NCBI GenBank assembly: GCA_030649135.1
Contig: JAUSGI010000005.1
Coordinates: 5,754-69,753, forward strand
Length of the DNA stretch: 64,000 nucleotides
Direction: 5' to 3'
From: a bacterium
Lineage (GTDB): Bacteria > Patescibacteriota > Minisyncoccia > Phycocordibacterales > Zambryskibacteraceae
The position numbers and the translations under genes are program-made. This document shows positions 1 through 64,000 of this stretch, piece by piece (within the stretch, counting starts at the first letter, position 1; every line of letters starts with the position of its first letter). The notes beneath the pieces are model-generated. The model saw only the letters and a list, made by a program, of their open reading frames with translations, made no database searches and had not been told where the DNA came from.

Positions 1-270
1 ACCTCCTCCGGCATCCTCTCCGGCTTGACCACGAGGATCAGGCTGGGCACCATACCCCTTTCCGGGATAGGAGCCTGCGCCATCACCCACTCGACCTTGG
101 AATCCGACATGCGGTTTTCCACCGCAGCCAGACGCCCAAAGCAAGTGGTGCAGGCGCACCCCAACCACATCACCTCGAACGCGACGAGATTGCTCTCGAC
201 GCGACCGAAGCGAGGGTTGGACCAGCCGTCCACCCGCAGGCGAACGGTTCGGTTGGCCATGATTTCACCT
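1..270 (-). CDS. hypothetical protein, 5'-partial in window (continues past position 1)
   Basis: Open minus-strand frame from ATG at 268-270 to the window edge, preceded by a strong SD (GAAAGGAGGTG). Peptide MANRTVRLRVDGWSNPRFG...MWLGCACTTCFG. Not in the ORF track because it has no stop inside the window. Confidence 0.4.
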
Positions 271-382
271 CCTTTCATGGCGAGTTATTCACCCGGATAC
301 CAACTGATAGCGCCTTCTCGCTAATCAGTCAGAAATCCAAGGCTACATTAACGGCTAGGTCGCCCCAATCTTAAAAGAACAG

Positions 383-453
383 CTGTTTCGCCCTTTTGGG
401 CACATCAGTCGGGATACGCATCCCGAGACAGCAGGGACTAGTTGATAGTCCCT
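383..453 (+). repeat. copy A of a repeated about 70-nt hairpin-rich motif (CTGTTTC...CATCAG-YCGGGATACRCATCCCG-GAKACAG..CAGGG)
   Basis: Aligns at roughly 75-80% identity with 1549-1620. Contains two stem-loops (GGGATACGCATCCC and AGGGACTAgttgaTAGTCCCT). Confidence 0.5.
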
Positions 454-509
454 ATGGCGGTTTCATCCGCCCCTCCTTATCCCCAACCTCCCCTGTGCGG
501 GTGAGGATG

Positions 510-821
510 TTACGGGGTCGAATCACCTTTCCCGGCATACTTACTCCGGTACTCAGCGATGAGCGCGTCCGCCTCCTCAGTCGAGGAGACGACCTGCCGG
601 AGGCTAACCCTCCGGTTGAGCGTGCCGAACCGGCACGCCACGCGCGGATTGGCAGCTTCGCCAATCCGAAGGACGAGCAGGTACCCGTCCTTCGTCTTGC
701 GCAAGGAATGAGACATCTCCTCGTCGCAAAACTGGCGCACGACTACGCCGTCCGCGCTGGGAGCGGAATTGCACCCAGCGAAGAGCACGACCAGACAAAG
801 AACAGCGGCAAACTTGATCAT
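510..821 (-). CDS. small lipoprotein (signal peptide with lipobox LFAGC)
   Basis: N-terminus MIKFAAVLCLVVLFAGCNS is a typical lipoprotein signal. GC-rich. Confidence 0.5.
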   Translation of the reverse strand: MIKFAAVLCLVVLFAGCNSAPSADGVVVRQFCDEEMSHSLRKTKDGYLLVLRIGEAANPRVACRFGTLNRRVSLRQVVSSTEEADALIAEYRSKYAGKGDSTP

Positions 822-857
822 GTCTTATTCTCCTGCGGCCTCGCCGCTTTCGAACAT

Positions 858-890
858 TAAAGAACTTGAGCGAACCATTTCGCTCTTCTG
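858..890. repeat. 33-bp palindrome-containing motif AAAGAACTTGAGCGAAccATTTCGCTCTTCTGAA, copy 1
   Basis: Near-identical second copy at 1236-1268. Each lies 25-40 bp upstream of a minus-strand start codon (821 and 1210). Inner inverted repeat GAGCGAA/TTCGCTC. Confidence 0.55.
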
Positions 891-1042
891 AAAATCCAAT
901 TCCATTAGATTTTCGGAACAGCGGGCGAAGCATTGCACTTCGCCGGGTTTTTTAACGTGGTTCACTCCACGGAGCTGTGGTCTCGCCTCGGGATTATGAT
1001 TTGCCCGAGATCCCCACTCATGTTTGCTCAGGCACCTTCGAC

Positions 1043-1210
1043 TTACTTTCCAAAGCGATACAGCAGCTTTAGGAAGTAAGGAAAGGCCGCGAAGGACTGC
1101 GCACCTTTGAAGGCGAGGTTGCATCGCTTGCATACCATCACAAGCTGCCCGTCATCCGGGTCCTCGACCCCCTCAAGGAGTTTGTCCTTACACTCCGGAC
1201 AGTCCGTCAT
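1043..1210 (-). CDS. small zinc-ribbon protein (55 aa, CxxC...CxxC)
   Basis: ATG at 1208-1210 (minus) preceded by GGAGGTGG SD. Peptide MTDCPECKDKLLEGVEDPDDGQLVMVCKRCNLAFKG... Below the ORF-track size cut-off. Confidence 0.45.
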   Translation of the reverse strand: MTDCPECKDKLLEGVEDPDDGQLVMVCKRCNLAFKGAQSFAAFPYFLKLLYRFGK

Positions 1211-1235
1211 CTCTTACCACCTCCTTCTTCCAAAG

Positions 1236-1268
1236 AACTTGAGCGAATTATTTCGCTCTTCTGAAGAA
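1236..1268. repeat. 33-bp palindrome-containing motif, copy 2
   Basis: AAAGAACTTGAGCGAAttATTTCGCTCTTCTGAA. Same position relative to the downstream start as copy 1. Confidence 0.55.
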
Positions 1269-1548
1269 CCAAATTTCAATTTTTAGTTCCTCGGAAGAGG
1301 GGGCTAGAGAAGTTCTCTCGCCCCGGCGTAGTCTGGAGTCCCGGTTTCCCTATGCCGGGTTATCTCCAGTTAAGGACCCACGCAAGGTCCCGCGCCACAG
1401 TCGAGGCTTCCCTCGAACGTCTGTGACGACTCGCCGCAACAACCATTGCGGCAGCAGGGGCTGAGATCATCAGCCAACCGCCTGCACGGCCGGTGGACTC
1501 TGGCGCGTTTTGGGGTACGCACCGCTCCACCATGGGAAGAACAAAACC

Positions 1549-1620
1549 CTGTTTCATCCTTTCGGAATCATCAGCCCGGATACACATCCGGATACAGGAA
1601 CCAGGGTTTAGCATTCCTGG
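1549..1620 (+). repeat. copy B of the repeated hairpin-rich motif
   Basis: CTGTTTCATCCTTTCGGAATCATCAGCCCGGATACACATCCGGATACAGGAACCAGGG aligns with copy A. Hairpins CCGGATACACATCCGG and CCAGGgtttagcattCCTGG. Confidence 0.5.
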
Positions 1621-2153
1621 TAGCGGCTCTGCTTCCGCGCGGCTCACCACTCTAAGTAGGTGACACTTCTCTGTTTGTTATCGCGGGACAGAGAGCCGCG
1701 TATGCATTTTCTGTTCCCAGGACTGCGATAACACCCCGGCTAACCCTAAGTTAGCAGTACCCGGAGGGAGAAGATTACTTCCTTCTCCTCCAACGATCGG
1801 TCCGTCCTCCAGAAGGGAAAGAAATCGCTCGAAGCGACTCCCTCCTCTCGGATTTCGGACGACCGTCGGGGCTGTAGCCAGCCCGGGCGAGAATCATAGT
1901 GGCTTGCACCACCAGATTCTTCTTACCTTTTTCCACTCACTCACCTCCTTTCAGGGAACCTTGTCAGCGTCCGATTACAATCTTACTCCATGTGATATTT
2001 ATTGTCAACTCATTTTGACACTTTACTACAACTGGTCGTAAAAATATGGCTAAATAAGACCATAGTTTGAAATATGAGTTTAATTTGGTCTGACTAAACT
2101 AGTATTTAAAGGGTTGATATTTTTGACCAATAATGGTGTTTAGTCATTTACGT

Positions 2154-2182
2154 TTGACAAATAAAATTAGGGGGTATATACT
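2154..2182 (+). promoter_or_regulatory. sigma70-like promoter TTGACA-17-TATACT
   Basis: -35 TTGACA at 2154-2159, -10 TATACT at 2177-2182. It drives a short transcript that ends at the 2378-2412 hairpin. Confidence 0.45.
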
Positions 2183-2377
2183 GGTGACAGAAACTCCTCG
2201 AAAGGAGAGTGCATGAACGACTAGGGGATGGGGAAGTCCGGGGCGTAGCGCCCCGGACATGACCCAGAAATGCGGTTAACAGAAAAGGAGATTGGGATGG
2301 CCGACTGATGTCGTACCTAGGGTAGCTTCAAAAACCAGGAGGGGGTTATGCTGTTAGCAATGACCCCACCCACAAAT

Positions 2378-2412
2378 GCCGTGGCGGCTTCACCGCCACG
2401 GCATCTTCATTT
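2378..2412. terminator. intrinsic terminator-like hairpin GCCGTGGCGG-cttca-CCGCCACGGC followed by a T-rich run
   Basis: Perfect 10-bp stem. It sits where the plus-strand leader unit converges with the 3' end of the minus-strand TrmB-like gene. Confidence 0.55.
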
Positions 2413-3147
2413 ATGATCAAAGATGTATTTGATAAGGCTTTTAAGAGTTTCTGCAAACTCCTGACTTTTTACAGATATTCCTGAAAGTCTTTTCCCGAGT
2501 ATGGCTATTTTCACACGATCGCCATAAATCGTTATGTCACTTGTAATCGGATACTTTTCATGATCTATTTTAATTCTTTCTCCAGTGCTATCAGACGGTT
2601 TATCGATAATTTTCGAGGTGTAAATTGATTTCGACCTGATTCCTCTGGAAATCCTTTCCTCTCGCATATTCGTCGTTTCTTTTTCAGTAAATAGATCTTT
2701 TACTAAATCTAGTGGATATACCATATAGACTGGTTCGTCATCGAGTTTTTTTACAAAAGTATCATCGTTGGAACTCAAGACCCCTTCCTTACCATCGAAA
2801 AACTGGACTATAGGTTTTCCTACTCGCTCTCCTTGGAGACCTCTCAATTGGGGGATGATGATATCTAAGCTTTTTTTGTTTTCCTCTAGAAGGTGAATTT
2901 GTCTCTCAACAAAGAAACCGAGTTTCTCCGGTGGTTCGGCTAGGTAATAAGTCTTTTTACCTATATTGGTCTCACTTACAAGACCCTTTTTAGCCAAAGA
3001 GTCGAGAATGACATAAGTTGTTGGTCTTTTAACTTTCGCTTTTTGTGAGATCTCTGATATTTGAGCCTTGTCGAAAGAGAGGAGGGCGACATAGACTGCC
3101 GCTTCCTTATCGCTCAATCCTATATCCCTGAGATATTTCTCGAACAT
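2407..3147 (-). CDS. TrmB-family transcriptional regulator
   Basis: N-terminal winged-HTH pattern MFEKYLRDIGLSDKEAAVYVALLSF...EISQKAKVKRPTTYVILDSLAKKGLV, as in TrmB regulators. Confidence 0.6.
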   Translation of the reverse strand: MFEKYLRDIGLSDKEAAVYVALLSFDKAQISEISQKAKVKRPTTYVILDSLAKKGLVSETNIGKKTYYLAEPPEKLGFFVERQIHLLEENKKSLDIIIPQLRGLQGERVGKPIVQFFDGKEGVLSSNDDTFVKKLDDEPVYMVYPLDLVKDLFTEKETTNMREERISRGIRSKSIYTSKIIDKPSDSTGERIKIDHEKYPITSDITIYGDRVKIAILGKRLSGISVKSQEFAETLKSLIKYIFDHK

Positions 3148-3180
3148 ATATTAAATGATAGCATGACAGAAACTCTGCTG

Positions 3181-4119
3181 TTACTTCCTCCTTGAATGAA
3201 ACCTTTTGTGGGTATCGCGAAGCGCCTTGTCGGTGACGTGGGTATATATTTGAGTTGTCGAAATATTGGCGTGGCCGAGAAGCATTTGGACGCTACGAAG
3301 GTCGGCGCCATTGCTTAAAAGATCAGTAGCAAAGCTGTGACGAATAACGTGAGGTGTCACTTTTTTTGAAATGCCGGCTTTTATCGCATAATGCTTCACA
3401 ATTCTTTCTATCGAGCGGCGAGTGAGAGGAAGGGAGTCTTTGGTTTTAGTGTTTTTCCCTACCTGAACAAAGAGGGCATCATTCATATCCTTGCGAGCTT
3501 TGAGATATTTGGATACGGCGTTTCTCGCTTCATCAGAAACAAAGACTACCCGCACCTTACTGCCTTTACCCCTGATAGAAAACTCCCCGACAGAAAGATC
3601 AGTATCATTATTTAACGAGCAGAGTTCGGATACACGAAGCCCTGTGGAGAAAAGCATTTCAAGGATAGCTTTGTCGCGAAGTTCTTTAATTCCATCGCCT
3701 TTGGGCATCTCAAGTAGGCGAGTGAGTTCGGCAGGGGAGATGAGATCAAGAGAGCGTTCTCCAACTTTAGCCAGTTCAATGCGTTCTGCTGGCAGACTTG
3801 TAATTTCTTGCCGAGCCAGATACTTGAGAAAAGAGCGTAAGGCAATCAGATAATAATTCTGCGTCTTCTTCGACATGGTTTCACCGGTTTGTCGGTTATT
3901 GCCGGTCGACTGGCGGTTAAGCCACATCCTAAATTCTCTCACCACTTCGTCACTAATATCCTTCGGATTTTTTACTTCGGTATGCTTAAGAAAAACGGAA
4001 AGGTAGTGGTCATAGTTCTCAATAGTCTTGAGTGCCCGGCCCTTTTCGATCTCGGTATATTCCAGAAATCCTCTCTTTAATCGCTCTAGTTCACTAACAT
4101 TCCCCATATTGTGCGACAT
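3181..4119 (-). CDS. tyrosine site-specific recombinase (XerC/XerD / phage-integrase family)
   Basis: Catalytic-domain motifs LRVSELCSL, HVIRHSFATDLL and LLGHANISTTQIYTHV (R-H-R-Y signature). Confidence 0.85.
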   Translation of the reverse strand: MSHNMGNVSELERLKRGFLEYTEIEKGRALKTIENYDHYLSVFLKHTEVKNPKDISDEVVREFRMWLNRQSTGNNRQTGETMSKKTQNYYLIALRSFLKYLARQEITSLPAERIELAKVGERSLDLISPAELTRLLEMPKGDGIKELRDKAILEMLFSTGLRVSELCSLNNDTDLSVGEFSIRGKGSKVRVVFVSDEARNAVSKYLKARKDMNDALFVQVGKNTKTKDSLPLTRRSIERIVKHYAIKAGISKKVTPHVIRHSFATDLLSNGADLRSVQMLLGHANISTTQIYTHVTDKALRDTHKRFHSRRK

Positions 4120-4198
4120 TATAACACGGACGCATTTGACTTGATTTTCTGTTCAAATAGTTATAGGTTTCTTAGCAGAATTGAGCACAGACAGGAGA

Positions 4199-4462
4199 AT
4201 GGCCATGCGATCAGTCACGATAACATTCACGGAAGAGCTCCAGGATGTCGAGAGCGGCGTGACTCCGGGTGGAGCGATCTTTCTCCACAGCATGATTATG
4301 GCGATTAACCGCTTCACGAATACGCTTGAGGTTACCGCACCGCATGAGATCAAGGTAACCGCCGAACTCATTGGGCTCAAATACGAGGACGGCGCAGACG
4401 AGGATGCATTCTCGGTCATTGTGCACAGATCCAAGGTCAGCAAGATGACCATCGAGTTTTAG
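4199..4462 (+). CDS. hypothetical small protein
   Basis: AGGAGA SD. ATG at 4199, or more likely the second ATG at 4205. Followed by a strong terminator. Moderately GC-rich. Confidence 0.45.
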   Translation: MAMRSVTITFTEELQDVESGVTPGGAIFLHSMIMAINRFTNTLEVTAPHEIKVTAELIGLKYEDGADEDAFSVIVHRSKVSKMTIEF

Positions 4463-4490
4463 TAACTACCTTTCGAACAGTATCAGGGGT

Positions 4491-4525
4491 AGGGCCGCGA
4501 CGTCGTCGCGGCCCTCTTTTCATTT
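4491..4525 (+). terminator. rho-independent terminator
   Basis: AGGGCCGCGACgtcGTCGCGGCCCT followed by CTTTTCATTT. Confidence 0.7.
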
Positions 4526-4538
4526 ACCTTTTAGTGTG

Positions 4539-4567
4539 TTGCAAAATATGAGTGCATATGCTATACT
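4539..4567 (+). promoter_or_regulatory. candidate promoter TTGCAA-17-TATACT upstream of rpsO
   Basis: The motifs are present, but the -10 ends only about 7 nt before the GTG start. That would make the mRNA leaderless, hence the low confidence. Confidence 0.3.
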
Positions 4568-4573
4568 TGGAAA

Positions 4574-4840
4574 GTGATTTCAAAGACCAGAAAACTTAAG
4601 CTCATCAAGGAAGTAGCCATCCACGAAAAGGATACGGGCTCTCCTGAAGTGCAAATTTCCATACTGACAAAGCGTATCGAGGATTTAGCCAAACATCTCA
4701 AAACGCATGCCAAGGACAATCACTCGCGTCGCGGGCTTCTCGCCATGGTGGCGGGGCGCCAGGCGCATATGAAATATTTGGAAAAGAAAAGTCCGAAACG
4801 CGCCAGAGCTTTAGAAAAGAAACTTGGTCTGAAGAAATAA
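4574..4840 (+). CDS. rpsO: 30S ribosomal protein S15
   Basis: ...DTGSPEVQISILTKRIEDLAKHLKTHAKDNHSRRGLLAMV... matches the conserved S15 core. GTG start. Confidence 0.9.
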   Translation: MISKTRKLKLIKEVAIHEKDTGSPEVQISILTKRIEDLAKHLKTHAKDNHSRRGLLAMVAGRQAHMKYLEKKSPKRARALEKKLGLKK

Positions 4841-4864
4841 GTTTTAATAGATTAGAAAAATTTA

Positions 4865-5407
4865 ATGACAGTAATAAAACATAAAGCCCAGCGGGTCGGC
4901 ATTTTCATAGACACGCAAAACATTTATCACAGCGCCAAAAATATTCACCACGCCAAAGCAAATTTTGGCGCGATAGTGAAGGACGTACTCGATGGACGGG
5001 TGCTCATCCGCGCTTTAGCCTACGTGGTCACTACCGAATCCGGCGAAGAAAACGCCTTCTTCGGCGCGCTAGAAAAAGCGGGTATCGAAATACGTTCGAA
5101 ACCATTGCAAATATTTCTCGGTGGAGCCAAGAAAGCGGACTGGGATGTCGGATTGGCAATTGATGCCGTCACTATGGCACCCAAACTCGACAGCATCATC
5201 CTCTTGTCCGGCGATGGAGACTATGTGCCTTTGGTAGAATACATTCAAAACACCCATGGTTGCCAGGTAGAGGTAGTGGCCTTCGGCAAATCATCTTCGG
5301 CGCGTCTGATTGAAGCGGCCGATGACTTTATCGACCTCGACCAGAATCCTAAAAAATATCTTCTCAACACCAACAACATAAAACTTCGTGAAGGAGGCGT
5401 CAGATAG
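4865..5407 (+). CDS. NYN-domain (LabA-like, PIN-like) protein
   Basis: VGIFIDTQNIYH...DVGLAIDAV...LLSGDGDYVPLVEYIQ...VEVVAFG pattern of the NYN/LabA family. Confidence 0.8.
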   Translation: MTVIKHKAQRVGIFIDTQNIYHSAKNIHHAKANFGAIVKDVLDGRVLIRALAYVVTTESGEENAFFGALEKAGIEIRSKPLQIFLGGAKKADWDVGLAIDAVTMAPKLDSIILLSGDGDYVPLVEYIQNTHGCQVEVVAFGKSSSARLIEAADDFIDLDQNPKKYLLNTNNIKLREGGVR

Positions 5408-5441
5408 TTCGACCAACTCACTACAAGTGAGTTAGAATAGA

Positions 5442-6308
5442 GTGATGAATCCGGAAGAAACTCCTTTAAAACAAATTCGCACCTTTCAAGGAGATGTAGC
5501 GGAAGCACTCCAGAAACAGCAAGGCTCGCTCGTCTCGATTCAACAAGCGGAACATTTAAGAACAAGGAACCGTCTTTCGGCTACCGATACCGCCACAGAA
5601 CAACCTAACAAAAGAAAGGAATTCGTCGTGCTCCTTTTAGGAAGCTTTGTTCTCCTCGCCCTAAGTGTGGGCGGGGGCTGGTATGCTTACAACGAATATG
5701 TGAGAAGGTCCGCCACTCCGATTACAACCGCACCGGCAAACAGATTTATATCGGCCAATACCGAAGCCAATATAATGCTTGCGGCCACTTCACGCGATAC
5801 TCTTTTTCAGACTCTTTCCGATGCCATCAAGGGCATGGCCTCCGGGGAACTTAGACATGTCGTCTTGCGAAAGGGTTTGACGAAAGAAACGGCTTATCTG
5901 TTTCCCACAAGCGAATTTTTGGTAGCACTCGAGAGCCGGGCTCCCGGCGGGCTGGTACGAGCTTTCGACCCGCTTTTCATGTTTGGAGCTTCCGGAAAAA
6001 GTGCCTTCTTAATAATTAAACTGGCCTCTTTTGAAAATGCCTTTGCGGGCATGCTCGCTTGGGAGAAAAATATGAGTCAAGATATCGGACCTCTATTTGC
6101 CACCGCCACGCTCTTGAAAGATATGCCGCCCGAAGCCGTCTTCACGGACCTGATAGACAAAAACAAGGACGTTCGGGTCCTTGCGCTCGGCAAGGAGCCA
6201 GTTCTCCTTTACTCATTTGTCGACAACAATATGCTTATCATCACGGATAATATCGAGACTTTAAGAACTCTCGTAGACCGCCTGACGCGAGAAAAACTTT
6301 CCCGTTAG
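5442..6308 (+). CDS. hypothetical membrane-anchored protein
   Basis: Single predicted TM segment (FVVLLLGSFVLLALSVGGGWYAY). No recognisable domain. Confidence 0.5.
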   Translation: MMNPEETPLKQIRTFQGDVAEALQKQQGSLVSIQQAEHLRTRNRLSATDTATEQPNKRKEFVVLLLGSFVLLALSVGGGWYAYNEYVRRSATPITTAPANRFISANTEANIMLAATSRDTLFQTLSDAIKGMASGELRHVVLRKGLTKETAYLFPTSEFLVALESRAPGGLVRAFDPLFMFGASGKSAFLIIKLASFENAFAGMLAWEKNMSQDIGPLFATATLLKDMPPEAVFTDLIDKNKDVRVLALGKEPVLLYSFVDNNMLIITDNIETLRTLVDRLTREKLSR

Positions 6309-6332
6309 CCCGTTTTCTGATAAGATAAGTGT

Positions 6333-6692
6333 ATGGCTATAGACTACGAACACTTTAAAACAAAGCTAGAGGCGGAAAAAAAACTTTTAGAAGAAGAGTT
6401 GGAGAAAGTCGGCAGAAGAAACCCCGATAACCTTTCCGATTGGGAAGCCACCCCTGCTGACAAAGACACCTCCCAAGCGGACGAAAACACCGTCGCTGAT
6501 GGCGTGGAAGACTATGAAGACAATGTGGCAATCGTTGACACTTTGGAAACTCGTTACCGAGACCTCAAAATCGCTTTGGATAAAATCAAGCAGGGCACCT
6601 ACGGCATCTGCGAAACCGACAAAGAAGAAATAGACACGGAGCGGCTTGAAGCGAATCCATCAGCCCGCACTTGCCGCAAACATATGGAATGA
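6333..6692 (+). CDS. DksA/TraR-family C4-type zinc-finger protein (degenerate finger)
   Basis: C-terminal LDKIKQGTYGICETDKEEIDTERLEANPSARTCRKH resembles DksA/TraR. Stop overlaps the comM start (ATGA). Confidence 0.65.
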   Translation: MAIDYEHFKTKLEAEKKLLEEELEKVGRRNPDNLSDWEATPADKDTSQADENTVADGVEDYEDNVAIVDTLETRYRDLKIALDKIKQGTYGICETDKEEIDTERLEANPSARTCRKHME

Positions 6693-8218
6693 GTTTCTCC
6701 AAGGTTTATAGTGCACAAACAAATCTTCTTTCTGTTATCCCTATTTCCGTCGAGACGGATATTTCTCGCGGTCTAAATGCTTTCGCAATAGTCGGCCTGC
6801 CGGACAAAGCCGTAGAAGAAGCGCGGGACCGTGTCTCAGCCGCTATCAAAAACTCTGGGTTTGATTCCCCGAAAGCTAAAAATCATAAAATAGTTATCTC
6901 ACTTGCGCCTGCGGACCAGAAGAAAGAAGGCCCGTCCTACGATGTTGCCATCGCTCTGTCATACCTTACGGCCAATAAAGACATCGCCTTCGACCACGAG
7001 GGTAAATTATTTTTAGGGGAGCTATCGCTCGACGGAAAAGTGCGGGCGGTACACGGCATCCTGCCTATTGCCCAATTTGCCAAACAAAATGGTTTCAAAG
7101 AACTTTATGTACCCATGGAAAATGTTCGCGAAGCGGCTCTTATTGACGGTGTAAGTATCTTTGGCATCTTGTCCCTTGCGGGGCTCATAGAACATCTTTC
7201 CGGTACTGCCAAAATTCCAAAAGCGATATTGACCGTAGTCGATAAAAGAAAATCGGTTTCGAATATAGACTTCTCCGACATCAGGGGTCAAGAAAGGGCC
7301 AAGCGTGGACTCTTGATTGCGGCGGCAGGCGGACATAATGCCGCCATGTACGGACCGCCCGGTACCGGCAAAACCATGCTTGCTAAAGCTTTTGCCGGCA
7401 TCTTGCCGGAACTCACTTTCGAAGAGGCACTCGAAGCGACCGGCATCCACTCCGTAGCAGGCACGCTCTCCGAAACTTTTATTGCTCACCCTCCTTTCCG
7501 AGCACCACACCATACCGCTTCGTACGTTTCATTAGTCGGTGGCGGAGCCACGCCTAGGCCGGGAGAAATCACTTTGGCTCACCGCGGAGTCCTTTTCATG
7601 GATGAATTCCCGGAGTTTGACAGGAGAGTGATAGAAAGTTTACGCCAACCGCTTGAAGATAAAGTGATATCCGTTTCCCGCGCCAAAGGCACGGCGCACT
7701 TCCCGGCGAATGTGTTATTGATAGCCGCCATGAATCCATGCCCTTGCGGGAACTTCGGCTTCCGAGGCAAGCCCTGCATTTGCACACCTTCCACGCTTTC
7801 GAGGTATCGAAGGAAAATGTCGGGACCAATCATGGACCGCATAGACATCTGGCTTGAAGTGGATAGAGTCCTGCCAAGCGAACTCTCCGGCGACTCGGAA
7901 GGGGAAGTAAGTGAGAGTCTTCGAAGTAAAGTGGAGAAGGCACGAGTAGCCCAGAAAGAACGTTTCAATAAAAAAGGCAAGAAAATATCGCGCAACTCGG
8001 AAATGAACGCCAGAGACATGGTGACACTTGTCACTCTCGATAAAGAATCGCGCAGGACGCTTGACCTCGCCGCAGAGCGTTTAGGTTTTTCCCCACGCGT
8101 TTATCACCGAATGATAAAAGTGGCGCGCACCGTTGCCGACCTTGAGGGCAGCGAAGAAATTAACAACTCGCACATCCTAGAGGCAGTCGAATACCGCCCT
8201 AAAAAGTTTGATGTTTAG
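6689..8218 (+). CDS. comM: YifB/ComM-family Mg-chelatase-like AAA+ ATPase
   Basis: N-terminal Lon-like domain, Walker A GPPGTGKTMLAKA, C-terminal ChlI-like region. Confidence 0.9.
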   Translation: MSFSKVYSAQTNLLSVIPISVETDISRGLNAFAIVGLPDKAVEEARDRVSAAIKNSGFDSPKAKNHKIVISLAPADQKKEGPSYDVAIALSYLTANKDIAFDHEGKLFLGELSLDGKVRAVHGILPIAQFAKQNGFKELYVPMENVREAALIDGVSIFGILSLAGLIEHLSGTAKIPKAILTVVDKRKSVSNIDFSDIRGQERAKRGLLIAAAGGHNAAMYGPPGTGKTMLAKAFAGILPELTFEEALEATGIHSVAGTLSETFIAHPPFRAPHHTASYVSLVGGGATPRPGEITLAHRGVLFMDEFPEFDRRVIESLRQPLEDKVISVSRAKGTAHFPANVLLIAAMNPCPCGNFGFRGKPCICTPSTLSRYRRKMSGPIMDRIDIWLEVDRVLPSELSGDSEGEVSESLRSKVEKARVAQKERFNKKGKKISRNSEMNARDMVTLVTLDKESRRTLDLAAERLGFSPRVYHRMIKVARTVADLEGSEEINNSHILEAVEYRPKKFDV

Positions 8219-9162
8219 AACTGATTCTTGGCGCCGCGGATTTCGAAATGGAGATGCGGACCCGTTGACTTGCCGGTACTGCCGACAGCTCCGATAACTT
8301 GACCCTGCGCCACATTCTGTCCGGACAAAACAATATTTTTACTCATGTGGGCATAAAGCGTCTGGGTACCATTCGTATGGCTAATTACTACATAAAGTCC
8401 GTAACCGCCATTGTATCCGCCGGCACGTGACACAATAACCTTACCGCCAGCCGAGGCGAGGATTGGGGTGCCCGTGGGGGCCGCCAAGTCGACACCATTG
8501 TTGCCGTGAAGGCCTTGACTCTTTCTGCCACCCACTATCGGGCGAAGATAAAATCCTGCATAAGTAGGATAACCTTGAGAGGCCTGTGACCTGGAAGTTC
8601 GGGCTAGGGAAGTCTGGGAAACACTAATGACACCGTCAGGGATAATTACAACATCGCCCGCTTTGAGCTTGGCACCACTTGGAAGGTCGTTATATGAAAG
8701 GATATCGCCGAGATCCGCTTTATATTTGGTGGCTATAGACTTGAGAGTATCGCCGCTTTTTACAGTGTGGCGCACCCCGGAGATGGGCAGGATGACAAGT
8801 TCTTGCCCTTCTTTTATCGAACCCCTCTTGATGTCGTTGGCCCAGACAATAGTGTTGGTGGAAACGCCGAACATCTCGGCAATTTCACTTAGGGTATCGC
8901 CTCGGCGCACAACGTACACACTAATCTGACCGGTGCCGGACTTACCAAGGTCTACGAATACTTCACTATCTCCGCCGTTAGATTCCAGAGCGACACTATC
9001 CACGATGGCGACCCGCGCGCGCCCTGTGCCGGTAGGGTTAATATTTAAATATCCTTCCAAAAGATCCATGGTCTGGGAATTACCGGCATCCACCACTTCC
9101 GGCATACGCAAAACTTCCCCCGCCTGGCTACGCGCTAGGGCGAAGATAGGGAAGGTGACCAA
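8215..9162 (-). CDS. LysM-domain M23 peptidoglycan metalloendopeptidase
   Basis: Two LysM motifs (GDTLSEIA..., GDTLKSIA...) and the M23 signature HNGVDLAAPTGTPI...GSTGKSTGPHLHFEIR. Confidence 0.9.
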   Translation of the reverse strand: MVTFPIFALARSQAGEVLRMPEVVDAGNSQTMDLLEGYLNINPTGTGRARVAIVDSVALESNGGDSEVFVDLGKSGTGQISVYVVRRGDTLSEIAEMFGVSTNTIVWANDIKRGSIKEGQELVILPISGVRHTVKSGDTLKSIATKYKADLGDILSYNDLPSGAKLKAGDVVIIPDGVISVSQTSLARTSRSQASQGYPTYAGFYLRPIVGGRKSQGLHGNNGVDLAAPTGTPILASAGGKVIVSRAGGYNGGYGLYVVISHTNGTQTLYAHMSKNIVLSGQNVAQGQVIGAVGSTGKSTGPHLHFEIRGAKNQF

Positions 9163-9217
9163 TGCAAAAAGTATATATTTGGTCGTTATTTTACTAATAG
9201 AATATGGCTAAACTGCT

Positions 9218-11203
9218 ATGTTTTGTACCAATCTTTCACTAACCATTATAACCTCATATGATATAGTGTCCAGCATGTCGAAACTCTCGGGAAATCTCAA
9301 CTCTCGACAGCAAAAAGCGGTCGCCTCTATAGCGGGACCGGTCTTAATCTTGGCGGGTGCCGGCGCCGGTAAAACCCGCACTATTGCTGAGAGAATCCGC
9401 CACCTTGTTCATGCTGGCGTGGCCCCTTCGGCCATCCTGGCCATTACCTTTACCAACAAGGCGGCCAGGGAGATGCGCGAACGGATAGAGCGGGGATTGA
9501 GAGACAGCCCCGAACAACCTTTTGTCAGCACATTCCACTCTCTGGGGGTATATATCCTGCGAGAACAGTCGGCAAAAGTGGGCATCAAGAAACACTTCAC
9601 TATTTTTGACCGAGACGATAGCAAAAAAGCGGTGAGAGAGGTACTGATAACTCTCGGACTTGACCCGAAGACACATGACCCCGGCCGCATTATGAGCATC
9701 ATTTCGAGAGAAAAGGGTAGGGGTATAGGTACGGAGGCTTATGGCGACAACGAGACACGTGGCTATTTTCAAAACGTGATAGGGCAAGTCTGGCCGGCAT
9801 ACGAGAAACTGCTCGCAAGAGACAACGCGCTTGACTTCGATGACCTGCTTGTCAAAACCATGGGCCTCCTCCGCGACGACCGTGCGGTGCGCGAGCTTTA
9901 CCAAAATATTTGGAAATATATCCATATAGACGAGTACCAGGACACCAACCGAGTCCAATACGAGATTTCAAAAATGTTGGTGGGAGAAAATAAAAATATC
10001 TGCGTGGTAGGGGACATAGACCAGAACATTTATTCTTGGCGTGGCGCGGATATCAAAAATATTCTCGACTTCGAGAAAGATTACCCGAACGCGCAAGTAA
10101 TTACACTAGAAGAAAATTATCGTTCCACCAAAACAATTCTCGAAGCAGCCAAAGTGGTGATAGAAAAAAATAAAATCAGGTTTAAAAAGAATCTTTTCAC
10201 AGATAACCCCGCGGGCGAGAAAATTGGCTTGTTCGGAGGCTTCGATGAATCAAGTGAGGCGGAGTTTATCGCTAGCAGAGCCGAAGTGCTCATCAAACAA
10301 GGGGTGTCGCCGGGAGAAATTGCGGTACTTTTCCGAGCAAACTTCCAGTCGCGAGTACTCGAGGAAGCATTCATGAATCGCGGTATTCCTTACCAACTCC
10401 TCGGCACACGATTCTTCGAACGCAAGGAAATCAAGGACGTAATTTCATATCTGCGTGCCGCCCTTAATCCGGAGAGTCTTTCGGACTTTAAGCGCATCAT
10501 CAACGTGCCGGCGCGCGGTGTCGGCAAGACTACGGTGCTGAAAATATTTGCGGGCAACGAGTCAACCCTGCCACAAACAATGAAAGTCAAACTGACAAGC
10601 TTCAGAAAACTGCTTAACGAAATCGCACAAGTTTCACAAACGAAGAAACCGAGCGAGACTATATCTTTCATTATCAAAGTATCCGGACTGGAACAAGAGT
10701 GGAAAAATAGTGGAGATGAAGGCGTGGCCCGACTCGAGAATGTCTACGAATTGGCAAACTTTGCTTCCCGATACGATAGCTTACCTCCGGAAGAGGGTAT
10801 TTTGAACTTCCTCGCGGATGCGGCGCTTCAGAGCGACCAAGACGAAATGAAGGACGGGGTACCTGCGGTACGTCTAATGACTGTGCACGCTTCCAAAGGT
10901 TTAGAGTTCGATATTGTTTTCGTCACCGGACTTGAAGATGGGCTCTTCCCACACCGGAAGGCAAATGAGGAAGCCATCGGTCAGGAAGAAAGAGAGGAGG
11001 AACGCAGGCTTTTTTATGTCGCGCTCACCCGTGCGCGCAAGAAAGTGTTTCTTTCGTATGCCGAGACACGCACCCTCTTTGGCAGAAGGCAAGTCAATAT
11101 ACCTTCTGAATTTATTTTTGATATTCCCGAAACGTTGGTTGAGGAAGAGTCTTTCGATGAGCATAGTCTACCCAGAAGGCCTCTCCTCCAAATCGATTTC
11201 TAG
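9218..11203 (+). CDS. UvrD/PcrA/Rep-family DNA helicase
   Basis: Helicase motifs AGAGKTRTIAERI, DEYQDTN, VGDIDQNIYSWRGA. The start may be the ATG at 9275. Confidence 0.9.
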   Translation: MFCTNLSLTIITSYDIVSSMSKLSGNLNSRQQKAVASIAGPVLILAGAGAGKTRTIAERIRHLVHAGVAPSAILAITFTNKAAREMRERIERGLRDSPEQPFVSTFHSLGVYILREQSAKVGIKKHFTIFDRDDSKKAVREVLITLGLDPKTHDPGRIMSIISREKGRGIGTEAYGDNETRGYFQNVIGQVWPAYEKLLARDNALDFDDLLVKTMGLLRDDRAVRELYQNIWKYIHIDEYQDTNRVQYEISKMLVGENKNICVVGDIDQNIYSWRGADIKNILDFEKDYPNAQVITLEENYRSTKTILEAAKVVIEKNKIRFKKNLFTDNPAGEKIGLFGGFDESSEAEFIASRAEVLIKQGVSPGEIAVLFRANFQSRVLEEAFMNRGIPYQLLGTRFFERKEIKDVISYLRAALNPESLSDFKRIINVPARGVGKTTVLKIFAGNESTLPQTMKVKLTSFRKLLNEIAQVSQTKKPSETISFIIKVSGLEQEWKNSGDEGVARLENVYELANFASRYDSLPPEEGILNFLADAALQSDQDEMKDGVPAVRLMTVHASKGLEFDIVFVTGLEDGLFPHRKANEEAIGQEEREEERRLFYVALTRARKKVFLSYAETRTLFGRRQVNIPSEFIFDIPETLVEEESFDEHSLPRRPLLQIDF

Positions 11204-11216
11204 TCTCTTACCACAT

Positions 11217-11235
11217 GTCGACTCCGGGAGTCGAC
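11217..11235. repeat. REP-like perfect palindrome GTCGACTCCGGGAGTCGAC (copy 1, upstream of the RAYT gene)
   Basis: 19-bp perfect inverted repeat. Near-identical copies at 11421-11439 and 11890-11908. Confidence 0.7.
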
Positions 11236-11266
11236 AGCAAGCTGATAAAAGGGCTATAATTCAATT

Positions 11267-11920
11267 ATGAGAAACGTAAAACTAGTTGAAAACGAACTTT
11301 ATCACGTGATGAACCGAGGTGTAGATAAAAGGTCAATCTTCCGGGACAAAAACGACCTGGACAGATTTTTTGAGGGAATGCAGAAACTAAATGTGCTGAC
11401 TCCAACTGGGCACTTAGCTCGTCGACTCCCGGAGTCGACAGACAAGAAGCTTGTTAAGTTCATAGCGTATGATTTGAACCCAAACCACTTTCATTTTATC
11501 TTGGAACAGGCTGCAGAAAGAGGCATAGAACGGCTAATGAATCGGCTCTGCATATCGCATTCAAAATATTTTAATCTTAAGTATCATAGGATGGGCACTT
11601 TATTCCAAGGTAGATTCAAAGCAATTCATGTTGATACGAACGAATACCTGCTTCACTTAAGCGCTTATGTGAATCTAAACGATGTAGCACACACCCGCAA
11701 CAGTAAACCGGGACTGTCTAAATCAAGTTGGGTAGAATATATTGGCGAGTCAAGAGAAGAATTTTGCGATAAGTCAATAATACTTGATCAATTTAAAAAT
11801 GGAGGAGAATATAAGAGGTTCGCTGAAAGCACTTTGCGGGACATTATTGATCGAAAGATTTTGCTAGCAGAACTAGAAGACGAATTGATGTCGATTCCCG
11901 GAGTCGACAAGGCGATATGA
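11267..11920 (+). CDS. REP-associated tyrosine transposase (RAYT, IS200/IS605-like Y1 HuH transposase)
   Basis: YHVMNRGVDKRSIF, HuH motif NHFHFILE, LFQGRFKAIHVD, and the catalytic-Tyr region YLLHLSAYVNLN. Flanked by REP-like hairpins. Confidence 0.8.
   Translation: MRNVKLVENELYHVMNRGVDKRSIFRDKNDLDRFFEGMQKLNVLTPTGHLARRLPESTDKKLVKFIAYDLNPNHFHFILEQAAERGIERLMNRLCISHSKYFNLKYHRMGTLFQGRFKAIHVDTNEYLLHLSAYVNLNDVAHTRNSKPGLSKSSWVEYIGESREEFCDKSIILDQFKNGGEYKRFAESTLRDIIDRKILLAELEDELMSIPGVDKAI
11421..11439. repeat. REP-like palindrome copy 2 (GTCGACTCCCGGAGTCGAC) inside the RAYT coding sequence
   Basis: Encodes RRLPESTD within a segment that looks like an extra insertion relative to other Y1 transposases. 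Confidence 0.65.
11890..11908. repeat. REP-like palindrome copy 3 (GTCGATTCCCGGAGTCGAC) at the RAYT 3' end
   Basis: Overlaps the last RAYT codons, just before the ksgA start. Confidence 0.65.
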
Positions 11921-12702
11921 AAGCAAAAAAGTCATTGGGGCAGCATTTTTTGAGAAGCGAGAAAGCCTTGCGCGCAATTGTCGAGACCGGAGACATTAAC
12001 CATGGTGAAACAATCTTGGAAATAGGGCCTGGGCGGGGAGTTCTGACAAAAAAACTCTTGGAGGCCGGCGCGAAAGTAATCGCAGTAGAAAAAGATGACG
12101 AACTCTACGAACTTTTGCGGCAAGTATACGAAAAAGAAATTGAAAACGGGAAACTTGAATTAATTCATGGCGATATTATTGAATTTGATTTGTCTAAGCT
12201 AGCAGCTAAAACCTATAAGCTAGTGGCCAATATTCCATACAATATTACAGGCGCTATTTTAAAAAAATTCCTTGAGACAAATTGTCAGCCGGAGAGAATA
12301 GTGCTTTTGGTACAGAAAGAAGTAGCCAAAAGAATCGTGGCTCAAGACGGCAAAGAAAGCATTCTTTCTGTTTCAGTCAAAGTATATGGGGCACCAAGAT
12401 ATATAGAAACGGTAAAAGCAGGTTCATTTACTCCCATGCCCAAAGTAGATTCGGCTATTATTCTCATAGATAACATTTCCAAAAAATATTTTGCTCATTT
12501 TTCCGAAAAAGATTTTTTTACAACGGTTCGCACTGGATTCAAATCCAAACGCAAAAAACTTTCTTCCAATCTTTCGGCAATATTTGCTAAAGAAAAGGTC
12601 CTGGAAACATTTCGAAAACTGAATTTAGACGAGAATCTGCGAGCCGAGGACGTCGGGATTGAGACTTGGGGAAAACTTGTTACCCACCTGTGCTCTGATT
12701 AG
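11917..12702 (+). CDS. rsmA: 16S rRNA (adenine1518/1519-N6)-dimethyltransferase
   Basis: LGQHFL, ILEIGPGRGVLTKKL and NIPYNIT motifs of KsgA/RsmA. The start overlaps the RAYT stop. Confidence 0.9.
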   Translation: MKAKKSLGQHFLRSEKALRAIVETGDINHGETILEIGPGRGVLTKKLLEAGAKVIAVEKDDELYELLRQVYEKEIENGKLELIHGDIIEFDLSKLAAKTYKLVANIPYNITGAILKKFLETNCQPERIVLLVQKEVAKRIVAQDGKESILSVSVKVYGAPRYIETVKAGSFTPMPKVDSAIILIDNISKKYFAHFSEKDFFTTVRTGFKSKRKKLSSNLSAIFAKEKVLETFRKLNLDENLRAEDVGIETWGKLVTHLCSD

Positions 12703-13072
12703 TACCAACTTTGCCCATGAGACCGAAGGACGGCCAGACTATGCATTCTTCTTCAAGAATCATCCAGCAAGCCTGAACCCCCGGGGTGTAATCCCCCAGA
12801 TGCCAGGTACCAGAGACGCCGATCTCGTAATAACCATAGAGAATAGTGGAGTAAGGGGAATAGACCATGGGGCCGGTAATCACTACCGGCCCACCCAAGT
12901 AAAGCGGAGAAAACCATATCCACATAAAACCGACGGTACAGGTGCACTCCATTTCGAAAGAAACGACGCCACCGAAAGGCAGTAACCCTTGAGCCTTAGC
13001 TGGCGAGGTTGGCAAAAACAACCCTACGAGAGTGAGAGAAATGACGAGTGTAATTAGTTGCTTCCTTTTCAT
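12680..13072 (-). CDS. small secreted Cys/aromatic-rich protein
   Basis: Signal peptide MKRKQLITLVISLTLVGLFLPTSPAKA. The mature part is rich in W/Y/C. Confidence 0.45.
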   Translation of the reverse strand: MKRKQLITLVISLTLVGLFLPTSPAKAQGLLPFGGVVSFEMECTCTVGFMWIWFSPLYLGGPVVITGPMVYSPYSTILYGYYEIGVSGTWHLGDYTPGVQACWMILEEECIVWPSFGLMGKVGTNQSTGG

Positions 13073-14046
13073 ATTATTATTTCGAGCTTATACGGTTCCC
13101 TATTGATACCGTGTTCGTTCTTAACGTAAATCCAGAGCGGTGCTTGATAACCGCCACGGGTAAACTGCTTGATTTTATCGTACATGGAAAGCTCTGTGAT
13201 GCGGAAAGTTAGAGTAGCGCCATTGGAAGATACCGGACCGGATAAATTACCGAGAGTGGTAATGATTTTGTTCGCGGCGGTAAAACCACTACCAACGAGA
13301 GTGACCGTCCCATCCATAGCAGAAGCACTTTCTATTGTTGGCCCCGGCTGGGGTTGACTTGTAACCTTGATGGCAATTTTAATCGCGGGGTTATCAGAAG
13401 AGCCTAATGTGTTGGACACAGAGAGTCTGTATTCGCCCTCGGAAAGACCGGCGGGTACAAACATTTCGATATTAGTGCCATCCGTGGATACGGCGGTAGC
13501 GAGCTGGCTACCGTTAAAATAAATTTTATTGAGAGTTTTGCTGAAGCCGGAACCGTCAAGCACAAGGGTGTCGCCAGACCGCACCTCAAATGGCGAGGCG
13601 CGGAAAAGCATCACCTGGTCAACTCTCATACCGGGCGCGGCAAGAGTGTCGGCTTCAACGCTCGGCAAGAAACTGAACGAGGTGGGCACCACGGGCACGG
13701 GCGCTGGATTTACGGGAGTAGCGGCAACCGGCGCCGATGTGGTCAGCTTAGTATTAAAAGCTTGGCGCGAAATCGGACCGAAGTAACCAACTGCCGGAGC
13801 AATACCGTGAGCACTCTGCCATCCTGCTACCGCTCCTCTAGTCAAATAACCGAAATAACCATAAGAGACGCCCGCCGGCATCTGTAGGTAACCTTTTACT
13901 ACGAGAAACTGCTGGAGAAGAACGACATCAGCGCCCCTGCTTCCAATGGTTAGGTTGGTAGTAAACGTCTCGGCATCTACTGGAGTCGCCAGAACGCCGA
14001 GAGCCAATATTATGGCAAGTAGAACCGAGGGAAAAAAGAATCGCAT
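13069..14046 (-). CDS. secreted peptidoglycan-binding-domain protein
   Basis: Signal peptide, then a PG_binding_1-like motif (GSRGADVVLLQQFL...GYFGPISRQAF), then a beta-rich region. Confidence 0.6.
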   Translation of the reverse strand: MRFFFPSVLLAIILALGVLATPVDAETFTTNLTIGSRGADVVLLQQFLVVKGYLQMPAGVSYGYFGYLTRGAVAGWQSAHGIAPAVGYFGPISRQAFNTKLTTSAPVAATPVNPAPVPVVPTSFSFLPSVEADTLAAPGMRVDQVMLFRASPFEVRSGDTLVLDGSGFSKTLNKIYFNGSQLATAVSTDGTNIEMFVPAGLSEGEYRLSVSNTLGSSDNPAIKIAIKVTSQPQPGPTIESASAMDGTVTLVGSGFTAANKIITTLGNLSGPVSSNGATLTFRITELSMYDKIKQFTRGGYQAPLWIYVKNEHGINREPYKLEIII

Positions 14047-14097
14047 ATCCTCAATTATACACAAAAAGTTGCGGTATCTTCTGATATACTAAAAGCA

Positions 14098-14886
14098 ATG
14101 TCGCGAATCCCGTTTATCAGCGCGCTCTCCATTTCTGTCGCTCTTATTGGTGGAGCGCTGTGGGTTAGATTCTTCCCGACCAACCTACCGCCCGCTCAAA
14201 TAGCCTCCGTTCCGGCAAGCGGGCAACTTTCATCTGCAGATACTTTCGTGGAAGACTTTTATGATGCCGGGGCTTCTCTACCCAGGGCATCAACCAGTAC
14301 ACTATCCCAAGCAGACTTGCTTGGCCGGCGACTGTTTACAGATTTTATGTCGCTTAAATCGCAAGGCCAGACCTCTTCAGACAATATTACCGCTTTAGCC
14401 GATAAATATGCGGAGAGTATCAAGAATACCGAAATATCGACACCTAAAGTAAACCTAAGCCAAATTGTCGTCATTCCTAATTCTGTGGAAAATCTGACCA
14501 GTTATGGCAACTCCATGATAAATATCCGTAATAGGTATAAAAACCTTGTAGCTGCCCAAGATAACGGTGGAAATATTGCGGACATTACCGGCCCAGCCTT
14601 CTCGACCTTTATGGGCTCGGTTGGAAAGTTATACCAAGCATCAGCCAATGAGCTTCTGACCATCGAAGTACCCGAGTCACTTGTTTCAAACCACATGGCC
14701 ATCATCAATAGCTATCTGGAAAGCGCTAAGGTCATGAAATTACTAAGCGACACCGCTAAAGACCCGTTGCAAGCATATGCGGCGCTAAACATTTATGCCC
14801 AGAACACCGGACAGGAATCCGAGTTTCTGCTGAACATTCAAAAAACCCTAATGGCCAATGGTATAATTTCTGGTAGCAGCATATGA
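14098..14886 (+). CDS. hypothetical membrane-anchored protein (first gene of the T4SS-like cluster)
   Basis: N-terminal TM segment. No recognisable domain. Confidence 0.5.
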   Translation: MSRIPFISALSISVALIGGALWVRFFPTNLPPAQIASVPASGQLSSADTFVEDFYDAGASLPRASTSTLSQADLLGRRLFTDFMSLKSQGQTSSDNITALADKYAESIKNTEISTPKVNLSQIVVIPNSVENLTSYGNSMINIRNRYKNLVAAQDNGGNIADITGPAFSTFMGSVGKLYQASANELLTIEVPESLVSNHMAIINSYLESAKVMKLLSDTAKDPLQAYAALNIYAQNTGQESEFLLNIQKTLMANGIISGSSI

Positions 14887-16262
14887 ACTACCGCAATCAT
14901 ATCTTAGCTATTGGCTTCATTGTCCTTGCGCTCATCTCTGTCTTACCCAATAGAGTCATGGCGGTAGATTCTGTCTCCCCGATCCCGGTTGCAGATTCTA
15001 TCGTGCGGGACAAAGAAGCGGGGTTAACTATTTTCGGCTATACCATCCCGGGTCTAACTTGGGATAGTATAGCCATAGCTCTAGCGAAAGTAGTATTGGA
15101 AAAAATATTCCAAGCTACCACAGATTGGGTTAAAAGCGGCTTTGAAGGCAATCCGGCTTATGCGACCGACCCGGCACAATTTTTCACCAATATTGCAGAC
15201 GGTATTGCGGGAGACTTTATCGGGGGTTCGGATCTTGCGTTCTTATGTTCGCCGTTTCAGGTGAAAATCAGACTTGCTCTGCAGAGATACCATACTCAAA
15301 GGCGGCAATTCCAGTGTACTTTGACAGGCATAGTAAAGAATATGGACGCTTTCTATAACGACTTCAGCCAAGGGGGGTGGAACGGATGGTTCTCTATGAC
15401 TCAAAACGATAATAATAACCCTTATGGATCCTTTCTTAAGGCGCAAGTTGAACTCGACTATCGTATCGCAAAAGCCCTGAGTATTAAGGATAAACAACTT
15501 AGTTGGGATAGCGGGTTCTTAGGCTGGTCTGAATGTATCAGAAAAGATGACGAAAATGGGGAATGTTATGAACGCGGACCAACAAAAACGCCAGGGAAAG
15601 TCATTGAGAGTCAGTTCAACGGTAACCTAGGAAGCGCAGTGAGACAACTTGAGCTCGCAGACGAATTTGATGAATTGCTTACTGCTTTGGCCGCACAGCT
15701 CTTGAAACAGGCCGTAGATGCTGTATTTACTAAAAAAGGTCTCTTCAATGAAGGAGGTGGTCCTCCTCCGGTTCCTGTAGCTTTAGGCATTTCTAAATTA
15801 GGTACCGGCGCAGGTACCGTGACCTCAAACCCTGGGGGGATAAACTGCGGCTCGGCATGCTTTGACACCTACAGACTCGGCGCATCAGTCACTCTTACAG
15901 CAATACCATCTGCTGGCTCAATCTTTAGTGGTTGGCCGGGAGCATGCTTCGGCCTAGGCACTTGTGAGGTAACCATGAATACAGATAGGGACATAACGGC
16001 CATGTTTGATTTGAGTATGGCCCTAAGTATTGTCAGATCCGGCACCGGTTCAGGCACGGTAACTTCAGTCCCCGCAGGTATTAATTGTGGCCTTGCCTGT
16101 CGAGCCATTTATCCAGCCGATTCATCAGTCATTATCACTGCCGCGCCAGCTTCCGGCTCGACCTTTGTCAACTGGTCTGGGGGAGGATGCCGCGACGTAG
16201 GGCGCACTTGTGTGGTGCGCATGAGCGTGGACAGAGATATAACGGCCGAATTCGCTAGATGA
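14883..16262 (+). CDS. secreted protein with two C-terminal tandem InlB-B-repeat-like (Listeria-Bacteroides repeat) domains
   Basis: Signal peptide. Two roughly 75-aa tandem repeats, G(T/S)G.GTVTS.P.GINCG..C...Y...S.V..TA.P..GS.F..W.G.C....C.V.M..DRDITA.F. Confidence 0.55.
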   Translation: MNYRNHILAIGFIVLALISVLPNRVMAVDSVSPIPVADSIVRDKEAGLTIFGYTIPGLTWDSIAIALAKVVLEKIFQATTDWVKSGFEGNPAYATDPAQFFTNIADGIAGDFIGGSDLAFLCSPFQVKIRLALQRYHTQRRQFQCTLTGIVKNMDAFYNDFSQGGWNGWFSMTQNDNNNPYGSFLKAQVELDYRIAKALSIKDKQLSWDSGFLGWSECIRKDDENGECYERGPTKTPGKVIESQFNGNLGSAVRQLELADEFDELLTALAAQLLKQAVDAVFTKKGLFNEGGGPPPVPVALGISKLGTGAGTVTSNPGGINCGSACFDTYRLGASVTLTAIPSAGSIFSGWPGACFGLGTCEVTMNTDRDITAMFDLSMALSIVRSGTGSGTVTSVPAGINCGLACRAIYPADSSVIITAAPASGSTFVNWSGGGCRDVGRTCVVRMSVDRDITAEFAR

Positions 16263-18436
16263 AAAAATACTTTCCACATATTTCCGCTTTCATTCTCACC
16301 TTAGTACTTGTCTTCGCGATGAGTGGATTTCTTTTTCCTCAAATTGTGCACGCCGGCGTTTGGGATGTTTTGGAGTGTACAGTATCTCCTTTGGATTGTG
16401 CACTAAGAAATTTCGTTAGTTTTGTAGTGGGTATGATTTTAAAATTGGTTAGTTTGCTCACTGGTTTGGCTGGTATTATTTTGAACGGAGTTATCTTCTA
16501 TACAGTTGTTGACGTATCTAACAACTATGCCAAGATTCCGGCCATTAGCAAAGCTTGGGAAGTCATTCGAGACGTTGCCAATATGGGTTTCATTTTTGTC
16601 TTGCTTTACGCGGCCATAAAAACAATATTGGGTATCGGTAGTGATGTCAAAAAACTTATCGTCAACATTATTGTGGTCGCAATCCTCATAAACTTCAGCC
16701 TCTTCTTCACCAAAATAGTCATAGATATATCCAACATTTTAGCTCTATTCTTCTATGAGGCCATAGCACCGGGAGCCCTGGAGTCTACAAATATCTTAGA
16801 GCAGGCCGGCCTTTCAAATGCTTTTATGCAATACCTGAGTCTTCAGAGTCTTTACAAAGTTGCCGAGATTAAAGGCTTAATGCCTATAATCACTATAGGC
16901 ATAATGGGCTCCATCATGCTTCTTATTGCCTCTTTCATCTTTTTCGCCGTAGCAATTATGTTTATCATCCGCTATGTCGTTCTGATTTTAGTGCTCATCC
17001 TCTCTCCCATAGCATTTATGTCATTTGTCCTGCCTGAACTCAAAAAATATAGAGACCAGTGGTGGAATGCTCTGTCTGGTCAGGCATTCTTCGCACCCAT
17101 ATACTTCATGCTTACTTGGGTAACCCTTGTTGTATTGGGAGGTGTTATAAAGGCAAGCTCGTTTGGCGAAGTGGATAAAACAACAGATGCCCTAGGTAAT
17201 CTAGTCCTGACGGATAATGGGTTAACCTCCCTGTCGGGTGGAGCTTTCGCCATGTTCATAAACTTCGTCGTTATTATTGTCTTTCTCATTACTTCTCTCA
17301 TCATCGCCAAAGAATGGTCCAATAAAGCCGGTCCGGGGGTATCGGGTCTCACCAAGTGGGCCATGGGCGCCGCCGGCGGGGCGACACTTGGTATGGCGGG
17401 TAGGTTTGGGAGGGGAACAATTGGTAGGGCGGGAAGTGCCTTGGGAGAGAGTGAGGAACTGAAGGCGCGGGCAGCACAGGGAGGTATGGGAGGCATGGCA
17501 GCTCGATTAGCTTTGGCAACTGGACGAAGAACTGGTAAAGCAAGTTTTGATGTACGAGGTACTCCTATCGGAGGACAATTAGACGCCGGCAAAGCTCAGA
17601 AAGGTGGATTTGCCCAAGTCCTGAAAGACAGAAATAAAAAAGAGAAAGAATTTGCGGATTCTCTTGGCCCGTCAGATGCACTCATTGCTGAGAAAGAAAG
17701 AGCGATGGAACGAATTGCTGCTACTGAAAGAGCGGCAGGAAGAAGACCGGAAGGAAGTACTGAGTGGTTAGCGGCTCGTGGAGAGGTTGACAAAATGAAA
17801 GGTGTAGATGAAAAAGAGGCAATCAAAAGAATAAGAGACGAGGCAAGAAGAGTGGGAGAAGAAATGTCTGAAGAAGAAGCTAGGAGAGTAGTAAATGAAG
17901 ATAGGGACAGATTTGTTATAAAATCTATAAAAGACGAGCGCAAAGAAGAACGCGTAGAAAGTTTGGAAAGAAGCCCAACTTATATGGCCGCAGAAACCCT
18001 TGAGGCGGGTGGCAGAAGGATTGCTGAAACAAGGCCCGCACAAGCCATAACCAGAGCAGCGGGTAGAACAGCCCAACTGCTTACTGGAGCTGGGGAGAAG
18101 GCAAGTGGAGCAATCGCAAATGTTACCGATATGAGGGGCTTGAGAACGGTGGGAAGATGGGCTGGTGGGGCGGTCAGAGGTGTAATCAACGCCCCGGCTG
18201 AAGCAACGCGTACGGCAGTAGGAGCTGTACGCGAAATTCCTAATATGATTAAAGCCAAGAATCGTGCAGCTATTGCAGAAATCAGAAAAGGCAAAAAACC
18301 AGTCAAGGATCAACTACAGGAAATATTAGAAGCGGAAGGCGAACGCCCAACAGGCGGAGCAGGTGCAACGCCAACAGGAAATGTACCAACCGGAGATGCG
18401 ACCGCAACACCCGGAGGAACACCTCCTACGGCATAA
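16259..18436 (+). CDS. TrbL/VirB6-like polytopic membrane protein with a charged low-complexity C-terminus
   Basis: Signal peptide plus at least six predicted TM helices, followed by a long Ala/Gly/Arg/Glu-rich tail. Positioned in the T4SS cluster upstream of VirB4. Confidence 0.55.
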   Translation: MKKYFPHISAFILTLVLVFAMSGFLFPQIVHAGVWDVLECTVSPLDCALRNFVSFVVGMILKLVSLLTGLAGIILNGVIFYTVVDVSNNYAKIPAISKAWEVIRDVANMGFIFVLLYAAIKTILGIGSDVKKLIVNIIVVAILINFSLFFTKIVIDISNILALFFYEAIAPGALESTNILEQAGLSNAFMQYLSLQSLYKVAEIKGLMPIITIGIMGSIMLLIASFIFFAVAIMFIIRYVVLILVLILSPIAFMSFVLPELKKYRDQWWNALSGQAFFAPIYFMLTWVTLVVLGGVIKASSFGEVDKTTDALGNLVLTDNGLTSLSGGAFAMFINFVVIIVFLITSLIIAKEWSNKAGPGVSGLTKWAMGAAGGATLGMAGRFGRGTIGRAGSALGESEELKARAAQGGMGGMAARLALATGRRTGKASFDVRGTPIGGQLDAGKAQKGGFAQVLKDRNKKEKEFADSLGPSDALIAEKERAMERIAATERAAGRRPEGSTEWLAARGEVDKMKGVDEKEAIKRIRDEARRVGEEMSEEEARRVVNEDRDRFVIKSIKDERKEERVESLERSPTYMAAETLEAGGRRIAETRPAQAITRAAGRTAQLLTGAGEKASGAIANVTDMRGLRTVGRWAGGAVRGVINAPAEATRTAVGAVREIPNMIKAKNRAAIAEIRKGKKPVKDQLQEILEAEGERPTGGAGATPTGNVPTGDATATPGGTPPTA

Positions 18437-18449
18437 CAAATCAATTATT

Positions 18450-19343
18450 ATGGAGGAAGATAAAATCTTACAGGAACAAATAAAAAATGCCCCGACGGAA
18501 ATAAAAAACCTCCTGACAAAAGGGGACTGGTCTATTGTGGTTAGCCAGATATCCCGAAAGAATAATTTCTCTCATGAGCAGACAGTAGCCCTCGAAAATG
18601 AAGTGTTATTCGTGTTACTTAGCATGGAGCTCTCCAAAGATTTGGTGAGAAATATGCAGGATGTGTTAGAAGTTCAGGAGAGTGTCTCACAAGAAATCGC
18701 ACGAGAGGTTAATGAAAAAATATTCAAGGAAGTAGAACCGTTTCTCCCGACATCGTCGGAAGATTCGAACTTAATCGAAAGTCTGCATGATGAAAATAGC
18801 GCGGAGAATATTCGTCAGATTTTGAAAGCCAATACCGGAGAAGACAGAGACAAACTGATAGCAAACCAACTCAAGAAACTGCCGGAAGCACTCCAGCAAG
18901 CTATTCGAGTGGTACCTTGGAAATCTGTGGTCAAGGAGATTGCCCTTCTCAATAAACTGGACCTCGCTCAAATTGTGGCAGTCGAGAGGGAAACTATGTT
19001 CGTCATTTACGGCTTTGAGGACGAGAAAAACTATCTCTCCAACGTCATGAGAGAGGCGAAACTTGATGAAGCAATGGCCACCACCATCACTGCCGCCCTG
19101 AACGAAAGGGTATTTAAAGTCATAGTCAACAAAGTCAACGAATCTGGACCCGCATCGCAAAATGCCGCCACCAACGTGCCGGAAATTCCTCCGGCTAACC
19201 TGCCCATGATTGAAAAGGGAGAAGTAGTGCATGATGCGGCGCCAACGGTCACGAAAGAGATAAAAATTGAAAAGTCGAAAGTCTCTTTGCCAGACTATCG
19301 TTATCCTAATGGTAAAGACCCATATCGCGAACCGTTGGTATAA
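18450..19343 (+). CDS. hypothetical protein
   Basis: Start at ATG 18450 (MEEDKILQEQ...). No recognisable domain. Confidence 0.5.
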   Translation: MEEDKILQEQIKNAPTEIKNLLTKGDWSIVVSQISRKNNFSHEQTVALENEVLFVLLSMELSKDLVRNMQDVLEVQESVSQEIAREVNEKIFKEVEPFLPTSSEDSNLIESLHDENSAENIRQILKANTGEDRDKLIANQLKKLPEALQQAIRVVPWKSVVKEIALLNKLDLAQIVAVERETMFVIYGFEDEKNYLSNVMREAKLDEAMATTITAALNERVFKVIVNKVNESGPASQNAATNVPEIPPANLPMIEKGEVVHDAAPTVTKEIKIEKSKVSLPDYRYPNGKDPYREPLV

Positions 19344-19355
19344 AATAAAAACACA

Positions 19356-19796
19356 ATGCGTTTCCAAGTTCCTCAATTCATAGAAATAGAAGACAAGATT
19401 TTCGGCCCTTTGACTTTCAAACAGTTCATTTACATTGCGGGTGGAGTGGGTGTTGCTGTCATGCTTTTTGTCTTCCTGCCGAAATTTTTGGCCGCTCTCG
19501 TTGCTCTGCCGGTGGTGCTCTTCGGCGCAGCATTGGCTTTTTACAGACTCAACGGTAAACCCTTCGTGAACGTAGTCGAGGCTTTTGTGAAATACACCTT
19601 CACCAGCAAACTTTATATTTGGAAAAAGGAGGAAAAGCAAGTGATAAGCAATCAACCCCAAATGGACAGGAAACCGATTGAACAGGTGTATGTTCCAAAA
19701 CTTTCCGGCTCAAAGCTGAAAGAACTTACTTGGAGCCTAGATATCAAAGAGGCTACCAATCCGGTAACCTCAAACGAGGACAAGTCTAGTGTATAA
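19356..19796 (+). CDS. PrgI-like (VirB3-like) small membrane protein
   Basis: MRFQVPQFIEIEDKIFGPLTFKQFIYIAGGVGVAVMLFV... matches the PrgI-family pattern found next to VirB4 in Gram-positive-type T4SS. Confidence 0.5.
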   Translation: MRFQVPQFIEIEDKIFGPLTFKQFIYIAGGVGVAVMLFVFLPKFLAALVALPVVLFGAALAFYRLNGKPFVNVVEAFVKYTFTSKLYIWKKEEKQVISNQPQMDRKPIEQVYVPKLSGSKLKELTWSLDIKEATNPVTSNEDKSSV

Positions 19797-19803
19797 TTAG
19801 CAA

Positions 19804-20445
19804 ATGTCTCCGAGTACAAATGCTACTCAAGAATTTGTTCCCATCAAGGAAGTGCGCGACGGCGTCGTCCTACTGAAAGATGGCGGCATGCGTGCCATTC
19901 TCTTGTGTTCGTCTCTAAACTTCGCGCTTAAATCCGAGGATGAGAGGCAGGCTATTCTTCTGCAGTTCCAGGATTTTCTTAACTCCCTAGACTTCTCGAT
20001 TGAGATAGTAGTGCAGTCGCGCAAACTCGATATCCGGCCATACATAGCGCTACTCGAAGGGCAAGAAAAAATACAAACCAACAGTCTGATGAAAATACAG
20101 GTTCGAGAGTATATTGAGTTTATCAAGAGTTTCACCGAAAACACGAATATCATGACTAAAAACTTTTTCATTGTGGTGCCATACAGTCCGGCCATGTTGA
20201 ATGCCCATAAATCAGGGGGTATCGTCTCGCGCCTTGGATTCGGTACCAAGAGAGAGCGCGCGGCCGCCACAGAAGCGGGATTTGACGAAAATCGTAGCCA
20301 ACTGGAAGAGCGGCTATCGGTGGTTGAACAGGGACTTATCCGTACCGGTATCCGCGTGGTGCGCCTCGGCACGGAAGAAGTCATTGAACTTTTTTACAAG
20401 GCCTTTAATCCGGGGGAAACGGAAAAGCCACTAAAAGTGAGCTAG
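19804..20445 (+). CDS. hypothetical protein (resembles the N-terminal region of VirB4/TraC)
   Basis: EFVPIKEVRDGVVLLKDGGMRAILL... Ends in a strong palindromic hairpin. Confidence 0.45.
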   Translation: MSPSTNATQEFVPIKEVRDGVVLLKDGGMRAILLCSSLNFALKSEDERQAILLQFQDFLNSLDFSIEIVVQSRKLDIRPYIALLEGQEKIQTNSLMKIQVREYIEFIKSFTENTNIMTKNFFIVVPYSPAMLNAHKSGGIVSRLGFGTKRERAAATEAGFDENRSQLEERLSVVEQGLIRTGIRVVRLGTEEVIELFYKAFNPGETEKPLKVS

Positions 20446-20469
20446 CTCACTTTTAGTGGCTTTATTCAC
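20427..20469 (+). terminator. perfect 16/16 palindrome GCCACTAAAAGTGAGC-tagc-TCACTTTTAGTGGC followed by a T-run
   Basis: The stop codon of the upstream ORF sits in the loop. Likely an intrinsic terminator or an operator. Confidence 0.55.
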
Positions 20470-20492
20470 AATAGATAATTAACAATTTACAA

Positions 20493-20852
20493 GTGAAACA
20501 ATTCAATTTCTTGGATTGGCCGGTGTATAAAGATGCGCAAGAATTAGTCTCTTTTTCATTAGAAATAGTAAGGAAATTACCAAAAGAACACCGGTTTGAG
20601 TTAAGTTCACAATTGATTAGATCTAGTTCTTCAGTCGTTTTAAATATAGCAGAGGGAAGCGGTAAGTCATCTAGGAGAGACTTTTCTCATTTTATTGATA
20701 TAGCACTGGGTTCTCTCTATGAAACTGTTGCGAACATGGATATTCTAAAGACAAACCAGCTAATCAACAATACAGACTTTGAACTAGCCAAGGAAAAGGC
20801 TGCGAGTATCGCTAGACAACTAGGCGGCTTTAGGAAAAAGCTCAAAACATGA
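20493..20852 (+). CDS. four-helix-bundle protein (23S rRNA intervening-sequence-protein family)
   Basis: Pattern ...VVLNIAEGSGKSSRRDFSHFIDIALGSLYETVANMDIL... typical of this family. Located here between T4SS genes, not in an rRNA. Confidence 0.65.
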   Translation: MKQFNFLDWPVYKDAQELVSFSLEIVRKLPKEHRFELSSQLIRSSSSVVLNIAEGSGKSSRRDFSHFIDIALGSLYETVANMDILKTNQLINNTDFELAKEKAASIARQLGGFRKKLKT

Positions 20853-20880
20853 CTCAAATTCACCTATTGTTTATTGTTCA

Positions 20881-22776
20881 TTGTTCATTGATAATTACTA
20901 TATGAGTATTCTCGATAAATTATTTGGAAAGGGGGGAGCAAAAAAGCCGGATATTTCTTCTATCTTGCCTCAAGAAATTTTTGAAGCGGGGCTACTTGAA
21001 CTCAAAGATATTATCGCGCCTTCCGCACTCAAGATTACCCCGAAAGAAATCAATCTGGGCGAGAAAATTTTACGAAGCTTCTTCGTAATTTCCTATCCGC
21101 GCTTTCTTTCTGAAGGATGGTTCTCGCCCATTATCAATATGGATAAGGTTTTCGATATTTCTATTTTTATTCACCCCATCGAAACTTCGAGGGTGTTACG
21201 CCAATTCCAAAGAAAGGTAGCCGAGGTTCAAAGCCAAATCCATAGCCGGGAAGAAAAGGGTTTGGTGCGTGACCCGATGCTTGACGTCGCTTACCAGGAC
21301 CTTGAGAATTTGCGTGACCAACTCCAGCAAGCGCAAGAGAAACTCTTCGATGTCGGCCTCTATATAACCATCTATGGCGACAGCGACTCGGAACTTGATA
21401 AAGCGGAATCCGAAATCAAATCAATTCTTGAGGCCAAACTTATATACGTCAAGCCCGCACTCTTTCAACAGGAACAGGGATATAAAAGCACTCTTCCTCT
21501 CGGCAACGACCTTCTGGAAGTGCACTCAAAATTGAATTCTTCTCCGCTCTCATCTCTCTTCCCATTTACTTCGTTTGACCTCACTTCCGACAAAGGCATT
21601 CTCTACGGCATCAATAGGCACAACTCGTCTCTGGTGCTTTTCGACCGCTTCTCGCTTGAAAATTATAATTCCATCATGTTCGCCAAATCCGGAGCCGGTA
21701 AATCTTATGCCACCAAACTCGAGATTTTGCGTACCCTGATGTTTGATACGGAGGTGATAGTGATAGACCCGGAGCGAGAGTACGAATATATGGCAGAAGC
21801 TACCGGAGGGAGATACTTCAAAATTTCTCTTAATTCCGAGCACCACATTAACCCGTTTGATTTGCCCGTACCGGGGCCGGACGAAAGCGCCGCCAACGTG
21901 CTTCGCTCAAATATCATCAACTTAGTCGGCCTCTTTCGCCTGATGATGGGCGGTCTCTCCGCGGAAGAGGATGCCATCATCGACCGAGCTATTACCGAAA
22001 CTTATGCTCTAAAGGATATTACGGTGGAATCGGATTTTCGCACCATTGAGCCCCCACTCATGTCAGATTTTGAAATGGTACTCATCGGCATGGAAGGCGG
22101 CGAATCTCTAGCTCAACGTCTTTCCAAATATACCAAGGGCACTTGGTCAGGATTTATCAATAGACCTTCTAATGTCGATATCAACAGAAAATTCGTGGTC
22201 TTTTCACTGCGCGACATGGAAGATGAGCTTAAGCCCATCGCTATGTACATTGTCACTCATTACATTTGGAATGCCATCCGCAAAGAACTAAAGAAGCGTC
22301 TACTTGTTATCGATGAGGCATGGTGGATGATGAAGTCGGAAGATACAGCTTCATTCCTCATGGGTCTGGTCAAGCGCGGCCGTAAATATTTCCTTGGAGT
22401 AGCCACCATTACCCAAGATGTCGGGGACTTCTTGAAAAGCCCCTACGGCTTGCCAATTATCACCAACTCCTCCATCCAGATTCTTTTGAAACAATCGCCG
22501 ACAACTATAGGCGAACTCCAGAAAACTTTTAATCTTACAGATGAGGAGAAGTATCTCTTGCTCGAATCAGACAGGGGAGAGGGCATCTTCTTCGCCGGCC
22601 TCAAGCACGTGGCAATTAAAAATATTGCCTCATATACGGAAGACCAAATTATCACTTCCGACCCATCTCAAGTTTTGGCCATCAAGAAAGCCAAACAAGA
22701 CGCCATGGAAGATAAGGAGGTCGCCTTGAAAGCCGCGAGCGCTGAATTGAAAGAAGCTGAAACAACAAACACATAA
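20881..22776 (+). CDS. VirB4/TrbE-family type IV secretion ATPase
   Basis: Walker A FAKSGAGKSYATK, Walker B LLVIDEAWWMM, overall VirB4 architecture. Confidence 0.85.
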   Translation: MFIDNYYMSILDKLFGKGGAKKPDISSILPQEIFEAGLLELKDIIAPSALKITPKEINLGEKILRSFFVISYPRFLSEGWFSPIINMDKVFDISIFIHPIETSRVLRQFQRKVAEVQSQIHSREEKGLVRDPMLDVAYQDLENLRDQLQQAQEKLFDVGLYITIYGDSDSELDKAESEIKSILEAKLIYVKPALFQQEQGYKSTLPLGNDLLEVHSKLNSSPLSSLFPFTSFDLTSDKGILYGINRHNSSLVLFDRFSLENYNSIMFAKSGAGKSYATKLEILRTLMFDTEVIVIDPEREYEYMAEATGGRYFKISLNSEHHINPFDLPVPGPDESAANVLRSNIINLVGLFRLMMGGLSAEEDAIIDRAITETYALKDITVESDFRTIEPPLMSDFEMVLIGMEGGESLAQRLSKYTKGTWSGFINRPSNVDINRKFVVFSLRDMEDELKPIAMYIVTHYIWNAIRKELKKRLLVIDEAWWMMKSEDTASFLMGLVKRGRKYFLGVATITQDVGDFLKSPYGLPIITNSSIQILLKQSPTTIGELQKTFNLTDEEKYLLLESDRGEGIFFAGLKHVAIKNIASYTEDQIITSDPSQVLAIKKAKQDAMEDKEVALKAASAELKEAETTNT

Positions 22777-23297
22777 TGCCAGAAGCAAATCAAATACTAG
22801 ATTTCAATACTTTTCGACAAAGAAGACTGGCTAAAATCCAGAAAGAAACTGCTGATATTACCCAAAAAATGGAGAAGAGAAATAGGGTTAAGACCTCAGA
22901 TATCATTCTTATGGTGGGTACTGCTCTCTTTTTCGACAGTATTCAGGCTTTATTTCTCTTGATTCCATTTTTGGGATGGGCACTGTCTTCCTTAATCTCA
23001 ATATATGCTTGGCTAACTTTTTACGTCTGGACGTCTGTTAAGGGATGGGGGGTAGTATCAGATACAGTCAAGAAAGCAATCGTCCCTAAAGGTAAAATCG
23101 TAAAATTTATTATTAAGTGGCTTACACCGTTAATAGAACTTATTCCGGTAGTAAACGTAATCCCAACTTGGACAGTTTCGATTATTCTGCAACTGTTACT
23201 TATTAAAGCCGAGGATGTCCTTTATAACACTACCGAAGGAAAGGTCGACCTCGAAAAACTGGGAGAACTTTATAAACAATATAGAAAAGTTGCCTAG
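22776..23297 (+). CDS. hypothetical integral membrane protein
   Basis: 3-4 predicted TM helices. Part of the T4SS-like operon. Confidence 0.45.
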   Translation: MPEANQILDFNTFRQRRLAKIQKETADITQKMEKRNRVKTSDIILMVGTALFFDSIQALFLLIPFLGWALSSLISIYAWLTFYVWTSVKGWGVVSDTVKKAIVPKGKIVKFIIKWLTPLIELIPVVNVIPTWTVSIILQLLLIKAEDVLYNTTEGKVDLEKLGELYKQYRKVA

Positions 23298-23313
23298 GGT
23301 ATATAATAAGGAA

Positions 23314-24012
23314 ATGAAAAAGTACCACCTTCTCTTAGTTACTCTTGTACTCATCACGCCCGTTTTCTATTCACAGGCGCAAACGGTGGATATCCTCTGG
23401 CAGGGACAAACTTACACCTCGCCTTTCTACAAAGGTAAATCACTATGGTCTAGCCAGTCCAGAATTACCTTCTTGGCCATACCGCACGGTACCGGTACTG
23501 GTAACCCAGCAAGCCTTATCTATAAGTGGTCTAAGAATGGCACGGTGCTCGGTAATATCAATGGTGTGGGCAAAAACACCATGGTTTACACTGACTTAAT
23601 CCTTTCCAAACCCCAAACTGTCAAGATAGACGTCCTCTCTCCTGACGAGGGCCTCCTGGCCAGTGCGTCAGTTGCTGTCACCCCGATATCTCCAATTCTC
23701 GCTATTTATGAAAACAACCCGCTGTATGGATTTATGTTCCACAAAGAAACCAGCGGGACACATGAACTTCAAAATAAGGAAGCTACTTTCACGGCATTTC
23801 CTCTTTTCTTCAGCGTTTCCAATCGTATGGATAGCGGCCTGAAATATGAGTGGCGTACCAATGACGGGGGAGTAGAAACCAGTAACTCAGTGACATACCG
23901 AGTGCCGGATGATACCCCGGGCACATCCGCGGTCGCGGTGGAGGTCTCTAACATAAACAAGATTATGCAGAGCTCCAATAAGAGTTTCTTGATACAATTT
24001 GGAAAGCAATAA
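23314..24012 (+). CDS. hypothetical secreted protein
   Basis: Signal peptide MKKYHLLLVTLVLITPVFYSQAQ. Beta-rich. Confidence 0.5.
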   Translation: MKKYHLLLVTLVLITPVFYSQAQTVDILWQGQTYTSPFYKGKSLWSSQSRITFLAIPHGTGTGNPASLIYKWSKNGTVLGNINGVGKNTMVYTDLILSKPQTVKIDVLSPDEGLLASASVAVTPISPILAIYENNPLYGFMFHKETSGTHELQNKEATFTAFPLFFSVSNRMDSGLKYEWRTNDGGVETSNSVTYRVPDDTPGTSAVAVEVSNINKIMQSSNKSFLIQFGKQ

Positions 24013-24013
24013 G

Positions 24014-24430
24014 ATGAAGAGCTTTGCTACTTACTGTCTGATACTTGTCGCCCTTGTCTTGATTCCTGTTTCTGTTCCTGTGCTTACCAAAGCGGAAACC
24101 GAATACACGCTTCTTCAACCTCTCCCCCTTTACGGTCTGGATACAGTAGATCAGGAGAAAACGACCGCTGAACAATACATTGAAGGCATTGTTACCTTAA
24201 CTATTGCCATAGCCGGGGGGCTTGCGGTGATTATGATTATTTACGGTGGCATCAAATATATGTCGAGTGATGCAATCGGAGGGAAAGGTGAGGCCAAGGA
24301 TATTATCCAAAACGCCATATGGGGGCTCCTTCTAACCATCAGCGCATGGCTCATTCTTTATACTATTAATCCAGATTTGATAGAATTTAATTTAGACCTC
24401 CCCACTCCGGATAAAATCAATAACCCTTAA
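24014..24430 (+). CDS. VirB2/TrbC-like pilin candidate
   Basis: Signal peptide, then two hydrophobic helices (TLTIAIAGGLAVIMIIYGGIKYM... and AIWGLLLTISAWLILYTI). About 135 aa, as for conjugative pilins. Confidence 0.5.
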   Translation: MKSFATYCLILVALVLIPVSVPVLTKAETEYTLLQPLPLYGLDTVDQEKTTAEQYIEGIVTLTIAIAGGLAVIMIIYGGIKYMSSDAIGGKGEAKDIIQNAIWGLLLTISAWLILYTINPDLIEFNLDLPTPDKINNP

Positions 24431-25653
24431 TGAAAAAAATTTTAATCATCTTAGTAGCAATTATCGCAATCACTCTAGCCGTTTTCTTTGGGTGGTATTT
24501 GTTCTTCCAAAATTCCGATATGCCCGTAGGAGAGGTGGTTAGAAATGTTTTGCCATTCGGTTCCGGTGGAGATACTTCCTTACCAGTGAACCTGCCGGGT
24601 GGAAACGAGCAATTGCCTAATGGACAACAACTGCCGGCAGACGAGTTTGCCAGACCAAATGCCAAACTCTTCCGCATTGCCGATACCCCCATAGCCGGTG
24701 CGGTAGTATTTAAAAGAGGAAACCAAACGGTCGTACGCTACGTTGACCGCGCCACAGGACATATCTATGATGCCGATTTGGCAACGCTCGAGAAGGTAAA
24801 GGTGTCCAACAACACCCTGCCCAAAATTTACGAGGCCTATTTCAGAACAGACGGCAACGCAGTACTTCTCCGGTCTCTCAAGGACAACTCCGATGTGGTA
24901 GAAAATTTATCTCTCACCCTTACTCCTCCCCAATCATCGAGCACCCTATACGCCATCTCATCTACAGCCCTACGCGGTAACATTGGAGCTGTCGCTGTGG
25001 GTTCCGGCAACACCCTCGTATACACTCTGCGAGACACCGCTACCGTGGTTGCTTCGGCCTTCAATGGCACCGGGGCCAGAATCCTACTTACCTCACCCTT
25101 CACAGACTGGCGACTGGCATCGGCCGGAAACAGTTTAGTGCTATACACGAAAGCAAGTGTTAATGCGCCAGGTTATGCCTACGCCCTAAACACGTCCGGC
25201 GGGGCATTAAAAAAAGTTATTGGACCGCTCAACGGATTGGTAGCTCTGCCCGATAGTTCCGGCAATCGAGTACTGTATTCATATGTCGAGAATAACAAGA
25301 CAAAATTGGTGACTAAGAATCTTACCAATAATATCGTTTCCGAAATATCCCCCGTCACATTGGCTGAAAAATGTCTTTGGAGTATAAGAAACGCAGGCAT
25401 CCTTTTCTGTGCCGCGCCCACTGACAACTTGGGACCTGACGAACCTGATAGTTGGTACAGGGGAGTAACGCACTTCTCCGACCGTATTTGGCTCTTTGAC
25501 ACCAAAAGCGGAGTGTCCCAAGTCTTGGTAGAACCAAAGCAGAGCCTCGATACGGAGCTTGACGCGGTAGACCTAAAACTTTCCCCCAGCGAAGACTATC
25601 TCGTTTTCACAAATAGAACCGACCTCTCACTTTGGGCACTTAGACTTGAGTAG
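24430..25653 (+). CDS. hypothetical membrane-anchored protein
   Basis: N-terminal TM. No recognisable domain. Confidence 0.5.
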   Translation: MKKILIILVAIIAITLAVFFGWYLFFQNSDMPVGEVVRNVLPFGSGGDTSLPVNLPGGNEQLPNGQQLPADEFARPNAKLFRIADTPIAGAVVFKRGNQTVVRYVDRATGHIYDADLATLEKVKVSNNTLPKIYEAYFRTDGNAVLLRSLKDNSDVVENLSLTLTPPQSSSTLYAISSTALRGNIGAVAVGSGNTLVYTLRDTATVVASAFNGTGARILLTSPFTDWRLASAGNSLVLYTKASVNAPGYAYALNTSGGALKKVIGPLNGLVALPDSSGNRVLYSYVENNKTKLVTKNLTNNIVSEISPVTLAEKCLWSIRNAGILFCAAPTDNLGPDEPDSWYRGVTHFSDRIWLFDTKSGVSQVLVEPKQSLDTELDAVDLKLSPSEDYLVFTNRTDLSLWALRLE

Positions 25654-26356
25654 CCCTGATGTTTTTCTTGATAAAAAGTTCCTGCCCAATACTGAACAGG
25701 TTGGTGGTAAGCCAGTAGAGAGCAATAACTCCGGAAATTTTGTAGGAAATAAAAAAAACTATCACCGGAAAGAAATATTTCATTTGAGTCTGCATGCTAC
25801 GGGTAAGATTGTTGCCAAATGAATCTCCTTTTGGCTGAACCTGTCCCTGCATAGAAAGTTTGAACTGGAAAAAGGTAGAGACGGCGGCCAAAAAAGCGAT
25901 CACGGCACTTTTGGCCGTGATGTCCAAAAAGCCAAGAAAGGTGGTGCTAATATGGCTCGGCTCGGTCACGAATGAATATAAAAGGGCGGAGTTAACTTCC
26001 GGAAAGTGCAGGAAAATTTGATACAAAGCGAAGATAACGGGAATTTGGATAATAATGACCAATATGCCCGAGAATGGGTTAACCCCTTTTTCTCTGTATA
26101 GAGCGAGGGTGAGTTTCGCTTGCTCCTCGGCCTTATCTTTATATTGCTCTTTAATCTTGGCTAAAGCGGGAGCTATTTCTGTCATCTTTGCTTGCGCAAG
26201 TACTGCCTTTCTGGAAAGAGGGAAGGTTGCCAAGCGAACTAGAATAGTGAGGATAATAACCATCACCCCGGCATCGGCCCAGGGCAACACCTTAAACAAA
26301 AACATTAAAATATTGTAGAGCGGGTCGAAAAAAAACGTGTGATAGAGAAAAGACAT
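25640..26356 (-). CDS. yidC: membrane protein insertase YidC (short Oxa1-type)
   Basis: Multi-TM protein with the YidC core. Synteny with rnpA and rpmH. Confidence 0.85.
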   Translation of the reverse strand: MSFLYHTFFFDPLYNILMFLFKVLPWADAGVMVIILTILVRLATFPLSRKAVLAQAKMTEIAPALAKIKEQYKDKAEEQAKLTLALYREKGVNPFSGILVIIIQIPVIFALYQIFLHFPEVNSALLYSFVTEPSHISTTFLGFLDITAKSAVIAFLAAVSTFFQFKLSMQGQVQPKGDSFGNNLTRSMQTQMKYFFPVIVFFISYKISGVIALYWLTTNLFSIGQELFIKKNIRATQV

Positions 26357-26365
26357 CGGTTAATT

Positions 26366-26611
26366 TTATCCTTTTTTAAAGAGCTCGGCTAGTTCAGCTT
26401 CAAGAGCACGGCCTTTTATTTTTTCAGCCCCAGGTTTGGCAACAATAAAATATGTAGCGGGTTTTAGATTAGAAATAAATGTGCGTGCAATCGGGCGGAC
26501 GCGCCGGCGAATTCTATTTCTTATAACGGCCTTTTTGGAAACCTTTTTAGAAACAGAGATTACTACTTTCACCGCATGGAAAGATTTAATCATTAAATAA
26601 AAGTGGTTCAT
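26366..26611 (-). CDS. rnpA: ribonuclease P protein component (short)
   Basis: KKAVIRNRIRRRVRPIARTF...YFIVAKPGAE matches the RnpA core. The start overlaps the rpmH stop. Confidence 0.8.
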   Translation of the reverse strand: MNHFYLMIKSFHAVKVVISVSKKVSKKAVIRNRIRRRVRPIARTFISNLKPATYFIVAKPGAEKIKGRALEAELAELFKKG

Positions 26612-26745
26612 TAGACGGCTAAACGCTTGCGACCCTTGCGGCGTCTATTCCTGATAGTTCTCCTGCCGGTAGACGTTTTTTGCCTCGAGAGAAACCCGTG
26701 AGTTCTGGCTCGCTTGCGCCTTTTTGGTTTGTATGTTGTGGACAT
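26611..26745 (-). CDS. rpmH: 50S ribosomal protein L34
   Basis: 44-aa peptide MSTTYKPKRRKRARTHGFLSRQKTSTGRRTIRNRRRKGRKRLAV. Not in the ORF track (too short). Confidence 0.8.
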   Translation of the reverse strand: MSTTYKPKRRKRARTHGFLSRQKTSTGRRTIRNRRRKGRKRLAV

Positions 26746-26848
26746 CTTTTTCTTAACAGGTTATAAACACATTATAAACATTTTTCGAGTCTTTAACAAG
26801 TTTTTATCATACTCCAAAAAGATATACTATGTGAACCTTACAAACTCT
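26746..26848. promoter_or_regulatory. oriC-associated region upstream of dnaA with DnaA-box-like 9-mers
   Basis: TTATAAACA at 26760-26768 and 26771-26779, plus TTATCATAC near 26795. Confidence 0.45.
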
Positions 26849-28195
26849 ATGGACTATAAACAACTTTGGCAAAGCGTTTTGGTGGAAATCGAGTTAACTG
26901 TCTCCAGCGCCAACTTTGCCACTTGGTTTAAGGATACTCGTATTGTTAAAGAAGATAGCGGGGTAGTGGTGCTCTCCGTGCCAAACGCCTTTGTGAAAGA
27001 GTGGCTCCTGACCAAATACCACAGTACCATCCTTAGAAGTCTAAGGAATCTTGAAACTTCTGTCCACGCTGTCGAGTATGTGGTAAACAAAGAGGAAACC
27101 CGCAAAAGAGAGGAGAGACCGAGCGAGGCAACTCTTTATACCAAAGAGCTTCCCCTACCGGAAACCCAGGTGAATAGGGACGACAACTTAAACCCGCGCT
27201 ACACATTCGAGACCTTTGTCGTAGGCCCGTTCAACGAGCTGGCCCACGCTGCCGCCCAGGCTGTTATAAAAAAGCCCGGCATTATGTATAACCCACTTTT
27301 CATACACGGGGCCACCGGCCACGGCAAAACCCACCTGATTCAAGCAATCGGCAACCATATTAAAACAACCAGTCCGGGCAAGAAAGTTTATTACATGACT
27401 TCTGAGCAATTCGGACAAGACTGTATGAACGCTCTCCAACACCAAAAAATGACCATTTTTAAGGAAAAATACCGCAAATATGACGTCCTCATTGTTGACG
27501 ATATTCAATTTTTCTCGGATAAACAGAAGTTTCAAGAAGAATTGTTCCATCTGTTTAACACTCTTTACGACAACAACAGACAAATCATCTTTTCTTCCGA
27601 CAAACACCCCTATTTTATTACCGGACTGGAAGAGCGATTGAAGTCACGGCTTTCTGCCGGTATGACCGTTGACATTCCGGCGCCCGATAAAGAATCGAGG
27701 ATAGCTATTATCTCCGCCAAAGCACTCCAGCAGAACATCCCTCTGACACCGGAAATCATAGACTACCTCGCCCACACTATAAACGGCAATATCAGGGACC
27801 TAGAGGGGGCCGTTAATACTCTGCTATGCCATGCCCAACTCAAAAGTAGAGAAATATCAATGATTGACGTCAGAAATTACATCAAGAACAATGTTAAGCC
27901 CAAGAAAACCATCGCCGTCAAGGACGTGGTCAGGATTGTTTCCGACTTTTACAATATTAAAGAAGACAGTATTTACGAGAAAACCAGACATAAGGAGGTT
28001 ATTAGGCCTCGGCAAATTGTTATGTATATCTTGCGTGAGGATTTCAACATTTCTTATCCGTCAATAGGCCAAAAACTGGGAGGCAGGGACCACACCACGG
28101 TTATCTATTCATGTGAAAAAATAAAGACCGACATCAAAGTGGACCAATCCTTACTGGAAGAGGTCGGCCAGATTAGAAATTTATTAACCGTGTAA
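26849..28195 (+). CDS. dnaA: chromosomal replication initiator protein DnaA
   Basis: AAA+ Walker A GATGHGKTHL, Walker B VLIVDDIQF, and the C-terminal DNA-binding domain. Confidence 0.95.
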   Translation: MDYKQLWQSVLVEIELTVSSANFATWFKDTRIVKEDSGVVVLSVPNAFVKEWLLTKYHSTILRSLRNLETSVHAVEYVVNKEETRKREERPSEATLYTKELPLPETQVNRDDNLNPRYTFETFVVGPFNELAHAAAQAVIKKPGIMYNPLFIHGATGHGKTHLIQAIGNHIKTTSPGKKVYYMTSEQFGQDCMNALQHQKMTIFKEKYRKYDVLIVDDIQFFSDKQKFQEELFHLFNTLYDNNRQIIFSSDKHPYFITGLEERLKSRLSAGMTVDIPAPDKESRIAIISAKALQQNIPLTPEIIDYLAHTINGNIRDLEGAVNTLLCHAQLKSREISMIDVRNYIKNNVKPKKTIAVKDVVRIVSDFYNIKEDSIYEKTRHKEVIRPRQIVMYILREDFNISYPSIGQKLGGRDHTTVIYSCEKIKTDIKVDQSLLEEVGQIRNLLTV

Positions 28196-37510: not shown

Positions 37511-38551
37511 TTATAAAAGTTTCTTTTGAAAATGGGCTGGGGGAGTTTTGCCGAGATGGGCATAAGCATGAGCGGTGAGAGCGCGGCCGCGCGCGGTGCG
37601 CTCGATGAGCCCGAGTTGCAAGAGATATGGCTCGTTAAACTCTTCGATAGTCGCTTCTTCTTCCGAGAGCGCGGCCGCTAAGGTCGAAAGGCCGACGGGG
37701 CCACCGGCAAATTTTTCGGCAATAACTTCAAGCAGGCTTCGGTCGGAAGGGGAAAGTCCTTTTGCGTCTACTCCCAAGAGTTTCAATGAAAGCTCAACCG
37801 CCTCTTGGTCCAACGCTCTATTCTCCACTTGGGCAAAGTCGCGGGCGCGTTTGAGAAGATAATTCGCCGTACGCGGAGTAAAGCGTGAACGCTTGGCAAT
37901 TTCTTTCCGGGCCACATCGTCTATCTTGACGCCAATAATTTTCGCCGACCGGCGCAAGATTTCCGCGATTTCGCCCTCGCTATAGAATTCCAGACGAAAC
38001 ACTCCGCCCGAGAAGCGCGAGCGCAGAGGCGAGGAAATCATCGCCACGCGGGTGGTGGCCGCAAGCAAAGTAAAAGGAGGCAGTTCTAGTTGAATAGTGC
38101 GGGCCGATGGCCCCTTACCGATGATGATGTCGAGTACGCCGGACTCCATGGCCGGGTAGAGGACTTCCTCAATGGTTTTATTCAGACGATGAATCTCATC
38201 TATGAAGAGAATATCGCCGGAGGTGAGATTGGTGAGAATAGAAGCAAGGTCCCCGACTCTCTCTATCGCAGGCCCTGAAGTAATCTTAATTGCTCGGCCT
38301 GTTTCCTTAGCCACCAAGTGCGCAAGAGTGGTCTTGCCTAGTCCCGGGGGACCATAAAACAAAACGTGTTCTGGGGGAACGCCACGTTCGGTGGCGGCCT
38401 GAATGAGAATTTTGAGGTTATCTTTGACTGCTTTCTGTCCAATATAGTCCTGCCAGCTTGAAGGTCTGAGCTCATTATCCAGAAACGAGGCGTATCCGCT
38501 CTCTTCCTTATCAACTTTTTCTTTCGGTGCTTTATTCTTTTGGCTTGACAT
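37511..38551 (-). CDS. ruvB: Holliday junction branch-migration ATPase RuvB
   Basis: Walker [12 protein letters not shown], Walker [11 protein letters not shown], sensor and C-terminal winged helix. Confidence 0.95.
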
Positions 38552-38807
38552 AAAAAATATTATGTGCTAGACTACAATCTGTTCTTACCCGCCTGCCGGC
38601 AGGCAGTTCCAGACCATAAATCTCTAAGCAACGTGCTCTTCGGGGTATTTGGACTTTTCTCTAAGGACGCTCTTGGTATCCTTGCCCCGCCTTGGCGGGG
38701 TGAAGGTTTCTGAGGCCATCCTTGAAAGATTCGTTTAGTCCCGCTTTGGCGGGATGTTGCTTGGAGATTTCTGTGCTGGATCTATGCCCTCTGTCTCTCT
38801 CTATTAT

Positions 38808-40490
38808 TCACGAAATAGACGAGAGGTCTACCACACGGTCGAGTTCTTCGAGCGTGGTGACACCCATGAGCGCTTTAATTATGCCGTCTTCAACAAGGGT
38901 CAGAAGTTTCTGATTTTTGGCTGCCTCGCGAATATCGCGTTCGGAAGGATTGGTAATCACTGCCTTTTCTATTTCAGAATCCACGAGTATCGCCTCATAG
39001 ACGCCGATTCTGCCCTTGTATCCCAGTCCACTGCACTCCGGACAGCCGACGGCAGTCCAGATGTGTTCTCTCTGAACACCGTCGAGATAAGTTAGGTCCG
39101 GAATATTCGCCAGCGCTTTATCGACAGTTTCCTTGTTTGCGTTTTCCAGCGGAATTTCTTTCTTGCATGCTTGGCAGAGTTTACGCACCAACCGCTGAGC
39201 TATCGAGACATTGATAGCAGAACTTATCACTTTGGAATTAACACCGAGGTCAAGTAGCCGCGGGAAAGCGCCGGCGGCGTTGTTGGTGTGGAGCGTGGAG
39301 AGCACTAGGTGGCCGGTTAGGGCGGCGTTAACGGCCACCGTGGCGGTCTCGTTGTCGCGGATTTCTCCCACCATAATTACGTCCGGGTCTTGGCGCAGGG
39401 CGCTTCTCAAACCTTCGGCAAAAGTATAACCCTTTTCCGCTTCAGCTTGTGTTTGTACGATGCCTTGAATGTGATATTCAATCGGATTTTCGATAGTCAC
39501 CACTTTAATATCAGGCGTGTAAATCTTTTTTAGGAACGCATAGAGCGTGGTGGTTTTACCCGAGCCAGTTGGTCCGGTAGTGAGAATCATGCCGTTCGGT
39601 TTCCTAATTTCTTTTTTCAAAATTTCCAGGAGACGCGGATGAATGCCAAGCGCTTCGAGCTCAACGGCGATAGCATTTGGGTTAAGCACGCGCAAGACTA
39701 CCGACTCGCCGTAAGGGCCGGGCAACAGTGAAGTGCGCACCTCAATCTCCGAGTCGGCCAGTTTAATGGAAAAGCGTCCGTCCTGCGCCTTCTCTTTGAC
39801 GTTGAGTCTAAGTTCGCTTATCAGTTTGATGCGGGATAATAAAAGTTCAAAAGTCTCGGAGTCAAAATGTAAAATATCGGTCAAAACGCCGTCAAGTCGG
39901 TAACGTAGACGCAGGTCCTTCTCTTCCGGTTCGAGATGAATGTCGGAAGCTTTTAAGCTAATGGCGCCGGCCAGAATGATTTCTAAAATTTTTGAGATAC
40001 GATAGGCCCGCTTCATCGAAATCACTCCTTCGATTAATTTCTTAACGTCAGCGAGCGAGGTAACCTTTCTGGTCATTTCAAGCAGTTCTTCATTCGAGAT
40101 GTCGAGAGCGCCTGATTTGGTTTCAAACGAGTATGAAAGGTCTTTGTATCTCTCCCACACTTTCTCAAGACTTTGGTGCGAGACCATAAAAATTTCCGGG
40201 ATGTAGCCACGGCGCTTCAAGTCCTCGACTGCTTCCGCAGTTTTTTCTTTGTCGGGCGAGAGCACTGCCACGTCAATTTTTTTGTCCGTGACATTGAAAA
40301 CCGCAATATCGGCGGCGCGAGCGTCCACTTCTTTGATAATACGCAGGGCGTCGATATTTATGGGATGCGTTGAAAGGTCGAGGTAGGGAACGCCGTGGCG
40401 GGCAGAGAGAGTAGAGGCAAGCTCCTCCTCCTCTTTCTTATGCAGAGTGCGTACGCGCTCCTCCTGTTTATCTTCATCAAACTTAACCAT
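38808..40490 (-). CDS. GspE/PilB-family type II secretion / type IV pilus assembly ATPase
   Basis: Walker A TGPTGSGKTTTL, Asp box, His box, tetracysteine CQACKKE...CPEC. Confidence 0.9.
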   Translation of the reverse strand: MVKFDEDKQEERVRTLHKKEEEELASTLSARHGVPYLDLSTHPINIDALRIIKEVDARAADIAVFNVTDKKIDVAVLSPDKEKTAEAVEDLKRRGYIPEIFMVSHQSLEKVWERYKDLSYSFETKSGALDISNEELLEMTRKVTSLADVKKLIEGVISMKRAYRISKILEIILAGAISLKASDIHLEPEEKDLRLRYRLDGVLTDILHFDSETFELLLSRIKLISELRLNVKEKAQDGRFSIKLADSEIEVRTSLLPGPYGESVVLRVLNPNAIAVELEALGIHPRLLEILKKEIRKPNGMILTTGPTGSGKTTTLYAFLKKIYTPDIKVVTIENPIEYHIQGIVQTQAEAEKGYTFAEGLRSALRQDPDVIMVGEIRDNETATVAVNAALTGHLVLSTLHTNNAAGAFPRLLDLGVNSKVISSAINVSIAQRLVRKLCQACKKEIPLENANKETVDKALANIPDLTYLDGVQREHIWTAVGCPECSGLGYKGRIGVYEAILVDSEIEKAVITNPSERDIREAAKNQKLLTLVEDGIIKALMGVTTLEELDRVVDLSSIS

Positions 40491-40531
40491 GGCTATATTG
40501 TATCAGTTTCTGGCTTCTAGGGACTAGCTAC

Positions 40532-40561
40532 TTGACTTTTTGATATTAAATATGGTATAAT
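40532..40561 (+). promoter_or_regulatory. sigma70-like promoter TTGACT-18-TATAAT
   Basis: Followed by the SD AAGAGGAGGA and the ATG at 40600. Confidence 0.5.
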
Positions 40562-40599
40562 TGCGGTAGGAAGATAGCGCACAAGAGGAGGACATCAAG

Positions 40600-41007
40600 A
40601 TGGCGAGAGTATTTTTACTGGCACTAGTTGTGGTGCTGATGGTTGGGTGTGTGGCCATACCCGTTGGTAGGTCTAACGGGGGAATGCAACTCTTCATCAT
40701 GTACCAAGTCGGGATGGTGGTGCGCGTGGTCAATAACTGCGCGCCCTTCCTGGATCTCGAGACCGTAAACGGGGTCTTGGTTCAAGGACTACCATACGGT
40801 AGCTCGGTCACCGTCCCCATGGTCTCGGAGCCATTTAGCGGTAGCTACCGCCAAATGTCTCTAACCGCCAAGGGCTACACGGCGAACCGAGAGTATCTCG
40901 GCTCGCTAACCGCCACGTTCCAGCTGAGCACATACGATGGATCGCGAAGCGCGGTCTGGGAGGTGGACCACCTTCGTCTCCCGAATGGTCGTGGCGGTTG
41001 CCGGTAG
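40600..41007 (+). CDS. small lipoprotein, GC-rich cassette gene
   Basis: MARVFLLALVVVLMVGC lipobox. Own promoter and terminator. Confidence 0.55.
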   Translation: MARVFLLALVVVLMVGCVAIPVGRSNGGMQLFIMYQVGMVVRVVNNCAPFLDLETVNGVLVQGLPYGSSVTVPMVSEPFSGSYRQMSLTAKGYTANREYLGSLTATFQLSTYDGSRSAVWEVDHLRLPNGRGGCR

Positions 41008-41014
41008 TTGTTGT

Positions 41015-41046
41015 GGGGCAGGACCCGAGTCCTGCCCCTTTTCGTT
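41015..41046 (+). terminator. rho-independent terminator
   Basis: GGGGCAGGACccgaGTCCTGCCCC followed by TTTTCGTT. Confidence 0.75.
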
Positions 41047-41068
41047 GCTAAAATGCTAAAATGCCAGC

Positions 41069-41500
41069 ATGAAATATCTATCCAGGAGCCCAGAAGAAAC
41101 GGGTAGAATAGCAAAAGATTTTCTGGAAACCCTCCAACCCAGAGGTTTAACCTCTGTGGTGGTGGCTTTGCAAGGGGATCTAGGGGCAGGTAAAACGGCT
41201 TTCGCCCAAGAGATTGGAAAAATTTTGGGTGTGGTGGACCAAATGCAGAGTCCCACTTTCGTAATAGAGAAAATTTACGCCATAAACTTTAAGGGTTTTA
41301 AAAGACTGATTCATATTGATGCCTACAGATTGGAAAAAGATTCCGAACTGCTTCATCTTGGTTGGGAAGAAATTACGAAAGAGCCGGAGAATCTGATTTT
41401 CTTGGAATGGCCGGAAAATGTTTCCGGCGTTATCCCTGCTGATGCCAAGAGAGTTTTGTTTAAATTTGTTGACGAGACGACTAGAGCAATCGAAATATGA
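41069..41500 (+). CDS. tsaE: tRNA threonylcarbamoyladenosine biosynthesis ATPase TsaE
   Basis: GDLGAGKTAFAQEIGK...SPTF pattern. Confidence 0.85.
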   Translation: MKYLSRSPEETGRIAKDFLETLQPRGLTSVVVALQGDLGAGKTAFAQEIGKILGVVDQMQSPTFVIEKIYAINFKGFKRLIHIDAYRLEKDSELLHLGWEEITKEPENLIFLEWPENVSGVIPADAKRVLFKFVDETTRAIEI

Positions 41501-43848
41501 AAAAAGAACAAAAACGCATTGTACTTTTTGATGCCCACGCCATTATTCATCGCGCTTATCATGCCTTGCCGGAGTTTGCGACATCAAAGGGTGAACCAAC
41601 CGGCGCTCTCTACGGTCTCTCCGCAATGCTTTTAAAAATTATCGGCGAACTCAAACCAAACTTTTTAGTGGCGTGTTTCGATTTGCCTGGGCCCACTTAC
41701 CGCCACGAGGCCTACGAAGCTTACAAATCCGGCCGCGCCAAGACAGACGACAACTTGGTATTACAGCTTGAGCGCGCCAAAGATGTTTTTACCGCTTTCG
41801 GTATTCCCATTTATTCTCAGCCCGGTTTCGAGGCAGACGATATCATCGGCACCATTGTCGGCAGTTTAAAAAAAGATAAAAATATCGAAATCATCATTGC
41901 CACCGGTGATATGGATGCGCTTCAGCTCGTAGATGATAAAAAAGTTCAGGTATATACCCTTAAAAAGGGCATTAACGACACTATTTTATACGACGAGAAA
42001 AAAGTGATGGCACGCTTCGGTTTTCCACCGAAACTTCTGGTGGATTACAAAGGTTTACGCGGAGACCCTTCGGATAATATCATCGGAGTCAAAGGTATTG
42101 GAGAAAAAACTGCGACCTCTCTCATCACCACATTTGGTACTGTAGAAGATATTTATAAAGTGCTCAAGCAGAAAGATGATACGTATAAAAAGGCCGGCAT
42201 CAGCGAGCGCGTTAGAGATTTACTTCTTCTAAATGAGGAAGAAGCGCTCTTTTCAAAAACATTGGCGACTATCCGCACCGATGCGCCCATTCATTTTATT
42301 TTACCCCCGGAGTGGAGACAAAATCTGGAACTCGATAAATTACTCGACCTCTTTGGCGTACTTGAATTCAGAACCATGGGGGAGAGGGCAAAAAAATTGG
42401 TGGGGGGAGCTTCCGTAACGGAGACTGGAGTTGCCCCCACTCTGTTTTCGCCCGAGACCAAAGAACTTTGTTTGGCGCTCTGGGTCATAGATTCCAATCT
42501 CGCCAATCCGACGCTCGAGGAAGTTTTCCGGTTCACTAAGACGGATAGCATTAAAGAAGCCAAAAAAGTGATCGAAGTCGAGCTCGATAAGCGAAAGGTT
42601 AGAAAGGTTTTTGAGGAGATTGAGAAACCCATCATGAGAGTGGTGGAAGAGATGAACGAGAGGGGCGTTAAGATTGATAAAAAAATTTTGAAAGACCTTT
42701 CCTCGAAATATCATCAAGAACTTTCGCGTCTCGAGAAAGTTATCTGGAAAGAAGCCGGAAAAGAATTTAATATCAACTCACCTAAAGTGCTCTCCGATAT
42801 TCTTTTTAATAAACTTCAGTTGGCTGATAAGCGCCAGAAGAAGACCCCGACGGGAGCTCTTTCAACCAAGGAGTCAGAATTGGAAAAACTGCGAGACAAA
42901 CATCCCATTATCGCTCTGATTCTGGAATACCGTGAACTTGCCAAACTGCTCTCGACTTACATCGACGCCATACCACCTCTTTTGGATAAAAACTCCCGTC
43001 TGCACTCCACTTTTCTCCAAGCCGGCACCACTACCGGTCGCATGGCATCCAACAACCCCAATCTGCAAAATATTCCCAACAAAACTCTTCTGGGCCGAGC
43101 TATCCGCCACGCCTTCGTGGCGGAAGGTGGGTTCAAACTGGTCTCCCTCGACTATTCGCAAATCGAATTGCGCATCGCCGCCATTCTTTCGGGGGACAAG
43201 AAACTAATTGAGATATTTAAAAATGGAGAGGATGCGCATGCCGGCGTGGCGATGCGTGTGTTTAAAGTGCCGAAAGAGGCGGTGGACAAAAGCATGCGCA
43301 CCAGAGCCAAGACCATTAACTTCGGCATCCTTTACGGCATGGGAGTCAATGCTCTTAAAGCCAACCTGGGTGTGGAACGTAAAGAGGCCGAAGAGTTTTA
43401 CAATAAATATTTTGAAACATTTTCCGGACTCGCCGCGTATTTGGATAAAATAAAAGCCGAAGCCAAGCGGAAGGGATACACGGAAACTCTTTTTGGCAGA
43501 AGGCGATATTTCGCGGGGCTAAGTTCGCCCTTGCCCTATGTGCGGGCGGGAGCCGAAAGGATGGCCATCAATGCGCCCATCCAAGGCACCCAGGCGGACC
43601 TGATTAAAATTGCCATGAAAAGAATTGATGAACATATCCGGTCCGAGGAGCATGAGGATGATATACGCTTAATTCTCCAAGTACACGACGAATTGGTTTA
43701 CGAGGTAAAAAGTTCTTTGGTCAACGAAGTTGTTAAACACTTTAAACAACTAATGGAGACAGTTTTACCTAAAGAGAAAACTTCCGGCGTTCCCATTACT
43801 GTCGAAGCCGAGATGGGTGAGAATTGGGGGGAAATGCAACGGATATGA
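41497..43848 (+). CDS. polA: DNA polymerase I (5'-3' exonuclease plus polymerase; 3'-5' exonuclease domain reduced)
   Basis: FEN domain, then the polymerase motifs A (LVSLDYSQIELR), B (RRRAKTINFGILYG) and C (QVHDEL). Confidence 0.95.
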   Translation: MKKEQKRIVLFDAHAIIHRAYHALPEFATSKGEPTGALYGLSAMLLKIIGELKPNFLVACFDLPGPTYRHEAYEAYKSGRAKTDDNLVLQLERAKDVFTAFGIPIYSQPGFEADDIIGTIVGSLKKDKNIEIIIATGDMDALQLVDDKKVQVYTLKKGINDTILYDEKKVMARFGFPPKLLVDYKGLRGDPSDNIIGVKGIGEKTATSLITTFGTVEDIYKVLKQKDDTYKKAGISERVRDLLLLNEEEALFSKTLATIRTDAPIHFILPPEWRQNLELDKLLDLFGVLEFRTMGERAKKLVGGASVTETGVAPTLFSPETKELCLALWVIDSNLANPTLEEVFRFTKTDSIKEAKKVIEVELDKRKVRKVFEEIEKPIMRVVEEMNERGVKIDKKILKDLSSKYHQELSRLEKVIWKEAGKEFNINSPKVLSDILFNKLQLADKRQKKTPTGALSTKESELEKLRDKHPIIALILEYRELAKLLSTYIDAIPPLLDKNSRLHSTFLQAGTTTGRMASNNPNLQNIPNKTLLGRAIRHAFVAEGGFKLVSLDYSQIELRIAAILSGDKKLIEIFKNGEDAHAGVAMRVFKVPKEAVDKSMRTRAKTINFGILYGMGVNALKANLGVERKEAEEFYNKYFETFSGLAAYLDKIKAEAKRKGYTETLFGRRRYFAGLSSPLPYVRAGAERMAINAPIQGTQADLIKIAMKRIDEHIRSEEHEDDIRLILQVHDELVYEVKSSLVNEVVKHFKQLMETVLPKEKTSGVPITVEAEMGENWGEMQRI

Positions 43849-44294
43849 CAGACGAGTTTTACCATAAAGATATCTTTGGTGCGGTAGTAGACATTAATCT
43901 TGGTGCGGTCGAGGAAACGGGCGACAAACAGCTTTTCGACAAGAAGGGTCGGGAGTTCAATATTTTCGCTCTAACTGATGCTTTGGGCGCGAGAAATAAA
44001 AAAGATGCTTGGATTCTGTATCAAAAGGCGTTGTCAGCCGGTTTGTCGGCCGAGGAGGTTTTCTTCAAAATAGTCTGGCAAGTGAAATCCCTGCTCATCG
44101 CATCAAAGACAAAAAATGTCGGAGAAACAGACATGAAAGTGTTTCCATATAATAAAGCCAAAAGTTTCCTCGAGAATTTTAAACCCGGCGAACTCGAAAA
44201 ACTCTCTGAAGATTTGGTTATTGGCTATACGCTTTCTCGTCGGGGCGAGGGGGAAGTGGAAACACTGGTCGAAAAGATACTTCTGAAACTTTAA
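43845..44294 (+). CDS. hypothetical protein, possibly a DNA polymerase III delta-subunit-like C-terminal domain
   Basis: ...FALTDALGARNKKDAWILYQKALSAGLSAEEVFFKIVWQVKSLL... resembles HolA domain III. Start overlaps the polA stop. Confidence 0.35.
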   Translation: MTDEFYHKDIFGAVVDINLGAVEETGDKQLFDKKGREFNIFALTDALGARNKKDAWILYQKALSAGLSAEEVFFKIVWQVKSLLIASKTKNVGETDMKVFPYNKAKSFLENFKPGELEKLSEDLVIGYTLSRRGEGEVETLVEKILLKL

Positions 44295-44376
44295 TTGCGT
44301 TGATACTGGACTGCATTAATTTTGTATGTAATATGGTACATGGAATTGTAGTCAACATCTTCCCAGGGGGTGTCTA

Positions 44377-44757
44377 GTGATTCGTGCGAAGAAGAAGTTT
44401 GTTGTCGGTGCAGGGGAGCTTGACCAGTATGGCCACCTCAACTGCGAGGCCTTGAAACGGGTATTGCGGCCATCTCAGGACGCGCTGCTTGCTTCTCGCG
44501 GCATGACATTTAGTGCCGCCTGTGGCCCCGGGAAGTTCATCAAGAGGCTCAGTATTATTTGGTTGGCCCAGCTCAAGAAAGGGGATAAGTGTCTTGTTGT
44601 GACTAGTCTCACGCTGGGCAAAACAGACATAGTGTTCGAACAGAGACTCACCAGGAAAGGTAGTCTCGCCGTTTCCTACATCACGGTGTTGACCATGGTA
44701 GGGAATGGCAGAAAAGTTCCCATTCCCATGGAAGTCAAGAGGCGGTTATCGACCTAG
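44377..44757 (+). CDS. hotdog-fold (4HBT-like) thioesterase, GC-rich cassette gene
   Basis: ...DQYGHLNCEALKRVLRPSQDALLASRGMTF... Strong SD, GTG start, own terminator. Confidence 0.55.
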   Translation: MIRAKKKFVVGAGELDQYGHLNCEALKRVLRPSQDALLASRGMTFSAACGPGKFIKRLSIIWLAQLKKGDKCLVVTSLTLGKTDIVFEQRLTRKGSLAVSYITVLTMVGNGRKVPIPMEVKRRLST

Positions 44758-44772
44758 AGAAGTGCCACCTCT

Positions 44773-44808
44773 CGTGACGTCACCGCCGCCCGCATGTTAC
44801 CGGGCGGC
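44773..44808. terminator. bidirectional terminator hairpin CCGCCGCCCG-catgttac-CGGGCGGCGG followed by CTTTAATT
   Basis: Sits between the convergent thioesterase (+) and folD (-) genes. Confidence 0.65.
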
Positions 44809-45627
44809 GGCTTTAATTAGGTTTTGAAAAAGGGAGGCGACGGTCATCGGGCCAACACCACCGGGTACCGGCGTAATGGCTTTCACTACCTTGCTGACTT
44901 TCTCATAATCCACGTCCCCCACAATTTTTTTGTTTTTTGTGATATTGATACCGATATCAACCACAATCTGATTTCGGGAAACGTGTTTCGTTGTAATTAA
45001 TTTGGGGTGACCGACGGCCGTTATCAAAATATCGGCACGCTTGGTTTCTTTTTCTAAGTTTCTCGTATTTTTATGGCACATGGTTACTGTAGCACCCTTA
45101 TTCAGCAAGGCGAGCATGGCCGGCCTGCCAACCAAAGATGATTGTCCCACGATTACTATCCTCTTACCGGCCAGTTTGATTTTATATTCCTCGAGCAGGT
45201 CCACGATGCCTTTGGCTGTAGCGGGGATGAATGCCTCGTTATTATCAAACAAATGCTTAGTATTAACTGCCGTTAGCCCGTCCACATCCTTTTGCGGGTC
45301 TATAGACTCAAGCACTTTTTCAATGAGAAAATTTTTAGGCGCGGGTAACTGTACCATGATGCCATGAACGGAAGAGTCCCGGTTACTTTTCAGAATATAA
45401 GAAATTATTTGTGACTCCTTGACGCTGTTCGGATACCTTTTGTGTATAGTCTCTACGCCAATTCTCTCGGCAAAATTTTTTTTGTTTCTGATATAGGTAT
45501 TCGACTCTTTCAAGTCGCCAATCTGAATAATTACCAGTTTTGGTTTGCGAGGCAACTTCTTGATTTTCTTTAGAAGTTTAAGGGCCAGTGACTGACTTAA
45601 TTTCTTGCCGTCCAGGATTTTTGTCAT
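44797..45627 (-). CDS. folD: bifunctional methylenetetrahydrofolate dehydrogenase / cyclohydrolase
   Basis: Characteristic FolD architecture (GxSxxxGxP, NAD(P)-binding fold). Confidence 0.9.
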   Translation of the reverse strand: MTKILDGKKLSQSLALKLLKKIKKLPRKPKLVIIQIGDLKESNTYIRNKKNFAERIGVETIHKRYPNSVKESQIISYILKSNRDSSVHGIMVQLPAPKNFLIEKVLESIDPQKDVDGLTAVNTKHLFDNNEAFIPATAKGIVDLLEEYKIKLAGKRIVIVGQSSLVGRPAMLALLNKGATVTMCHKNTRNLEKETKRADILITAVGHPKLITTKHVSRNQIVVDIGINITKNKKIVGDVDYEKVSKVVKAITPVPGGVGPMTVASLFQNLIKAAAR

Positions 45628-45637
45628 GATAATACGG

Positions 45638-45710
45638 TGCGCCCAGCAGGGATCGAACCTGCGACCTTGTCCTTAAAAGGGACCTGCTCTACCAACTGAG
45701 CTATGGGCGC
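45638..45710 (-). tRNA. tRNA-Lys (anticodon TTT)
   Basis: Cloverleaf folds: acceptor GCGCCCA/TGGGCGC, anticodon loop CTTTTAA, T-loop TTCGATC. Confidence 0.85.
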
Positions 45711-45755
45711 AATTTACCCCGCCATGGCGGGGCGTAGCCTAAAAACATATAACAA

Positions 45756-46160
45756 TTAGAGGGGGATGTCTATTGCGTAAGCGCCGGCGCCGGTCAACAG
45801 TAACGACAGAGAGATGGCGAAAATGAGAATATAGAAAACCATGTCGCGTTTGAGGATTTCGCGCGCCTGCCATTCCACATAGAGCTCAATGCCGGAGAAA
45901 ATCACAAAGGCTAGAGCCGCCACTTGCGTCCAAAGACCAGCCAAGAGCATCAACCCGCCGATAATCTGGAGCAGGGCGTAGAGAGGCACGAATAAGTCTG
46001 CCGGACGCAGACCGAGTGTTTCAAAGGAAGCAAGCCATCCCTCTTTTTCGCTTCGGAATTTTAAAAATCCAAGGTCGATAAAAATGAGAGCTAGGAGTAT
46101 CCGCAAGATAAAAGGGCCGAGCATTGAGTACGCCAAGAGTTCGGGAAAAGGGTTAAGCAT
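45756..46160 (-). CDS. DoxX-family membrane protein
   Basis: Four-TM small protein with the DoxX pattern. Confidence 0.65.
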   Translation of the reverse strand: MLNPFPELLAYSMLGPFILRILLALIFIDLGFLKFRSEKEGWLASFETLGLRPADLFVPLYALLQIIGGLMLLAGLWTQVAALAFVIFSGIELYVEWQAREILKRDMVFYILIFAISLSLLLTGAGAYAIDIPL

Positions 46161-46186
46161 GACTTTATGATAGCATAACTAGAACT

Positions 46187-46654
46187 GTGAAAAAATGCGT
46201 ACTTATTTTGGACAATATTCGTAGCGTGGCCAATGTGGGCTCCATTTTTCGCACTGCGGACTGTTTGGGTGTTGTCAAAATTATACTGGTAGGCACCACC
46301 CCCGCGCCAACCGACCGCTTTGGCCGTAAGAGGAAAGACTTTGCCAAGGTTTCTTTGGGGGCAGAAGATATTGTGAGATGGGAACATCAAAAAGAGATTG
46401 AACCGGTTCTCAGTAAACTACAAGAGCAAGGGTATGAGATTGTTGCTTTGGAACAAATAGTAAATGCAGAGAACATTATAAATTTCAAACCGAAAAACAA
46501 GTTCGCTCTTATTGTCGGCAACGAAGTCACCGGGGTTTCAAAAGGCGCACTCGACATGGCCGACCGAGTGGTGGAAATTCCCATGATAGGCACGAAAGAA
46601 TCTTTAAATGTATCCGTCGCAACGGGTGTAGCGTTGTTTAAATTATTTAAATAA
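46187..46654 (+). CDS. SpoU/TrmH-family RNA 2'-O-methyltransferase
   Basis: SPOUT motifs VANVGSIFRTAD, ALIVGNEVTGVS and ESLNVSVA. Confidence 0.8.
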   Translation: MKKCVLILDNIRSVANVGSIFRTADCLGVVKIILVGTTPAPTDRFGRKRKDFAKVSLGAEDIVRWEHQKEIEPVLSKLQEQGYEIVALEQIVNAENIINFKPKNKFALIVGNEVTGVSKGALDMADRVVEIPMIGTKESLNVSVATGVALFKLFK

Positions 46655-47500
46655 TTTTTGGTGAACGGGACAGAAATGCGCGCTGCGGGCGCCAACAATG
46701 ATGCGCTTAATAACACCTCGGCAACCTCTTTTCCCACAGGATAGCCCTGTGCGCCGGTAAGCATGGTGATGGTTTTGGAAATGACCTTTCTCGCCCTTAA
46801 TGTTTCGATAGTCGGACATAGAGTCTCCACCCAAATCAATGCCTTTTCTCAAAGTTTCTTTCGTTGCCCTAAACATGGCTCGAAGATTTTTCTCCGGAAT
46901 CTGGTTTGGATGCGAGAGGGGATGAACTCCGGCGTGCCAGAGAATTTCATCGGAGTAAATATTGCCAATACCGGATATCAAACTTTGGTCCATTAAAACT
47001 TGCTTAATCCTGCCCTTTGGCCTTTTCTGTATTTGTAAATTGAAAATTTTAAATTGAAAATTTTTATCAAGGGGTTCTGGTCCAAGATGTTCGAGATGTA
47101 GAGATTTCTCAAGTTCTGCCGTCCTCACCAGCGTTACTTTCGCAAACTTGCGCATATCGGAAAGGACCAAATGTTTGCCGTTATCGAGTTTGAAATCAAG
47201 TCGGATAAAAGTAGTGGCAGGGCGGTCATAGACAAAATGTCCCGTCATTTTCATATGGACAATGATAGTGTGTCCGCCGGATAGGTGAATAAGCACATTT
47301 TTTGCCCGTCTTTCTGCTCGTAGTATTTTCTTACCCCCGACCTTCTTTCTGAAAATTGCAAAAAACTTTGGATTCTTGATGTTATCTTTGCCTGCATGGT
47401 AGGAGCTGTTATAACTGGTTTCTACACCAATGATTTTCTTGTGTTTGACGGTTCTATTCAAACCATTGACCGTAGTTTGGACTTCTGGCAGTTCAGGCAT
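46643..47500 (-). CDS. formamidopyrimidine-DNA glycosylase / endonuclease VIII (Fpg/Nei family)
   Basis: N-terminal MPELPEV catalytic start, H2TH domain, C-terminal zinc finger. Confidence 0.9.
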   Translation of the reverse strand: MPELPEVQTTVNGLNRTVKHKKIIGVETSYNSSYHAGKDNIKNPKFFAIFRKKVGGKKILRAERRAKNVLIHLSGGHTIIVHMKMTGHFVYDRPATTFIRLDFKLDNGKHLVLSDMRKFAKVTLVRTAELEKSLHLEHLGPEPLDKNFQFKIFNLQIQKRPKGRIKQVLMDQSLISGIGNIYSDEILWHAGVHPLSHPNQIPEKNLRAMFRATKETLRKGIDLGGDSMSDYRNIKGEKGHFQNHHHAYRRTGLSCGKRGCRGVIKRIIVGARSAHFCPVHQKLFK

Positions 47501-47508
47501 ACAAAATT

Positions 47509-48654
47509 TTAGCGCTCAGGTTGCTTAATAAGATTTTCTAAATTGTTAAACCAGAAATACAAGGAAATAAATGCCACAACCAAGAATGAGAGTTCAAACT
47601 TACCTATAGACAAAAGGAATAATGTGGTGGTAAAAACTATGACCCTTCCTAAAATGGTAGGAACTTCTCGTAGTACGAGGAATTGAGCATCGGCACTGCG
47701 GGCGCGATTTAGCATAATCGCACCGTATGCACTGGCGAAGATTCCTAGTGCAAATCCCCGAAGAATGGTCACCATATAGAGCAGAGCCGGTGTCGGTGAA
47801 TAAATAGCAACCACATAAGAAAGAGTCCACGTGACTGTTGTTGCAATTGCACCAAAGCGCACAATTGCTTTTTTATCCCATTTATCGATGAGCGTGCCGG
47901 TGATATGGGTTACGACAATTCCTACAAGTCCAGCAAGAACTCCTAGTGCCCCAATATCAAGCACCGTGAGTCCCGTTATGATTAAGAAAAGGACCCAGAT
48001 GATTTGTGCATCCTGCCCAAGGTTATCTAGGATTTCTGGCAAAATGAAATGTTTGTTTTTGCGAGTAATTGCACTAATTTCTGATAGGTCAAATTTAAAA
48101 CTCGTTTTCTCGTGTCTCATCGGTAGCACGGGAATAATAGAAATAAGAATAAATACTAATGCGGCTGCAAATAAAAGGTTGTACCCATAAAAAACAATTA
48201 ATAGGGCGGCAATTCCTGGCACAATAAGCCCAACCGCAGACCCAACGTTAGACATAAAAGCAAGTGATGAGCCTATTGTGGAATCTTCGGTCTTACGAAC
48301 AGTAAGGATGTTGTATGGAATCCAGAAAAATGCCGATTCCATTCCACTTATAATAGCCAGAATAAATAAGATAGATGGGTGGCTTGGTAACAAAAATAAC
48401 CCAGAGAAGAGAATTGTTACTAACACTATGCGTACATACCAACAACGCACAAGCCCGATGATGTTGGAAACATAAATTGCCAAAAAAGCACCCAAAAGAA
48501 GTGATAAATGGTGTGCCAGTAACCAAGTAATTACGATGGAAACAGAGTTTCCCAGCCCCAATAAATATATAGGAACAAATAATCCTACAAGGCCCGTACC
48601 AATACCAGCGATGGTATTCATGGCAACAATACGCTGAAAATCAGTTAAGCGCAT
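47509..48654 (-). CDS. MFS transporter
   Basis: About 12 predicted TM helices with MFS-type loops. Confidence 0.7.
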   Translation of the reverse strand: MRLTDFQRIVAMNTIAGIGTGLVGLFVPIYLLGLGNSVSIVITWLLAHHLSLLLGAFLAIYVSNIIGLVRCWYVRIVLVTILFSGLFLLPSHPSILFILAIISGMESAFFWIPYNILTVRKTEDSTIGSSLAFMSNVGSAVGLIVPGIAALLIVFYGYNLLFAAALVFILISIIPVLPMRHEKTSFKFDLSEISAITRKNKHFILPEILDNLGQDAQIIWVLFLIITGLTVLDIGALGVLAGLVGIVVTHITGTLIDKWDKKAIVRFGAIATTVTWTLSYVVAIYSPTPALLYMVTILRGFALGIFASAYGAIMLNRARSADAQFLVLREVPTILGRVIVFTTTLFLLSIGKFELSFLVVAFISLYFWFNNLENLIKQPER

Positions 48655-48658
48655 ACGA

Positions 48659-49234
48659 CTAACTTCTAGTAGATAGTAATTTCAATGCGGCTTTGACACG
48701 CTCGCTTGCTCCCGCTGTCTCTTTGGGAACTTTTTTGAGGGCTTCGCGAGCGTCCCGTTCGCTATAGCCGAGAGAGACGAGGGCCTCCAGGGCGTCTCCT
48801 TCGGAGCGCATATCTGTGCCCCCGTCTTCTTTCGTAGTTTTGAGTTTGTCTTTAAGTTCCAGCACGATTTTTTCCGCCTTTTTCTTGCCGATACCGGATA
48901 CTCGTGTCAGATAAGTTGTGTCTTCGCTTGCCACGGCTTGTCGAAGCATTGCGGGACTCGCGACATTCAGAATACCCAAAGCACTTTTGGGGCCAATGCC
49001 GGAGATGGTGATGAGCAGTTCAAATATATCCAAAGTTCCTTTATCCAGGAAACCAAAAAGTTCCAAAGAAGTTTCTCTGACCGCCAAATGAGTCCAGAGG
49101 AAAATGGGGGAACTCGGAGTTATTTCTAGCGCTGTTTCGGTAGTGACGAAAACTTTGTAGCCTACGCCGGAAACATCTACCACAAGAGCGTTTAGGTTTT
49201 TATGTCGGACCGTGCCGTTTAAAGTACCAATCAT
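48659..49234 (-). CDS. ruvA: Holliday junction DNA helicase RuvA
   Basis: MIGTLNGTV...GVGYKVFV..., HhH motifs, C-terminal domain III. Confidence 0.9.
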   Translation of the reverse strand: MIGTLNGTVRHKNLNALVVDVSGVGYKVFVTTETALEITPSSPIFLWTHLAVRETSLELFGFLDKGTLDIFELLITISGIGPKSALGILNVASPAMLRQAVASEDTTYLTRVSGIGKKKAEKIVLELKDKLKTTKEDGGTDMRSEGDALEALVSLGYSERDAREALKKVPKETAGASERVKAALKLLSTRS

Positions 49235-49271
49235 GTTGCCATTATAATGCAAAGTCTGCTAAGATGCTCCC

Positions 49272-49535
49272 ATGCCGATTACCCGAGGAGCCAAAAAGTC
49301 ACATAGGAGCTCGCTACGCAAGCGAGAGTTCAATTTGCGCCGCAAGGACAAGGTTTCCCGGGCTATCAAATCTCTCAAGAAACTCGTTACTTCCGGCAAG
49401 AAAAAAGAAGCCGAGGCCATGATGCGCGAAGTCCAGAGCGCTCTCGATAAAGCGGTCAAAGGTAAGACGCTTAAGAAAAATACTGCCAGCCGTAAGAAGT
49501 CTCGCCTTTCGAAGTTAATAAAGAAGTTATCGTAA
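49272..49535 (+). CDS. rpsT: 30S ribosomal protein S20
   Basis: Lys/Arg-rich 87-aa protein with the S20 pattern (KSHRSSLRKREFNLRRK...). Confidence 0.85.
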   Translation: MPITRGAKKSHRSSLRKREFNLRRKDKVSRAIKSLKKLVTSGKKKEAEAMMREVQSALDKAVKGKTLKKNTASRKKSRLSKLIKKLS

Positions 49536-49553
49536 GTCGTTTTGTTTCCTACT

Positions 49554-49628
49554 GCTCCCATCGTTCAATGGATAGGACATAACTTTGCGGAAGTTAAAAT
49601 GTAGGTTCGATTCCTACTGGGAGCACCA
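49554..49628 (+). tRNA. tRNA-Arg (anticodon GCG as read; CCA encoded)
   Basis: Acceptor GCTCCCA/TGGGAGC, D-arm GTTC/GGAC, anticodon stem TAACT/AGTTA with loop TTGCGGA, T-loop TTCGATT. Confidence 0.7.
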
Positions 49629-49656
49629 AAACTAAAAACAGGAAAAAAGAATCTCC

Positions 49657-50646
49657 ATGAAAAAAATTTTGATTGTTGCGATTATCCTTTTGACCGGATT
49701 AATATTGGTGTGGGTCACTCGTTCTCTGACTCCAAAAGAAAGTCATCAAATAACCGATTTTACCGTGGCTTGCCGTCCTACAACCGGAAAGATCGATCAG
49801 AAAGTTTTTGGAATTGGATCGGTCGGCGCCGACGTAGAAATATTTAATATTGTTCAGGATTTGGGAGTTAAGTGGCTTCGTCTGGATATCCCTTGGACTG
49901 ACATTGAACCGGCAGAAGGAACGTTCAAATGGGCGGGGGTCGATCTCGGTATGCGCGAATTGGAAAAGCGAAATATTGGACTTCTTGCAATCATTAACCA
50001 TCCACCCGACTGGGTATGGGGACGTGATACGACACTTGCACAAAATGCCGCAAAAAGTTTTGGCAAAGCAATTGCCGCTCGCTATAAGGGAAGAATCAAA
50101 TACTATGAAGCTTTCAACGAGCCCAATTTGCCGGGTTTCGGTTTTTTCCGCGAAGGGGAGAGGGTGAATGTAAAAACATATGTCGCATATTTATCAGGGC
50201 TCAATGCCGGTATTCGCGAAGCTGATCCCGCCGCGCTTATTGTGCTTGGTGGACTTTCTTCTGACGAGAACAACATTTCAAGAAAGCAATTCATTGCTGA
50301 ATTAAGTCAAAATGGAGCTGGTGACTGTTTTGATATTTTTGCTTTCCATCCCTACGGCTACGAAGATGGGTATTTAGACAGCCTTCATTCAGAGTTGAAA
50401 GAAACTATTAAGTCACTTGGCCTTGAGAAACCAATATGGTTTAACGAATTGGGAACGAGTGACGATTCAAAAAGAGCAGAGATTTTAAAAGGTCTTTCAA
50501 ATCAAATTTCTAACATCCCTGGGTTTTTTTGGTTCAGTGTTCGCGATCTTTCTCCGCGTGAGCGCTATGGTCTCGTAACGCTCGATAATCAAAAAAAGGA
50601 GCCCGATTACTCCCTTTTTAAAGCAATCGTTCAGTTCGTCGATTAA
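49657..50646 (+). CDS. secreted TIM-barrel glycoside hydrolase-like protein (GH5-like)
   Basis: Signal anchor, then ...VKWLRLDIPWTDIEP..., NEPN and the overall (beta/alpha)8 pattern. Confidence 0.5.
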   Translation: MKKILIVAIILLTGLILVWVTRSLTPKESHQITDFTVACRPTTGKIDQKVFGIGSVGADVEIFNIVQDLGVKWLRLDIPWTDIEPAEGTFKWAGVDLGMRELEKRNIGLLAIINHPPDWVWGRDTTLAQNAAKSFGKAIAARYKGRIKYYEAFNEPNLPGFGFFREGERVNVKTYVAYLSGLNAGIREADPAALIVLGGLSSDENNISRKQFIAELSQNGAGDCFDIFAFHPYGYEDGYLDSLHSELKETIKSLGLEKPIWFNELGTSDDSKRAEILKGLSNQISNIPGFFWFSVRDLSPRERYGLVTLDNQKKEPDYSLFKAIVQFVD

Positions 50647-50663
50647 TCTGCAACAATTTTTTA

Positions 50664-51134
50664 TTAAAATCCCAAGTATTCCAGAATTTTCTCGACAAAG
50701 GGAAGGCTGTGGAATTCTTCGGGCAGGAAGATAGAAAGATTTTCATGCAGTTGTTCCACGTCGGTCTCGTTGCCGAGCGGCACAATGACAAGAGGCATGA
50801 GCAGTTTTTCGGACCGCATAATAATTTTTTTGTGCGGATGTTCCGTGTCTATCCAGAATGACTGGAGAGTAGAAAAAGGATAACGAATTTTACCCCGGGT
50901 GACACCTTTCTCGTCCACAACTACGTGCAACATGCTTGGTGGACGATTGATAAAGAGTGAGAGCGCGAAAGCACTGATGAGCACCAAGATACCAAAAATA
51001 ATGTTGCCGAAGATGACAGAGGCAATAGCCACGGAGATCGAGATGATACCTACTGCCCAGAACCAGTCCGGGCTCCTTTGTTTGTGCTCATACTCATGTG
51101 CATCCCACTCTATTTTGAAGGATGGTCGTGGCAT
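50664..51134 (-). CDS. hypothetical membrane protein
   Basis: Two TM helices near the N-terminus. Confidence 0.45.
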   Translation of the reverse strand: MPRPSFKIEWDAHEYEHKQRSPDWFWAVGIISISVAIASVIFGNIIFGILVLISAFALSLFINRPPSMLHVVVDEKGVTRGKIRYPFSTLQSFWIDTEHPHKKIIMRSEKLLMPLVIVPLGNETDVEQLHENLSIFLPEEFHSLPFVEKILEYLGF

Positions 51135-51177
51135 AGATGCAAAAATTATATCATAATCTATATGTCACTATCCCCTA

Positions 51178-51933
51178 ATGACTGAATTGCTTTTATATTC
51201 GGCGCTTATCATGCTCGCCTCACTAGTTGGGGTCTTCTTTGTATGGCATAGGGCAGGGCAAGTCATTGAGCGCCATTCGAGTCTCTTGGTCAGTTTTTCC
51301 GCGGGAGTGTTTATCGTTATTGCTTGCCAATTGGGTGTGGAGGCGCTAGAGCATTCGGACACTCTTGGCTCCGGGTTCGTCTGGATAATCATCGGCGCGC
51401 TCGCAGTCTGGCTTCTGTTTAAATTTCTACCATCATCGCACCATCATCATGATGTGGCGCTCGAGACACACCCCCACTCGAGACTTGATGCTCGGCGGAT
51501 TATGACGAGCGACGCTCTGCATAATGTGGGAGACGGTATTCTCTTGGCCGCATCCTTCGCGGTGAGCTCGTCGTTTGGGGCACTGACCGCTTTAAGTATT
51601 TTTATACATGAATTGGTGCAGGAGGTGTCGGAGTTTTTTGTTATGAGGCAAGCGGGTTATTCGACCAAGCAGACTCTCGCCTTAAACTTCGCGATTTCCG
51701 GCACAATTTTTCTGGGTGCGCTTGGGGGTTTCTTTCTCTTGGAAAGTTTTGAAGCGCTTGAAGTGCCTCTCCTCGGTCTCGCTGCAGGTGCCTTCTTGGT
51801 AGTCGTGGTGCATGACCTTATCCCGCATTCAGTCAGAGCTTCAAGACATGAAAATCTTTATTTTAGACACCTCTCATGGTTTTTCGCGGGAGCTATTCTA
51901 ATGTTTGTCATAAATACATTCACCGCGCATTGA
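51178..51933 (+). CDS. ZIP-family metal (zinc) transporter
   Basis: His-rich loop HHHHD, HNVGDG and HELVQE motifs. Confidence 0.8.
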   Translation: MTELLLYSALIMLASLVGVFFVWHRAGQVIERHSSLLVSFSAGVFIVIACQLGVEALEHSDTLGSGFVWIIIGALAVWLLFKFLPSSHHHHDVALETHPHSRLDARRIMTSDALHNVGDGILLAASFAVSSSFGALTALSIFIHELVQEVSEFFVMRQAGYSTKQTLALNFAISGTIFLGALGGFFLLESFEALEVPLLGLAAGAFLVVVVHDLIPHSVRASRHENLYFRHLSWFFAGAILMFVINTFTAH

Positions 51934-51974
51934 TTTTTCTTTCCAAAAATGTTTTAATCTTTTGATTATTGGAG

Positions 51975-52070
51975 GGGTGGCTGACCATCGCCTACGGCGA
52001 GGCCCCGCCTCACCGCATTATGCGGGATCCCGCCAATGGCGGTGAAGCGGCGGTGGGAGGTTTAAGGCAT
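51975..52070 (+). other. GC-rich hairpin-rich element that begins with a 13-nt copy of the tRNA-Ser 5' end (GGAGGGGTGGC)
   Basis: Shares its first 11-13 nt with the tRNA-Ser at 52326 but lacks an anticodon arm or a complementary acceptor 3' end. Several short GC stems. Confidence 0.3.
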
Positions 52071-52072
52071 AT

Positions 52073-52318
52073 TTGTTTATGTTTGCAACCTACATTCTTA
52101 AAAGCAAAACCACCAACAGATATTACATTGGGTATACAAGTAACGTAGGAAAAAGAATCATTTATCACAATACCGGCAGGAATATTTCTACGAGAAGCGG
52201 TATACCTTGGAGCCTTGTGTATTCAGAATCATTTGAAACTCGAGCTGAAGCATGGAAAAGAGAACACCAGATAAAGTCATATAAAAGTGGAGAAGCTTTT
52301 AAAAAATTGATACAGTAA
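52073..52318 (+). CDS. GIY-YIG nuclease family protein (short)
   Basis: YILKSKTTNRYYIGYTSNVGKRIIYHN matches the GIY-YIG motif. Confidence 0.85.
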   Translation: MFMFATYILKSKTTNRYYIGYTSNVGKRIIYHNTGRNISTRSGIPWSLVYSESFETRAEAWKREHQIKSYKSGEAFKKLIQ

Positions 52319-52325
52319 GGTATCT

Positions 52326-52412
52326 GGAGGGGTGGCAGAGAGGTCTATCGCACCGCACTTGAAATGCGGCGTGGGGTAAATCCCACCGTGAGTTCGAATC
52401 TCACCCCCTCCG
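52326..52412 (+). tRNA. tRNA-Ser (anticodon TGA), type II with a long variable arm
   Basis: Acceptor GGAGGGG/CCCCTCC, anticodon stem CCGCA/TGCGG with loop CTTGAAA, variable arm GTGGG..CCCAC, T-loop TTCGAAT. Confidence 0.85.
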
Positions 52413-52549
52413 CCTTCGCCTCGCCGAAGCCCGCAAGGGCGTAGGCGGGCTTCGCTCGGCTTCGGCGTGACAAAGTCCGCCAGGTTGCATCGGAGCGACC
52501 CGAGTGCCTTAACGTGTCCTTTGGTCGAATCTGATATACTTTTTTTATT

Positions 52550-53101
52550 ATGAATATCAAATTAGGGACATTAGATTTCGCGATAGCAATGGAACGTCCA
52601 GAGTTACTTGCAAAAGCGGTGGTTGAGGTCCTTTCTGTCTTACCTAATGCTGACAAAGTCGGGGTTGCCGAAATTGACCCTAATCTCTCCGACACAGCTG
52701 GTTTTTGTGAACACTATAAGGTTGGAATGAACCATGCAGCCAACTGCGTAGTATTAGAAGCGAAGCGGGCAGATAAAAGCTGGTTTGCCGCTTGTGTAAT
52801 TTTTGGCAATACCAGAGCCGATGTAAATGGTCTGGTTCGGAGAACCTTGGATGCCCGCAAGGTGTCATTTGCGCCAATGGAGCAGGCGGTAACTCAGACC
52901 GGTATGGAATATGGAGCTATTACACCAGTTGGCTTGCCTAATGATTGGTCTATTTTGATTGATAAAGCGGTAGCTGATTCTGATTATGTAATTATTGGAA
53001 GTGGAATTAGAAAATCGAAACTCGCTGTTCCTGGAAGCTTTTTAGCATCTCTGCCTAATGTCCAAGTTTTAGAAGGACTTGGCCAAATGAAAACAATATG
53101 A
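52550..53101 (+). CDS. YbaK/ProX-type aminoacyl-tRNA deacylase domain protein
   Basis: ...GMEYGAITPVGLP...IGSGIRKSKLAVPGSFL matches the YbaK-domain core. Confidence 0.65.
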   Translation: MNIKLGTLDFAIAMERPELLAKAVVEVLSVLPNADKVGVAEIDPNLSDTAGFCEHYKVGMNHAANCVVLEAKRADKSWFAACVIFGNTRADVNGLVRRTLDARKVSFAPMEQAVTQTGMEYGAITPVGLPNDWSILIDKAVADSDYVIIGSGIRKSKLAVPGSFLASLPNVQVLEGLGQMKTI

Positions 53102-53442
53102 GCCAGATTACTTACGAAGAATTTGAAAAAGTGGATATTCGGGTTGGGAAAATTGTCGAAATTTCTGACTTTCCGGAAGCTCGGAAGCCTGCATACAAAC
53201 TCAAGATTGATTTCGGCTCCGAGATCGGGATAAAGCAATCAAGTGTTCAAGCAGTAGGAGCTCATGCAAAAGAAGAGCTTCTCAACTCGCTTGTTTGCTG
53301 TGTGGTTAATTTTCCACCAAAGCAAGTGGGGCCATTTAAGTCGGAAGTCCTAACTCTTGGCTTTAAGAATAGTGCAGGTGACGGGTGGGTTCTTATTGAA
53401 CCGAAGAGTGATCCGGTAACACTTGGAAGCAAACTAACTTAA
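53098..53442 (+). CDS. tRNA-binding protein (CsaA / EMAP-II-like OB fold)
   Basis: FEKVDIRVGKIVEI...KLKIDFGSEIGIKQSS pattern. Confidence 0.85.
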   Translation: MSQITYEEFEKVDIRVGKIVEISDFPEARKPAYKLKIDFGSEIGIKQSSVQAVGAHAKEELLNSLVCCVVNFPPKQVGPFKSEVLTLGFKNSAGDGWVLIEPKSDPVTLGSKLT

Positions 53443-53503
53443 TCTTATGGCAATCCAAATTACCTAAGCGTGCCCATGACCCCGCAAGGGAATTTGAACC
53501 ACT

Positions 53504-53530
53504 TGACATTGGATAGTTTATATGTATAAT
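53504..53530 (+). promoter_or_regulatory. near-consensus sigma70 promoter TTGACA-15-TATAAT
   Basis: Both hexamers match the consensus perfectly. The spacer is short at 15 nt. Followed by an about 75-nt leader and an AAGGAG SD. Confidence 0.5.
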
Positions 53531-53611
53531 GGTGCCCAGACGTTCGATTGCAGTTAACCGATCTACAGGCGGGGTACGCAAAGTAAGCGTATTCTAGCCA
53601 AGGAGTTTGCC

Positions 53612-54292
53612 ATGAAGCTGAAGTTTCCCGACCTGACCAACGTGCTTGCGTGTGTGAACGGGAACTGCCCCGCCTCGAAGGAGGGTATCCTCCCAGAGGA
53701 AGCTCACGCTCGCCTCCGCCAGGACGGCGAGGATGTCGTGGCCGAGCCGATCTGCCTGGCCTGCGCCGGGGATGCGGCAAAGCGCGGTATCTCCGCGCCT
53801 CTCATCTCCTCGCTCATCAAGCGCGAGGAGGAGGCTCGGGCGATCATCGTCGCCAACGCGAAGGAGGTCGAGAGCCACGATGCCCGGCAGAGGGAGCTCG
53901 ATGCTCTCTTTGCCGGTGCCGTGTTCTTCTGCCGGGTTCCCGGCTGTTCGGCGGCTCCCGAGCCGGTGAACAAGATGTTTTCGGCGGTCTACATCGAGGG
54001 CGGGAAGGAGCAGGTCGTTCCGATCTGTCCGATCTGTGTCGATGGCGCCCACCAGACGGGCGTGAAGGTCACCGACCTTCACGCCACCATCGCGCGGCTC
54101 ACGCGCGAGGGTAGGGAGCACCTGCTCTACGAGCAGGCGGAGAGAAACAAGGTCCCGGCGAATAACTTTCTCGCCGCCTGCCAGAGGGGCGACGCCCGCA
54201 ATCAGCGGGCGATGCCAGCCGTGGTCGCTCACCACGGCAATGGCAACGGTAACGGCCTTGGCAATCGACCGAGGCTGGCGACCAACAGGTAG
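53612..54292 (+). CDS. GC-rich protein with two tandem 4-Cys zinc-ribbon-like modules and a Gly/Asn-rich C-terminus
   Basis: Repeat 1 has CVNGNC...PICLAC and repeat 2 has CRVPGC...PICPIC. Strong SD. Composition very different from the flanking genes. Confidence 0.55.
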   Translation: MKLKFPDLTNVLACVNGNCPASKEGILPEEAHARLRQDGEDVVAEPICLACAGDAAKRGISAPLISSLIKREEEARAIIVANAKEVESHDARQRELDALFAGAVFFCRVPGCSAAPEPVNKMFSAVYIEGGKEQVVPICPICVDGAHQTGVKVTDLHATIARLTREGREHLLYEQAERNKVPANNFLAACQRGDARNQRAMPAVVAHHGNGNGNGLGNRPRLATNR

Positions 54293-54306
54293 TCCGAGCG
54301 CAGCAA

Positions 54307-54343
54307 GGCGTGGGGAGGAATCTCCCCACGCCTTTTAACTTTT
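54307..54343 (+). terminator. rho-independent terminator
   Basis: GGCGTGGGGAG-gaat-CTCCCCACGCC followed by TTTTAACTTTT. Confidence 0.8.
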
Positions 54344-54364
54344 CTAAAATAAATTTCTGGGAAA

Positions 54365-54598
54365 TTATTCCTCCTCCACTATTTCCACCTTATACTTCTT
54401 GGCGACAAAGAATAGGTAAATTATTTCAAGAACACCGAGCGTATTTATTAAGAGAATTACGATAAACCAGTACTTCTGTCTAAGTTCGGCTGATTTCCAA
54501 AGGGCGAACCCTTTCCATGTCAGCGTCCATATTATTGCGAGGGCGATGAGGAGAGGGTTTGTCTCTACCCATCCAGCCAGTATATTTATTGATTCCAT
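54365..54598 (-). CDS. small two-TM membrane protein
   Basis: 77 aa with two hydrophobic helices. Confidence 0.45.
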   Translation of the reverse strand: MESINILAGWVETNPLLIALAIIWTLTWKGFALWKSAELRQKYWFIVILLINTLGVLEIIYLFFVAKKYKVEIVEEE

Positions 54599-54627
54599 GA
54601 CAGGCTAATTATACTATAATTCTTCCT

Positions 54628-55017
54628 ATGAGACTGATGGCTATCGATTACGGAGAAAAGCGTGTGGGCATTGCTTCCACGGACGAGACCGGCGGTTTCG
54701 CTTTGCCGCGTGCCGTCTGGCCGAACGATAAGACTTTGTTGGACAAGATTTTTAAACTCAAGGAAGATGAGGGGATAGAGAAAATTATTGTCGGTGAATC
54801 AAGAAACTTGGATGGTAGCGCCAATCCGATTCAGAAAGAGATAGAAAAATTTAAAAGCGAACTGGAAAAACGTGGCGCCGAAGTCGTTTCCCATCCGGAA
54901 GTGTTTACTACTGTCGAGGCCAGGCGGCTTCAGGGGCAAACGGAAATGACCGACGCTTCCGCCGCCGCCCTAATTCTCAAGAGTTTTCTTGATACCGTGT
55001 ATAATAAAGGCACATGA
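54628..55017 (+). CDS. ruvX: RuvX/YqgF Holliday-junction-resolvase-like protein (putative pre-16S rRNA nuclease)
   Basis: MRLMAIDYGEKRVGIA...IIVGES matches YqgF. Confidence 0.9.
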   Translation: MRLMAIDYGEKRVGIASTDETGGFALPRAVWPNDKTLLDKIFKLKEDEGIEKIIVGESRNLDGSANPIQKEIEKFKSELEKRGAEVVSHPEVFTTVEARRLQGQTEMTDASAAALILKSFLDTVYNKGT

Positions 55018-56573
55018 CCGCGCTTCTAGGGCAAAAAACTTTTCTGGACTTTTTCCCTGCACCCGAATTTCTCCTGCTCTCGACTGTCGGCATTGTCATT
55101 ACCGATACCGACACGAGACTCGTACAGTTAAGGAGAGAAATTTTGGGAGACGGGTTCAAACTAGCCAATTCAAGCCAAGCGGCAAATCCTGCCGGTGCGG
55201 TTGAGGCAGGTCTAATCAATAATCCCGACGCGCTCGGCGCTGTTTTAAAGAAACTTGCTTTGCCCTACGGTATTCGTTATGCCCACGCCTCCTTGCCGGA
55301 AGAGAAGACATATCTCTTTACCACTCGCATTAACTGGGTACCTCCGGAAGGTCTAAAGGATGCGGTGGCATTCATTGTGGAAGAGAACGCGCCGGTGTCT
55401 CTGTCCGAATCGGTATTCAACTTTGAGATTATCAAAGAAGATGAGCATGCGGACGAGATTAACCTGGCTGTTTCTGTGGTGCCTAAAAATGTCATCAATG
55501 CTTATGTAGAACTTTTTGAATCTGTCGGCATCACTCCGATTTCCTTCGACCTTGAGTCGCAAGCTATCGCGCGGGCAGTCATTCACCGCGGGGACAAACG
55601 TACGCAACTTATCGTCAATCTGTCTTTGCGTAAAACCGGTTTCTATATAGTCGCGGACGAAGTGGTGCAGTTTAGCACTACGCCGGCTTATGGGATTGGT
55701 GAAGACGAATCTTATCCCAGTCTTAATGATTTAAAGGCGGAGATGCGCAAAGTGCTGGCTTTTTGGAATGCTCGTACTGATAAATCCGGTAAACCAGAAA
55801 AGAAAATTGAAAAGGTAATCCTAGTCGGACTCGGAGGCAGTAAGACGGAATTTGTTGAAAAATTGATGAGCGAAAGCGATATTCCATATGCGCCGGCGGA
55901 TGTGGGGCTCAACATGTCTCCTTCGCGGAGCCATGTTTCGGGGATACCTTTCGATGAATCTCTAAGTTACGCTTCCGCCATAGGCCTGGTTCTTCCCAGG
56001 GGCAGAAAAGACATGTTTAAACTACTGACAGAAGAAGGAGGTCATAAGGTGGCGCACAAATATGCTATGCATCGAGCTGTGGTCATGCTTTCTGCATTCA
56101 TCTTCGTGCTTGTTGCGGGAATAATAGGACTCTTGCCGTCATACGTACTCTCGAATGCCCGCCAGAACGAGGCGTTGGAGCGTACGAGAATCATGAATAG
56201 TGCCGGACAAATCGATAATGAGTCAGTTCTACAGGCATGGCTTAAAGAGATGAATCGCAAACTTCGGATACTTTCCCCCGCACTTGATATGGACCGGCCA
56301 TCGGCTTTTATCGAGAGAGTTCTCGACCAGAAAGCTACCGGTGTGCGTGTTACCGGTTTTTCGTGGATAAGGGCGAAAGATAAGGTCACTCTCTCGGTCA
56401 ATGGCATCACTTTAGATCGCCAGGCACTTATCACATTTGAAGACCGCATTAACTCTTCGGGATATTTCTCTGAAGTTACTTTGCCAATATCCAACTTAGC
56501 CAAAGATAAAGACATTGATTTCCAAATTAAATTCTCGCCGGCTCTACCTACGCCGTCCGCTCAAACGCCATGA
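55014..56573 (+). CDS. fused PilM-like (actin-fold) and PilN-like (TM plus coiled-coil) type IV pilus assembly protein
   Basis: N-terminal PilM-like pattern (...VSVVPKNVINAYVELFESVGITPISFDLESQAIARAV...LIVNLSLRKTGFYIV). Then a TM helix at about residue 350. Then a periplasmic domain. Confidence 0.55.
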   Translation: MTALLGQKTFLDFFPAPEFLLLSTVGIVITDTDTRLVQLRREILGDGFKLANSSQAANPAGAVEAGLINNPDALGAVLKKLALPYGIRYAHASLPEEKTYLFTTRINWVPPEGLKDAVAFIVEENAPVSLSESVFNFEIIKEDEHADEINLAVSVVPKNVINAYVELFESVGITPISFDLESQAIARAVIHRGDKRTQLIVNLSLRKTGFYIVADEVVQFSTTPAYGIGEDESYPSLNDLKAEMRKVLAFWNARTDKSGKPEKKIEKVILVGLGGSKTEFVEKLMSESDIPYAPADVGLNMSPSRSHVSGIPFDESLSYASAIGLVLPRGRKDMFKLLTEEGGHKVAHKYAMHRAVVMLSAFIFVLVAGIIGLLPSYVLSNARQNEALERTRIMNSAGQIDNESVLQAWLKEMNRKLRILSPALDMDRPSAFIERVLDQKATGVRVTGFSWIRAKDKVTLSVNGITLDRQALITFEDRINSSGYFSEVTLPISNLAKDKDIDFQIKFSPALPTPSAQTP

Positions 56574-57088
56574 TTTTAAAAAACTCCAAGCCACTTCTTA
56601 TCATACTTTCACTCATCTCTATTTCACTTCTTGCCGTGCTGGTATTGGGAGCATACAGAATACAACTCAAGAATAAGGAGGCTTCCGAACTTCTTAATTT
56701 GGCGGATCGCGCTGCCGAGGCAAGAACTTTGGCCCAGTCCATCCGCACGGTACAAAGTAGTGCCGCCGAAGAATTGGCGGCTTTTGATAGTTTTACGCTT
56801 TCCGACAGTAAGCTTGTACCTCTCATTGAAAGTGTGGAGGGGGTTGGCAAGGCCCTTGGTCTTAATACCGATATCGTATCTGTGGGGAAAATAGAGGACA
56901 AAAAAGCTGTCGAGCCGGCCATGATTCGTATAGTGATGGAGACTCAAGGTTCATGGGCGCAAAACCTTTCCTTTCTGCGGGCTATCGAGAGTTTGCCTAA
57001 CCGAGTGGTAATAGATGAGCTCGGTCTCTCGAAAGCGGAGGTCGGTTGGCGTTTAAGAATGGTCCTATCACTTTATTCATTTAACTAA
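56570..57088 (+). CDS. PilO-like type IV pilus assembly protein
   Basis: N-terminal TM, coiled-coil and C-terminal domain. Gene order after PilM/PilN. Confidence 0.45.
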   Translation: MILKNSKPLLIILSLISISLLAVLVLGAYRIQLKNKEASELLNLADRAAEARTLAQSIRTVQSSAAEELAAFDSFTLSDSKLVPLIESVEGVGKALGLNTDIVSVGKIEDKKAVEPAMIRIVMETQGSWAQNLSFLRAIESLPNRVVIDELGLSKAEVGWRLRMVLSLYSFN

Positions 57089-57092
57089 TACT

Positions 57093-57419
57093 ATGGAGAA
57101 CTCCCCAGCATCTCTAAAGAAGTCGAGTAGGAAGGCTAAAGGCGGCTTGTTTACTTTCGGTACCAGTCCGGAGGCCGATTGGAAGATTATTTTAATCTCG
57201 GCGATGATTCTTGCCGCCTCGGTTATCGCCCTTAGTGTTTTTATTTTTATAAAAGTTGGCAAGGGAGAAATCTTTGTGGCAGATATGCCTGAAGTGCAGA
57301 AAGAAAAAGCTCTAGATACCGCGCTTCTCAAAGAAACCGTTTTGTATTATCAAAATAAGGCGCTCGAGCTTGAGAAAATTAAGAGCACGAGAATCCCAAC
57401 TGCCGATCCTTCGTTATAG
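57093..57419 (+). CDS. hypothetical single-TM protein
   Basis: TM helix ILISAMILAASVIALSVFIFI. Confidence 0.4.
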   Translation: MENSPASLKKSSRKAKGGLFTFGTSPEADWKIILISAMILAASVIALSVFIFIKVGKGEIFVADMPEVQKEKALDTALLKETVLYYQNKALELEKIKSTRIPTADPSL

Positions 57420-57538
57420 GTGCGGTTTCAAGTTTTCTTCTCGACCTGAGTTTTATCGAAGGTTGGCGGCATTAAATCCAGGAATTCACGGAGTGAATAT
57501 CTAAATAATACAAGATTATGACAAAAATTTCAATTTTA

Positions 57539-57583
57539 GAAAAAAGCAGAGCCCCAAGCAGAATTGAATTCCGCAAGGGGCTC
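57539..57583 (-). terminator. rho-independent terminator (minus strand)
   Basis: On the minus strand, GAGCCCCttgcggaattcaattctgcttGGGGCTC followed by TGCTTTTTTCT. Confidence 0.6.
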
Positions 57584-57610
57584 GAGTACGAGCTGTTTTC
57601 GAAGAAGCCA

Positions 57611-57907
57611 TTACGACCTCTGCGAAGGCGCGACCTCTCTTCCACTGAACAGAATCACGACGCCGAGTACGAAACCGAAGTTGTACCAACCGCCGCTGTT
57701 ATGAACCTCATAGAAGCCCACATTGTTCGAGAAGAGCGAGATGACCAAAGTGATCGGCGCGATCATCCCATGCCATAGACCGAGCCAGAAGCCAGCGAGG
57801 CTCCCGTCCGAGGCAACGATATGCGCGGCGGTGTTGGGACCGGCGGCACAGCCCGTCAGGAACAGCGCGCTATAGAACAACATCCCGAGCAGGTGCGTTT
57901 TCTTCAT
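57611..57907 (-). CDS. small lipoprotein/membrane protein, GC-rich cassette gene
   Basis: MKKTHLLGMLFYSALFLTGC lipobox. AAGGAGG SD. Own promoter and terminator. Confidence 0.5.
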   Translation of the reverse strand: MKKTHLLGMLFYSALFLTGCAAGPNTAAHIVASDGSLAGFWLGLWHGMIAPITLVISLFSNNVGFYEVHNSGGWYNFGFVLGVVILFSGREVAPSQRS

Positions 57908-57982
57908 CGCCTTTTCCTCCTTAAGGTGCTATTCCGCGAAGCCCTCGCGGTGGGGATTTCGGATAACTCCGATTCTTAAACC

Positions 57983-58011
57983 AATATAGCATATATGGTC
58001 TTGGAAGTCAA
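57983..58011 (-). promoter_or_regulatory. sigma70-like promoter TTGACT-17-TATATT (minus strand)
   Basis: Followed by an about 70-nt leader containing the hairpin CCGCGAGGGCTTCGCGG. Confidence 0.45.
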
Positions 58012-58116
58012 GCCCAACAGAAAAAGCCTATATTTTAGGGCTTTTTCAAGGTTTCTGAATTATTTGATTTGGATTAAAAAATTTTCTTCCCCATTATAAC
58101 CCGATTTCCTACATGG

Positions 58117-58188
58117 TGCCCCCGGCAGGAATCGAACCTGCATCAAAGCCTTAGAAGAGCTCTACTTTATCCATTAAGCTACGGGGAC
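58117..58188 (-). tRNA. tRNA-Arg (anticodon TCT)
   Basis: Acceptor GTCCCCG/CGGGGGC, anticodon loop CTTCTAA, T-loop TTCGATT. CCA encoded. Confidence 0.85.
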
Positions 58189-58226
58189 AGGGGACAAGAT
58201 ACCATCTAAAATTATCAGTATGGGGG

Positions 58227-59378
58227 CTATCTAGCAAGTTTTTTGACGGCGTTGGAAACAGCCAGCACCACTTTTTTATCAAAGATATCCGGAATGATTT
58301 TCTCCGTGGTTGGTCTCTTGACCACAGCGGCCAGGGCAAGTGCCGCCGCAGTTTTCATTTTATCGGTGATCTGGGAAGTACGAGCCTCTATTGCCCCTTT
58401 AAAAATTCCCGGATAAACAAGAACGTTATTAATTTGGTTAGGGAAATCGGAGCGGCCTGAAGCGATGATAACTGCTCCACCCAGTTTGGCTTCTTCTGGC
58501 ATGATTTCTGGTATGGGGTTAGCCATGGCGAAAATAATTGCTCCCTTGGCCATAGTTTTTACGTCAGAAGCTTTAAGCAAATTACCCTTTGAAACTCCAA
58601 TAAAGACATCGGAGCCCTTAAGAGCGTCATAAAGCGAGCCCGAAGCGTTGTTTCTATTTGTAATTTTGAGAATCTCTTTCTTGATAGGGGTTAAGCCGCG
58701 CCTTTTCCCGCTGATAACTCCGTGGGTGTCGCAGACTAATATTTTACGCACCCCATAGTAATAAAGTAGTTTGGTGGTAGCTACCCCCGCCGCTCCCGCG
58801 CCGTTTATAACCACCCGTATGGATTCTTTTTTCTTTCCCACCACTTTTAGTGCATTAATTAAACCGGCGAGCACCACAATCGCCGTGCCATGCTGGTCAT
58901 CATGCATCACCGGTATCGAGAGTTCTTTTTTCAAACGTGTTTCAATCTCAAAACAACGTGGCGCAGAAATATCTTCCAAATTAATGCCACCAAAGGTCGG
59001 GGCAATTGCTTTGACTGCGGCCACTATCTCATTGGTGTTTTGCGTAGAAAGCACAATAGGGAAGCCATCGATATTGGCAAAGCGCTTAAAAAGGACGGCC
59101 TTGCCCTCCATGATGGGAAGCGCCGCTTCAGGGCCGATATTACCTAATCCCAGTACCGCTGAGCCGTCCGAGACGATAGCTACGCCGTTTTTGGTAGCGG
59201 TCAGGTCGTAGGCGAGTGCTTTATTTTTGGCTATAGCCAGTGCCGGCCCGGCGACGCCCGGCGTATAGGCGATAGATAAATCCTCCCGGGTTTTGACGGG
59301 CAATTTCCCAATCACCGAGATTTTTCCGCGAGCTTTTCGATGGGCCGCAATACTTAATTTTTGATAATCTTTTTTCAA
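58227..59378 (-). CDS. NAD(P)-dependent malic enzyme
   Basis: Malic-enzyme N-terminal and NAD-binding domains (...GINLEDISAPRCFEIE..., GAGAAGVA). Confidence 0.9.
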   Translation of the reverse strand: MKKDYQKLSIAAHRKARGKISVIGKLPVKTREDLSIAYTPGVAGPALAIAKNKALAYDLTATKNGVAIVSDGSAVLGLGNIGPEAALPIMEGKAVLFKRFANIDGFPIVLSTQNTNEIVAAVKAIAPTFGGINLEDISAPRCFEIETRLKKELSIPVMHDDQHGTAIVVLAGLINALKVVGKKKESIRVVINGAGAAGVATTKLLYYYGVRKILVCDTHGVISGKRRGLTPIKKEILKITNRNNASGSLYDALKGSDVFIGVSKGNLLKASDVKTMAKGAIIFAMANPIPEIMPEEAKLGGAVIIASGRSDFPNQINNVLVYPGIFKGAIEARTSQITDKMKTAAALALAAVVKRPTTEKIIPDIFDKKVVLAVSNAVKKLAR

Positions 59379-59379
59379 G

Positions 59380-59452
59380 TGGGCGGTAGAGGACTTGAAC
59401 CCCTGGCATCCTCAGTGTAAATGAGGCGCTCTACCAACTGAGCTAACCGCCC
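59380..59452 (-). tRNA. tRNA-Val (anticodon TAC)
   Basis: Acceptor GGGCGGT/ACCGCCC, D-arm GCTC..GAGC, anticodon loop TTTACAC, T-loop TTCAAGT. Confidence 0.85.
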
Positions 59453-59492
59453 TAATGGCACGATGTTATCATATATTGTATGGTCTGTGCAG

Positions 59493-59574
59493 GGGCACGT
59501 GGCGAAATTGGTAAACACGCACGCTTCAGAAGCGTGTGCCGCAAGGCTTGGGAGTTCGAGTCTCCCCGTGCCCA
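59493..59574 (+). tRNA. tRNA-Leu (anticodon CAG), type II
   Basis: Acceptor GGGCACG/CGTGCCC, anticodon stem CACGC/GCGTG with loop TTCAGAA, long variable arm, T-loop TTCGAGT. Confidence 0.85.
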
Positions 59575-59600
59575 CTCGACAAGCTCGTAGTAAACCGTCT

Positions 59601-60314
59601 ATGACTGACTTATCCGAAAATATTCTATACGAAGACGAAGATATCATCGTGCTTAACAAGCCGGCAGGACTCGTGGTGCATCCAGACGGTCGCACCAAGG
59701 AGCCGAGCGTATCGGAGTGGTTTGGTCAGATGTATCCGGAGTCTAGAGAGGTGGGCGAAAAGTTTGGCGATATTGAGCGACCCGGTGTGGTGCATAGAAT
59801 AGACCGGGAAACTTCAGGAATACTGCTCCTCGCTAAGACTAAAATCGGGCACAAAGTGCTTAAAGAACAGTTTCAAAAAAGAGAAATTGAAAAAATCTAC
59901 CATCTTTTCATATACGGTAATCTTAAAGACGACCAGGGTACCATTAATTTACCGATAGGCAGAAGTGCCAGTAACTTCCGCAAGCGCTCCGCCGAGCGGG
60001 GGGCCAAAGGGGAGAAGCGAGAGGCAGTAACCTACTTTAGGGTCATTAAACGAGCAGAGGATGAGAGTGTCACCTTTGTCGAAGCTAAACCAAAGACGGG
60101 CAGGACTCACCAGATTCGGGTGCATTTCAAAGCGCTTCATCATCCGGTTGTCTGCGACAAACTCTACGCGGTCAACAAACCTTGCCTCTTAGGTTTCAAT
60201 CGCCTCGCTCTCCACTCTCGCGCTATTACTTTCAACACCGTCGGTGGCAAAAAAATAACCATCGAAGCCCCATATCCTAAGGATTTTGTGAACGCCATGG
60301 ACATTGTCGGTTAA
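59601..60314 (+). CDS. RluA-family pseudouridine synthase
   Basis: VLNKPAGLVVHP and the catalytic motif HRIDRETSGILLLAKT. Confidence 0.9.
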   Translation: MTDLSENILYEDEDIIVLNKPAGLVVHPDGRTKEPSVSEWFGQMYPESREVGEKFGDIERPGVVHRIDRETSGILLLAKTKIGHKVLKEQFQKREIEKIYHLFIYGNLKDDQGTINLPIGRSASNFRKRSAERGAKGEKREAVTYFRVIKRAEDESVTFVEAKPKTGRTHQIRVHFKALHHPVVCDKLYAVNKPCLLGFNRLALHSRAITFNTVGGKKITIEAPYPKDFVNAMDIVG

Positions 60315-60336
60315 GATGTGTTAGATTAATGTCCTT

Positions 60337-60729
60337 ATGAATAGGGTAATTAGCCCGGTAAATATCGAAGAGAGACAAAAAATCGACCTAAGGTCGGGCG
60401 ATACCGTGCGGGTCTGGCAGAAAATTGTCGAGAAGGGTAAGACTCGTTTGCAGGCCTTTGAAGGTCTGGTGCTCGCGCGTAAACACGGCAGGGAGGCGGG
60501 TGCCACTTTCACCGTCCGTCGTATGTCTTCCGGCGTAGGTGTGGAAAAGATTTTTCCGCTCTATTCTCCCGTGATAGACAAGATTGAAGTGGTGAAGCGC
60601 TCATCGGTCCGCCGTGCCAAGCTCTACCATATCCGAGAAAAAGCCACCAAAGAAATCAGCCGCCAAATGAGAAATCTCAGAATGGCGAAAGAGGTTGAAG
60701 GGGTAGTTTCTGAAGCGGAAGCGAAGTAA
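60337..60729 (+). CDS. rplS: 50S ribosomal protein L19
   Basis: ...[35 protein letters not shown]... matches L19. Confidence 0.9.
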
Positions 60730-60742
60730 TATTAACGGTAAT

Positions 60743-60826
60743 GCGCGGGTGTTGAAATTGGTAGACAAGCTACCTTGAGGTGGTAGTGCTCGCAAGGGCG
60801 TGGAGGTTCAAATCCTCTCCCGCGCA
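60743..60826 (+). tRNA. tRNA-Leu (anticodon GAG), type II
   Basis: Acceptor GCGCGGG/CCCGCGC, anticodon stem CTACC/GGTAG with loop TTGAGGT, long variable arm. Confidence 0.85.
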
Positions 60827-60867
60827 CATTCGACTTAGACGCCCTTCGCGTTACAATTAACTTTGAT

Positions 60868-60940
60868 GGTGCCTATGGTGTAACGGTTAACACTCGAGCT
60901 TGTGGAGCTCGCAATCAGGGTTCGATTCCCTGTAGGCACC
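60868..60940 (+). tRNA. tRNA-His (anticodon GTG) with encoded G-1; attachment site of the downstream integrated element
   Basis: G-1 plus acceptor GTGCCTA/TAGGCAC, anticodon loop TTGTGGA, T-loop TTCGATT, discriminator C, CCA encoded. Confidence 0.85.
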
Positions 60941-62611
60941 CCAAACGGTATCTAATATAACTGCAGAAGGTTTATTGGATGCCACCTCGAAAGTCTCGAC
61001 TTTGTGTCGGGATTTTTGAGTTTTAGGGGCAACTTTCGACTTTGATTTGCCGGCCACCACCGGGCTGAATTCTACCGCCATGTCGGTCACGATCCGTGGC
61101 ATCTGGCCTTCTTTGTATTTATTGGTGAATACCAATCCTTCGGCTTGCATCAATGCTCGTATGATCGGGCTTGGTATGACCGTTACGGCTTTCTTGTCGG
61201 TAACCTCGAAGCGTTCCCAGTAGAGGCCGAGGAATAGTCGCTTCATCTCATCCGGAGCTTTCATATATGCCTCGTATGCGTTTCTCACAAAAAGCAGGAT
61301 GTCTTGGAGTTCGTCGATCCGCATGTTGAGTTTTTTGTCCTGGGTGTAGATTTCGTCCTGTATGCCCTCGACCTGTTCCTTGATCTTCACTTTGACTCGG
61401 GTGAAATCGTCATCTGAAATCAGTCCGGCAAATAGTTTTTCTTCGGCCGTGTCGCGCTTCTTTTCCAGCACCATCTTTTGAGTGTTGAGGGCTTTCTTGT
61501 CTTTATTTATGACTTCCTTTCGACCGCTATATATTTTCTCGATCTTGGCGACCATTCGATTCACGAATGTCGGAGTAAATCCGATCAGTTTGAAAAGATC
61601 GGCGATCTGCTGTTCCAAATCCCAAACCTCCACGTATTTGTCAGTGCATTTGATCTGATCGCCGGACCGGTTGCAGTGATAGTAGGATTTATTTTTCTTT
61701 GGGTGATGTTCGGCGGTGTATCGCTGGCCGCAGATCGCGCAGAATGTAAGGCCTCGCAGTATGAAATTAAACTTTTGGCGACGGCAGGCATAGCGATTGT
61801 GTTCGGCCATCACCAGCTGGGCGCGTTCCCATGTTTCTTTGGTGATGAGCGGTTTATGTTTTCCGGTGTTCACCAATCCTCGCCAGCGCATCTCGCCATA
61901 ATAGAAAGGATTTTTAAGTATCTCGATCATCTTGCTATGCGCGAGCCGCTTGCCGGCGTGAGTTCTAAATCCTTTTTTATATAAAGTGTCGCGGACTTCG
62001 TAAACGGAATAGTCACTGGTCACATACATCTTGAATGCCTCTTGAATAAGCGGTGCGCGTTCTTCGTCGGTAATAATGATCCTCTTTTTCTCATCACTCG
62101 GATCGCCGGCATTAAGATATCCGTTCGCAACACCAGTCGGCCACCAGCCATCCCAAAACTTCTGCTCGAGGCTCTTTATGGTTTTTCTTGAGGTGATCTG
62201 CGACTGGAGCTGGTTTACACCGGCGATCACCAAGTCCATGAAGTTTCCCTCCGGAGAGTCGGTTATGCCCGGCTGGGAAACTGAAAACAATTCGACGTTA
62301 TGCTTTTTGAGGATCGCTTTGATCTGCATGTGATCGAGCGCGTTTCTCGCAAGCCGGTCGGTGTCTTGGATAAACACGGCGCGAATAGCCTTGTCGTCTT
62401 GGACCCGAAGTAGCATATCCTGAAGTCCCGGACGGTTCATATTCGTGGCTGATCGTCCCGGGTCTTCAAAGACTCCTTCGTTCGCAAGCTTGAATTTATT
62501 ACTTTCCTCGATTGCTCGCTTGCAGAGTTTGAGCTGGGTAGCGAGGGAATGGTGGCCGTCCTCGGCTTGTTCTTCAGTCGAGACACGGCAGTAAATTAAT
62601 GCATGTTCCAT
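60887..62611 (-). CDS. large serine recombinase (integrase)
   Basis: N-terminal resolvase catalytic domain (IYCRVSTEEQ), recombinase domain, Cys-rich zinc ribbon, coiled-coil. The last about 18 codons are the reverse complement of the tRNA-His 3' half. Confidence 0.85.
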   Translation of the reverse strand: MEHALIYCRVSTEEQAEDGHHSLATQLKLCKRAIEESNKFKLANEGVFEDPGRSATNMNRPGLQDMLLRVQDDKAIRAVFIQDTDRLARNALDHMQIKAILKKHNVELFSVSQPGITDSPEGNFMDLVIAGVNQLQSQITSRKTIKSLEQKFWDGWWPTGVANGYLNAGDPSDEKKRIIITDEERAPLIQEAFKMYVTSDYSVYEVRDTLYKKGFRTHAGKRLAHSKMIEILKNPFYYGEMRWRGLVNTGKHKPLITKETWERAQLVMAEHNRYACRRQKFNFILRGLTFCAICGQRYTAEHHPKKNKSYYHCNRSGDQIKCTDKYVEVWDLEQQIADLFKLIGFTPTFVNRMVAKIEKIYSGRKEVINKDKKALNTQKMVLEKKRDTAEEKLFAGLISDDDFTRVKVKIKEQVEGIQDEIYTQDKKLNMRIDELQDILLFVRNAYEAYMKAPDEMKRLFLGLYWERFEVTDKKAVTVIPSPIIRALMQAEGLVFTNKYKEGQMPRIVTDMAVEFSPVVAGKSKSKVAPKTQKSRHKVETFEVASNKPSAVILDTVWGAYRESNPDCELHKLEC

Positions 62612-62766
62612 AGTATTTTCATTCTAATTTTTGGTTAATTTTTATTAAGAGACCTTTCACAGACACCCTATACTAATTTTGTTGATCCGCTAAGCTTGGT
62701 TGCCCACAATCCTAACTAACACTGCACCAGTCATAAATTTCTTTGAATATGGTTCTTTTTTGCTCA

Positions 62767-62910
62767 TTTTGTTGGGTTTTACCGGGTTTTGTTGGGTTTA
62801 TCTTTTTCTTTTTTAGTGTTAATTAGTGTTAGTTGGTGTGAGTCATATTTCCGACTTTTTGCTCAAAACGTTGCCGTTTGTTGCGGTTTACTGCCGTTTA
62901 ACCGCTTTCA
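62767..62910. repeat. iteron-like direct repeats (TTTTGTTGGGTTT x2, TAGTGTT x3, four 10-bp TTGCCGTTTG-like units)
   Basis: Short tandem direct repeats between the recombinase start and the Rep-like gene end. Confidence 0.45.
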
Positions 62911-63689
62911 CCGGCTATTGAAAGCAGGGCATTAAAATATGCACCTTTGTTTTCAATCGTTCCGGAGGGTGTTCGCTTCAACTTTTCATAGGCATTTTCT
63001 ATTCGGGGAAGTCCGTATCTCTTAAGAGCCGAAAGCATAAAGCTCATATCTACTTCCTCGAGATATCGGGCGATCTCAAGACACTTTTCCTCCTCAAAGC
63101 TTCTCGGACTGAAACTTCTTACGGGACGACGAGTCGATCGATTGTTTTTATTTTCTTTTTCGTTATCGTTCTTCTGACTTCTGCCGAACGAACTTTTTGA
63201 AGTGAAAGAAAACCGCTCTACCAAAGCACTTTTATCACTTTCCAACTTCTGCAAAACATCACTGACTTCTGTCGGCACTCCTGCCAGTGATTGGTCATCA
63301 GAACCACTCTCACTTCTGCCAGACTTCTGTTTGCTACGGATTTCAAGGTCTACAAAACCGCCATTAGATAAGGGATAACTGGCGATATCCACATGGAACG
63401 AACTTCTGCGACCTTGCTGTCCGACAAACCATACACACTTCTTACGCTTAAGGTTTAGCATCAGACGGTTGATATGATTTTTGGAGTACTTTTCTTTGAA
63501 ATCTTTAGATAATCCGGCGTAGCTCACGTGGGCTTTGCCACTTCTTGGATTTGCATTGATCCAAAGCCAGACCAATACCGAGTATTCCTCAAATCGTAAA
63601 TACCCGTCCACGAGAGCGGTCTTTATGCTTCGGGGAAGCTTTACGTAATCGTTATTGTCTATTTCGAATGGTAGATTTTCCATATTCAT
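62898..63689 (-). CDS. hypothetical DNA-binding / replication-initiator-like protein of the element
   Basis: Predicted winged-helix-like N-terminal region, a Ser/Lys-rich linker and a conserved C-terminal region. Adjacent to the iteron-like repeats. Confidence 0.4.
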   Translation of the reverse strand: MNMENLPFEIDNNDYVKLPRSIKTALVDGYLRFEEYSVLVWLWINANPRSGKAHVSYAGLSKDFKEKYSKNHINRLMLNLKRKKCVWFVGQQGRRSSFHVDIASYPLSNGGFVDLEIRSKQKSGRSESGSDDQSLAGVPTEVSDVLQKLESDKSALVERFSFTSKSSFGRSQKNDNEKENKNNRSTRRPVRSFSPRSFEEEKCLEIARYLEEVDMSFMLSALKRYGLPRIENAYEKLKRTPSGTIENKGAYFNALLSIAGESG

Positions 63690-63707
63690 ATTCCATGTTG
63701 GACCGGT

Positions 63708-63974
63708 TTAACTCATAGCATCGTTATACATGAGCGACTTCAGTTCTTTGATCGCTGTAACGAACCCTTTAGCGTTGACCTCGACTAAACCGGCAAAGAA
63801 AGCGCTCACCAACTGGGGGCGATAAGGCTCATTGGTAAAAATAAAATGAAACCGGCGCGAGTCGGCTTTGTCTATGCCTAGTAACGTGTATCCTTTGGCC
63901 ACAAGAAAGGCGGCCGCGTAGAAGTAGCTGGTAGTAAAGTTATTGCTGTTGTCTGGTTGGTTTTTCATTCTCAT
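63708..63974 (-). CDS. DUF5659-like small protein
   Basis: ...YFYAAAFLVAKGYTLLGIDKADSRRFHFIFTNE... resembles the DUF5659 pattern seen in mobile elements. Confidence 0.4.
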   Translation of the reverse strand: MRMKNQPDNSNNFTTSYFYAAAFLVAKGYTLLGIDKADSRRFHFIFTNEPYRPQLVSAFFAGLVEVNAKGFVTAIKELKSLMYNDAMS

Positions 63975-64000
63975 TTTTATTATCTTTATCCTCTTTTTCT

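Follow-up and report, generated by a model that had tools for sequence, protein, structure and literature searches.

Organization of the Locus

The window (the whole 64,000-nt stretch of DNA analyzed here) opens with a GC-rich island, whose GC content of 54–57% over positions 1–2000 compares with about 40–50% elsewhere, in agreement with the original prediction. That prediction had, however, missed the strand: both ribozymes described below (HHR1 and HHR2), all ORFs of the island and every other feature lie on the minus strand, where the ribozyme core reads CUGAUGA...GAAAC. Directly upstream of the island and in the same orientation is the gene for a TrmB-family winged-helix regulator (2407..3147). 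It is followed by a candidate sigma-70 promoter, TTGACA-17-TAAGAT (2008..1980), with 10 of 12 hexamer matches and an inferred transcription start near position 1973; relatives carry TTGACA-17-TATAAT at the equivalent place. The AT-rich promoter region also contains a palindrome, ATATGGCT-N-AGCCATAT, at 2044–2067 of the window and at about 3707–3728 in the related locus L022, which represents a better operator candidate than the repeat discussed in a later section. An invertible promoter segment, bounded by inverted repeats at 1945–1957 and 2195–2207 and flipped by the neighbouring recombinase, was considered and rejected, since the "inverted" similarity is the palindrome ATATGGCT...AGCCATAT itself, the promoters of relatives are also divergent, and the recombinase is of the Xer type.

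The first gene of the transcript is a small ORF of 53 codons with a GTG start (1936..1775) and a strong ribosome-binding site, AAAGGAGGTGA. A homologue sharing the motif DGRPxSER is found upstream of the first hammerhead in two other loci (L111 and L154), matching at 45% over 42 aa (E 2e-8 when only these two are searched, 3e-6 against all loci compared), and the ORF is probably a real gene. The interval 1300–1980 had been described as having no convincing ORF; this gene is an exception to that description, whereas the remainder of the interval is indeed ORF-poor. Next comes a structured RNA module common to other Parcubacteria islands (1740..1625), with 77% identity over 117 nt to L034 (3040–3155) and 84% over 43 nt to L033 (1263–1305). 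The stretch 1975..1601 as a whole folds with z = −5.9 against shuffled sequences. Beyond HHR2, a GC-rich non-coding stretch (1545..1304) is strongly folded as well (z = −4.3, with none of 200 shuffles folding as well), and no homologue of it was found in related loci. An Rfam scan of 1300–1980 returned no family but HHR2 itself.

Two cargo genes lie further downstream. One is a zinc-ribbon-like ORF of 55 aa (1210..1043), whose zinc-ribbon Pfam matches are weak and all fall below curated cut-offs; the other is an orphan lipoprotein ORF of 103 aa with the lipobox LFAGC (821..510), whose sole match among 5.8 billion proteins was itself. The series ends with a conserved 106-aa ORF, of which the 5' part (260..1) falls within the window and which runs 61 nt past the window start (L001 1471–1791). 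Its 5' UTR (379..261) is about 90% identical to that of the closest relative, L032. The model of the 106-aa protein reaches a pLDDT of 91.8, and a fold search of the PDB gave no match better than E 0.15. Searches of NCBIfam and Pfam with the four small proteins returned nothing beyond the sub-threshold zinc-ribbon matches of the 55-aa ORF.

Comparison with Parcubacteria relatives indicates that the island is a GC-rich, strongly folded mosaic occupying the same chromosomal place in each of them. A GC-rich island lies between the TrmB gene and a 105-aa gene in about 30 related loci. No hammerhead was found in these, which argues that the ribozymes are dispensable for the island. The closest TrmB homologues (44–55% identity) are encoded in loci that had been fetched solely by the hammerhead pattern, and a TrmB gene adjoins a hammerhead island in six to seven independent loci (Pfam-confirmed in six). 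In one of them (L099) the synteny includes NusA downstream, as the window also appears to have. The adjacent recombinase is conserved at 64–65% in other loci. No phage Pfam domains were found in 1–14 kb, and comparison with phage DNA matched nothing but the ribozyme. The GC content of the island is foreign; with no phage genes seen nearby and a recombinase of the Xer type, the "prophage" context described in the literature does not appear to be reproduced at this locus.

A Pair of Predicted Type III Hammerhead Ribozymes

The two copies of a roughly 70-nt repeat reported at 383–453 and 1549–1620 are both present, and their sequence identifies them as a pair of type III hammerhead ribozymes, HHR1 (434..380) and HHR2 (1600..1546), that share 39 of 55 positions (71%) over the aligned core. 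The earlier suggestion of a structured RNA motif was borne out by Rfam, in which the hammerhead model RF00008 matches both copies end to end (42.7 bits, E 2.4e-7; 30.7 bits, E 3.7e-5), with both scores under the gathering threshold of 48.5 bits. The topology is type III in either case, with loops closing stems I and II and with stem III open, and the predicted cleavage sites fall between 1593 and 1592 in HHR2 and between 427 and 426 in HHR1. Three stem pairs are changed on both sides between the two copies in a compensatory manner, and 91.7% of the cells in their alignment are paired, against 31–50% when the partners are slid.

Each ribozyme is preceded by a hairpin of its own. The hairpin CCAGG-N10-CCUGG (1620..1601) abuts stem III of HHR2 and would form the 3' end of the upstream cleavage product, and GGGACUA-N5-UAGUCCC (452..434) abuts stem III of HHR1. 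On the 3' side, HHR2 is followed by a GUUCUU box (1542..1537) and HHR1 by a GUUCUUU box (380..374), which marks the start of the homology to the 5' UTR of L032. The two ribozymes are 1,166 nt apart on the same strand, with two ORFs between them.

The two cores differ in detail. Both contain G12-A13-A14 and the A15.1-U16.1 pair, read GAAAC, and have a nucleotide other than G at H17 (A in HHR2, C in HHR1). The strand C3-U4-G5-A6-N7-G8-A9 is matched by HHR2 (CUGAUGA) but not by HHR1 (CUGAUGU), in which position 9 is U, against A in 122 of 122 family members. The closing pair of stem II, 10.1–11.1, is G-C in HHR1 and U·U in HHR2; the latter combination is found in 19 of the 122. Changes in the hammerhead core usually abolish activity, and U·U is the best-tolerated mispair at 10.1/11.1, with the ribozyme of phage PaP3 among the active core variants (PMC3088659). 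Judged by its sequence, HHR2 carries this U10.1·U11.1 variant documented as active elsewhere, and in its minimum-free-energy fold stem III is in competition with a preferred extended alternative, AAACCCUG/CAGGGUUU. Owing to the replacement of the invariant A9 by U, HHR1 is probably a hammerhead-derived element of doubtful activity, either weak or dead.

Membership in an Environmental Hammerhead Family

HHR1 and HHR2 can be assigned, by sequence and pairing, to a large and mainly phage-borne environmental hammerhead family. A model built from the two window copies and run on loci fetched by a loop/core pattern gave 133 + 69 matches, and the family extends over more than 120 metagenome contigs, 34 viral contigs and 65 Pseudomonas phages; a first viral scan with an overly specific hammerhead pattern found nothing. 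Its consensus comprises a stem I ending in GGAUGUGUAUCC, the core CUGAUGA, a stem II that has 4 bp and NAAA as its closing loop, and then GAAAC. In the family alignment, 90.5% of cells are paired, against 32–45% when slid, 489 cells show double changes, and none of 500 shuffles reaches the observed pairing. HHR2 shares 91% identity over 45 nt with the intergenic hammerhead of the 65 PaP3-like Pseudomonas phages. Low Rfam scores are not peculiar to the window, given that of 17 clear members of the family elsewhere, 16 also fall under 48.5 bits (range 28.8–48.5); the gathering threshold consequently under-covers this subfamily.

Several features of the island recur across the family. Same-strand arrays with gene-sized spacing (214–3740 nt) are common, and one contig (L065) carries a hammerhead pair 1,158 nt apart. 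In 55 of 102 members, as at HHR1 and HHR2, no more than 4 nt separate the ribozyme from the end of a hairpin, and a GUUCUU box follows 9 of 103 family hammerheads, compared with 0–2 in control windows. Rfam scans of the window and 17 related loci at a cut-off of E ≤ 0.1–1 gave only hammerheads and tRNAs above noise, with no RNase P, tmRNA, SRP, 6S, other self-cleaving ribozymes or large ornate RNAs. A tmRNA in the L002/L022 island, suggested by a tRNA-like T-arm, was rejected when ARAGORN found none.

A Lineage-Restricted Hairpin Module

The palindromic repeat reported alongside the ribozyme copies does exist, with a length of 41 nt instead of the proposed 33 bp. Its copies, at 859–899 and 1232–1272, are 90% identical, and the repeat has two matches in 64 kb against none expected (100 shuffles). 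Read on the minus strand, it appears to be part of a lineage-restricted RNA "punctuation" module composed of a hairpin A, a hairpin P1, an overlapping hairpin P2 and a GUUCUUU box. Motif copy 2 comprises hairpin A, GGGGCGAGAG...CUCUAGCCCC (1324..1300, read from the sequence), P1 (1301..1254; 8 + 7 bp with a C/A mismatch, −20.4 kcal/mol), P2, GAGCGAA-AUAA-UUCGCUC (1258..1241), which is the palindrome originally noticed, and, after P2 and AAG, the GUUCUUU box (1238..1232). Motif copy 1 follows the same plan, with hairpin A, GGCGAAG-N7-CUUCGCC (944..924), P1 (923..881; −19.2 kcal/mol), P2 (885..868) and then AAG and the GUUCUUU box (865..859).

L032, the closest relative, has three further full copies, and all five are oriented on the sense strand. 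In six copies compared, 96.7% of P1 (43–48 nt) is paired; both partners differ in 10 of the 15 pairs, and compensatory or G·U substitutions preserve the pairing. A covariance model of P1 gives the sense strand a score 9–24 bits higher than the antisense. The L022 group retains P1 and the GUUCUUU box but has no P2. Starting at the GUUCUUU box, the window and L032 match at about 90% identity, and upstream of it they are unrelated. Just upstream of this common box stands HHR1 in the window and a motif copy in L032, so that the two elements are equivalent in position.

Neither the ribozyme nor the palindromic motif is confined to this locus. Covariance and profile searches of about 100 hammerhead loci found no copies of the module beyond the window, L032 and the L005/L022 group. 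In 185,579 species genomes, the combined pattern of P2 and box gave 19 matches, in unrelated taxa and at about the number estimated for chance, with none in the candidate phyla radiation; three viral matches to the pattern scored just E 0.05–1.1 against the motif profile. Integron cassettes, brought to mind by the cassette-like small ORFs, were rejected: an attC site has an R' box GTTRRRY and an inverse R'' box RYYYAAC, and the box GTTCTTT has pyrimidines where R' needs purines, while the recombinase, at 128 bits, scores far below the integron-integrase cut-off of 265. The module most likely serves, we infer, as a protein-dependent signal for processing, stability or attenuation, and not as a DNA operator.

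Proposed RNA Processing and Alternative Readings

Taken together, these elements are consistent with HHR1 and HHR2 being carried in one minus-strand transcript that would start at the 2008..1980 promoter, downstream of the TrmB-family regulator. We consider it likely that the island encodes a hammerhead pair within one structured polycistronic transcript, together with a second, hairpin-based punctuation module. The most likely function of the ribozymes, by analogy with the role proposed for prophage clusters, would be to cut the polycistronic RNA into separate units. In vivo, each ribozyme would fold during transcription and cut after H17 (1593|1592 and 427|426), splitting the RNA into three pieces: a 5' RNA of about 380 nt with the small conserved ORF, a middle RNA of 1,166 nt with the zinc-ribbon and lipoprotein ORFs, and a 3' RNA with the conserved 106-aa ORF. 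Upstream products would end in a hairpin with a 2',3'-cyclic phosphate, and downstream products would start with a 5'-OH and the folded ribozyme; with such ends, the stability and expression of the units would be uncoupled. The hairpin module would mark the other two unit boundaries. As a consequence of the core mutation in HHR1, the boundary before the 106-aa gene may stay uncut.

For the hairpin module, an alternative is that P1 and P2 form an attenuator in which P2 and UUCUUU act as a weak intrinsic terminator and P1 as the anti-terminator, metering read-through into the cargo genes. A consensus scan flags P2 and its tail as terminator-like, P1 and P2 overlap, through the 3' strand of the former and the 5' strand of the latter, a GAGCG to AAGCG substitution in L32c is compensated in both partners, and hairpin A overlaps P1 in L032, giving a 1:2 / 2:3 / 3:4 layout. 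We nevertheless regard this mechanism as unlikely, since three non-U bases (AAG) interrupt the U-tract, P2 is weak (about −9 to −12 kcal/mol versus −19 to −24 for P1), the L022 group dispenses with P2 yet keeps P1 and the box, and the box is also found after hammerheads, where no terminator is needed.

The ribozymes themselves might be what is left, in decay, of an earlier insertion by a phage or mobile element, now inactive, with a repeat conserved by descent alone. The A9U change in HHR1 would fit such decay, as would the relatives without hammerheads at the locus, the orphan nature of the cargo genes and the foreign composition of the island. On the other hand, all stems are intact in both copies, with the three compensatory pairs between them, the HHR2 core corresponds to a documented active variant, and the upstream hairpins and downstream GUUCUU boxes have been kept at both copies, which makes decay a rather improbable explanation.

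It is very unlikely that the hammerhead pair bounds a segment which is cut out and ligated to form a circular RNA of 1,166 nt, whether viroid- or retrozyme-like or a circular mRNA. Two type III ribozymes on the same strand would suit such an excision, the family loop signature is also present in 366- and 377-nt IMG/VR records resembling plant virusoid RNAs, and the pair in L065 is comparable. The ribozymes are, however, without long or flanking direct repeats, only the 55–70-nt cores being alike (71%), and spacing within the family varies from 214 to 3740 nt. Furthermore, the chimeric junction ribozyme would keep just about 4 bp of stem III, and the HHR1 core is mutated. Spliced or circular products have been raised as a possibility for such clusters, but when sought in the same study none were found (PMC3088659).

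A DNA operator or promoter common to the two small genes, for example a TrmB binding site, is a highly improbable reading of the 41-nt repeat: although it includes a perfect inverted repeat of 7 bp, stands in front of two ORFs and has a dimeric winged-helix regulator encoded next door, it does not lie at the same distance upstream of both genes as had been claimed (38 nt separate its end from the ATG at 821, but 22 nt from the ATG at 1210), all five full copies share one orientation, two of the three L032 copies have no nearby ORF after them, P2 is a mere small arm of a pairing that extends into the covarying 15-bp P1 and includes G·U pairs, which work only in RNA, the sense strand outscores the antisense, the motif has no sigma-70-like hexamers, and the palindrome at 2044–2067 is the better candidate.

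Implications

Gene-bracketing hammerheads have been known since 2011, and the field has yet to settle what role they play in bacteria. A polycistronic transcript divided by hammerheads, the reading favoured here, would place an RNA-cutting arrangement of this known type in an ultra-small bacterium of the candidate phyla radiation, in a chromosomal and lineage-conserved setting. The organism belongs to a groundwater community, and the Logan run SRR13727527 carries it. None of the papers searched links hammerheads to this host group. The ribozymes are moreover tied to one neighbouring regulator family, TrmB. The locus also offers a natural comparison, with the same 5' UTR after a ribozyme in the window and after a plain hairpin module in L032, and the effect of the cut on the downstream gene is therefore directly testable. 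For annotation, the type III threshold of Rfam misses most of a large environmental subfamily, and gene callers then translate the ribozyme into spurious peptides.

A broader proposition, which we hold to be doubtful, is that the island exemplifies an undescribed Parcubacteria locus in which a TrmB-side promoter drives a GC-rich, hypervariable, highly structured multi-unit RNA, with hammerheads or the lineage-specific P1/P2 module as interchangeable boundaries. If so, the same GUUCUUU "unit start" box would follow each boundary. The hairpin module would then be equivalent in function to the ribozyme, as an RNA-processing signal of a new type or, with lower probability, as a novel self-cleaving motif, and the island would be a system of cassettes, both for small orphan genes and for structured RNAs.

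Comparison with Known Systems

HHR2 has a close known relative in the intergenic hammerhead of the PaP3-like (45-kb) Pseudomonas aeruginosa phages, which was tested by Perreault et al. 2011 and is listed there among active core variants (PMC3088659). HHR2 shares with it the type III topology, a stem I tip of GGAUGUGU(A/G)UCC, U10.1·U11.1 and a stem II of UUCC-NAAA-GGAU. The phage ribozyme is single-copy, unannotated and encoded close to one end of the genome of a lytic phage that infects a proteobacterium, whereas the window carries two copies in a Parcubacteria chromosome, adjoining TrmB.

In arrangement, the locus resembles the gene-flanking prophage hammerhead clusters of Agrobacterium tumefaciens, Azorhizobium caulinodans and Clostridium scindens; three such arrays were shown to cleave in vitro, and cutting of long transcripts into gene-length mRNAs has been proposed as their role (PMC3088659). 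In both settings ribozymes on one strand enclose one or a few small genes, whose identity varies, with a winged-helix regulator (marR there, TrmB here) and a tyrosine recombinase nearby. The locus differs from these clusters in having no recognised phage genes, an Xer-type recombinase, a lineage-conserved chromosomal island and one mutated core.

A third resemblance is to the 366- and 377-nt IMG/VR records, which, from their lengths, we tentatively take to be plant virusoids (sobemovirus satellite RNAs). They share the stem I tip GGAUGUGUAUCC, CUGAUGA, a stem II of GUCC-GAAA-GGAC and GAAAC, and the peripheral loops presumably make the same tertiary contact as in virusoid type III hammerheads. 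The virusoid ribozymes serve in the replication of small circular RNAs by rolling circle, while the ribozymes of the window are DNA-encoded and 1,166 nt apart, with protein-coding cargo between them.

Finally, the early transcript of phage T7 carries RNase III processing hairpins between its genes, which are imperfect, about 15–20 bp long and have an internal mismatch. P1 resembles them by analogy, as a hairpin between cistrons of one transcript that would leave hairpin-protected ends. It bears no sequence relation to the T7 hairpins and is distinguished from them by an overlapping alternative hairpin and a conserved GUUCUUU box.

The two hammerhead copies

Over its first 2 kb the window has a G+C content of 54-57%, against about 40-50% elsewhere, and all credible features in this part lie on the minus strand. 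The repeated ~70-nt structured motif of the original prediction matches the hammerhead family RF00008 at both copies: an Rfam scan with permissive thresholds identified a full-length type III hammerhead at 434..380 (HHR1, minus strand; 42.7 bits, E 2.4e-7), and a focused scan placed a second at 1600..1546 (HHR2, minus strand; 30.7 bits, E 3.7e-5). The matching hairpins seen at both copies are also present, one before each ribozyme (452..434 for HHR1 and 1620..1601 for HHR2). The copies share one layout, consisting of stem III, H17, a 7-bp stem I with loop G(C/U)GU, CUGAUG(U/A), a 4-bp stem II with loop (A/G)AAA, GAAAC and stem III again. They are identical at 39 of 55 positions and show three two-sided pair changes, one per stem.

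Among the matches listed, A9 is A in 122 of 122 family members; HHR1 alone has U, and changes in the hammerhead core generally abolish activity (PMC3088659). HHR2 opens its stem II with U10.1·U11.1, a mispair found in 19 of 122 relatives among the matches listed. It is shared by 65 PaP3-like Pseudomonas phages, whose hammerhead matches HHR2 at 91% identity over 45 nt. The PaP3 ribozyme is one of the active core variants listed by Perreault et al., who note that, of the mispairs at 10.1/11.1, U·U retains the most activity (PMC3088659). Because the PaP3-type U·U is documented as active and the A9-to-U change is unique to HHR1, HHR2 is, on its sequence, probably an active ribozyme, while the activity of HHR1 is doubtful. 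Cleavage by HHR2 is to be expected with fair confidence, and useful cleavage by HHR1 appears unlikely.

The hammerhead family

A covariance model (R1) built from both copies found no third hammerhead in the window and 34 related loci. A DNA pattern for metagenome searching, with only the stem I tip and core fixed and the A9 position left free, matched at least 120 metagenome contigs and 34 IMG/VR viral contigs; R1 matches in the loci so fetched numbered 133 and 69 among the matches listed. The family consensus reads nnnCUGU-H-nnnGGAUGUGUAUCCnnn-CUGAUGA-Gnnc-nAAA-gnnC-GAAAC-Agnnn. The family fold is strongly supported: 90.5% of cells are paired, compared with 32-45% when partners are slid, 489 cells have changed on both sides, and none of 500 shuffles came up to the observed value. 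The window repeats are almost certainly hammerheads of a real family. Standard annotation misses its members because 16 of the 17 unmistakable ones tested from other loci (28.8-48.5 bits) fall below the RF00008 gathering score of 48.5, the other lying exactly on it.

A hairpin ends no more than 4 nt from the ribozyme in 55 of 102 distinct members. Same-strand arrays are common, with gene-sized spacing (214 to 3740 nt): locus L079 carries six copies, and L116, L122, L125 and L111 carry four each. The L079 array (1-3326) is the densest found, with six hammerheads in 3.3 kb, each with the same conserved hairpin (GGCACGGUCACACCGAGUGAUCGUGCC) before it and a short ORF after it.

Public gene calls and mechanical ORFs read through hammerheads in the window (1360-1650, minus strand), L122 (4640-4969), L118 (7397-7939) and L124 (7896-8246). 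The recurring peptide translated from the ribozyme (...CIRMCIRADDSERMKQ..., MCIPTDDSERMKRK, CLRMCIRTDEAERQKQ) is an annotation artefact, and could help to recognise members of this ribozyme family at the protein level. Two IMG/VR records, L187 (366 nt) and L189 (377 nt), are tiny "viral genomes" with a hammerhead of the same subfamily; by their lengths they may be the velvet tobacco mottle and Solanum nodiflorum mottle virusoids.

The palindromic repeat and the GUUCUUU box

The palindromic repeat spans 41 nt (859-899 and 1232-1272, 90% identical) and contains the palindrome P2, GAGCGAA-N4-UUCGCUC. The closest relative, L032 (86% identity in the 106-aa protein), has three further copies in the same orientation. 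Alignment of the copies defines a module of a variable hairpin A, a hairpin P1 (43-48 nt), P2 and then AAG-GUUCUUUAA. P1, at 923..881 and 1301..1254 in the window, consists of 8-bp and 7-bp helices separated by a conserved C/A mismatch (-19 to -24 kcal/mol), and its 3' strand overlaps the 5' strand of P2. Across six copies P1 is 96.7% paired, with 10 of 15 pairs changed on both sides and several G·U pairs, and its model favours the sense strand over the antisense by 9-24 bits. The original prediction took the palindrome for a shared operator or promoter element; the covariation, G·U pairs and sense-strand bias of P1 are what an RNA element shows and not what a DNA operator would. The module is likely to be an RNA-level signal for processing, stability or attenuation. 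The L005/L022 group of loci retains hairpin A and P1, together with the box described below, and lacks P2, and pattern, profile and P1-model searches found no module copy outside this Parcubacteria lineage.

Starting at a GUUCUUU box and continuing across the 106-aa gene's 5' UTR, the sequences of the window and L032 agree at about 90%. Upstream of the box they are unrelated; there the window has HHR1 and L032 a copy of the hairpin module. The box, as GUUCUUU or GUUCUU, stands after both hammerheads of the window and after each of the five full motif copies. Within the family the box follows 9 of 103 hammerheads, against 0-2 in control windows, all nine in CPR-like loci; in the relatives L002 and L022 it lies about 17 nt past the promoter -10 box. 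This placement makes four boundaries in the window transcript instances of "structured element plus box", in which the element can be either ribozyme or hairpin. For the box, a U-rich pause site, a terminator-like tract and a ribosome standby site are guesses.

The locus and its relatives

The ORF cut off by the window start encodes a 106-aa protein. Its remainder lies in the Logan contig L001, whose sequence agrees with window 1730..1 at 100% identity. Named homologues come from Giovannonibacteria, the Parcubacteria group and Paceibacterota. The next gene in L001 reads MFDLKVINSVLGELEEVRGIPR and resembles the N-terminus of an L099 protein that is NusA by Pfam. The 106-aa protein (window 1-260, minus strand, continuing into L001 1471-1877) bears the motifs VDGWSNxRFG, CxCxxC and LSDLLGLQISEVA and occurs only in Parcubacteria-type genomes. 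Pfam and NCBIfam gave no family for it, and its confident AlphaFold model (pLDDT 91.8) matched no fold in the PDB (best E 0.15). The roughly 85 nt that follow its stop codon are conserved in DNA sequence too and contain covarying hairpins (...ACCGGGGCCG-N-CGGCCUGGCAACAGAAG).

The order KsgA, TrmB regulator, AT-rich promoter region (TTGACA-17-TATAAT), island, conserved 105-aa gene and UvrD is common to about 30 related loci. Their islands are 1-1.6 kb long, ORF-poor and G+C-rich, with 500-nt windows of up to 57-59% G+C where the flanking windows have about 30-45%. The R1 search found no hammerhead in these loci, and Rfam (E <= 1) agreed for five representatives. The window repeats this layout on the minus strand, with TrmB at 3147..2407, a candidate promoter at 2008..1980, a small conserved ORF at 1936..1775, a module homologous to other islands at 1740..1625, HHR2, a structured stretch of 240 nt (z -4.3), two cargo ORFs (zinc-ribbon-like and lipoprotein), each with a hairpin module before it, HHR1 and finally the 106-aa gene.

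The hammerhead-free islands of L022 (about 3960-4150) and L002 (about 3940-4110) hold a tRNA-like T-arm (GGUUCGAUUCC) within a long hairpin, with a tmRNA-like 5' part (GUGAUUCUGGU); ARAGORN and Rfam called no tRNA or tmRNA there. A module of ~430 nt with a 44-codon ORF (MRDLLEALRGSRLIA...) of coding-like substitution pattern is common to L033 (874-1305) and L034 (2683-3082) at 75% identity. Because it lies on opposite sides of the 105-aa gene in the two loci, the islands are to be seen as mosaics whose modules have been shuffled. Relatives also have boundary elements of a second kind, in which CCCGCCAAAGUUU-loop-AAAUUUUGGCGGG comes after a hairpin GCCGAG...CUCGGC; these occur several times per island in one orientation (L034 2536-2592, 3160-3220, 3450-3510; L033 1337-1397, 1965-2025; L032 40-100; L002 4795-4880, 5460-5510).

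Elsewhere in the window, a 217-aa ORF (11267-11920, plus strand) with a weak match to IS200-like Y1 transposases (E 6e-8) sits in the interval from UvrD to KsgA, which is empty in relatives. A sub-threshold sX4 sRNA match (52311-52475, plus strand; 39.9 vs 70 bits) overlaps tRNA-Ser (52326-52412), and several "Plastid" UTR matches are antisense to tRNAs; both look like tRNA-driven false positives.

TrmB, recombinase and promoter region

The window TrmB is most similar (44-55% identity) to proteins of L111, L062, L099 and L169, loci retrieved solely by the hammerhead pattern. Pfam confirms TrmB adjoining hammerheads in L099, L111, L062, L121, L118 and L169; it is upstream and co-oriented in L099, L111 and L062, as in the window, and divergent in L118 and L121. 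The recombinase encoded nearby is of the Xer type, with 64-65% conservation in L118 and L169, and is therefore not evidence for a prophage.

A palindrome, ATATGGCT-N6/7-AG(A/C)CCATA(G/T), occurs at window 2044-2067 and L022 about 3707-3728, conserved although the AT-rich region between TrmB and island is otherwise unalignable; it is a candidate TrmB operator. On the plus strand (2154-2410), a strong promoter (TTGACA-17-TATACT, 11 of 12 matches) faces a G+C-rich stretch of ~215 nt, a candidate small RNA, whose end is a bidirectional terminator (2376-2404) in convergent orientation to TrmB. A comparable arrangement occurs in L022, where a divergent promoter and a terminated RNA lie on the strand opposite to that of the island.

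Proposed role and relation to known systems

Judging from the anatomy and from similar arrays, for three of which in vitro cleavage was shown and a role in cutting long transcripts proposed (PMC3088659), it seems somewhat likely that the ribozymes serve to separate units of a polycistronic RNA, whose 3' ends would be hairpin-protected and whose 5'-OH ends would be ribozyme-capped.

A full-text literature search found no publication in which hammerheads are linked to the candidate phyla radiation or Parcubacteria. No report was found of the recurrent TrmB neighbour, of the conserved chromosomal island, or of the interchange of ribozyme and hairpin module before one conserved 5' UTR. There are known precedents for the class of ribozyme, for its subfamily (PaP3-like phages, virusoid-like loops) and for hammerheads that flank genes.

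Follow-up and report, generated by a model that had tools for sequence, protein, structure and literature searches.

What does a near-consensus promoter make when it points into the 3′ end of a convergent gene? This question is raised by a sigma-70-type promoter (TTGACA-17-TATACT, 2154–2182, + strand) in the 64-kb window, the whole stretch of DNA analysed here. The promoter matches the consensus at 11 of 12 positions (−35 box TTGACA, 2154–2159; −10 box TATACT, 2177–2182; 17-nt spacer) and is the top promoter-like site across positions 1–5000. Transcription is predicted to start at about 2189 and to yield an RNA of ∼225 nt (2189–2414, + strand) that closes with an intrinsic terminator. The region 2188–2416 folds at −96.7 kcal/mol, compared with −70.8±4.5 kcal/mol for shuffled sequences (z=−5.8). 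The junction is not an assembly artefact, because an independent Logan assembly (L001) is identical to the window over 1711–3337.

Using nhmmer we found the RNA at the equivalent position in relatives. In 23 of 23 distinct related Patescibacteria loci it lies at the same place, directly downstream of and convergent with the gene for a TrmBL2-like winged-helix regulator (246 aa, 2407–3147, − strand, in the window), whose identity among these loci ranges from 47 to 82%. The promoter (TTGACAAAT...GGGTATATACT) is kept, and the RNA is 200–400 nt long. Rfam 15, whose families include T-box, tmRNA, 6S, SRP, RNase P and self-cleaving ribozymes, gave no match at the RNA at gathering score in the window and eight loci, nothing below E=5 in 2154–2416, and no match with E≤0.01 at the RNA position in six further loci. 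ARAGORN reported neither a tRNA nor a tmRNA match. Likenesses by eye to RNase P (GGAAGUCCGG), SRP and the T-box (AGGUGGU..GCG) were dropped, as the segments in question pair locally and fit none of the models. The region is an independent, free-standing, structured and terminated small-RNA gene and not a protein mRNA. The preliminary description had read it as a small structured RNA in a stand-alone terminated unit; that reading is supported and, as no Rfam family match explains the structure, it stands. All the elements it listed are present where it had placed them, with corrections to the stem and loop sizes of two hairpins.

The terminator (2376–2414, + strand; stem-loop 2376–2404) is one of these two: it has a 12-bp stem, rather than the 10 bp first described, with nine G–C pairs, the loop CUUCA and a tail, CUUCAUUUAU, which overlaps both the stop and the final sense codon of the convergent gene. 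The terminator is common to both genes, and in the related loci read a strong terminator likewise abuts or overlaps the regulator stop codon. A 22-aa ORF (ATG 2348 to TGA 2416, + strand) runs through the terminator, and its ATG falls on the 5′ side of a hairpin that is conserved; at this place relatives either lack a third ORF or have unrelated ones of 7–29 aa. The peptide that had been counted as part of the unit is not a conserved feature. The penultimate hairpin of the minimum-free-energy (MFE) structure (GGGGGUUAUGC...GCAAUGACCCC, 2341–2367, + strand) is homologous to GGGUUGCG...CGCAACCC in L002, L011 and L012.

A ribosome-sensing attenuator had also been suggested. A duplex search of the upstream RNA found no antiterminator complementary to the terminator 5′ arm (z −1.7 to +0.8 against shuffles, a range that refers only to the loci, about half, in which the terminator was correctly delimited), and there is no same-strand gene 3′ of the RNA, since it faces the 3′ end of the convergent regulator gene in all loci. 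A ribosome-dependent transcription attenuator of the Rli53, erm or cat leader type was therefore rejected. The same results weigh on a Rli53-type conditional terminator, at which stalled ribosomes would cause read-through antisense to the TrmBL2-like gene and so silence the regulator. Such a device has a precedent in Rli53 (PMC8079631) and would exploit a convergent arrangement that is invariant in 23 loci; the U-tract, moreover, is interrupted in the close group. However, no segment complements the terminator 5′ arm beyond shuffles (z −1.7 to +0.8), the terminators have G+C-rich stems of 12–15 bp with good U-tracts in distant members, and variable domains separate the ORFs from the terminator, which lies 70–250 nt further downstream. 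We judge it very unlikely.

What is conserved within the RNA is a pair of minute reading frames. A Shine–Dalgarno sequence (SD1, AGGAG, 2203–2207) precedes ATG AAC GAC TAG (Met-Asn-Asp-stop; ORF1, 2213–2224), and a second AGGAG (SD2, 2286–2290; GGAGG-type in relatives), 6 nt 5′ of the start, precedes ATG GCC GAC TGA (Met-Ala-Asp-stop; ORF2, 2297–2308), all on the + strand; the spacing from SD to start is 4–9 nt in relatives. ORF1 occurs in 23 of 23 loci and ORF2 in 22, while L019 and L026 have a single ORF. The third codon is Asp (GAC or GAT) in all 23 copies of ORF1 and in 20 of the 22 copies of ORF2, the remaining two having Asp at codon 4, and codon 2 of ORF2 is free (17 different codons among the loci). 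ORF1 starts with ATG in 22 loci and TTG in one, and ORF2 with ATG in 14, GTG in seven and TTG in one; the first base is A, G or T, never C. ORF1 has exactly three codons in 19 of 23 loci, and its stops are TAG (16), TAA (4) and TGA (3). Where a stop follows Asp directly it is always TAG, TGA or TAA, never TGG; otherwise one comes 1–6 codons further on.

The only changes among the 23 loci at the start, Asp and stop codons are synonymous. This is a coding-type pattern, and because both GAC and GAT occur the constraint acts at the amino-acid level. The conserved core of the gene is the mini-ORF unit: a strong SD, a start codon, one free codon, Asp and usually a stop. The two SD-led three-codon ORFs of the preliminary description are thus real and form the conserved core of the unit across 23 loci, and their retention in relatives leaves its reading unrefuted. 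Two such frames are more than chance would give. When both strands of the window (128 kb) were searched for SD, start, X, Asp and stop, exactly two sites emerged, ORF1 and ORF2, and SD-preceded three-codon ORFs of any kind numbered just 11 in the 128 kb scanned.

We considered what these frames might yield. No conserved read-through or frameshift product exists among the loci: the in-frame extensions run to 0–77 codons and are unrelated between loci, and a slippery heptamer is absent from the RNA sequence. A programmed stop-codon read-through or frameshift site was rejected, the extended frames being unconserved. The fMet-X-Asp tripeptides could themselves carry the function, perhaps by signalling or by binding the C-terminal domain of the regulator; the amino-acid-level constraint and the presence of that domain would fit such a role. 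Residue 2 is essentially free, however, some members carry 1–6 extra residues past Asp, and CreT-type mini-ORFs have been shown to act as RNA and not as peptide. No ribosomally made tripeptide is known to us to act as an effector, and we regard this as extremely unlikely.

Asp codons are common (817 of 16,465 codons, GAC being about as frequent as GAT), so that an argument from tRNA scarcity, as made for the Arg and Ile CreT toxins, is inapplicable and rare-codon sequestration was rejected. No tRNA-Asp gene linked to the module was found, the nearby tRNAs being Pro, Gly and Arg, and we found no stalling or drop-off rule for X-Asp-stop.

Each mini-ORF either precedes or lies within a very stable GC-rich structure. 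In the MFE structure of the window copy, SD1 is sequestered as the 3′ arm of a 5′ hairpin (CUCCU-CGAA-AGGAG, 2194–2207, + strand); relatives have different 5′ hairpins or none, with the SD at the extreme 5′ end in L011, L014, L021 and L022. A stable hairpin (2228–2267, + strand; MFE, with covariation in relatives) follows ORF1 and consists of P3 (UGGG/CCCA) and P4 (GUCCGGGGCG-UAG-CGCCCCGGAC, 2236–2258, + strand). P4 is the perfect hairpin noticed before, with a 10-bp stem and 3-nt loop in place of 9 bp and 2 nt. In relatives the ORF1 hairpin reaches −30 to −55 kcal/mol, and the Asp and stop codons themselves form its base, P2. Across P2-P3-P4 of the relatives 94% of cells are paired, compared with 33–52% in slid controls, and 20 of 25 pairs are changed on both sides; the full P2–P4 hairpin needed a model-guided alignment, which leans towards structure, and RNAalifold with a plain MAFFT alignment recovered P4 alone. 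P2 is weak in the window (GACU/GGUU), or is replaced by pairing of ACUAGG (2219–2224) with CCUAG (2316–2320).

Downstream of ORF2 eleven relatives form an H-type pseudoknot 5–8 nt past the stop codon, in place of the small hairpin (CGAC-UGAU-GUCG, 2302–2313, + strand; MFE) that covers the ORF2 Asp and stop codons in the window. A plain MAFFT alignment sufficed here: 93% of cells are paired, compared with 28–56% in slid controls, and 7 of 11 pairs are changed on both sides. The family thus carries covarying structures at a fixed position relative to its stop codons. The pseudoknot is degenerate in the window copy, which the covariance model did not recover at E<1; the window RNA is a reduced, divergent member of the family, the L011 copy being a fuller one. 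In the family the 3′ half of the RNA is long, structured and variable between lineages. The ensemble accessibility of SD and start sites was too noisy and was not used.

These structures bear on three further readings. Members of the close group have GAC-UAG in a paired state, and where the codon is GAU the partner strand has changed to match (GAUUAG with CUAAUC in L018 and L022), so the conservation of Asp and stop could be partly structural. The whole might then be an untranslated structural or protein-binding RNA, its ORF-like pattern a by-product of sequence and structure conservation. This is scarcely probable: distant members lose the P2 pairing and retain Met-X-Asp-stop, and the Asp-stop of ORF2, which lies outside any conserved helix, is yet equally constrained. 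Moreover the start base is never C, positions 10–12 are always a stop or are followed by one 1–6 codons later, and the SD always stands at translational spacing.

A base-pairing or protein-binding sRNA would be a somewhat better candidate, though an improbable one. Its SD and mini-ORFs would merely recruit ribosomes for protection from 5′-end-dependent decay or for co-transcriptional folding, like STAB-SD elements or the two-codon minigene of axe-txe, which acts in cis with a proposed role in mRNA protection (PMC8708949). The placement of SD1 and ORF1 at the extreme 5′ end in several relatives and the long, structured, lineage-variable 3′ half agree with this account. It leaves unexplained, however, the Asp before the stop in about 43 of 45 ORFs and the presence of two units, and a conserved target-pairing region was not found.

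The third reading, a non-toxic sensor of translation status or Asp-tRNA, is a serious contender that we still hold to be unlikely. A long ribosome dwell, when Asp-tRNA is scarce or termination slow, would open P2–P4 and the pseudoknot and so alter the binding partners or stability of this riboregulator, with a read-out on the neighbouring island or regulator. A covarying helix has the ORF1 Asp and stop codons as its 5′ strand, so any ribosome that occupies ORF1 must rearrange the fold; the stop-to-pseudoknot spacer is constant at 5–8 nt, the locus is vertically conserved and adjoins a regulator, and amino-acid-sensing leader peptides use one conserved amino-acid codon. On the other hand an output element was not found, be it an antiterminator, a downstream sense gene or a conserved single-stranded seed. 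The P2 3′ strand that would be freed is unconserved in distant members and in the window, and one Asp codon is weak compared with known leader peptides.

The regulator belongs to Pfam TrmB, and its structure model (pLDDT 88.8) has TrmBL2 as best PDB match (5bqt, E 1e-12, full length). An operator-like element, AGTCAT-N6-TTGACA (2142–2159, + strand), overlaps the RNA promoter such that its right half is the −35 box, and every locus has a TGTCAA-like half-site, N6 and TTGACA at this promoter. A divergent twin promoter (1980–2020, − strand; −35 box 2008–2003, −10 box 1985–1980) carries the palindrome TGTCAA-N6-TTGACA (2003–2020), which is near-perfect at the divergent promoter in 20 of 21 loci. 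The promoter that had been called an orphan is therefore one of a conserved divergent pair. The TrmBL2-like protein probably represses the RNA promoter through the putative operator, a role predicted from this arrangement.

The twin promoter drives a GC-rich island (52–63% GC, 1–1950, − strand) of small unknown genes and hammerhead ribozymes (434–380 and 1598–1548), which is probably co-regulated with the RNA. The RNA unit borders this island, which is variable and foreign in composition and whose proteins show no significant Pfam, PHROG or PADLOC family. Neither relatives of the regulator nor the two DNA patterns of the module were found in IMG/VR, and blastn of 1–2420 matched just 45 nt of hammerhead among GenBank phages and nothing among plasmids. 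A phage or plasmid origin was rejected, with no viral regulator relative, module pattern match or plasmid match. The chromosomal neighbours of the module stay the same inside a sub-lineage (ClpP and RNase Y for L014 and L021–L023), so that vertical inheritance as a regulatory locus fits it better than the patchy occurrence of a toxin–antitoxin pair.

The reading that we favour, tentatively and at somewhat less than an even chance, is by analogy that of a ribosome- and tRNA-Asp-engaging minigene RNA of the CreT or bar kind. Once the RNA is made, ribosomes would initiate efficiently on both three-codon frames. With the stop codon in the A site and Asp-tRNA occupying the P site they would become trapped, the SD still bound behind them and the hairpin or pseudoknot blocking the way ahead. 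Abortive rounds of this kind, recurring many times, would sequester ribosomes and, as fMet-X-Asp-tRNA, the one tRNA-Asp, so that cellular translation falls. The adjacent TrmBL2-like repressor would keep the strong promoter silent at a TGTCAA-N6-TTGACA-type operator overlapping the −35 box and, because the divergent promoter has the same operator, the RNA and the hammerhead-rich island would be switched on together.

Several observations support the CreT/bar reading: the coding-type constraint, the stable folds at a fixed position, the near-consensus promoter with its shared operator-like palindrome, the adjacent DNA-binding TrmBL2-like gene and the location at the edge of a foreign island. Against it, there is one Asp codon and not two consecutive specific codons, Asp codons are common, no CRISPR array or creA-like element is nearby, and in the window SD1 is sequestered and P2 and the pseudoknot are degenerate. 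The elaborate covariation of the hairpin and the constant spacing of the pseudoknot also point to more than stabilization of the RNA, and in P. aeruginosa CreT the position of the hairpin had no bearing. The bolder version, an Asp-specific, protein-repressed, CRISPR-unlinked RNA toxin or translation brake within a two-gene switch that couples translation or tRNA-Asp state to expression of the hypervariable island, is conceivable and on balance doubtful. If it were true, ribosomes would be trapped in a context not recognized before, an X-Asp-stop set directly against a stable fold. Should the function be confirmed, the family of RNAs that brake translation in a codon-specific way would reach past CRISPR loci, and the signature SD-start-X-Asp-stop plus fold would serve for finding further members. 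It would also raise a testable question, namely what sets peptidyl-tRNA-Asp apart when it meets a stop codon. The RNA heads an island full of hammerhead ribozymes and of genes without a Pfam or PHROG match, and its locus offers a regulatory entry point to this uncharacterized region in hosts not yet culturable alone.

Among known systems the E. coli 'start-stop' sites and axe-txe share the principle that minimal SD-led ORFs bind ribosomes and act without a protein product. They differ in lying inside or before genes, in acting in cis and in having no conserved sense codon, and none is free-standing. The Rli53/lmo0919 leader resembles the RNA in being a terminated transcript of ∼200 nt with an SD-led three-codon ORF that overlaps RNA structure; Rli53 itself is a terminated RNA of ∼207 nt in which a translated three-amino-acid ORF overlaps alternative structures (PMC8079631). 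In contrast to the RNA described here, which has no antiterminator and faces a convergent gene, Rli53 has anti-antiterminator, antiterminator and terminator conformations and a downstream resistance gene.

Closer in form are the lambda bar minigenes, with an SD, AUG, one to few codons and a stop, as two separate units that share their last sense codon. This codon is AUA in both barI and barII; here it is Asp in both units. The bar and synthetic toxic minigenes act via peptidyl-tRNA drop-off and starvation for one tRNA, most strongly for the shortest ORFs, and inhibition and the build-up of peptidyl-tRNA were greatest with three codons, an effect that Pth or the tRNA reverses (PMC2490762). In contrast to our RNA, which is chromosomal in CPR bacteria and for which no viral match was found, bar acts only in Pth-deficient hosts through a rare codon and is not a dedicated terminated, structured RNA.

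The likeness to CreT is the most extensive. The preliminary description had remarked neither on the resemblance to CreT and bar nor on the invariant Asp codon and, in relatives, its pairing with the stop codon into the hairpin base. CreT is known in an Arg-AGA (H. hispanica), an Ile-AUA (H. hubeiense) and a 'proline-codon toxin' (P. aeruginosa) form. Common to CreT and our RNA are the small size, a strong repressed promoter (the repression being predicted here), a strong SD with an efficient start, and a few-codon mini-ORF with the specific codon(s) directly before the stop and a G+C-rich stem-loop just 3′. SD, start and mini-ORF occupy 2203–2224 and 2286–2308 and recur in 23 loci, and the stable stem-loop lies at 2228–2267, with covarying P2–P4 and the pseudoknot in relatives. 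In P. aeruginosa CreT a 15-nt mini-ORF lies between the SD and a GC-rich hairpin whose position is immaterial, and two Pro codons stand directly 5′ of the stop; synonymous Pro codons, which are not rare, are tolerated (bioRxiv 10.64898/2026.06.02.729485). As in this Pro type, the amino acid or tRNA would be needed here and a rare codon not.

The differences are equally clear. Two consecutive Arg, Ile or Pro codons precede the stop in CreT, whereas here there is a single Asp with codon 2 free. The units are two in tandem; the first hairpin takes in the Asp and stop codons, and a pseudoknot follows the second ORF. No CRISPR-like array was found within the 64-kb window, nor a creA-like element nearby, and no cas genes among the annotated neighbours in eight loci, so that the CRISPR–cas setting next to creA with Cascade repression is absent from the window and those loci; in place of a CreA guide the partner is a convergent TrmBL2-like gene. 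The host is a member of the Patescibacteria. Known ribosome-engaging non-coding mini-ORF RNAs have so far comprised phage lambda bar and the CRISPR-guarded CreT with Arg, Ile or Pro codons. Here the same design appears in a clade of ultra-small Patescibacteria, with an invariant Asp and a tandem duplicate, and a mini-ORF RNA apparently wired to a transcription factor instead of Cascade would bring to this class a codon specificity and a genomic partner not seen in it before.

Related loci were found via the convergent 246-aa TrmB-family protein (the regulator; gene at 2407–3147, minus strand) in species-representative genomes, metagenomes and contigs of database homologues. The 23 distinct loci, with protein identities of 47–82%, all belong to Patescibacteria (Zambryskibacteria, Minisyncoccia and related groups). 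At every one, the opposite strand just 3′ of the regulator gene carries a promoter followed by one or two mini-ORFs, with stable folds and with a terminator abutting the regulator stop codon, so that the unit singled out by the preliminary description recurs in all relatives. An independent Logan contig is identical to the window over 1711–3337. Only across the N-terminal winged helix does the regulator match Pfam and NCBIfam models, and its predicted structure (pLDDT 88.8) aligns over the full length with archaeal TrmBL2 (5bqt, E 1e-12), a winged-helix, coiled-coil DNA-binding protein. Judged from this model, a conserved TrmBL2-like protein would be an unusual occurrence in Patescibacteria.

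The surroundings of the regulator gene differ. Directly upstream, in this window only, lies a tyrosine recombinase gene (Phage_integrase, E 4e-43; 3181–4119, minus strand), and relatives carry ClpP and RNase Y, tRNA genes or other genes at this position. Three examined loci have an NYN/LabA-like nuclease gene no more than ∼2 kb from the regulator gene (window 4865–5407, plus strand; L022 1780–2277; L025 2382–2948), and in L022 a second TrmB paralogue adjoins it.

In the window the unit corresponds to a predicted ∼225-nt small RNA (about 2189–2414, plus strand; hereafter the RNA). Its promoter (TTGACA 2154–2159, 17-nt spacer, TATACT 2177–2182), correctly placed by the preliminary description, agrees with the consensus at 11 of 12 positions and ranks as the top promoter-like site of the window's first 5 kb; a TTGACAAA...GGTATATACT promoter stands at this position in every related locus. 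The terminator (2376–2404, plus strand) had also been recognized, with a stem of 12 bp instead of the 10 bp claimed, and its tail overlaps the regulator stop codon. The RNA could here be read as a conditional terminator that sends antisense transcription into the regulator gene, which we consider quite improbable. Nowhere in the upstream RNA does complementarity to the terminator arm exceed chance, and no sense gene follows; the ribosome-sensing attenuator suggested earlier was rejected on these grounds.

Both SD-preceded three-codon mini-ORFs were located as described: ORF1 (SD AGGAG 2203–2207; ATG-AAC-GAC-TAG 2213–2224) and ORF2 (SD AGGAG 2286–2290; ATG-GCC-GAC-TGA 2297–2308), on the plus strand. 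When both strands of the window were scanned, SD, start, X, Asp and stop coincided only at these two sites, and three-codon ORFs of any type with an SD numbered only 11 in 128 kb scanned. Across the related loci a GGAGG-type SD lies 4–9 nt 5′ of each start. ORF1 (23 loci) begins with ATG in 22 cases and TTG in one, and ORF2 (22 loci) with ATG (14), GTG (7) or TTG (1). Codon 2 is any of 10 different codons in ORF1 and 17 in ORF2. Codon 3 of ORF1 is GAC (16) or GAT (7); in ORF2 it is Asp in 20 loci, the other two having Asp at codon 4. Asp immediately precedes the stop in 19/23 and 18/22 loci, respectively, and the stops are TAG (16), TAA (4) and TGA (3) in ORF1 and TAG (12), TGA (7) and TAA (3) in ORF2, with TGG never at this position. 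The two distant loci L019 and L026 carry only one ORF each (MGDGL, MVDILLS). Because the starts are only initiation codons, one position is free, Asp is fixed with both its codons, and all three stops but never TGG occur, the pattern bears the signature of a translated frame, from which we infer translation itself. On this comparison the mini-ORFs are the conserved core of the RNA.

The fixed Asp could belong to a non-toxic sensor of Asp or of translation, a possible reading, if a doubtful one. Functional tripeptides as the product, with codon 2 so variable, are the least probable explanation. Rare-tRNA sequestration was rejected, as Asp accounts for 5% of codons, split about evenly between GAC and GAT, and no tRNA-Asp gene linked to the module was found. 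Read-through or frameshifting was likewise discarded, the in-frame extensions being unconserved. TAG is over-used in the mini-ORFs (28/45 stops versus 12/48 in the window's ordinary genes). In the close group, codon 2 of ORF1 takes only the forms NAC and NAU (Asn, His, Asp); with Asp, and with the Tyr of relative L008, this covers the four queuosine-tRNA codon boxes.

The RNA is predicted to fold far better than shuffled sequences (−96.7 versus −70.8±4.5 kcal/mol, z=−5.8), in line with the structure proposed originally. The perfect hairpin GUCCGGGGCG/CGCCCCGGAC (2236–2258, plus strand) is present with a 10-bp stem, its loop being 3 nt and not 2. Single-sequence folds of most relatives turn the inter-ORF segment into one long hairpin (−30 to −55 kcal/mol), whose outer helix, P2, begins exactly at the ORF1 Asp codon and pairs the Asp and stop codons with the downstream strand. 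In a model-guided alignment of 16 orthologues, itself fitted to the structure, 94% of cells in helices P2-P3-P4 are paired versus 33–52% in slid controls, 20/25 pairs have changed on both sides, and 0/500 shuffles reach the observed values. Where the Asp codon is GAU, the opposite strand of P2 has changed to match, as in L018 and L022 (GAUUAG with CUAAUC). Downstream of ORF2, 11 relatives (L003, L004, L006, L009, L011–L015, L021 and L022) share an H-type pseudoknot, such as GGUGG..GCGUCC..CCACC..GGACGC, that starts at a short and constant distance of 5–8 nt past the stop and shows compensatory changes; in a plain MAFFT alignment 93% of its cells are paired versus 28–56% when slid, and 7/11 pairs have changed on both sides. 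A purely structural RNA would account for such folding, and we regard it as very improbable; the translated-frame pattern is kept even without conserved local RNA pairing.

The window's copy is a reduced member of the family. SD1 is enclosed in a small 5′ hairpin and P2 is weak. The pseudoknot is absent (as in L002), a 4-bp hairpin over the ORF2 Asp and stop codons taking its place, and a covariance model of the RNA did not recover this copy at E<1. At the 5′ end, the close group has a CCGG-UGUGUUA-CCGG hairpin or no domain; the distant L018, L019, L025 and L028 share a different domain with covarying stems, in which an outer stem is combined with an inner GAAGC..GCUUC hairpin and with a UUAAAUA bulge that is conserved.

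For both ORFs, the sequence geometry implies that a ribosome whose P site holds Asp-tRNA and whose A site holds the stop codon would directly abut a stable fold, the SD lying only 11–14 nt behind. By analogy with frameshift and read-through stimulators, folds so placed may act on the ribosome. Ribosomes on the mini-ORFs might simply stabilize a small RNA, which we think unlikely.

The 22-aa ORF of the preliminary description exists (2348–2416, plus strand) and is not conserved, relatives having none or unrelated short ORFs; its ATG lies inside the 5′ arm of a hairpin conserved as structure. A third SD-preceded short ORF starts ∼130 nt after the ORF2 start in L004, L012 and L015 and ∼51–64 nt after it in L002 and L011. 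In some relatives it reads MTLLFMGCG, or MMLLLPKGCAKT in L011, and it overlaps a conserved GGGUUGCG hairpin; it is not family-wide.

A second, near-identical promoter lies on the other strand ∼100–330 nt upstream of the RNA promoter in all related loci (window 1980–2020, minus strand, resembling 2142–2182). In 20/21 loci its −35 box is covered by a near-perfect palindrome, TGTCAA-N6-TTGACA, a candidate operator for the TrmBL2-like protein. The RNA promoter carries a degenerate form with unchanged spacing, and a TGTCAA-like half-site lies exactly 6 nt 5′ of the −35 box at both promoters in the window and all relatives.

This leftward promoter drives a GC-rich island of 2–5 kb of variable gene content. 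The window's island (1–1950, minus strand) is compositionally foreign (52–63% GC versus ∼35–45% in adjoining DNA), and searches of its small genes against Pfam, PHROG and PADLOC gave no significant family. The genes encode, on the minus strand, proteins of 53 aa ('..ILARAGYSPDG..', 1936–1775), 55 aa (zinc-ribbon-like, 1210–1043) and 103 aa (lipoprotein-like, 821–510), and a further ORF begins at 260 and extends past the window edge. This last ORF occurs again in L023, and the ILARAGY protein in both L006 and L009. A 41-nt direct repeat (859–899 and 1232–1272, 90% identical) containing the hairpin GAGCGAA..UUCGCUC lies on the minus strand just upstream of two small island genes and might be a recurring element in regulation or processing.

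The island's transcribed strand carries type III hammerhead motifs 0.7–1.6 kb apart that might cut its transcript into pieces. Scoring 39–44 bits, just under the Rfam gathering score of 48.5, they include one in the window (434–380, minus strand; E 3e-7, 42.7 bits) and others in L006 (9150–9205, 10764–10819), L009 (8309–8363, 9026–9080, 9918–9972) and L022 (5393–5447). A second window motif (1598–1548, minus strand), with a CUGAUGA...GAAAC core, is not listed by Rfam; it shares 91% identity across 45 nt with a sequence that many genomes of Pseudomonas phages contain, the only match in the phage comparison. A phage or plasmid element was rejected: the regulator has no IMG/VR relative, two module patterns are absent from IMG/VR, and no plasmid match was found.

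No known family explains the RNA. Rfam gave no match at gathering score in the window or eight related loci, nothing below E=5 inside 2154–2416, and no match with E≤0.01 at the RNA position of six further loci. ARAGORN found no tmRNA. A CRISPR link was dismissed, the window containing no array. Literature searches returned no published description of the RNA.

The closest precedents are the CreT RNA toxins. CreT of H. hispanica works only with a strong SD and an efficient start, combined with two AGA codons and a stable stem-loop; that of H. hubeiense has two AUA codons (PMC8501985). In P. aeruginosa CreT, an SD and a GC-rich hairpin enclose a mini-ORF of 15 nt with two Pro codons immediately 5′ of the stop; these are not rare codons, and synonymous ones can replace them (bioRxiv 10.64898/2026.06.02.729485). 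Among minigenes, the shortest ORFs tie up most tRNA as peptidyl-tRNA, which Pth or tRNA reverses (PMC2490762). Because the RNA has the same parts list as CreT, twice over and with Asp as the specific codon, we tentatively rank first, at somewhat less than even chances, a CreT- or bar-like RNA that would engage ribosomes and tRNA-Asp and so act as a brake on translation, and that the TrmBL2-like protein would repress along with the operon of the island. That the RNA is translated, toxic and repressed is in each case what we infer. Unlike CreTA, the RNA comes without a CRISPR locus or creA, without a pair of consecutive specific codons and without a rare codon. Though not a CreTA member, it would by analogy work much as CreT or a bar minigene does.

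Follow-up and report, generated by a model that had tools for sequence, protein, structure and literature searches.

A RAYT-like Y1 HUH endonuclease gene of Patescibacteria and the cognate palindromic hairpins in its locus

The Y1 gene, its neighbours and its product

The window, i.e. the whole 64-kb stretch of DNA that was analysed, comes from an ultra-small bacterium (Patescibacteria) and includes a gene for a Y1 HUH endonuclease between a helicase gene and an rRNA methyltransferase gene. No second Y1 gene was found in the 64 kb. The features of the locus are as follows:

9218 to 11203, + strand: uvrD/pcrA-type helicase gene (Pfam UvrD-helicase and UvrD_C); this upstream neighbour is also present in 13 related loci
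11216 to 11236, unstranded: upstream (UP) hairpin TGTCGACTCC-G-GGAGTCGACA, a 10-bp stem with the flanking T/A; -8.9 kcal/mol as ssDNA, z = -4.5
11231 to 11260, + strand: promoter-like site with -35 TCGACA, an 18-nt spacer and -10 TATAAT (11255 to 11260); 11/12 consensus match
11267 to 11920, + strand: RAYT-like Y1 HUH endonuclease gene, 217 aa (Pfam, alignment, model and fold search)
11421 to 11439, unstranded: internal (site-1) hairpin GTCGACTCC-C-GGAGTCGAC, between helix 28-40 and the strand before the HUH motif, in a low-pLDDT loop
11486 to 11494, + strand: HUH motif codons H74-F75-H76; H74 and H76 unchanged in 32 aligned relatives
11666 to 11668, + strand: codon of Y134, the presumed catalytic tyrosine (Y-V-N-L-N); Y134, N136 and N138 invariant
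11687 to 11716, + strand: site 2, after the Tyr helix, empty here (AHTRNSKPGL); low-pLDDT loop, residues 141-150
11889 to 11909, unstranded: 3'-end (END) hairpin TGTCGATTCC-C-GGAGTCGACA, 9/10 pairs; one arm mismatch, T at 11895
11917 to 12702, + strand: rsmA/ksgA 16S rRNA dimethyltransferase gene (Pfam RrnaAD; synteny); its start overlaps the Y1 stop (ATGA)

The first-pass annotation had described a 217-aa Y1 HuH protein, and this description was borne out. The Pfam profile Y1_Tnp (PF01797) matched with 33.2 bits (gathering threshold 23), and the motifs were located at residues 74-79 (HFHFIL), 112-117 (LFQGRF), 127-138 (YLLHLSAYVNLN) and 44-59 (LTPTGHLARRLPESTD). Y1_Tnp was found in all of the 32 aligned relatives, and no other domain was detected by Pfam among them. 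H74, H76 and Y134 are invariant in this alignment (A1). The Tyr motif Y134-V-N-L-N138 is also invariant in the 32 sequences and agrees with half of the class-2 pattern Y-x3-N-P; the residue after N138 is D in the window and N, H, E, G or Y in the relatives, never P. The catalytic role of Y134 is presumed by analogy with class-2 Y1 enzymes. The distance from H74 to Y134 is 60 aa, and the C-terminal extension comprises about 80 aa, in which Pfam finds no DNA-binding domain. About 2000 homologous proteins were detected, and the family is taken to be large and specific to Patescibacteria.

The AlphaFold2 model of the protein has a pLDDT of 85.5. The best Foldseek match is 4ER8_A (TnpA_REP with REP), with an E-value of 2.7e-6 and a target-normalised TM-score of 0.66, followed by the TnpA of IS608 and ISDra2; 4ER8, 2VJV, 2A6M and 2XM3 all have E-values of 1e-3 or lower. 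Neither the profile nor the single protein matched a PDB sequence, even at E = 10, and the NCBIfam RAYT equivalog NF047646 scored 21.9 bits, below its cut-off of 80. The RAYT identity proposed in the first-pass annotation is partly supported. The nearest solved fold is 4ER8, and copies of its own hairpin flank the gene in a REPtron-like manner, as in RAYT genes; however, the protein fails the equivalog model, and the typical GT[AG]G 5' foot is absent. The window has the foot TGTCGA instead, and most relatives have (C)ACTTGG. In the Pfam alignment, the protein region 33-136 exceeds the matched stretch of the Y1 profile by 11 residues, and in the model residues about 41-62 form an extra low-confidence loop relative to canonical Y1 enzymes. 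The residues encoded by the hairpins fall in low-confidence loops of the model.

The genes are tightly packed, with a gap of 63 nt between uvrD and the Y1 gene. The gene order uvrD-Y1-rsmA is kept in 14 loci, whose Y1 proteins are 49-72% identical to that of the window, which indicates vertical inheritance rather than a hopping insertion sequence (IS). Short in-frame palindromes were seen in the rsmA genes of three loci (L201, L204 and L206).

Hairpins in the window and in the related loci

The window hairpins share a 9+1+9 design, i.e. 9-bp arms around a single unpaired central base, with cores at 11217-35, 11421-39 and 11890-908. They had been annotated as a perfect 19-bp palindrome that occurs three times. 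The coordinates are right; however, the exact + strand 19-mer (centre G) occurs only at 11217-35, whereas 11421-39 is its reverse complement (centre C) and 11890-908 has one arm mismatch. The three copies fold as ssDNA of the + strand with -5.5 to -8.9 kcal/mol. When the window was shuffled 100 times with its dinucleotides preserved, the palindrome was never matched with up to 3 mismatches allowed, compared with the 3 sites observed. The site-1 hairpin is translated in frame as R52-R-L-P-E-S-T58 and the END hairpin as M208-S-I-P-G-V-D214, directly followed by the SD-like AAGG of rsmA.

Dispersal in the manner of REP or BIME arrays was not seen in the window: the 64 kb hold no further copy of the palindrome outside the locus. 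The relatives have 11 distant hairpin copies in a total of 289 kb of flanking DNA, and REP-like spread is therefore documented in relatives only. A metagenome scan with the degenerate 19-mer GTCGANNCCSGGNNTCGAC, which was too loose, returned isolated chance matches; nearly all of these were on GC-rich contigs, and no Y1 gene accompanied any of them. The sequences beside the hairpins contain no conserved guide-like flank.

In the promoter-like site, the right arm of the UP copy serves as the -35 box TCGACA. The -10 box ends 6 nt before the ATG, so that a leaderless mRNA is predicted. The promoter is a candidate at the level of consensus matching; a -10-like box lies 0-7 nt after the UP hairpin in 27/64 loci, compared with 4% at random positions. 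No Rfam match was found over 11000-12100, and no intrinsic-terminator-like site with a T tract was found.

Comparison of 78 homologous Patescibacteria loci showed that each locus has one locus-specific hairpin, which fills up to four constant places: immediately before a -10 box (68/78 loci), before the HUH motif (site 1, about 60/78), after the catalytic-Tyr helix (site 2, about 47/78) and at the stop codon (67/78), which the END copy usually abuts. All four positions are filled in 33 of the 78 loci; the window has three of the four. The stems consist of 9-21 perfect base pairs with loops of 1-5 nt. The centres of the site-1 and site-2 hairpins always lie on codon position 2, which gives one symmetric reading frame, and the site-2 centre is 46.5 nt past the Tyr motif in 31/40 loci. 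Perfect hairpins occur at 1.56 per kb inside the Y1 coding sequence and at 0.137 per kb in the flanks. In several relatives (e.g. L014, L024 and L030) the gene is intact and hairpins are scarce or absent, which indicates that the hairpins are not required for maintenance of the gene.

Three further candidates were not retained. At site 2 of the window, a weak out-of-register near-palindrome can be discerned by eye; the hairpin scans report none, and a relic hairpin is not claimed there. A near-palindrome over the catalytic-helix codons (11652-11673) has a family mean of 4.75/9 pairs, which barely exceeds the 3.86 expected from codon usage, and it was rejected as an element and taken as a by-product of the peptide. 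Inverted segments between the hairpins of L046, L053, L062, L061 and L023, loci where gene finding failed, were dropped because tblastn gave single intact matches.

Concerted evolution of the hairpins

The copies within one locus resemble each other far more than those of different loci. The inner 7-nt arm is common to 68% of the within-locus hairpin pairs and to 1.65% of the pairs between loci, and 38 distinct hairpin cores were found among 59 loci. Paralogues of one genome, which are 60-79% identical as proteins, mostly differ in their hairpin. The syntenic orthologues illustrate this pattern: the arm is GTCGACTCC in the window, GTCGAAACC in L201 and L206, and GTCGTCTCC in L204, in each case at all three sites. 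At site 1, 96.5% of the alignment cells are paired, a percentage inflated by the use of hairpins that had been detected as hairpins; double compensatory changes occur at 8/9 stem pairs, and the covariation score was reached by 0/500 shuffles.

Several observations bear on the nucleic acid in which the stem is maintained. G-U pairs account for 2/405 cells in the site-1 covariation, and the loop orientation flips freely between hairpins. The stem mismatches are G:T in 28 cases and A:C in 27, without a sense-strand bias, in a weak test that includes over-extended stem ends. These data suggest that the stem is constrained at the DNA rather than the RNA level.

The rsmA gene of L201 has gained an in-frame copy of the cognate hairpin, and its product is 6 aa longer there than in three orthologues. 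At sites 1 and 2 of L012, the right arms match a new upstream variant, whereas the left arm cannot follow, because the change would create a TGA stop. The concerted evolution could also stem from ordinary gene conversion or from stepwise selection and not from the enzyme.

Interpretation and comparison with known systems

The reading that we consider probable is that the gene encodes a vertically inherited, RAYT-like Y1 HUH single-stranded DNA endonuclease, which co-evolves with a low-copy REP-like palindrome in its own locus. The enzyme would recognise the hairpin extruded on single-stranded DNA, and would nick and rejoin the strand beside it by means of the HUH-bound metal and Y134. Such nicking and rejoining might occasionally copy the hairpin to new sites and keep the locus copies alike. 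Through the copy embedded in the promoter, the enzyme or the extrusion of a cruciform would be able to act on transcription of the gene, and autoregulation through this copy is probable. The intragenic copies may persist because they lie in permissive surface loops and in a symmetric frame free of stops. A bolder version, which we put forward as speculative and rather unlikely, treats the intragenic and promoter hairpins as protected master copies, which would serve for sensing the enzyme level and as the template for enzyme-catalysed rewriting by strand exchange. If so, the half-converted hairpins of L012 would be a natural footprint of rewriting, and a direct handle on how REPs are copied and homogenised.

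An unlikely alternative is that the palindromes are mainly double-stranded operators, in which case the promoter copy would be bound by a dimeric DNA-binding protein, a role that the Y1 protein itself might fill with its helical C-terminal part; the intragenic and 3' copies would act as auxiliary operators by looping, as lac O2 inside lacZ, and ssDNA catalysis would be irrelevant to their upkeep. The overlap of the UP copy with the -35 box and spacer of a good promoter match agrees with this proposal, and so do the sharing of one sequence, and not merely of one fold, by all copies of a locus, the mismatches without strand bias, and L012, which keeps arm identity and sacrifices pairing. However, perfect stems of 9-21 bp with short loops and strict Watson-Crick covariation typify extruded hairpins and not half-sites. 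The invariant catalytic HUH and Tyr residues, the copy in rsmA and the lack of a Pfam DNA-binding domain in the C-terminal part also argue against operators.

Somewhat less likely still is that the hairpins are RNA elements of a uvrD-Y1-rsmA transcript (stabilisers, processing sites or translation brakes), with a purely positional link to the Y1 gene. The close packing of the genes suggests that they are probably co-transcribed; RNA-level action of REPs is known (PMC3733652); and in the sense RNA the mismatched bases of the END copy would pair as G-U. Nevertheless, the family-wide mismatches show no excess of G:T over A:C, G-U pairs are rare and the loop orientation flips, while transcription is predicted to start downstream of the UP copy. 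Moreover, the hairpin sequence is particular to each paralogue, although a generic RNA role would not require this, and neither a terminator-like T tract nor an Rfam match was found at the locus.

The interval 11204-11920 resembles an active IS200/IS605-type IS in its Y1_Tnp domain, its IS200-like size of about 700 bp and its hairpins at both ends of a tnpA-like gene, and relatives carry several family members per genome. The fold and catalytic motifs are also those of the IS608 and ISDra2 TnpA, and by analogy recognition of subterminal hairpins on ssDNA is expected. That the locus is such an element, with left-end and right-end hairpins around tnpA, is nevertheless very improbable. Its chromosomal position is constant in 14 loci in spite of the divergence of the Y1 proteins, so that it is not mobile as a unit; the paralogues within a genome are far from near-identical, and the 64 kb hold no second copy. 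The end hairpins are identical palindromes and not distinct left and right ends, no tnpB is present, and the neighbours are uvrD and rsmA. Finally, the Tyr motif is Y-x3-N, whereas that of IS200 is Y-x3-Q (PMC6006769, Table 1).

The proposal of the first-pass annotation, a recent lineage-specific in-frame REP insertion in an ordinary RAYT gene, fits the 11 extra residues, the low-confidence loop and the fresh insertion in the rsmA of L201, but is refuted by the alignment, in which about 60/78 relatives have the hairpin at the corresponding position and in the corresponding frame, including all four syntenic close orthologues. The extra segment before the HuH motif is real as a loop beyond canonical Y1 enzymes; it is, however, a family-wide trait and not an insertion peculiar to this gene, and such conservation is what the annotation had itself named as contrary to its reading.

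The closest known relatives of this system are the RAYT / TnpA_REP proteins such as that of E. coli (4ER8), the best structural match. Both have the Y1 HUH fold, a gene bracketed by the cognate hairpin, low copy number and vertical inheritance; and each tnpA_REP paralogue likewise has its own repeat family (PMC6006769). The present protein differs in the lack of a PDB sequence match, the missed NF047646 cut-off, a YVNLN[D/N] motif without proline, a hairpin foot that lacks GT[AG]G, an extension of about 80 aa at the C-terminus and the confinement of its hairpin to the locus within the 64 kb.

The first-pass annotation regarded a REP in frame inside its own transposase gene as unusual. Quentin, Siguier, Chandler and Fichant (2018) had already reported REPs in frame inside tnpA_REP of subclass 2.4, which corresponds to Bertels group 4 (PMC6006769), and this precedent makes the arrangement less unprecedented than was supposed. 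Subclass 2.4 is found in Cyanobacteria and Bacteroidetes. Its REPs, which carry double feet of GT[AG]G, lie in a peripheral variable region between HuH and Y and enlarge the distance between these (median 88 aa), and the motifs are NH[IFV]H, WQ and YIxNNP (PMC6006769). The present family is similar in that the cognate hairpin lies in its own reading frame, in a peripheral variable region, and the frame is kept; whereas its hairpins, whose positions and frame are fixed, are located before the HuH motif, after the Tyr and at the C-terminus (residues 52-58 and 208-214 in the window). The HuH-Y distance is shorter (60 aa), the motifs are FQ and YVNLND, although NHFH fits, and the GT[AG]G foot is missing. 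In-frame REPs in tnpA_REP are therefore already known, and what is found here is the same arrangement at other positions and in another phylum.

By its published motifs, the protein is also similar to subclass 2.1 (TIRYT), which has NH[YF]H, FQ, Y[IV]HLNP, a serine-containing C-terminal tail and a median length of 238 aa (PMC6006769, Table 1). The length is similar, and NHFH, LFQG, YVNLN and an SKSSW tail are present; however, the proline is missing. The flanks here are perfect local palindromes, whereas for subclass 2.1 / TIRYT terminal inverted repeats GGGGWSAS were described and REP-like hairpins were not reported (Di Nocera et al. 2013; Quentin et al. 2018; PMC6006769).

The family bears on the question of how REPs are copied and homogenised by RAYTs, and on that of what domesticated RAYTs do in the cell. 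It offers a compact natural system, in which a single enzyme is accompanied by three or four hairpin copies, all at fixed and comparable positions. The concerted changes, the insertion caught in rsmA and the frame-blocked conversion among the 78 loci make the specificity and the conversion unit tractable by comparison and by simple assays with oligonucleotides. Moreover, short palindromes are written in frame into coding genes in the streamlined genomes of Patescibacteria, even into that of a core rRNA methyltransferase, which bears on annotation and on the reading of lineage-specific insertions in Patescibacteria proteins.

The Rickettsia palindromic elements (RPE) are 100-150 bp long and are not known to have a dedicated enzyme; in contrast, the hairpins of the present family are 19-35 nt long and tied to the Y1 gene. 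Short palindromic repeats, both RPE and intragenic REPs, are tolerated in frame in functional genes, according to work cited in PMC3733652.

The Y1 gene and its hairpins in the window

Features of the Y1 locus
9218-11203, + strand: uvrD/pcrA-type helicase gene, upstream neighbour of the Y1 ORF
11217-35: upstream hairpin copy, centre G
11267-11920, + strand: Y1 ORF (217 aa), between the helicase gene and rsmA/ksgA
11421-39: site-1 (internal) hairpin copy, centre C, the reverse complement of the upstream copy
11890-908: 3' hairpin copy, centre C, with T at 11895 as the single mismatch in its arms
11917-12702, + strand: rsmA/ksgA, its start overlapping the Y1 ORF stop as ATGA

The palindrome consists of 9-bp arms and one unpaired central base. 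The first-pass annotation described a perfect 19-bp palindrome at three sites; the sites were confirmed, but not the perfection, given the unpaired base and the mismatched 3' copy. No further copy with up to 3 mismatches was found in the whole 64 kb outside these sites, and 100 shuffles of the window gave no such match. Taken as single-stranded DNA of the + strand, the three copies have folding energies of -5.5 to -8.9 kcal/mol. In the protein the internal copy encodes R52-RLPES-T58 and the 3' copy M208-SIPGV-D214.

The RAYT-type motifs claimed in the same annotation are all present in the ORF. The protein matches Pfam Y1_Tnp at 33.2 bits (cut-off 23), and scores 21.9 bits against the NCBI RAYT equivalog model, below the cut-off of 80; it is RAYT-like, while its naming as a RAYT-type transposase is not borne out by the equivalog model. 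About 1976 homologues come from Patescibacteria metagenome bins, nearly all unnamed or labelled 'transposase'. Alignment of 32 homologues showed invariant H74 and H76 (HUH), Y134, N136, N138 and the C-terminal S154-W155. PDB sequence searches gave no match. The AlphaFold2 model (pLDDT 85.5, pTM 0.82) is closest to 4ER8_A (E 2.7e-6; TM-score normalised to target 0.66), the E. coli REP-associated tyrosine transposase with bound REP hairpin, followed by IS608 TnpA and ISDra2 TnpA. Only residues about 41-60, 141-150 and 208-217 are of low confidence, and these three loops coincide with the three hairpin-encoded stretches. Alignment and model together show a conserved catalytic Y1 core in a predicted RAYT-like fold.

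Hairpin positions, overlap with a predicted promoter, and covariation

Eighty genomic loci of relatives were retrieved and scanned for hairpins, with counts given for 78 genes. The hairpins form four clusters: about 30-45 nt 5' of the ATG (68/78), at about +175 before the HUH motif (site 1, 60/78), at about +460 after the Tyr helix (site 2, about 47/78), and at the stop codon (67/78). All four copies occur together in 33 genes; the window gene lacks site 2. In most loci the 3' copy directly adjoins the stop codon; the ORFs of the window clade extend through it. Perfect GC-containing hairpins reach 1.56/kb within Y1 genes against 0.137/kb in the flanks (11x). These results establish canonical positions for the cognate palindrome, both within the Y1 gene and next to it. 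The Y1 enzyme would bind the hairpin on single-stranded DNA and nick and rejoin the DNA beside it, which would spread the copies and make them alike; the promoter copy may feed back on Y1 expression.

In the window, the upstream hairpin has TCGACA (11231-36) as its right arm, and after an 18-nt spacer comes a perfect TATAAT (11255-60); together the two boxes match the consensus at 11/12 positions. Six nucleotides separate this -10 box from the ATG (6-9 nt in the family) and no Shine-Dalgarno sequence is present, so that the Y1 mRNA is predicted to be leaderless in the window and the family loci. A -10-like hexamer begins 0-7 nt past the upstream stem in 27/64 loci, compared with 4% at random positions, and 23 of these 27 carry an extended-minus-10 TG. 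Since the upstream hairpin adjoins or overlaps these promoter-like boxes, recognised at the consensus level, autoregulation through the promoter copy is plausible. Autoregulation is also compatible with palindromes acting as double-stranded operators, which we consider unlikely.

The hairpin sequence is specific to each locus. The inner 7-nt arm is common to 68% of hairpin pairs within a locus and 1.65% between loci, and 38 distinct cores occur among 59 loci. Paralogues of one genome (60-79% protein identity) mostly have different hairpins, as PMC6006769 describes for REP families and the tnpA_REP genes that go with them. Forty-five site-1 hairpins, a set selected by a hairpin detector that counts Watson-Crick pairs only, were aligned without gaps: 96.5% of cells are Watson-Crick paired, 8/9 stem pairs show two-sided changes, and the covariation score of 0.674 compares with 0.195 for shuffles (0/500) and <=0.14 with slid partners. 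G-U pairs fill only 2/405 cells, stem mismatches are equally often G:T (28) and A:C (27), and between a third and a half of the copies have the loop in flipped orientation. Taken together, these point to a constraint on DNA rather than on sense RNA. RNA elements of the operon are disfavoured, as strand asymmetry is missing and G-U pairs are nearly so.

Inheritance, copying and homogenisation of the hairpin

The closest relatives (Y1 proteins 61-68% identical) keep the uvrD-Y1-rsmA order, which is found in 14 loci in total. Their UvrD (58-80%) and RsmA (44-66%) identities to the window proteins are similar to that of the Y1 protein itself, and no second Y1 family member was found in the 64-kb window. 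Hence the Y1 unit is no hopping insertion sequence and has been vertically inherited over the long term; an active IS200-type element is contradicted by the synteny. The hairpin occupies the same three sites in the four closest orthologous loci and differs in sequence by locus: GTCGACTCC in the window, GTCGAAACC in the syntenic relatives L201 and L206, and GTCGTCTCC in a third, L204. Each of these variants is present in both arms at every one of the three sites.

In the first-pass annotation the segment with the internal hairpin looked like an extra insertion; a recent insertion is contradicted by the family-wide position of the hairpin, and the surrounding segment is present in all aligned relatives. 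The site-1 peptides are codon-palindromes (RLPES, RNPVS, GHRVS, RHGVS, GSPAS), every site-1 and site-2 hairpin is centred on codon position 2 (symmetric frame), and the site-2 centre lies exactly 46.5 nt past the start of the S.Y[VI]NLN motif in 31/40 loci. The fixed position and constant frame argue for a single ancient origin, not repeated insertion. The internal copies are nevertheless dispensable for the gene, since they have decayed in the homologous locus L002 (variant type as in L012, below) and several orthologues with ACTTGG-type hairpins have none whatever.

Copying beyond the gene is seen in L201, where a fourth, identical copy, TGTCGAAACCCGGTTTCGACA, lies in frame within the adjoining rsmA (L201 5093-5113). 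This insertion, fixed in three samples, gives RsmA six residues (MSKPGFD) that its counterparts in L204, L206 and the window do not have. Eleven more copies of locus-specific hairpins were found in 289 kb of flanks, some within other long ORFs. In the homologous locus L012, the upstream hairpin is GTTGACAC/GTGTCAAC, and site 1, like site 2, has GTGGACAC...GTGTCAAC. The right arms of these two internal copies have come to match the new variant by a synonymous change from TCC to TCA, with loss of pairing; the left arms remain GTGGACAC, giving half-converted hairpins, because GTTGA(C) in that frame would yield a TGA stop. As the right arms changed at the expense of pairing, identity to the cognate sequence is imposed, beyond foldability alone. 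These loci show occasional copying of the hairpin to new sites, in frame, and concerted evolution within loci.

Other inserts, made of different palindromes from the cognate one, were also observed in rsmA: a 37-aa in-frame insert in L204 (about 5356-5466) with three hairpin-like stretches, and an in-frame GGACGC-CTA-GCGTCC, translated GRLAS, in L206 (about 3769-3800). Palindromes inserted in frame may be a common feature of these relatives' genomes. Surplus arm copies or expanded hairpins stand beside canonical ones at L204 about 4636-4664 and L206 about 2410-2443 and 3126-3160 (CGGAGACGAC twice, GGGTTTCGACA repeated, a 17-bp double hairpin), and look like scars of slippage or processing.

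Known systems and other palindromes

A REP inside its own transposase gene, called unusual in the first-pass annotation, is not unprecedented. In the classification of TnpA_Y1 proteins by Quentin, Siguier, Chandler and Fichant 2018 (PMC6006769), REPs within tnpA_REP genes with intact reading frame are reported as a unique feature of subclass 2.4, and REPs within other genes and in-frame Rickettsia palindromic elements are on record (PMC3733652); in-frame REP-type palindromes are thus a known phenomenon. The motifs of the Patescibacteria family (NH[FY]H, FQ, Y[VI]NLN, SKSSW tail) resemble subclass 2.1/TIRYT, in which no REPs were found, whereas this family carries hairpins. It differs further in its canonical HuH-Y distance of 60 aa, in hairpins whose three positions are fixed, outside the HuH-Y core and in one frame, in lacking the GT[AG]G foot, and in a very low-copy repeat. 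The host phylum, Patescibacteria, is not mentioned in the survey text of PMC6006769, and a literature search on RAYT/REP/Y1_Tnp in Patescibacteria or CPR found no description of the family. Its value lies in a regular, comparable architecture with footprints of hairpin copying and homogenisation.

Other palindromes were noted in the window. The near-palindrome TTCACTTAAGCGCTTATGTGAA (11652-11673), over the HLSAYV codons of the catalytic helix, probably just follows from the encoded peptide; its family-wide palindromy barely exceeds the codon-usage expectation. Four GC-rich perfect hairpins with 10-13 bp stems (2236-2258, 2376-2404, 4491-4515 and 54305-54334) lie outside ORFs or overlap ORF ends, although the genome is AT-rich. 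Their sequences show no relation to that of the Y1 hairpin; they may be terminators or members of other repeat families. Positions 20424-20463 form a perfect, loopless 40-bp palindrome with arms of 20 nt, which overlaps the 3' end of ORF 19804-20445.

Follow-up and report, generated by a model that had tools for sequence, protein, structure and literature searches.

The T4SS of Patescibacteria (CPR), which are relatives of the MPF-FATA class, have been catalogued recently (Quinonero-Coronel et al., Microb Genom 2025; PMC12102498). According to the main-text sections of that catalogue, the patescibacterial set includes TrsD, PrgI, VirB6, and VirB2-like pilins, is without a relaxase, and lies near dnaA/ksgA, while VirD4 homologues are found far from virB4 in many Patescibacteria. 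In Southlakia epibionticum, a Saccharibacterium, the SEML1_0006-0019 cluster, pilins included, was shown to be essential for epibiotic growth, and this cluster also comes without a coupling protein and a relaxase (Wang et al., Cell 2023; PMC10633639). A non-conjugative system has been concluded for Patescibacteria as a whole (PMC10633639 and the same sections of PMC12102498). Because the system was thus already published in 2023-2025, the locus described here is an ordinary find apart from an IVS-type cassette. What is new is the covarying hairpin of this cassette and the finding that, in relatives, the pilin and g2-family proteins carry polymorphic modules at their C-termini.

The window is the 64-kb stretch of DNA that was analyzed, and all coordinates are positions within it. 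The gene cluster at 14098-25653 is filled by twelve ORFs (g1-g12), all on the + strand according to the ORF list and translations (Table 1). The spacers between the ORFs range from -4 to +16 nt except for the two that flank g7 (47 and 49 nt), and this spacing is operon-like; the twelve tightly packed same-strand genes described in an earlier note on this DNA are thereby confirmed. The most likely start of g4 is the ATG at 18450 rather than the GTG at 18363, and the ATG codons at 23314 and 24014 are the most likely starts of g10 and g11. Because four independent signature families (VirB4, PrgI/VirB3, T4SS pilin, and TrbL/VirB6, the last via orthologues) share one operon, the T4SS identity proposed in that note is well supported. 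The cluster is very probably a patescibacterial chromosomal T4SS (pilus system) beside the replication origin.

Table 1. Features of the gene cluster, with their positions in the window
Feature	Position	Strand	Assignment	Basis
g1	14098..14886	+	Membrane-anchored protein	ORF and TM segment
g2	14883..16262	+	Sec-exported protein with InlB B-repeats	PF18998
g3	16259..18436	+	Putative VirB6/TrbL-type polytopic protein	TM profile, TrbL matches of homologues
g4	18450..19343	+	Soluble acidic protein	Alignment A4
g5	19356..19796	+	PrgI/VirB3-like small membrane protein	PF12666
g6	19804..20445	+	TrsD-like, detached VirB4 N-terminal part	NCBIfam
Palindrome, 20+20 nt	20424..20463	+	g6 3' end and insert start	
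IVS-type cassette	20446..20901	+	Contains g7	PF05635, TIGR02436
Cassette inverted repeats, imperfect	20464-20492 and 20867-20895		Bracket g7	
g7	20493-20852	+	S23p four-helix-bundle ORF	PF05635, TIGR02436
g8	20902..22776	+	Predicted VirB4 ATPase, C-terminal three quarters	NCBIfam CD1110, PDB 4AG5
g9	22776..23297	+	Small polytopic membrane protein	TM segments
g10	23314..24012	+	Sec-exported protein, Ig-like beta-sandwich domains	Orthologue profile
g11	24014..24430	+	VirB2-like T4SS pilin	PF18895
g12	24430..25653	+	Membrane-anchored extracellular beta-propeller (predicted)	AF2 model

The g8 product matched the CD1110 family of VirB4 proteins in NCBIfam (380 bits, cut-off 325; E 2e-113), and in the PDB it matched VirB4 (4AG5, E 1.3e-38) and TrwK (E 1e-7). 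Its translation contains an intact P-loop (AKSGAGKS) and an intact Walker B motif (LLVIDE). Judging from its sequence, g8 is the VirB4 ATPase, the predicted motor of the T4SS. The earlier assignment of a VirB4 ATPase thus stands for g8 but not for a single gene, since g6 carries the N-terminal part. The g6 product matches VirB4 models over their N-terminal 120-230 residues (NCBIfam VirB4_plasma positions 101-233, E 9.6e-12; TrsD, E 3.5e-4; CD1110 positions 2-118), and the g6+g8 concatenate is collinear, at 28-33% identity, with the VirB4 of Clostridium plasmids, which is a single ORF. In 74 of 77 loci, the g6 orthologue forms an ORF of its own (206-222 aa), and in relatives the two genes adjoin, with 0-8 nt between the g6 stop and the g8 ATG. 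VirB4 is split into two genes, an arrangement that is ancestral in the clade. The 80 best genome matches of g8 are all Patescibacteria MAGs, whereas plasmid VirB4s do not exceed 33% identity, consistent with placement of g8 in a monophyletic patescibacterial VirB4 clade. The closest plasmid relatives of g6+g8 all come from monoderms.

Among the other core components, g5 was confirmed as the PrgI-like protein claimed earlier (PF12666, E 3.8e-13, 50.2 bits, cut-off 27), by which the VirB3 profile check proposed in the earlier note is also positive; its orthologues are present in 71 of 80 loci. The g3 product has a signal/TM segment, about eight additional TM segments, and a tail of 330 aa, 34% of which is charged. 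The window copy itself has no Pfam match and lies below any TrbL threshold in the profile search, but its homologues P0429 (48% identity over full cover) and P0503 pass the gathering score of TrbL PF04610 (27.3 and 28.7 against 25.9), and 5 of 40 syntenic g3 orthologues match TrbL. We therefore take g3 as probably VirB6/TrbL-type by transitivity through its homologues, in agreement with the TrbL/VirB6-like protein with a long charged tail of the earlier note. The VirB2-like pilin candidate was likewise borne out: g11, the single pilin copy in the window, is above the cut-off of T4SS_pilin PF18895 (32.8 vs 26.6 bits), with a weak TrbC match. It consists of a signal peptide and two TM helices and is a pilin-only form without a C-terminal module; its orthologues match PF18895 too, and most carry extra C-terminal domains. 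No VirB8-like or VirB1-like component was recognized among the twelve ORFs by Pfam, NCBIfam, or tblastn, and the VirB8 profile search also proposed in the earlier note gave no match among them. SLT, CHAP, and NlpC domains had no sequence match in the twelve ORFs either, although g1, g9, or the g2 N-terminal domain might hold a structural analogue.

The remaining genes include the secreted or membrane-anchored proteins of the earlier note, for which signal or anchor segments were found in g1, g2, g10, and g12. The g1 product has one N-terminal TM segment followed by a largely helical ectodomain, with no Pfam, NCBIfam, or PDB match; syntenic orthologues occur in 20 loci, its position is conserved in relatives, and 7 of 21 orthologues have bacterial TSP3 repeats. 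The g2 product, previously called InlB-B-repeat-like, indeed has a pair of InlB B-repeat domains (PF18998, E 1e-16), preceded by an N-terminal domain (about residues 1-290) that is conserved. A profile of the latter found 5,194 cluster representatives in which the domain is always N-terminal and followed by variable C-termini. In relatives, polymorphic and swappable C-terminal modules were observed on both the pilin and the g2-family proteins. The g4 product is acidic and soluble and has no TM segment and no Pfam or PDB match. Its helical N-terminal domain is duplicated in this genome; after this domain come a disordered linker and, at the C-terminus, the motif DPYRE(P), which is invariant. 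The fast-evolving g9, with detectable orthologues in 24 loci, gave weak sub-threshold matches only in Pfam and NCBIfam profile searches. The g10 orthologue profile matched the Ig domains of T4 Hoc (3shs, E 1.3e-5); g10 is present in 72 loci, and some orthologues match Ig_3 or BiPBP_C. Of the secreted proteins, for which structure prediction had been suggested, g12 gave a confident AF2 propeller model (pLDDT 84.5, pTM 0.79), while the g2 model (pLDDT 38) has no confident fold for the N-terminal domain. In g12, a TM helix (2-25) and a disordered linker (27-69) precede the propeller (80-405), for which the strand pattern and matches suggest about seven blades; Foldseek returned generic WD40/TolB-type propellers only, there was no sequence match in the PDB, and the gene is present in 58 loci.

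Just upstream of the cluster lies a divergent pair of genes (12680..14064, - strand), which may be associated with the T4SS. One gene (13069-14064, - strand) encodes a secreted protein of 331 aa in which Pfam recognizes PG_binding_1 and TIG domains, and beside it is a 130-aa ORF (12680-13072, - strand). The same two genes are syntenic just upstream in some relatives (L003, L009, L014, L017, L022, L062, and others).

The description of all twelve genes as T4SS-type holds for the components named above but fails for g7, which is of the 23S rRNA IVS type (four-helix bundle, S23p; PF05635, E 1e-27; TIGR02436, E 9.5e-28). It lies in a cassette of about 456 nt between g6 and g8, whose boundaries were set by comparison with loci L001-L014. 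The cassette is absent from most relatives, and where present it is sporadic and varies in position. Such an element has been described in the 23S rRNA of Coxiella burnetii, where the IVS encoding S23p is 428 nt long and its ORF is reported to be decaying and untranslated (PMC4990558). The g7 ORF belongs to the same family, its cassette is similar in size, and like the rRNA IVS elements the cassette has complementary flanks that enclose the ORF and form a predicted stem: the flanks pair in the MFE fold (z -4.25; duplex z -3.4), and among 18 cassettes of related loci, 12 have a flank duplex with z at or below -3. The cassette differs in its location, which is the mRNA spacer of a protein operon and not an rRNA helix, while g7 relatives at 43-49% identity are inside the genes or leaders of 23S and 16S rRNA. 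It also differs in an extra perfect hairpin, which an inverted copy of the 3' end of the upstream gene makes possible. The left arm of this palindrome consists of the final g6 codons with the stop codon; the right arm corresponds to the first 18 nt of the insert and is missing from relatives that lack the cassette. Comparison of the window with L081 and L082 revealed 13 shared pairs in the hairpin, four of them with compensatory double changes and none broken. Unlike the Coxiella ORF, g7 is under strong purifying selection (dN/dS 0.03). We conclude that g7 is an IVS-type selfish cassette in the g6-g8 spacer, foreign to the T4SS machine.

The comparison set was the 80 best species-level Paceibacteria/Parcubacteria genomes; more than 591 g8 loci were found. 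The gene order uvrD-ksgA-g1..g12-yidC-dnaA-dnaN is common to these 80 genomes, the cluster occupies a fixed chromosomal site beside yidC-dnaA-dnaN in all of them, and g8 is 78-96% identical across them. This synteny and VirB4 conservation indicate that the cluster is a vertically inherited core system and not a mobile element. We also considered that the cluster might be what is left of an integrated conjugative element (ICE/plasmid) in decay, a remnant without its relaxase and coupling protein. In favor of this are the nearest non-patescibacterial homologues, which lie on conjugative plasmids of Firmicutes, and the mobile-element genes in other parts of the window (a Y1 transposase-like ORF at 11267-11920; recombinases at 3181-4119 and 60887-62611). 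The constant order and site in the 80 genomes, the VirB4 identity, the intactness of all ORFs with the narrow length range of the g6 orthologues, the lack of an integrase or att-like boundary at the cluster flanks, and a GC content equal to that of the surrounding genome speak against it, and we regard such a remnant as hardly credible.

A relaxase or VirD4 was not found in the window by translations, Pfam, or tblastn, as the earlier note had stated, nor was an FtsK-like ORF. With Clostridium queries, and within the limited sensitivity of BLAST, tblastn found the relaxase and MobC in 0 of 81 sources and the CD1115 VirD4 in 0 of 81, while the VirB4 control was found in 81 of 81. No relaxase, MobC, VirD4, or SLT hydrolase was present in the window or in the ±10 kb neighborhoods of the 80 related genomes; of a functional conjugation module, the relaxase, coupling protein, and VirB1-type hydrolase were thus found neither in the window nor in these neighborhoods, and VirB8 was not found among the twelve ORFs. 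A distant VirD4, like those catalogued in many Patescibacteria, may lie outside the 64 kb. Because these genes are absent from the window and the neighborhoods, the site beside yidC-dnaA-dnaN is fixed, and VirB4 is strongly conserved, the non-conjugative use suggested in the earlier note is supported.

The cluster encodes a membrane platform (g3, g5, and the two-piece VirB4 of g6 and g8) and an accessory set of exported or anchored proteins (g1, g2 with its N-terminal domain and InlB B-repeats, Ig-like g10, and beta-propeller g12). A VirB4 hexamer would dock on VirB3/VirB6 and pull the pilin from the membrane, and the extracted pilin would polymerize into a pilus or channel of the conjugative type that crosses the monoderm envelope. 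Since no coupling protein or relaxase was found in the window, export of cytoplasmic DNA or effectors seems unlikely. The machine more probably shows Sec-exported, pilus-associated proteins, namely the pilin and the adhesin-like g2, to the host cell surface, which may lead to host contact and perhaps to a local breach of the wall or the uptake of material from the host. Surface presentation is favored by the signal or anchor segments in g2, g10, g11, and g12, by the adhesion-type folds among them (Pfam, orthologue profile, AF2, Foldseek), and by the swappable modules of the pilin and g2 family in relatives. A pilus-based host-contact role without conjugation is our tentative preference, at slightly less than even odds.

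ComB of H. pylori and the archaeal Ced system are T4SS that lack VirD4 and a relaxase. A similar machine, by its pilus or channel, could import host DNA as a nucleotide source for a cell unable to make nucleotides, as favored in the main-text sections of the 2025 paper, which discuss this likeness to ComB and Ced (PMC12102498). ComM/YifB (6671-8218) and the UvrD helicase are encoded upstream of the cluster, and g8 is weakly similar to CedB (NF041017, E 1.4e-9), but at 37 bits against a cut-off of 700 it does not fall among the archaeal Ced-type proteins, and no DNA-binding or translocase component was identified among the operon's genes. According to the same sections, ComEC/T4P competence already exists in Patescibacteria, and in Southlakia the T4SS is essential but comEC is not, an observation silent on the direction of transport (PMC12102498). 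Import appears rather unlikely to us. The enzyme-like modules (GH5, HExxH, M15-like) of the pilin and g2 family in relatives would suit instead a system of the Xanthomonas or Bordetella Ptl type that, on contact, exports protein effectors or toxins into the host bacterium. Ptl and Brucella VirB function without a coupling protein (main-text sections of PMC12102498), and protein export was one option suggested by Wang et al. (PMC10633639). These hydrolase assignments are weak, however (E 0.0026; E 2e-6 to 5e-5), the window pilin has no such module, and the window's cluster contains no effector-immunity pairs or recognizable toxin domains, so that we consider effector export improbable.

Compared with the patescibacterial T4SS as described in the main-text sections of PMC12102498 and with the Southlakia cluster (PMC10633639), the cluster shows no difference in kind. 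It shares VirB4 with an adjacent TrsD homologue, PrgI/VirB3, VirB6, a PF18895 pilin, the absence of a relaxase or coupling protein nearby, and a place beside dnaA, dnaN, and ksgA as in Paceibacteria. Only local peculiarities set it apart, namely the single pilin without a C-terminal extension, the duplicated g4 N-terminal domain, and the IVS-type cassette between trsD and virB4; a term search of the 2025 paper gave no mention of such a cassette, and g1, the g2 N-terminal domain, g4, g9, g10, and g12 are not among the components listed in those sections. The cluster also resembles the MPF-FATA modules (CD1110/CTn2-type), for example those of C. perfringens pSXP-169_2 and the TrsD/TrsE of pGO1, in the CD1110 family of its VirB4, in the 28-33% identity of this VirB4 to plasmid VirB4, and in a monoderm architecture without VirB7/9/10. 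In the Clostridium module, PrgI comes immediately before VirB4; here it is close upstream, with only g6 and the g7 cassette between. A split TrsD and ATPase also occurs on Bacillus and Paenibacillus plasmids (two-piece matches). MobC, a relaxase, VirD4 (CD1115), and an SLT transglycosylase are all encoded in the Clostridium plasmid module, whereas none of these was found here or in the 80 loci. Unlike the Gram-positive systems, which have no VirB2-type pilin according to the main-text sections of PMC12102498, our cluster has one, and it is fixed in the chromosome, in contrast to the mobile modules of plasmids and ICEs. Overall, it is best explained, with a probability of about 0.8, as a T4SS kin to the monoderm MPF-FATA conjugation machinery (CD1110-type VirB4) whose DNA-processing and coupling functions have been lost.

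Twelve plus-strand ORFs (g1-g12, in order) fill the region 14098-25653, and neighbouring ORFs overlap by 1-4 nt or are separated by no more than 16 nt, except for g7, around which the spacers are 47 and 49 nt. The GC content of the cluster (0.44-0.47) is the same as that of the remaining window. The likely starts differ from those of the longest ORFs in three genes, namely g4 (ATG at 18450), g10 (ATG at 23314, followed by a signal peptide), and g11 (ATG at 24014). A scan for an operon promoter and terminator gave nothing better than shuffled sequences. The description of the region in the earlier note as a twelve-gene T4SS-like operon holds for the ORFs and the components, but g7, an S23p/IVS-type gene, is foreign to the system. 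The flanks consist of housekeeping genes including dnaA and dnaN, and the cluster therefore adjoins the genes of the chromosomal replication origin (Table). The Y1-transposase-like ORF between uvrD and ksgA is kept in relatives, and some of these carry a second copy in the g9/g10 interval of the T4SS cluster.

Features of the window and of related loci (L numbers; positions in L loci are those of the locus)
Feature	Position	Strand	Assignment or remark
GC-rich island	1-2000		left edge
Hammerhead candidate, type III	380-434	-	U replaces A at core position 9
Small ORF	510-821	-	lipoprotein, Shine-Dalgarno-led
Small ORF	1043-1210	-	zinc-ribbon protein, Shine-Dalgarno-led
Hammerhead candidate, type III	1546-1600	-	
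TrmB-like regulator	2407-3147		adjoins island
Tyrosine recombinase	3181-4119		adjoins island
UvrD/PcrA	9218-11203		upstream flank (Pfam)
Y1-transposase-like ORF (IS200-like)	11267-11920		upstream flank (Pfam)
KsgA	11917-12702		upstream flank (Pfam)
g2	14883-16262	+	Sec-exported; conserved N-domain (14883-15760, ~290 aa) without known family, then two InlB B-repeats
g3		+	VirB6/TrbL type; signal/TM segment, ~8 more TM segments, 330-aa tail, 34% charged
g4	18450-19343	+	
g5		+	PrgI/VirB3 (PF12666, E 3.8e-13)
g6	19804-20445	+	detached VirB4 N-terminus, TrsD-like (N-terminal positions 100-230 of VirB4 models; TrsD family)
Palindrome, 20+20 nt	20424-20463		perfect
Insert	20446-20901		~456 nt
g7	20493-20852	+	23S rRNA intervening sequence protein/four-helix-bundle protein (PF05635, E 1e-27; TIGR02436)
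g8	20902-22776	+	VirB4 (NCBIfam "VirB4-like conjugal transfer ATPase, CD1110 family", 380 bits, cut-off 325)
g10		+	secreted, Ig-like domains (orthologue profile vs T4 Hoc, E 1.3e-5)
g11	24014-24430	+	T4SS pilin (PF18895, above gathering score); signal peptide, two TM helices
g12		+	membrane-anchored beta-propeller (AF2 pLDDT 84.5)
YidC	25640-26356	-	downstream flank (Pfam)
DnaA	26714-28195		downstream flank (Pfam)
DnaN	28400-29503		downstream flank (Pfam)
PilB/GspE ATPase	38808-40490	-	type IV pilus
PilM-PilN fusion	55014-56573	+	type IV pilus
PilO-like ORF	56570-57088	+	type IV pilus
tRNA-His	60869-60943		
Large serine recombinase	60887-62611		Resolvase, Recombinase, zinc-ribbon domains
ORFs without known family	62898-63689		after serine recombinase
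Second Y1-transposase-like copy	L003 13332-13772; L004 12906-13346	-	between g9 and g10
Partial g6	L016 5549-6311		
Hairpin in orthologous cassettes	L081 ~1017-1053; L082 ~2439-2470		
Cassette loci	L003, L004, L005, L006, L010, L015, L019, L030, L048, L055, L057, L068, L071, L073, L081, L082		and the window
Extended-pilin orthologues	L002 12891-13730; L003 14580-15422; L005 8462-9715; L006 12922-13767		also L007-L011 and others

The VirB4 ATPase claimed in the earlier note is present, but it is split over two genes rather than encoded by one. The g8 product matched PDB entry 4AG5 (E 1.3e-38) and residues 290-735 of TrwK (E 1e-7), and its translation contains the P-loop AKSGAGKS and the Walker B motif LLVIDE. 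A profile search of PDB sequences with g6 alone gave no match. An artificial concatenate of g6 and g8 gave one collinear alignment (residues 7/19-779 of 837) to single-ORF VirB4 proteins of Clostridium plasmids, indicating that VirB4 is encoded here by two genes. In 74 of 77 loci the g6 orthologue is an ORF of its own, 206-222 aa long; the split is therefore ancestral and not due to g7. The insertion of g7 as its cause was also rejected because cassette-free relatives have g6 and g8 adjacent, separate, and in different frames. In one relative (L016), g6 is detectable only as residues 1-31 and 191-213, ~500 nt before virB4, which could reflect a deletion, a replacement, or an assembly problem.

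The other components named in the earlier note, namely a PrgI-like protein (g5), a VirB2-like pilin (g11), a TrbL/VirB6-like protein with a charged tail (g3), and a secreted protein with InlB B-repeats (g2), were all recovered. The window copy of g3 is below every Pfam threshold and its profile gave nothing meaningful against PDB sequences; its full-length homologues P0429 (48% identity) and P0503 exceed the TrbL gathering score, and TrbL was matched by 5 of 40 syntenic g3 orthologues. By this transitive homology, we accept g3 as a putative member of the VirB6 family.

A scan of species-representative genomes with g8 gave more than 591 loci, the best 80 of which are all Patescibacteria MAGs, including Zambryskibacteria, Taylorbacteria, Wolfebacteria, and "Parcubacteria/Paceibacterota", with g8 78-96% identical. 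In tblastn searches with the window proteins, the order uvrD-ksgA-(two divergent ORFs)-g1-g2-g3-g4-g5-g6-g8-g9-g10-g11-g12-yidC-dnaA-dnaN was found in essentially all sufficiently long loci. A remnant of an integrative and conjugative element was rejected on this synteny and conservation across relatives. The nearest non-patescibacterial VirB4 proteins are those of Firmicutes/Actinobacteria plasmids (28-33% identity to g6+g8), among which the Clostridium perfringens pSXP-169_2 module is organized as MobC-relaxase-DUF3801-VirD4-hyp-hyp-PrgI-VirB4-SLT hydrolase. With the proteins of this plasmid as tblastn queries, VirB4 matched all 81 sources, while VirD4, relaxase, MobC, and SLT matched none of them, in a search that also missed PrgI and is weak for short divergent proteins. 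Neither a coupling protein nor a relaxase was found among the translations and Pfam matches of the 64-kb window, in agreement with the earlier note; its other P-loop proteins are UvrD, ComM/YifB, RuvB, PilB, DnaA, and TsaE.

Several accessory proteins are exported. The N-domain of g2 defines a family of 5,194 cluster representatives at E ≤1e-3, and among the 150 best matches listed it is always N-terminal, in proteins of 183-1170 aa. The C-termini of family members (P0241-P0385) differ, with GH5-like, TIG, surface Ig-like, and InlB-B domains among them. This N-domain is covered by no Pfam model, its profile search of PDB sequences gave nothing meaningful, and an AF2 model from a 34-sequence alignment gave no confident fold (pLDDT 38). 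Foldseek matched g12 to generic propellers only, and its profile, like those of g1 and g4, gave nothing meaningful against PDB sequences; g1, g4, and g9 received no family assignment from Pfam/NCBIfam searches. The N-terminal helical domain of g4 (~100 aa) is tandem-duplicated in the window genome only, and a C-terminal DPYRE(P) motif, which follows a disordered linker and is invariant in all 24 aligned orthologues, looks like a short linear docking motif. Of 66 g11 orthologues, 42 have the pilin domain followed by an extra C-terminal region of 80-290 aa, although the single-copy g11 of the window has none. These extensions form at least 21 mutually unrelated groups, of which one is weakly similar to Peptidase_M15_4 and one contains HExxH; HWH motifs also occur. 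The "missing" roles of VirB8, VirB1, and VirB5 might be filled by g1, the g2 N-domain, g4, g10, and g12, which we regard as candidates.

The cluster thus holds the genes for a membrane platform (VirB6-type, VirB3-type, and two-piece VirB4 proteins), a VirB2-type pilin, and several exported accessories, all of them strongly conserved at a fixed chromosomal site. By analogy with established T4SS biology, VirB4 hexamers docked via VirB3 and VirB6 would drive the extraction of pilin and then the assembly of a pilus or channel. Separate type IV pilus genes lie elsewhere in the window, so that this genome possesses T4P machinery in addition to, and distinct from, the T4SS. Because VirD4 and relaxase are missing from the window and from the related loci searched, export of cytoplasmic DNA is unlikely. 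T4SSs without a coupling protein handle substrates already translocated by Sec, as Bordetella Ptl does, or import DNA, as ComB and Ced do. The pilin g11 as well as g2, g10, and g12 all carry Sec signals or anchors and adhesion-type folds, which favours a pilus-based role in host contact and presentation; we give this predicted role a probability of about 0.45. It ranks above DNA import, a use with precedent in ComB and Ced that we consider possible though doubtful here, and above the injection of effectors, which we regard as unlikely. In this clade the pilus may further be a scaffold for the display or delivery of swappable "warheads", and would then be a polymorphic device for both attack on and attachment to the host surface and not a DNA conduit. 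Consistent with this are the unrelated pilin extensions, some of which resemble metallopeptidases, and the architecture of the g2 family, in which a single conserved N-terminal docking domain precedes variable modules of adhesin or glycoside-hydrolase type. These polymorphic modules could steer experiments on what the machine shows to the host.

In cassette-free relatives 0-8 nt separate the g6 stop from the g8 ATG, and the window therefore holds an insert at this junction. S23p-type ORFs occur in 14 of the 80 related loci at differing spacers of the T4SS operon (g4/g5, g5/g6, and g6/g8). Relatives sharing 43-49% identity with g7 sit within a 23S rRNA gene (L144), within a 16S gene (L090), and in 16S leaders (L088 and L096), which links g7 to the classical IVS elements, known to be excised by RNase III (PMC4990558). 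Inverted repeats in the flanks, at 20464-20492 and 20867-20895 in the window, bracket the cassette; in the minimum free energy fold of 20415-20905 (z -4.25) the two flanks pair around the g7 ORF, and the flank-flank duplex reaches z ≤-3 in 12 of 18 related-locus cassettes vs 6% of control gene flanks; among 70 metagenomic relatives, one third likewise have a significant duplex. The left arm of the palindrome is the end of g6 (its last codons) and the right arm the start of the insert, and perfect hairpins of at least 10 bp, likewise derived from the target, were found upstream of 10/18 cassettes; at control sites perfect hairpins of this length occurred in 6/172. Orthologous cassettes occupy the same site in L081 and L082 (88% and 78% amino-acid identity), and across the three hairpins 13 pairs are kept, with four compensatory double changes and none broken. 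All three stems consist of Watson-Crick pairs only, free of G-U pairs and mismatches, which hints at a DNA-level process for the inverted target copy. Purifying selection acts on g7 (dN/dS 0.03 at a saturated dS of ~1.8). The closest genome by g8 (L001, 96% g8 identity) has a clean junction and no cassette, indicating precise loss or independent gain.

In our reading, the cassette is a selfish element of IVS type that operon spacers tolerate and that is probably excised from, or processed in, the RNA. The S23p/IVS elements known from rRNA may be general parasites of operon spacers that are removed from the RNA; here the cassette has been retained for a long time, together with a covarying hairpin templated on its target. 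Taken jointly with the view of the pilus as a scaffold for exchangeable modules, this proposal is speculative and on balance rather unlikely. Such a cassette in an essential operon, with its target-derived covarying hairpin, could guide work on how IVS elements spread and are tolerated.

The window also contains features at both ends. The left edge has a GC content of 54-61% vs ~45% elsewhere and includes two candidate hammerhead ribozymes of type III, which point the same way at a distance of 1,166 nt and scored 42.7 and 30.7 bits, both below the Rfam gathering score of 48.5. The intervening RNA gives a much better fold than shuffled sequences do (z -8.9 and -6.4), but it also includes the two small ORFs. 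A foreign element that has integrated here is the probable nature of this island. At the right end, the 3' end of the large serine recombinase gene overlaps tRNA-His, and the region resembles the margin of an integrated element.

The patescibacterial T4SS is one of a small number of machines on which the epibiotic life of these ultra-small bacteria has been shown to depend. In Southlakia epibionticum, a homologous cluster including pilins was found by Tn-seq to be essential for epibiotic growth, and its missing coupling protein and relaxase were remarked on (Wang et al., Cell 2023; PMC10633639). A survey of Patescibacteria describes a VirB4 clade that is monophyletic and akin to MPF-FATA, TrsD as the commonest partner adjoining VirB4, PrgI/VirB3, VirB6, and VirB2-like pilins (PF18895) that are sometimes in arrays, nearly no relaxases, coupling proteins rarely close to virB4, and Paceibacteria T4SSs sited near dnaA, dnaN, and ksgA (Quinonero-Coronel et al., Microb Genom 2025; PMC12102498). 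Its authors proposed a co-opted non-conjugative role, possibly the import of DNA or other macromolecules (PMC12102498). The non-conjugative use suggested in the earlier note is thus supported and was already published. The present locus offers a clean Paceibacteria example, syntenic throughout and with a defined set of conserved accessory genes. Because both the earlier observation and its interpretation match published work, the locus counts as an ordinary representative of a system that has been described before, and it adds no new type of system.
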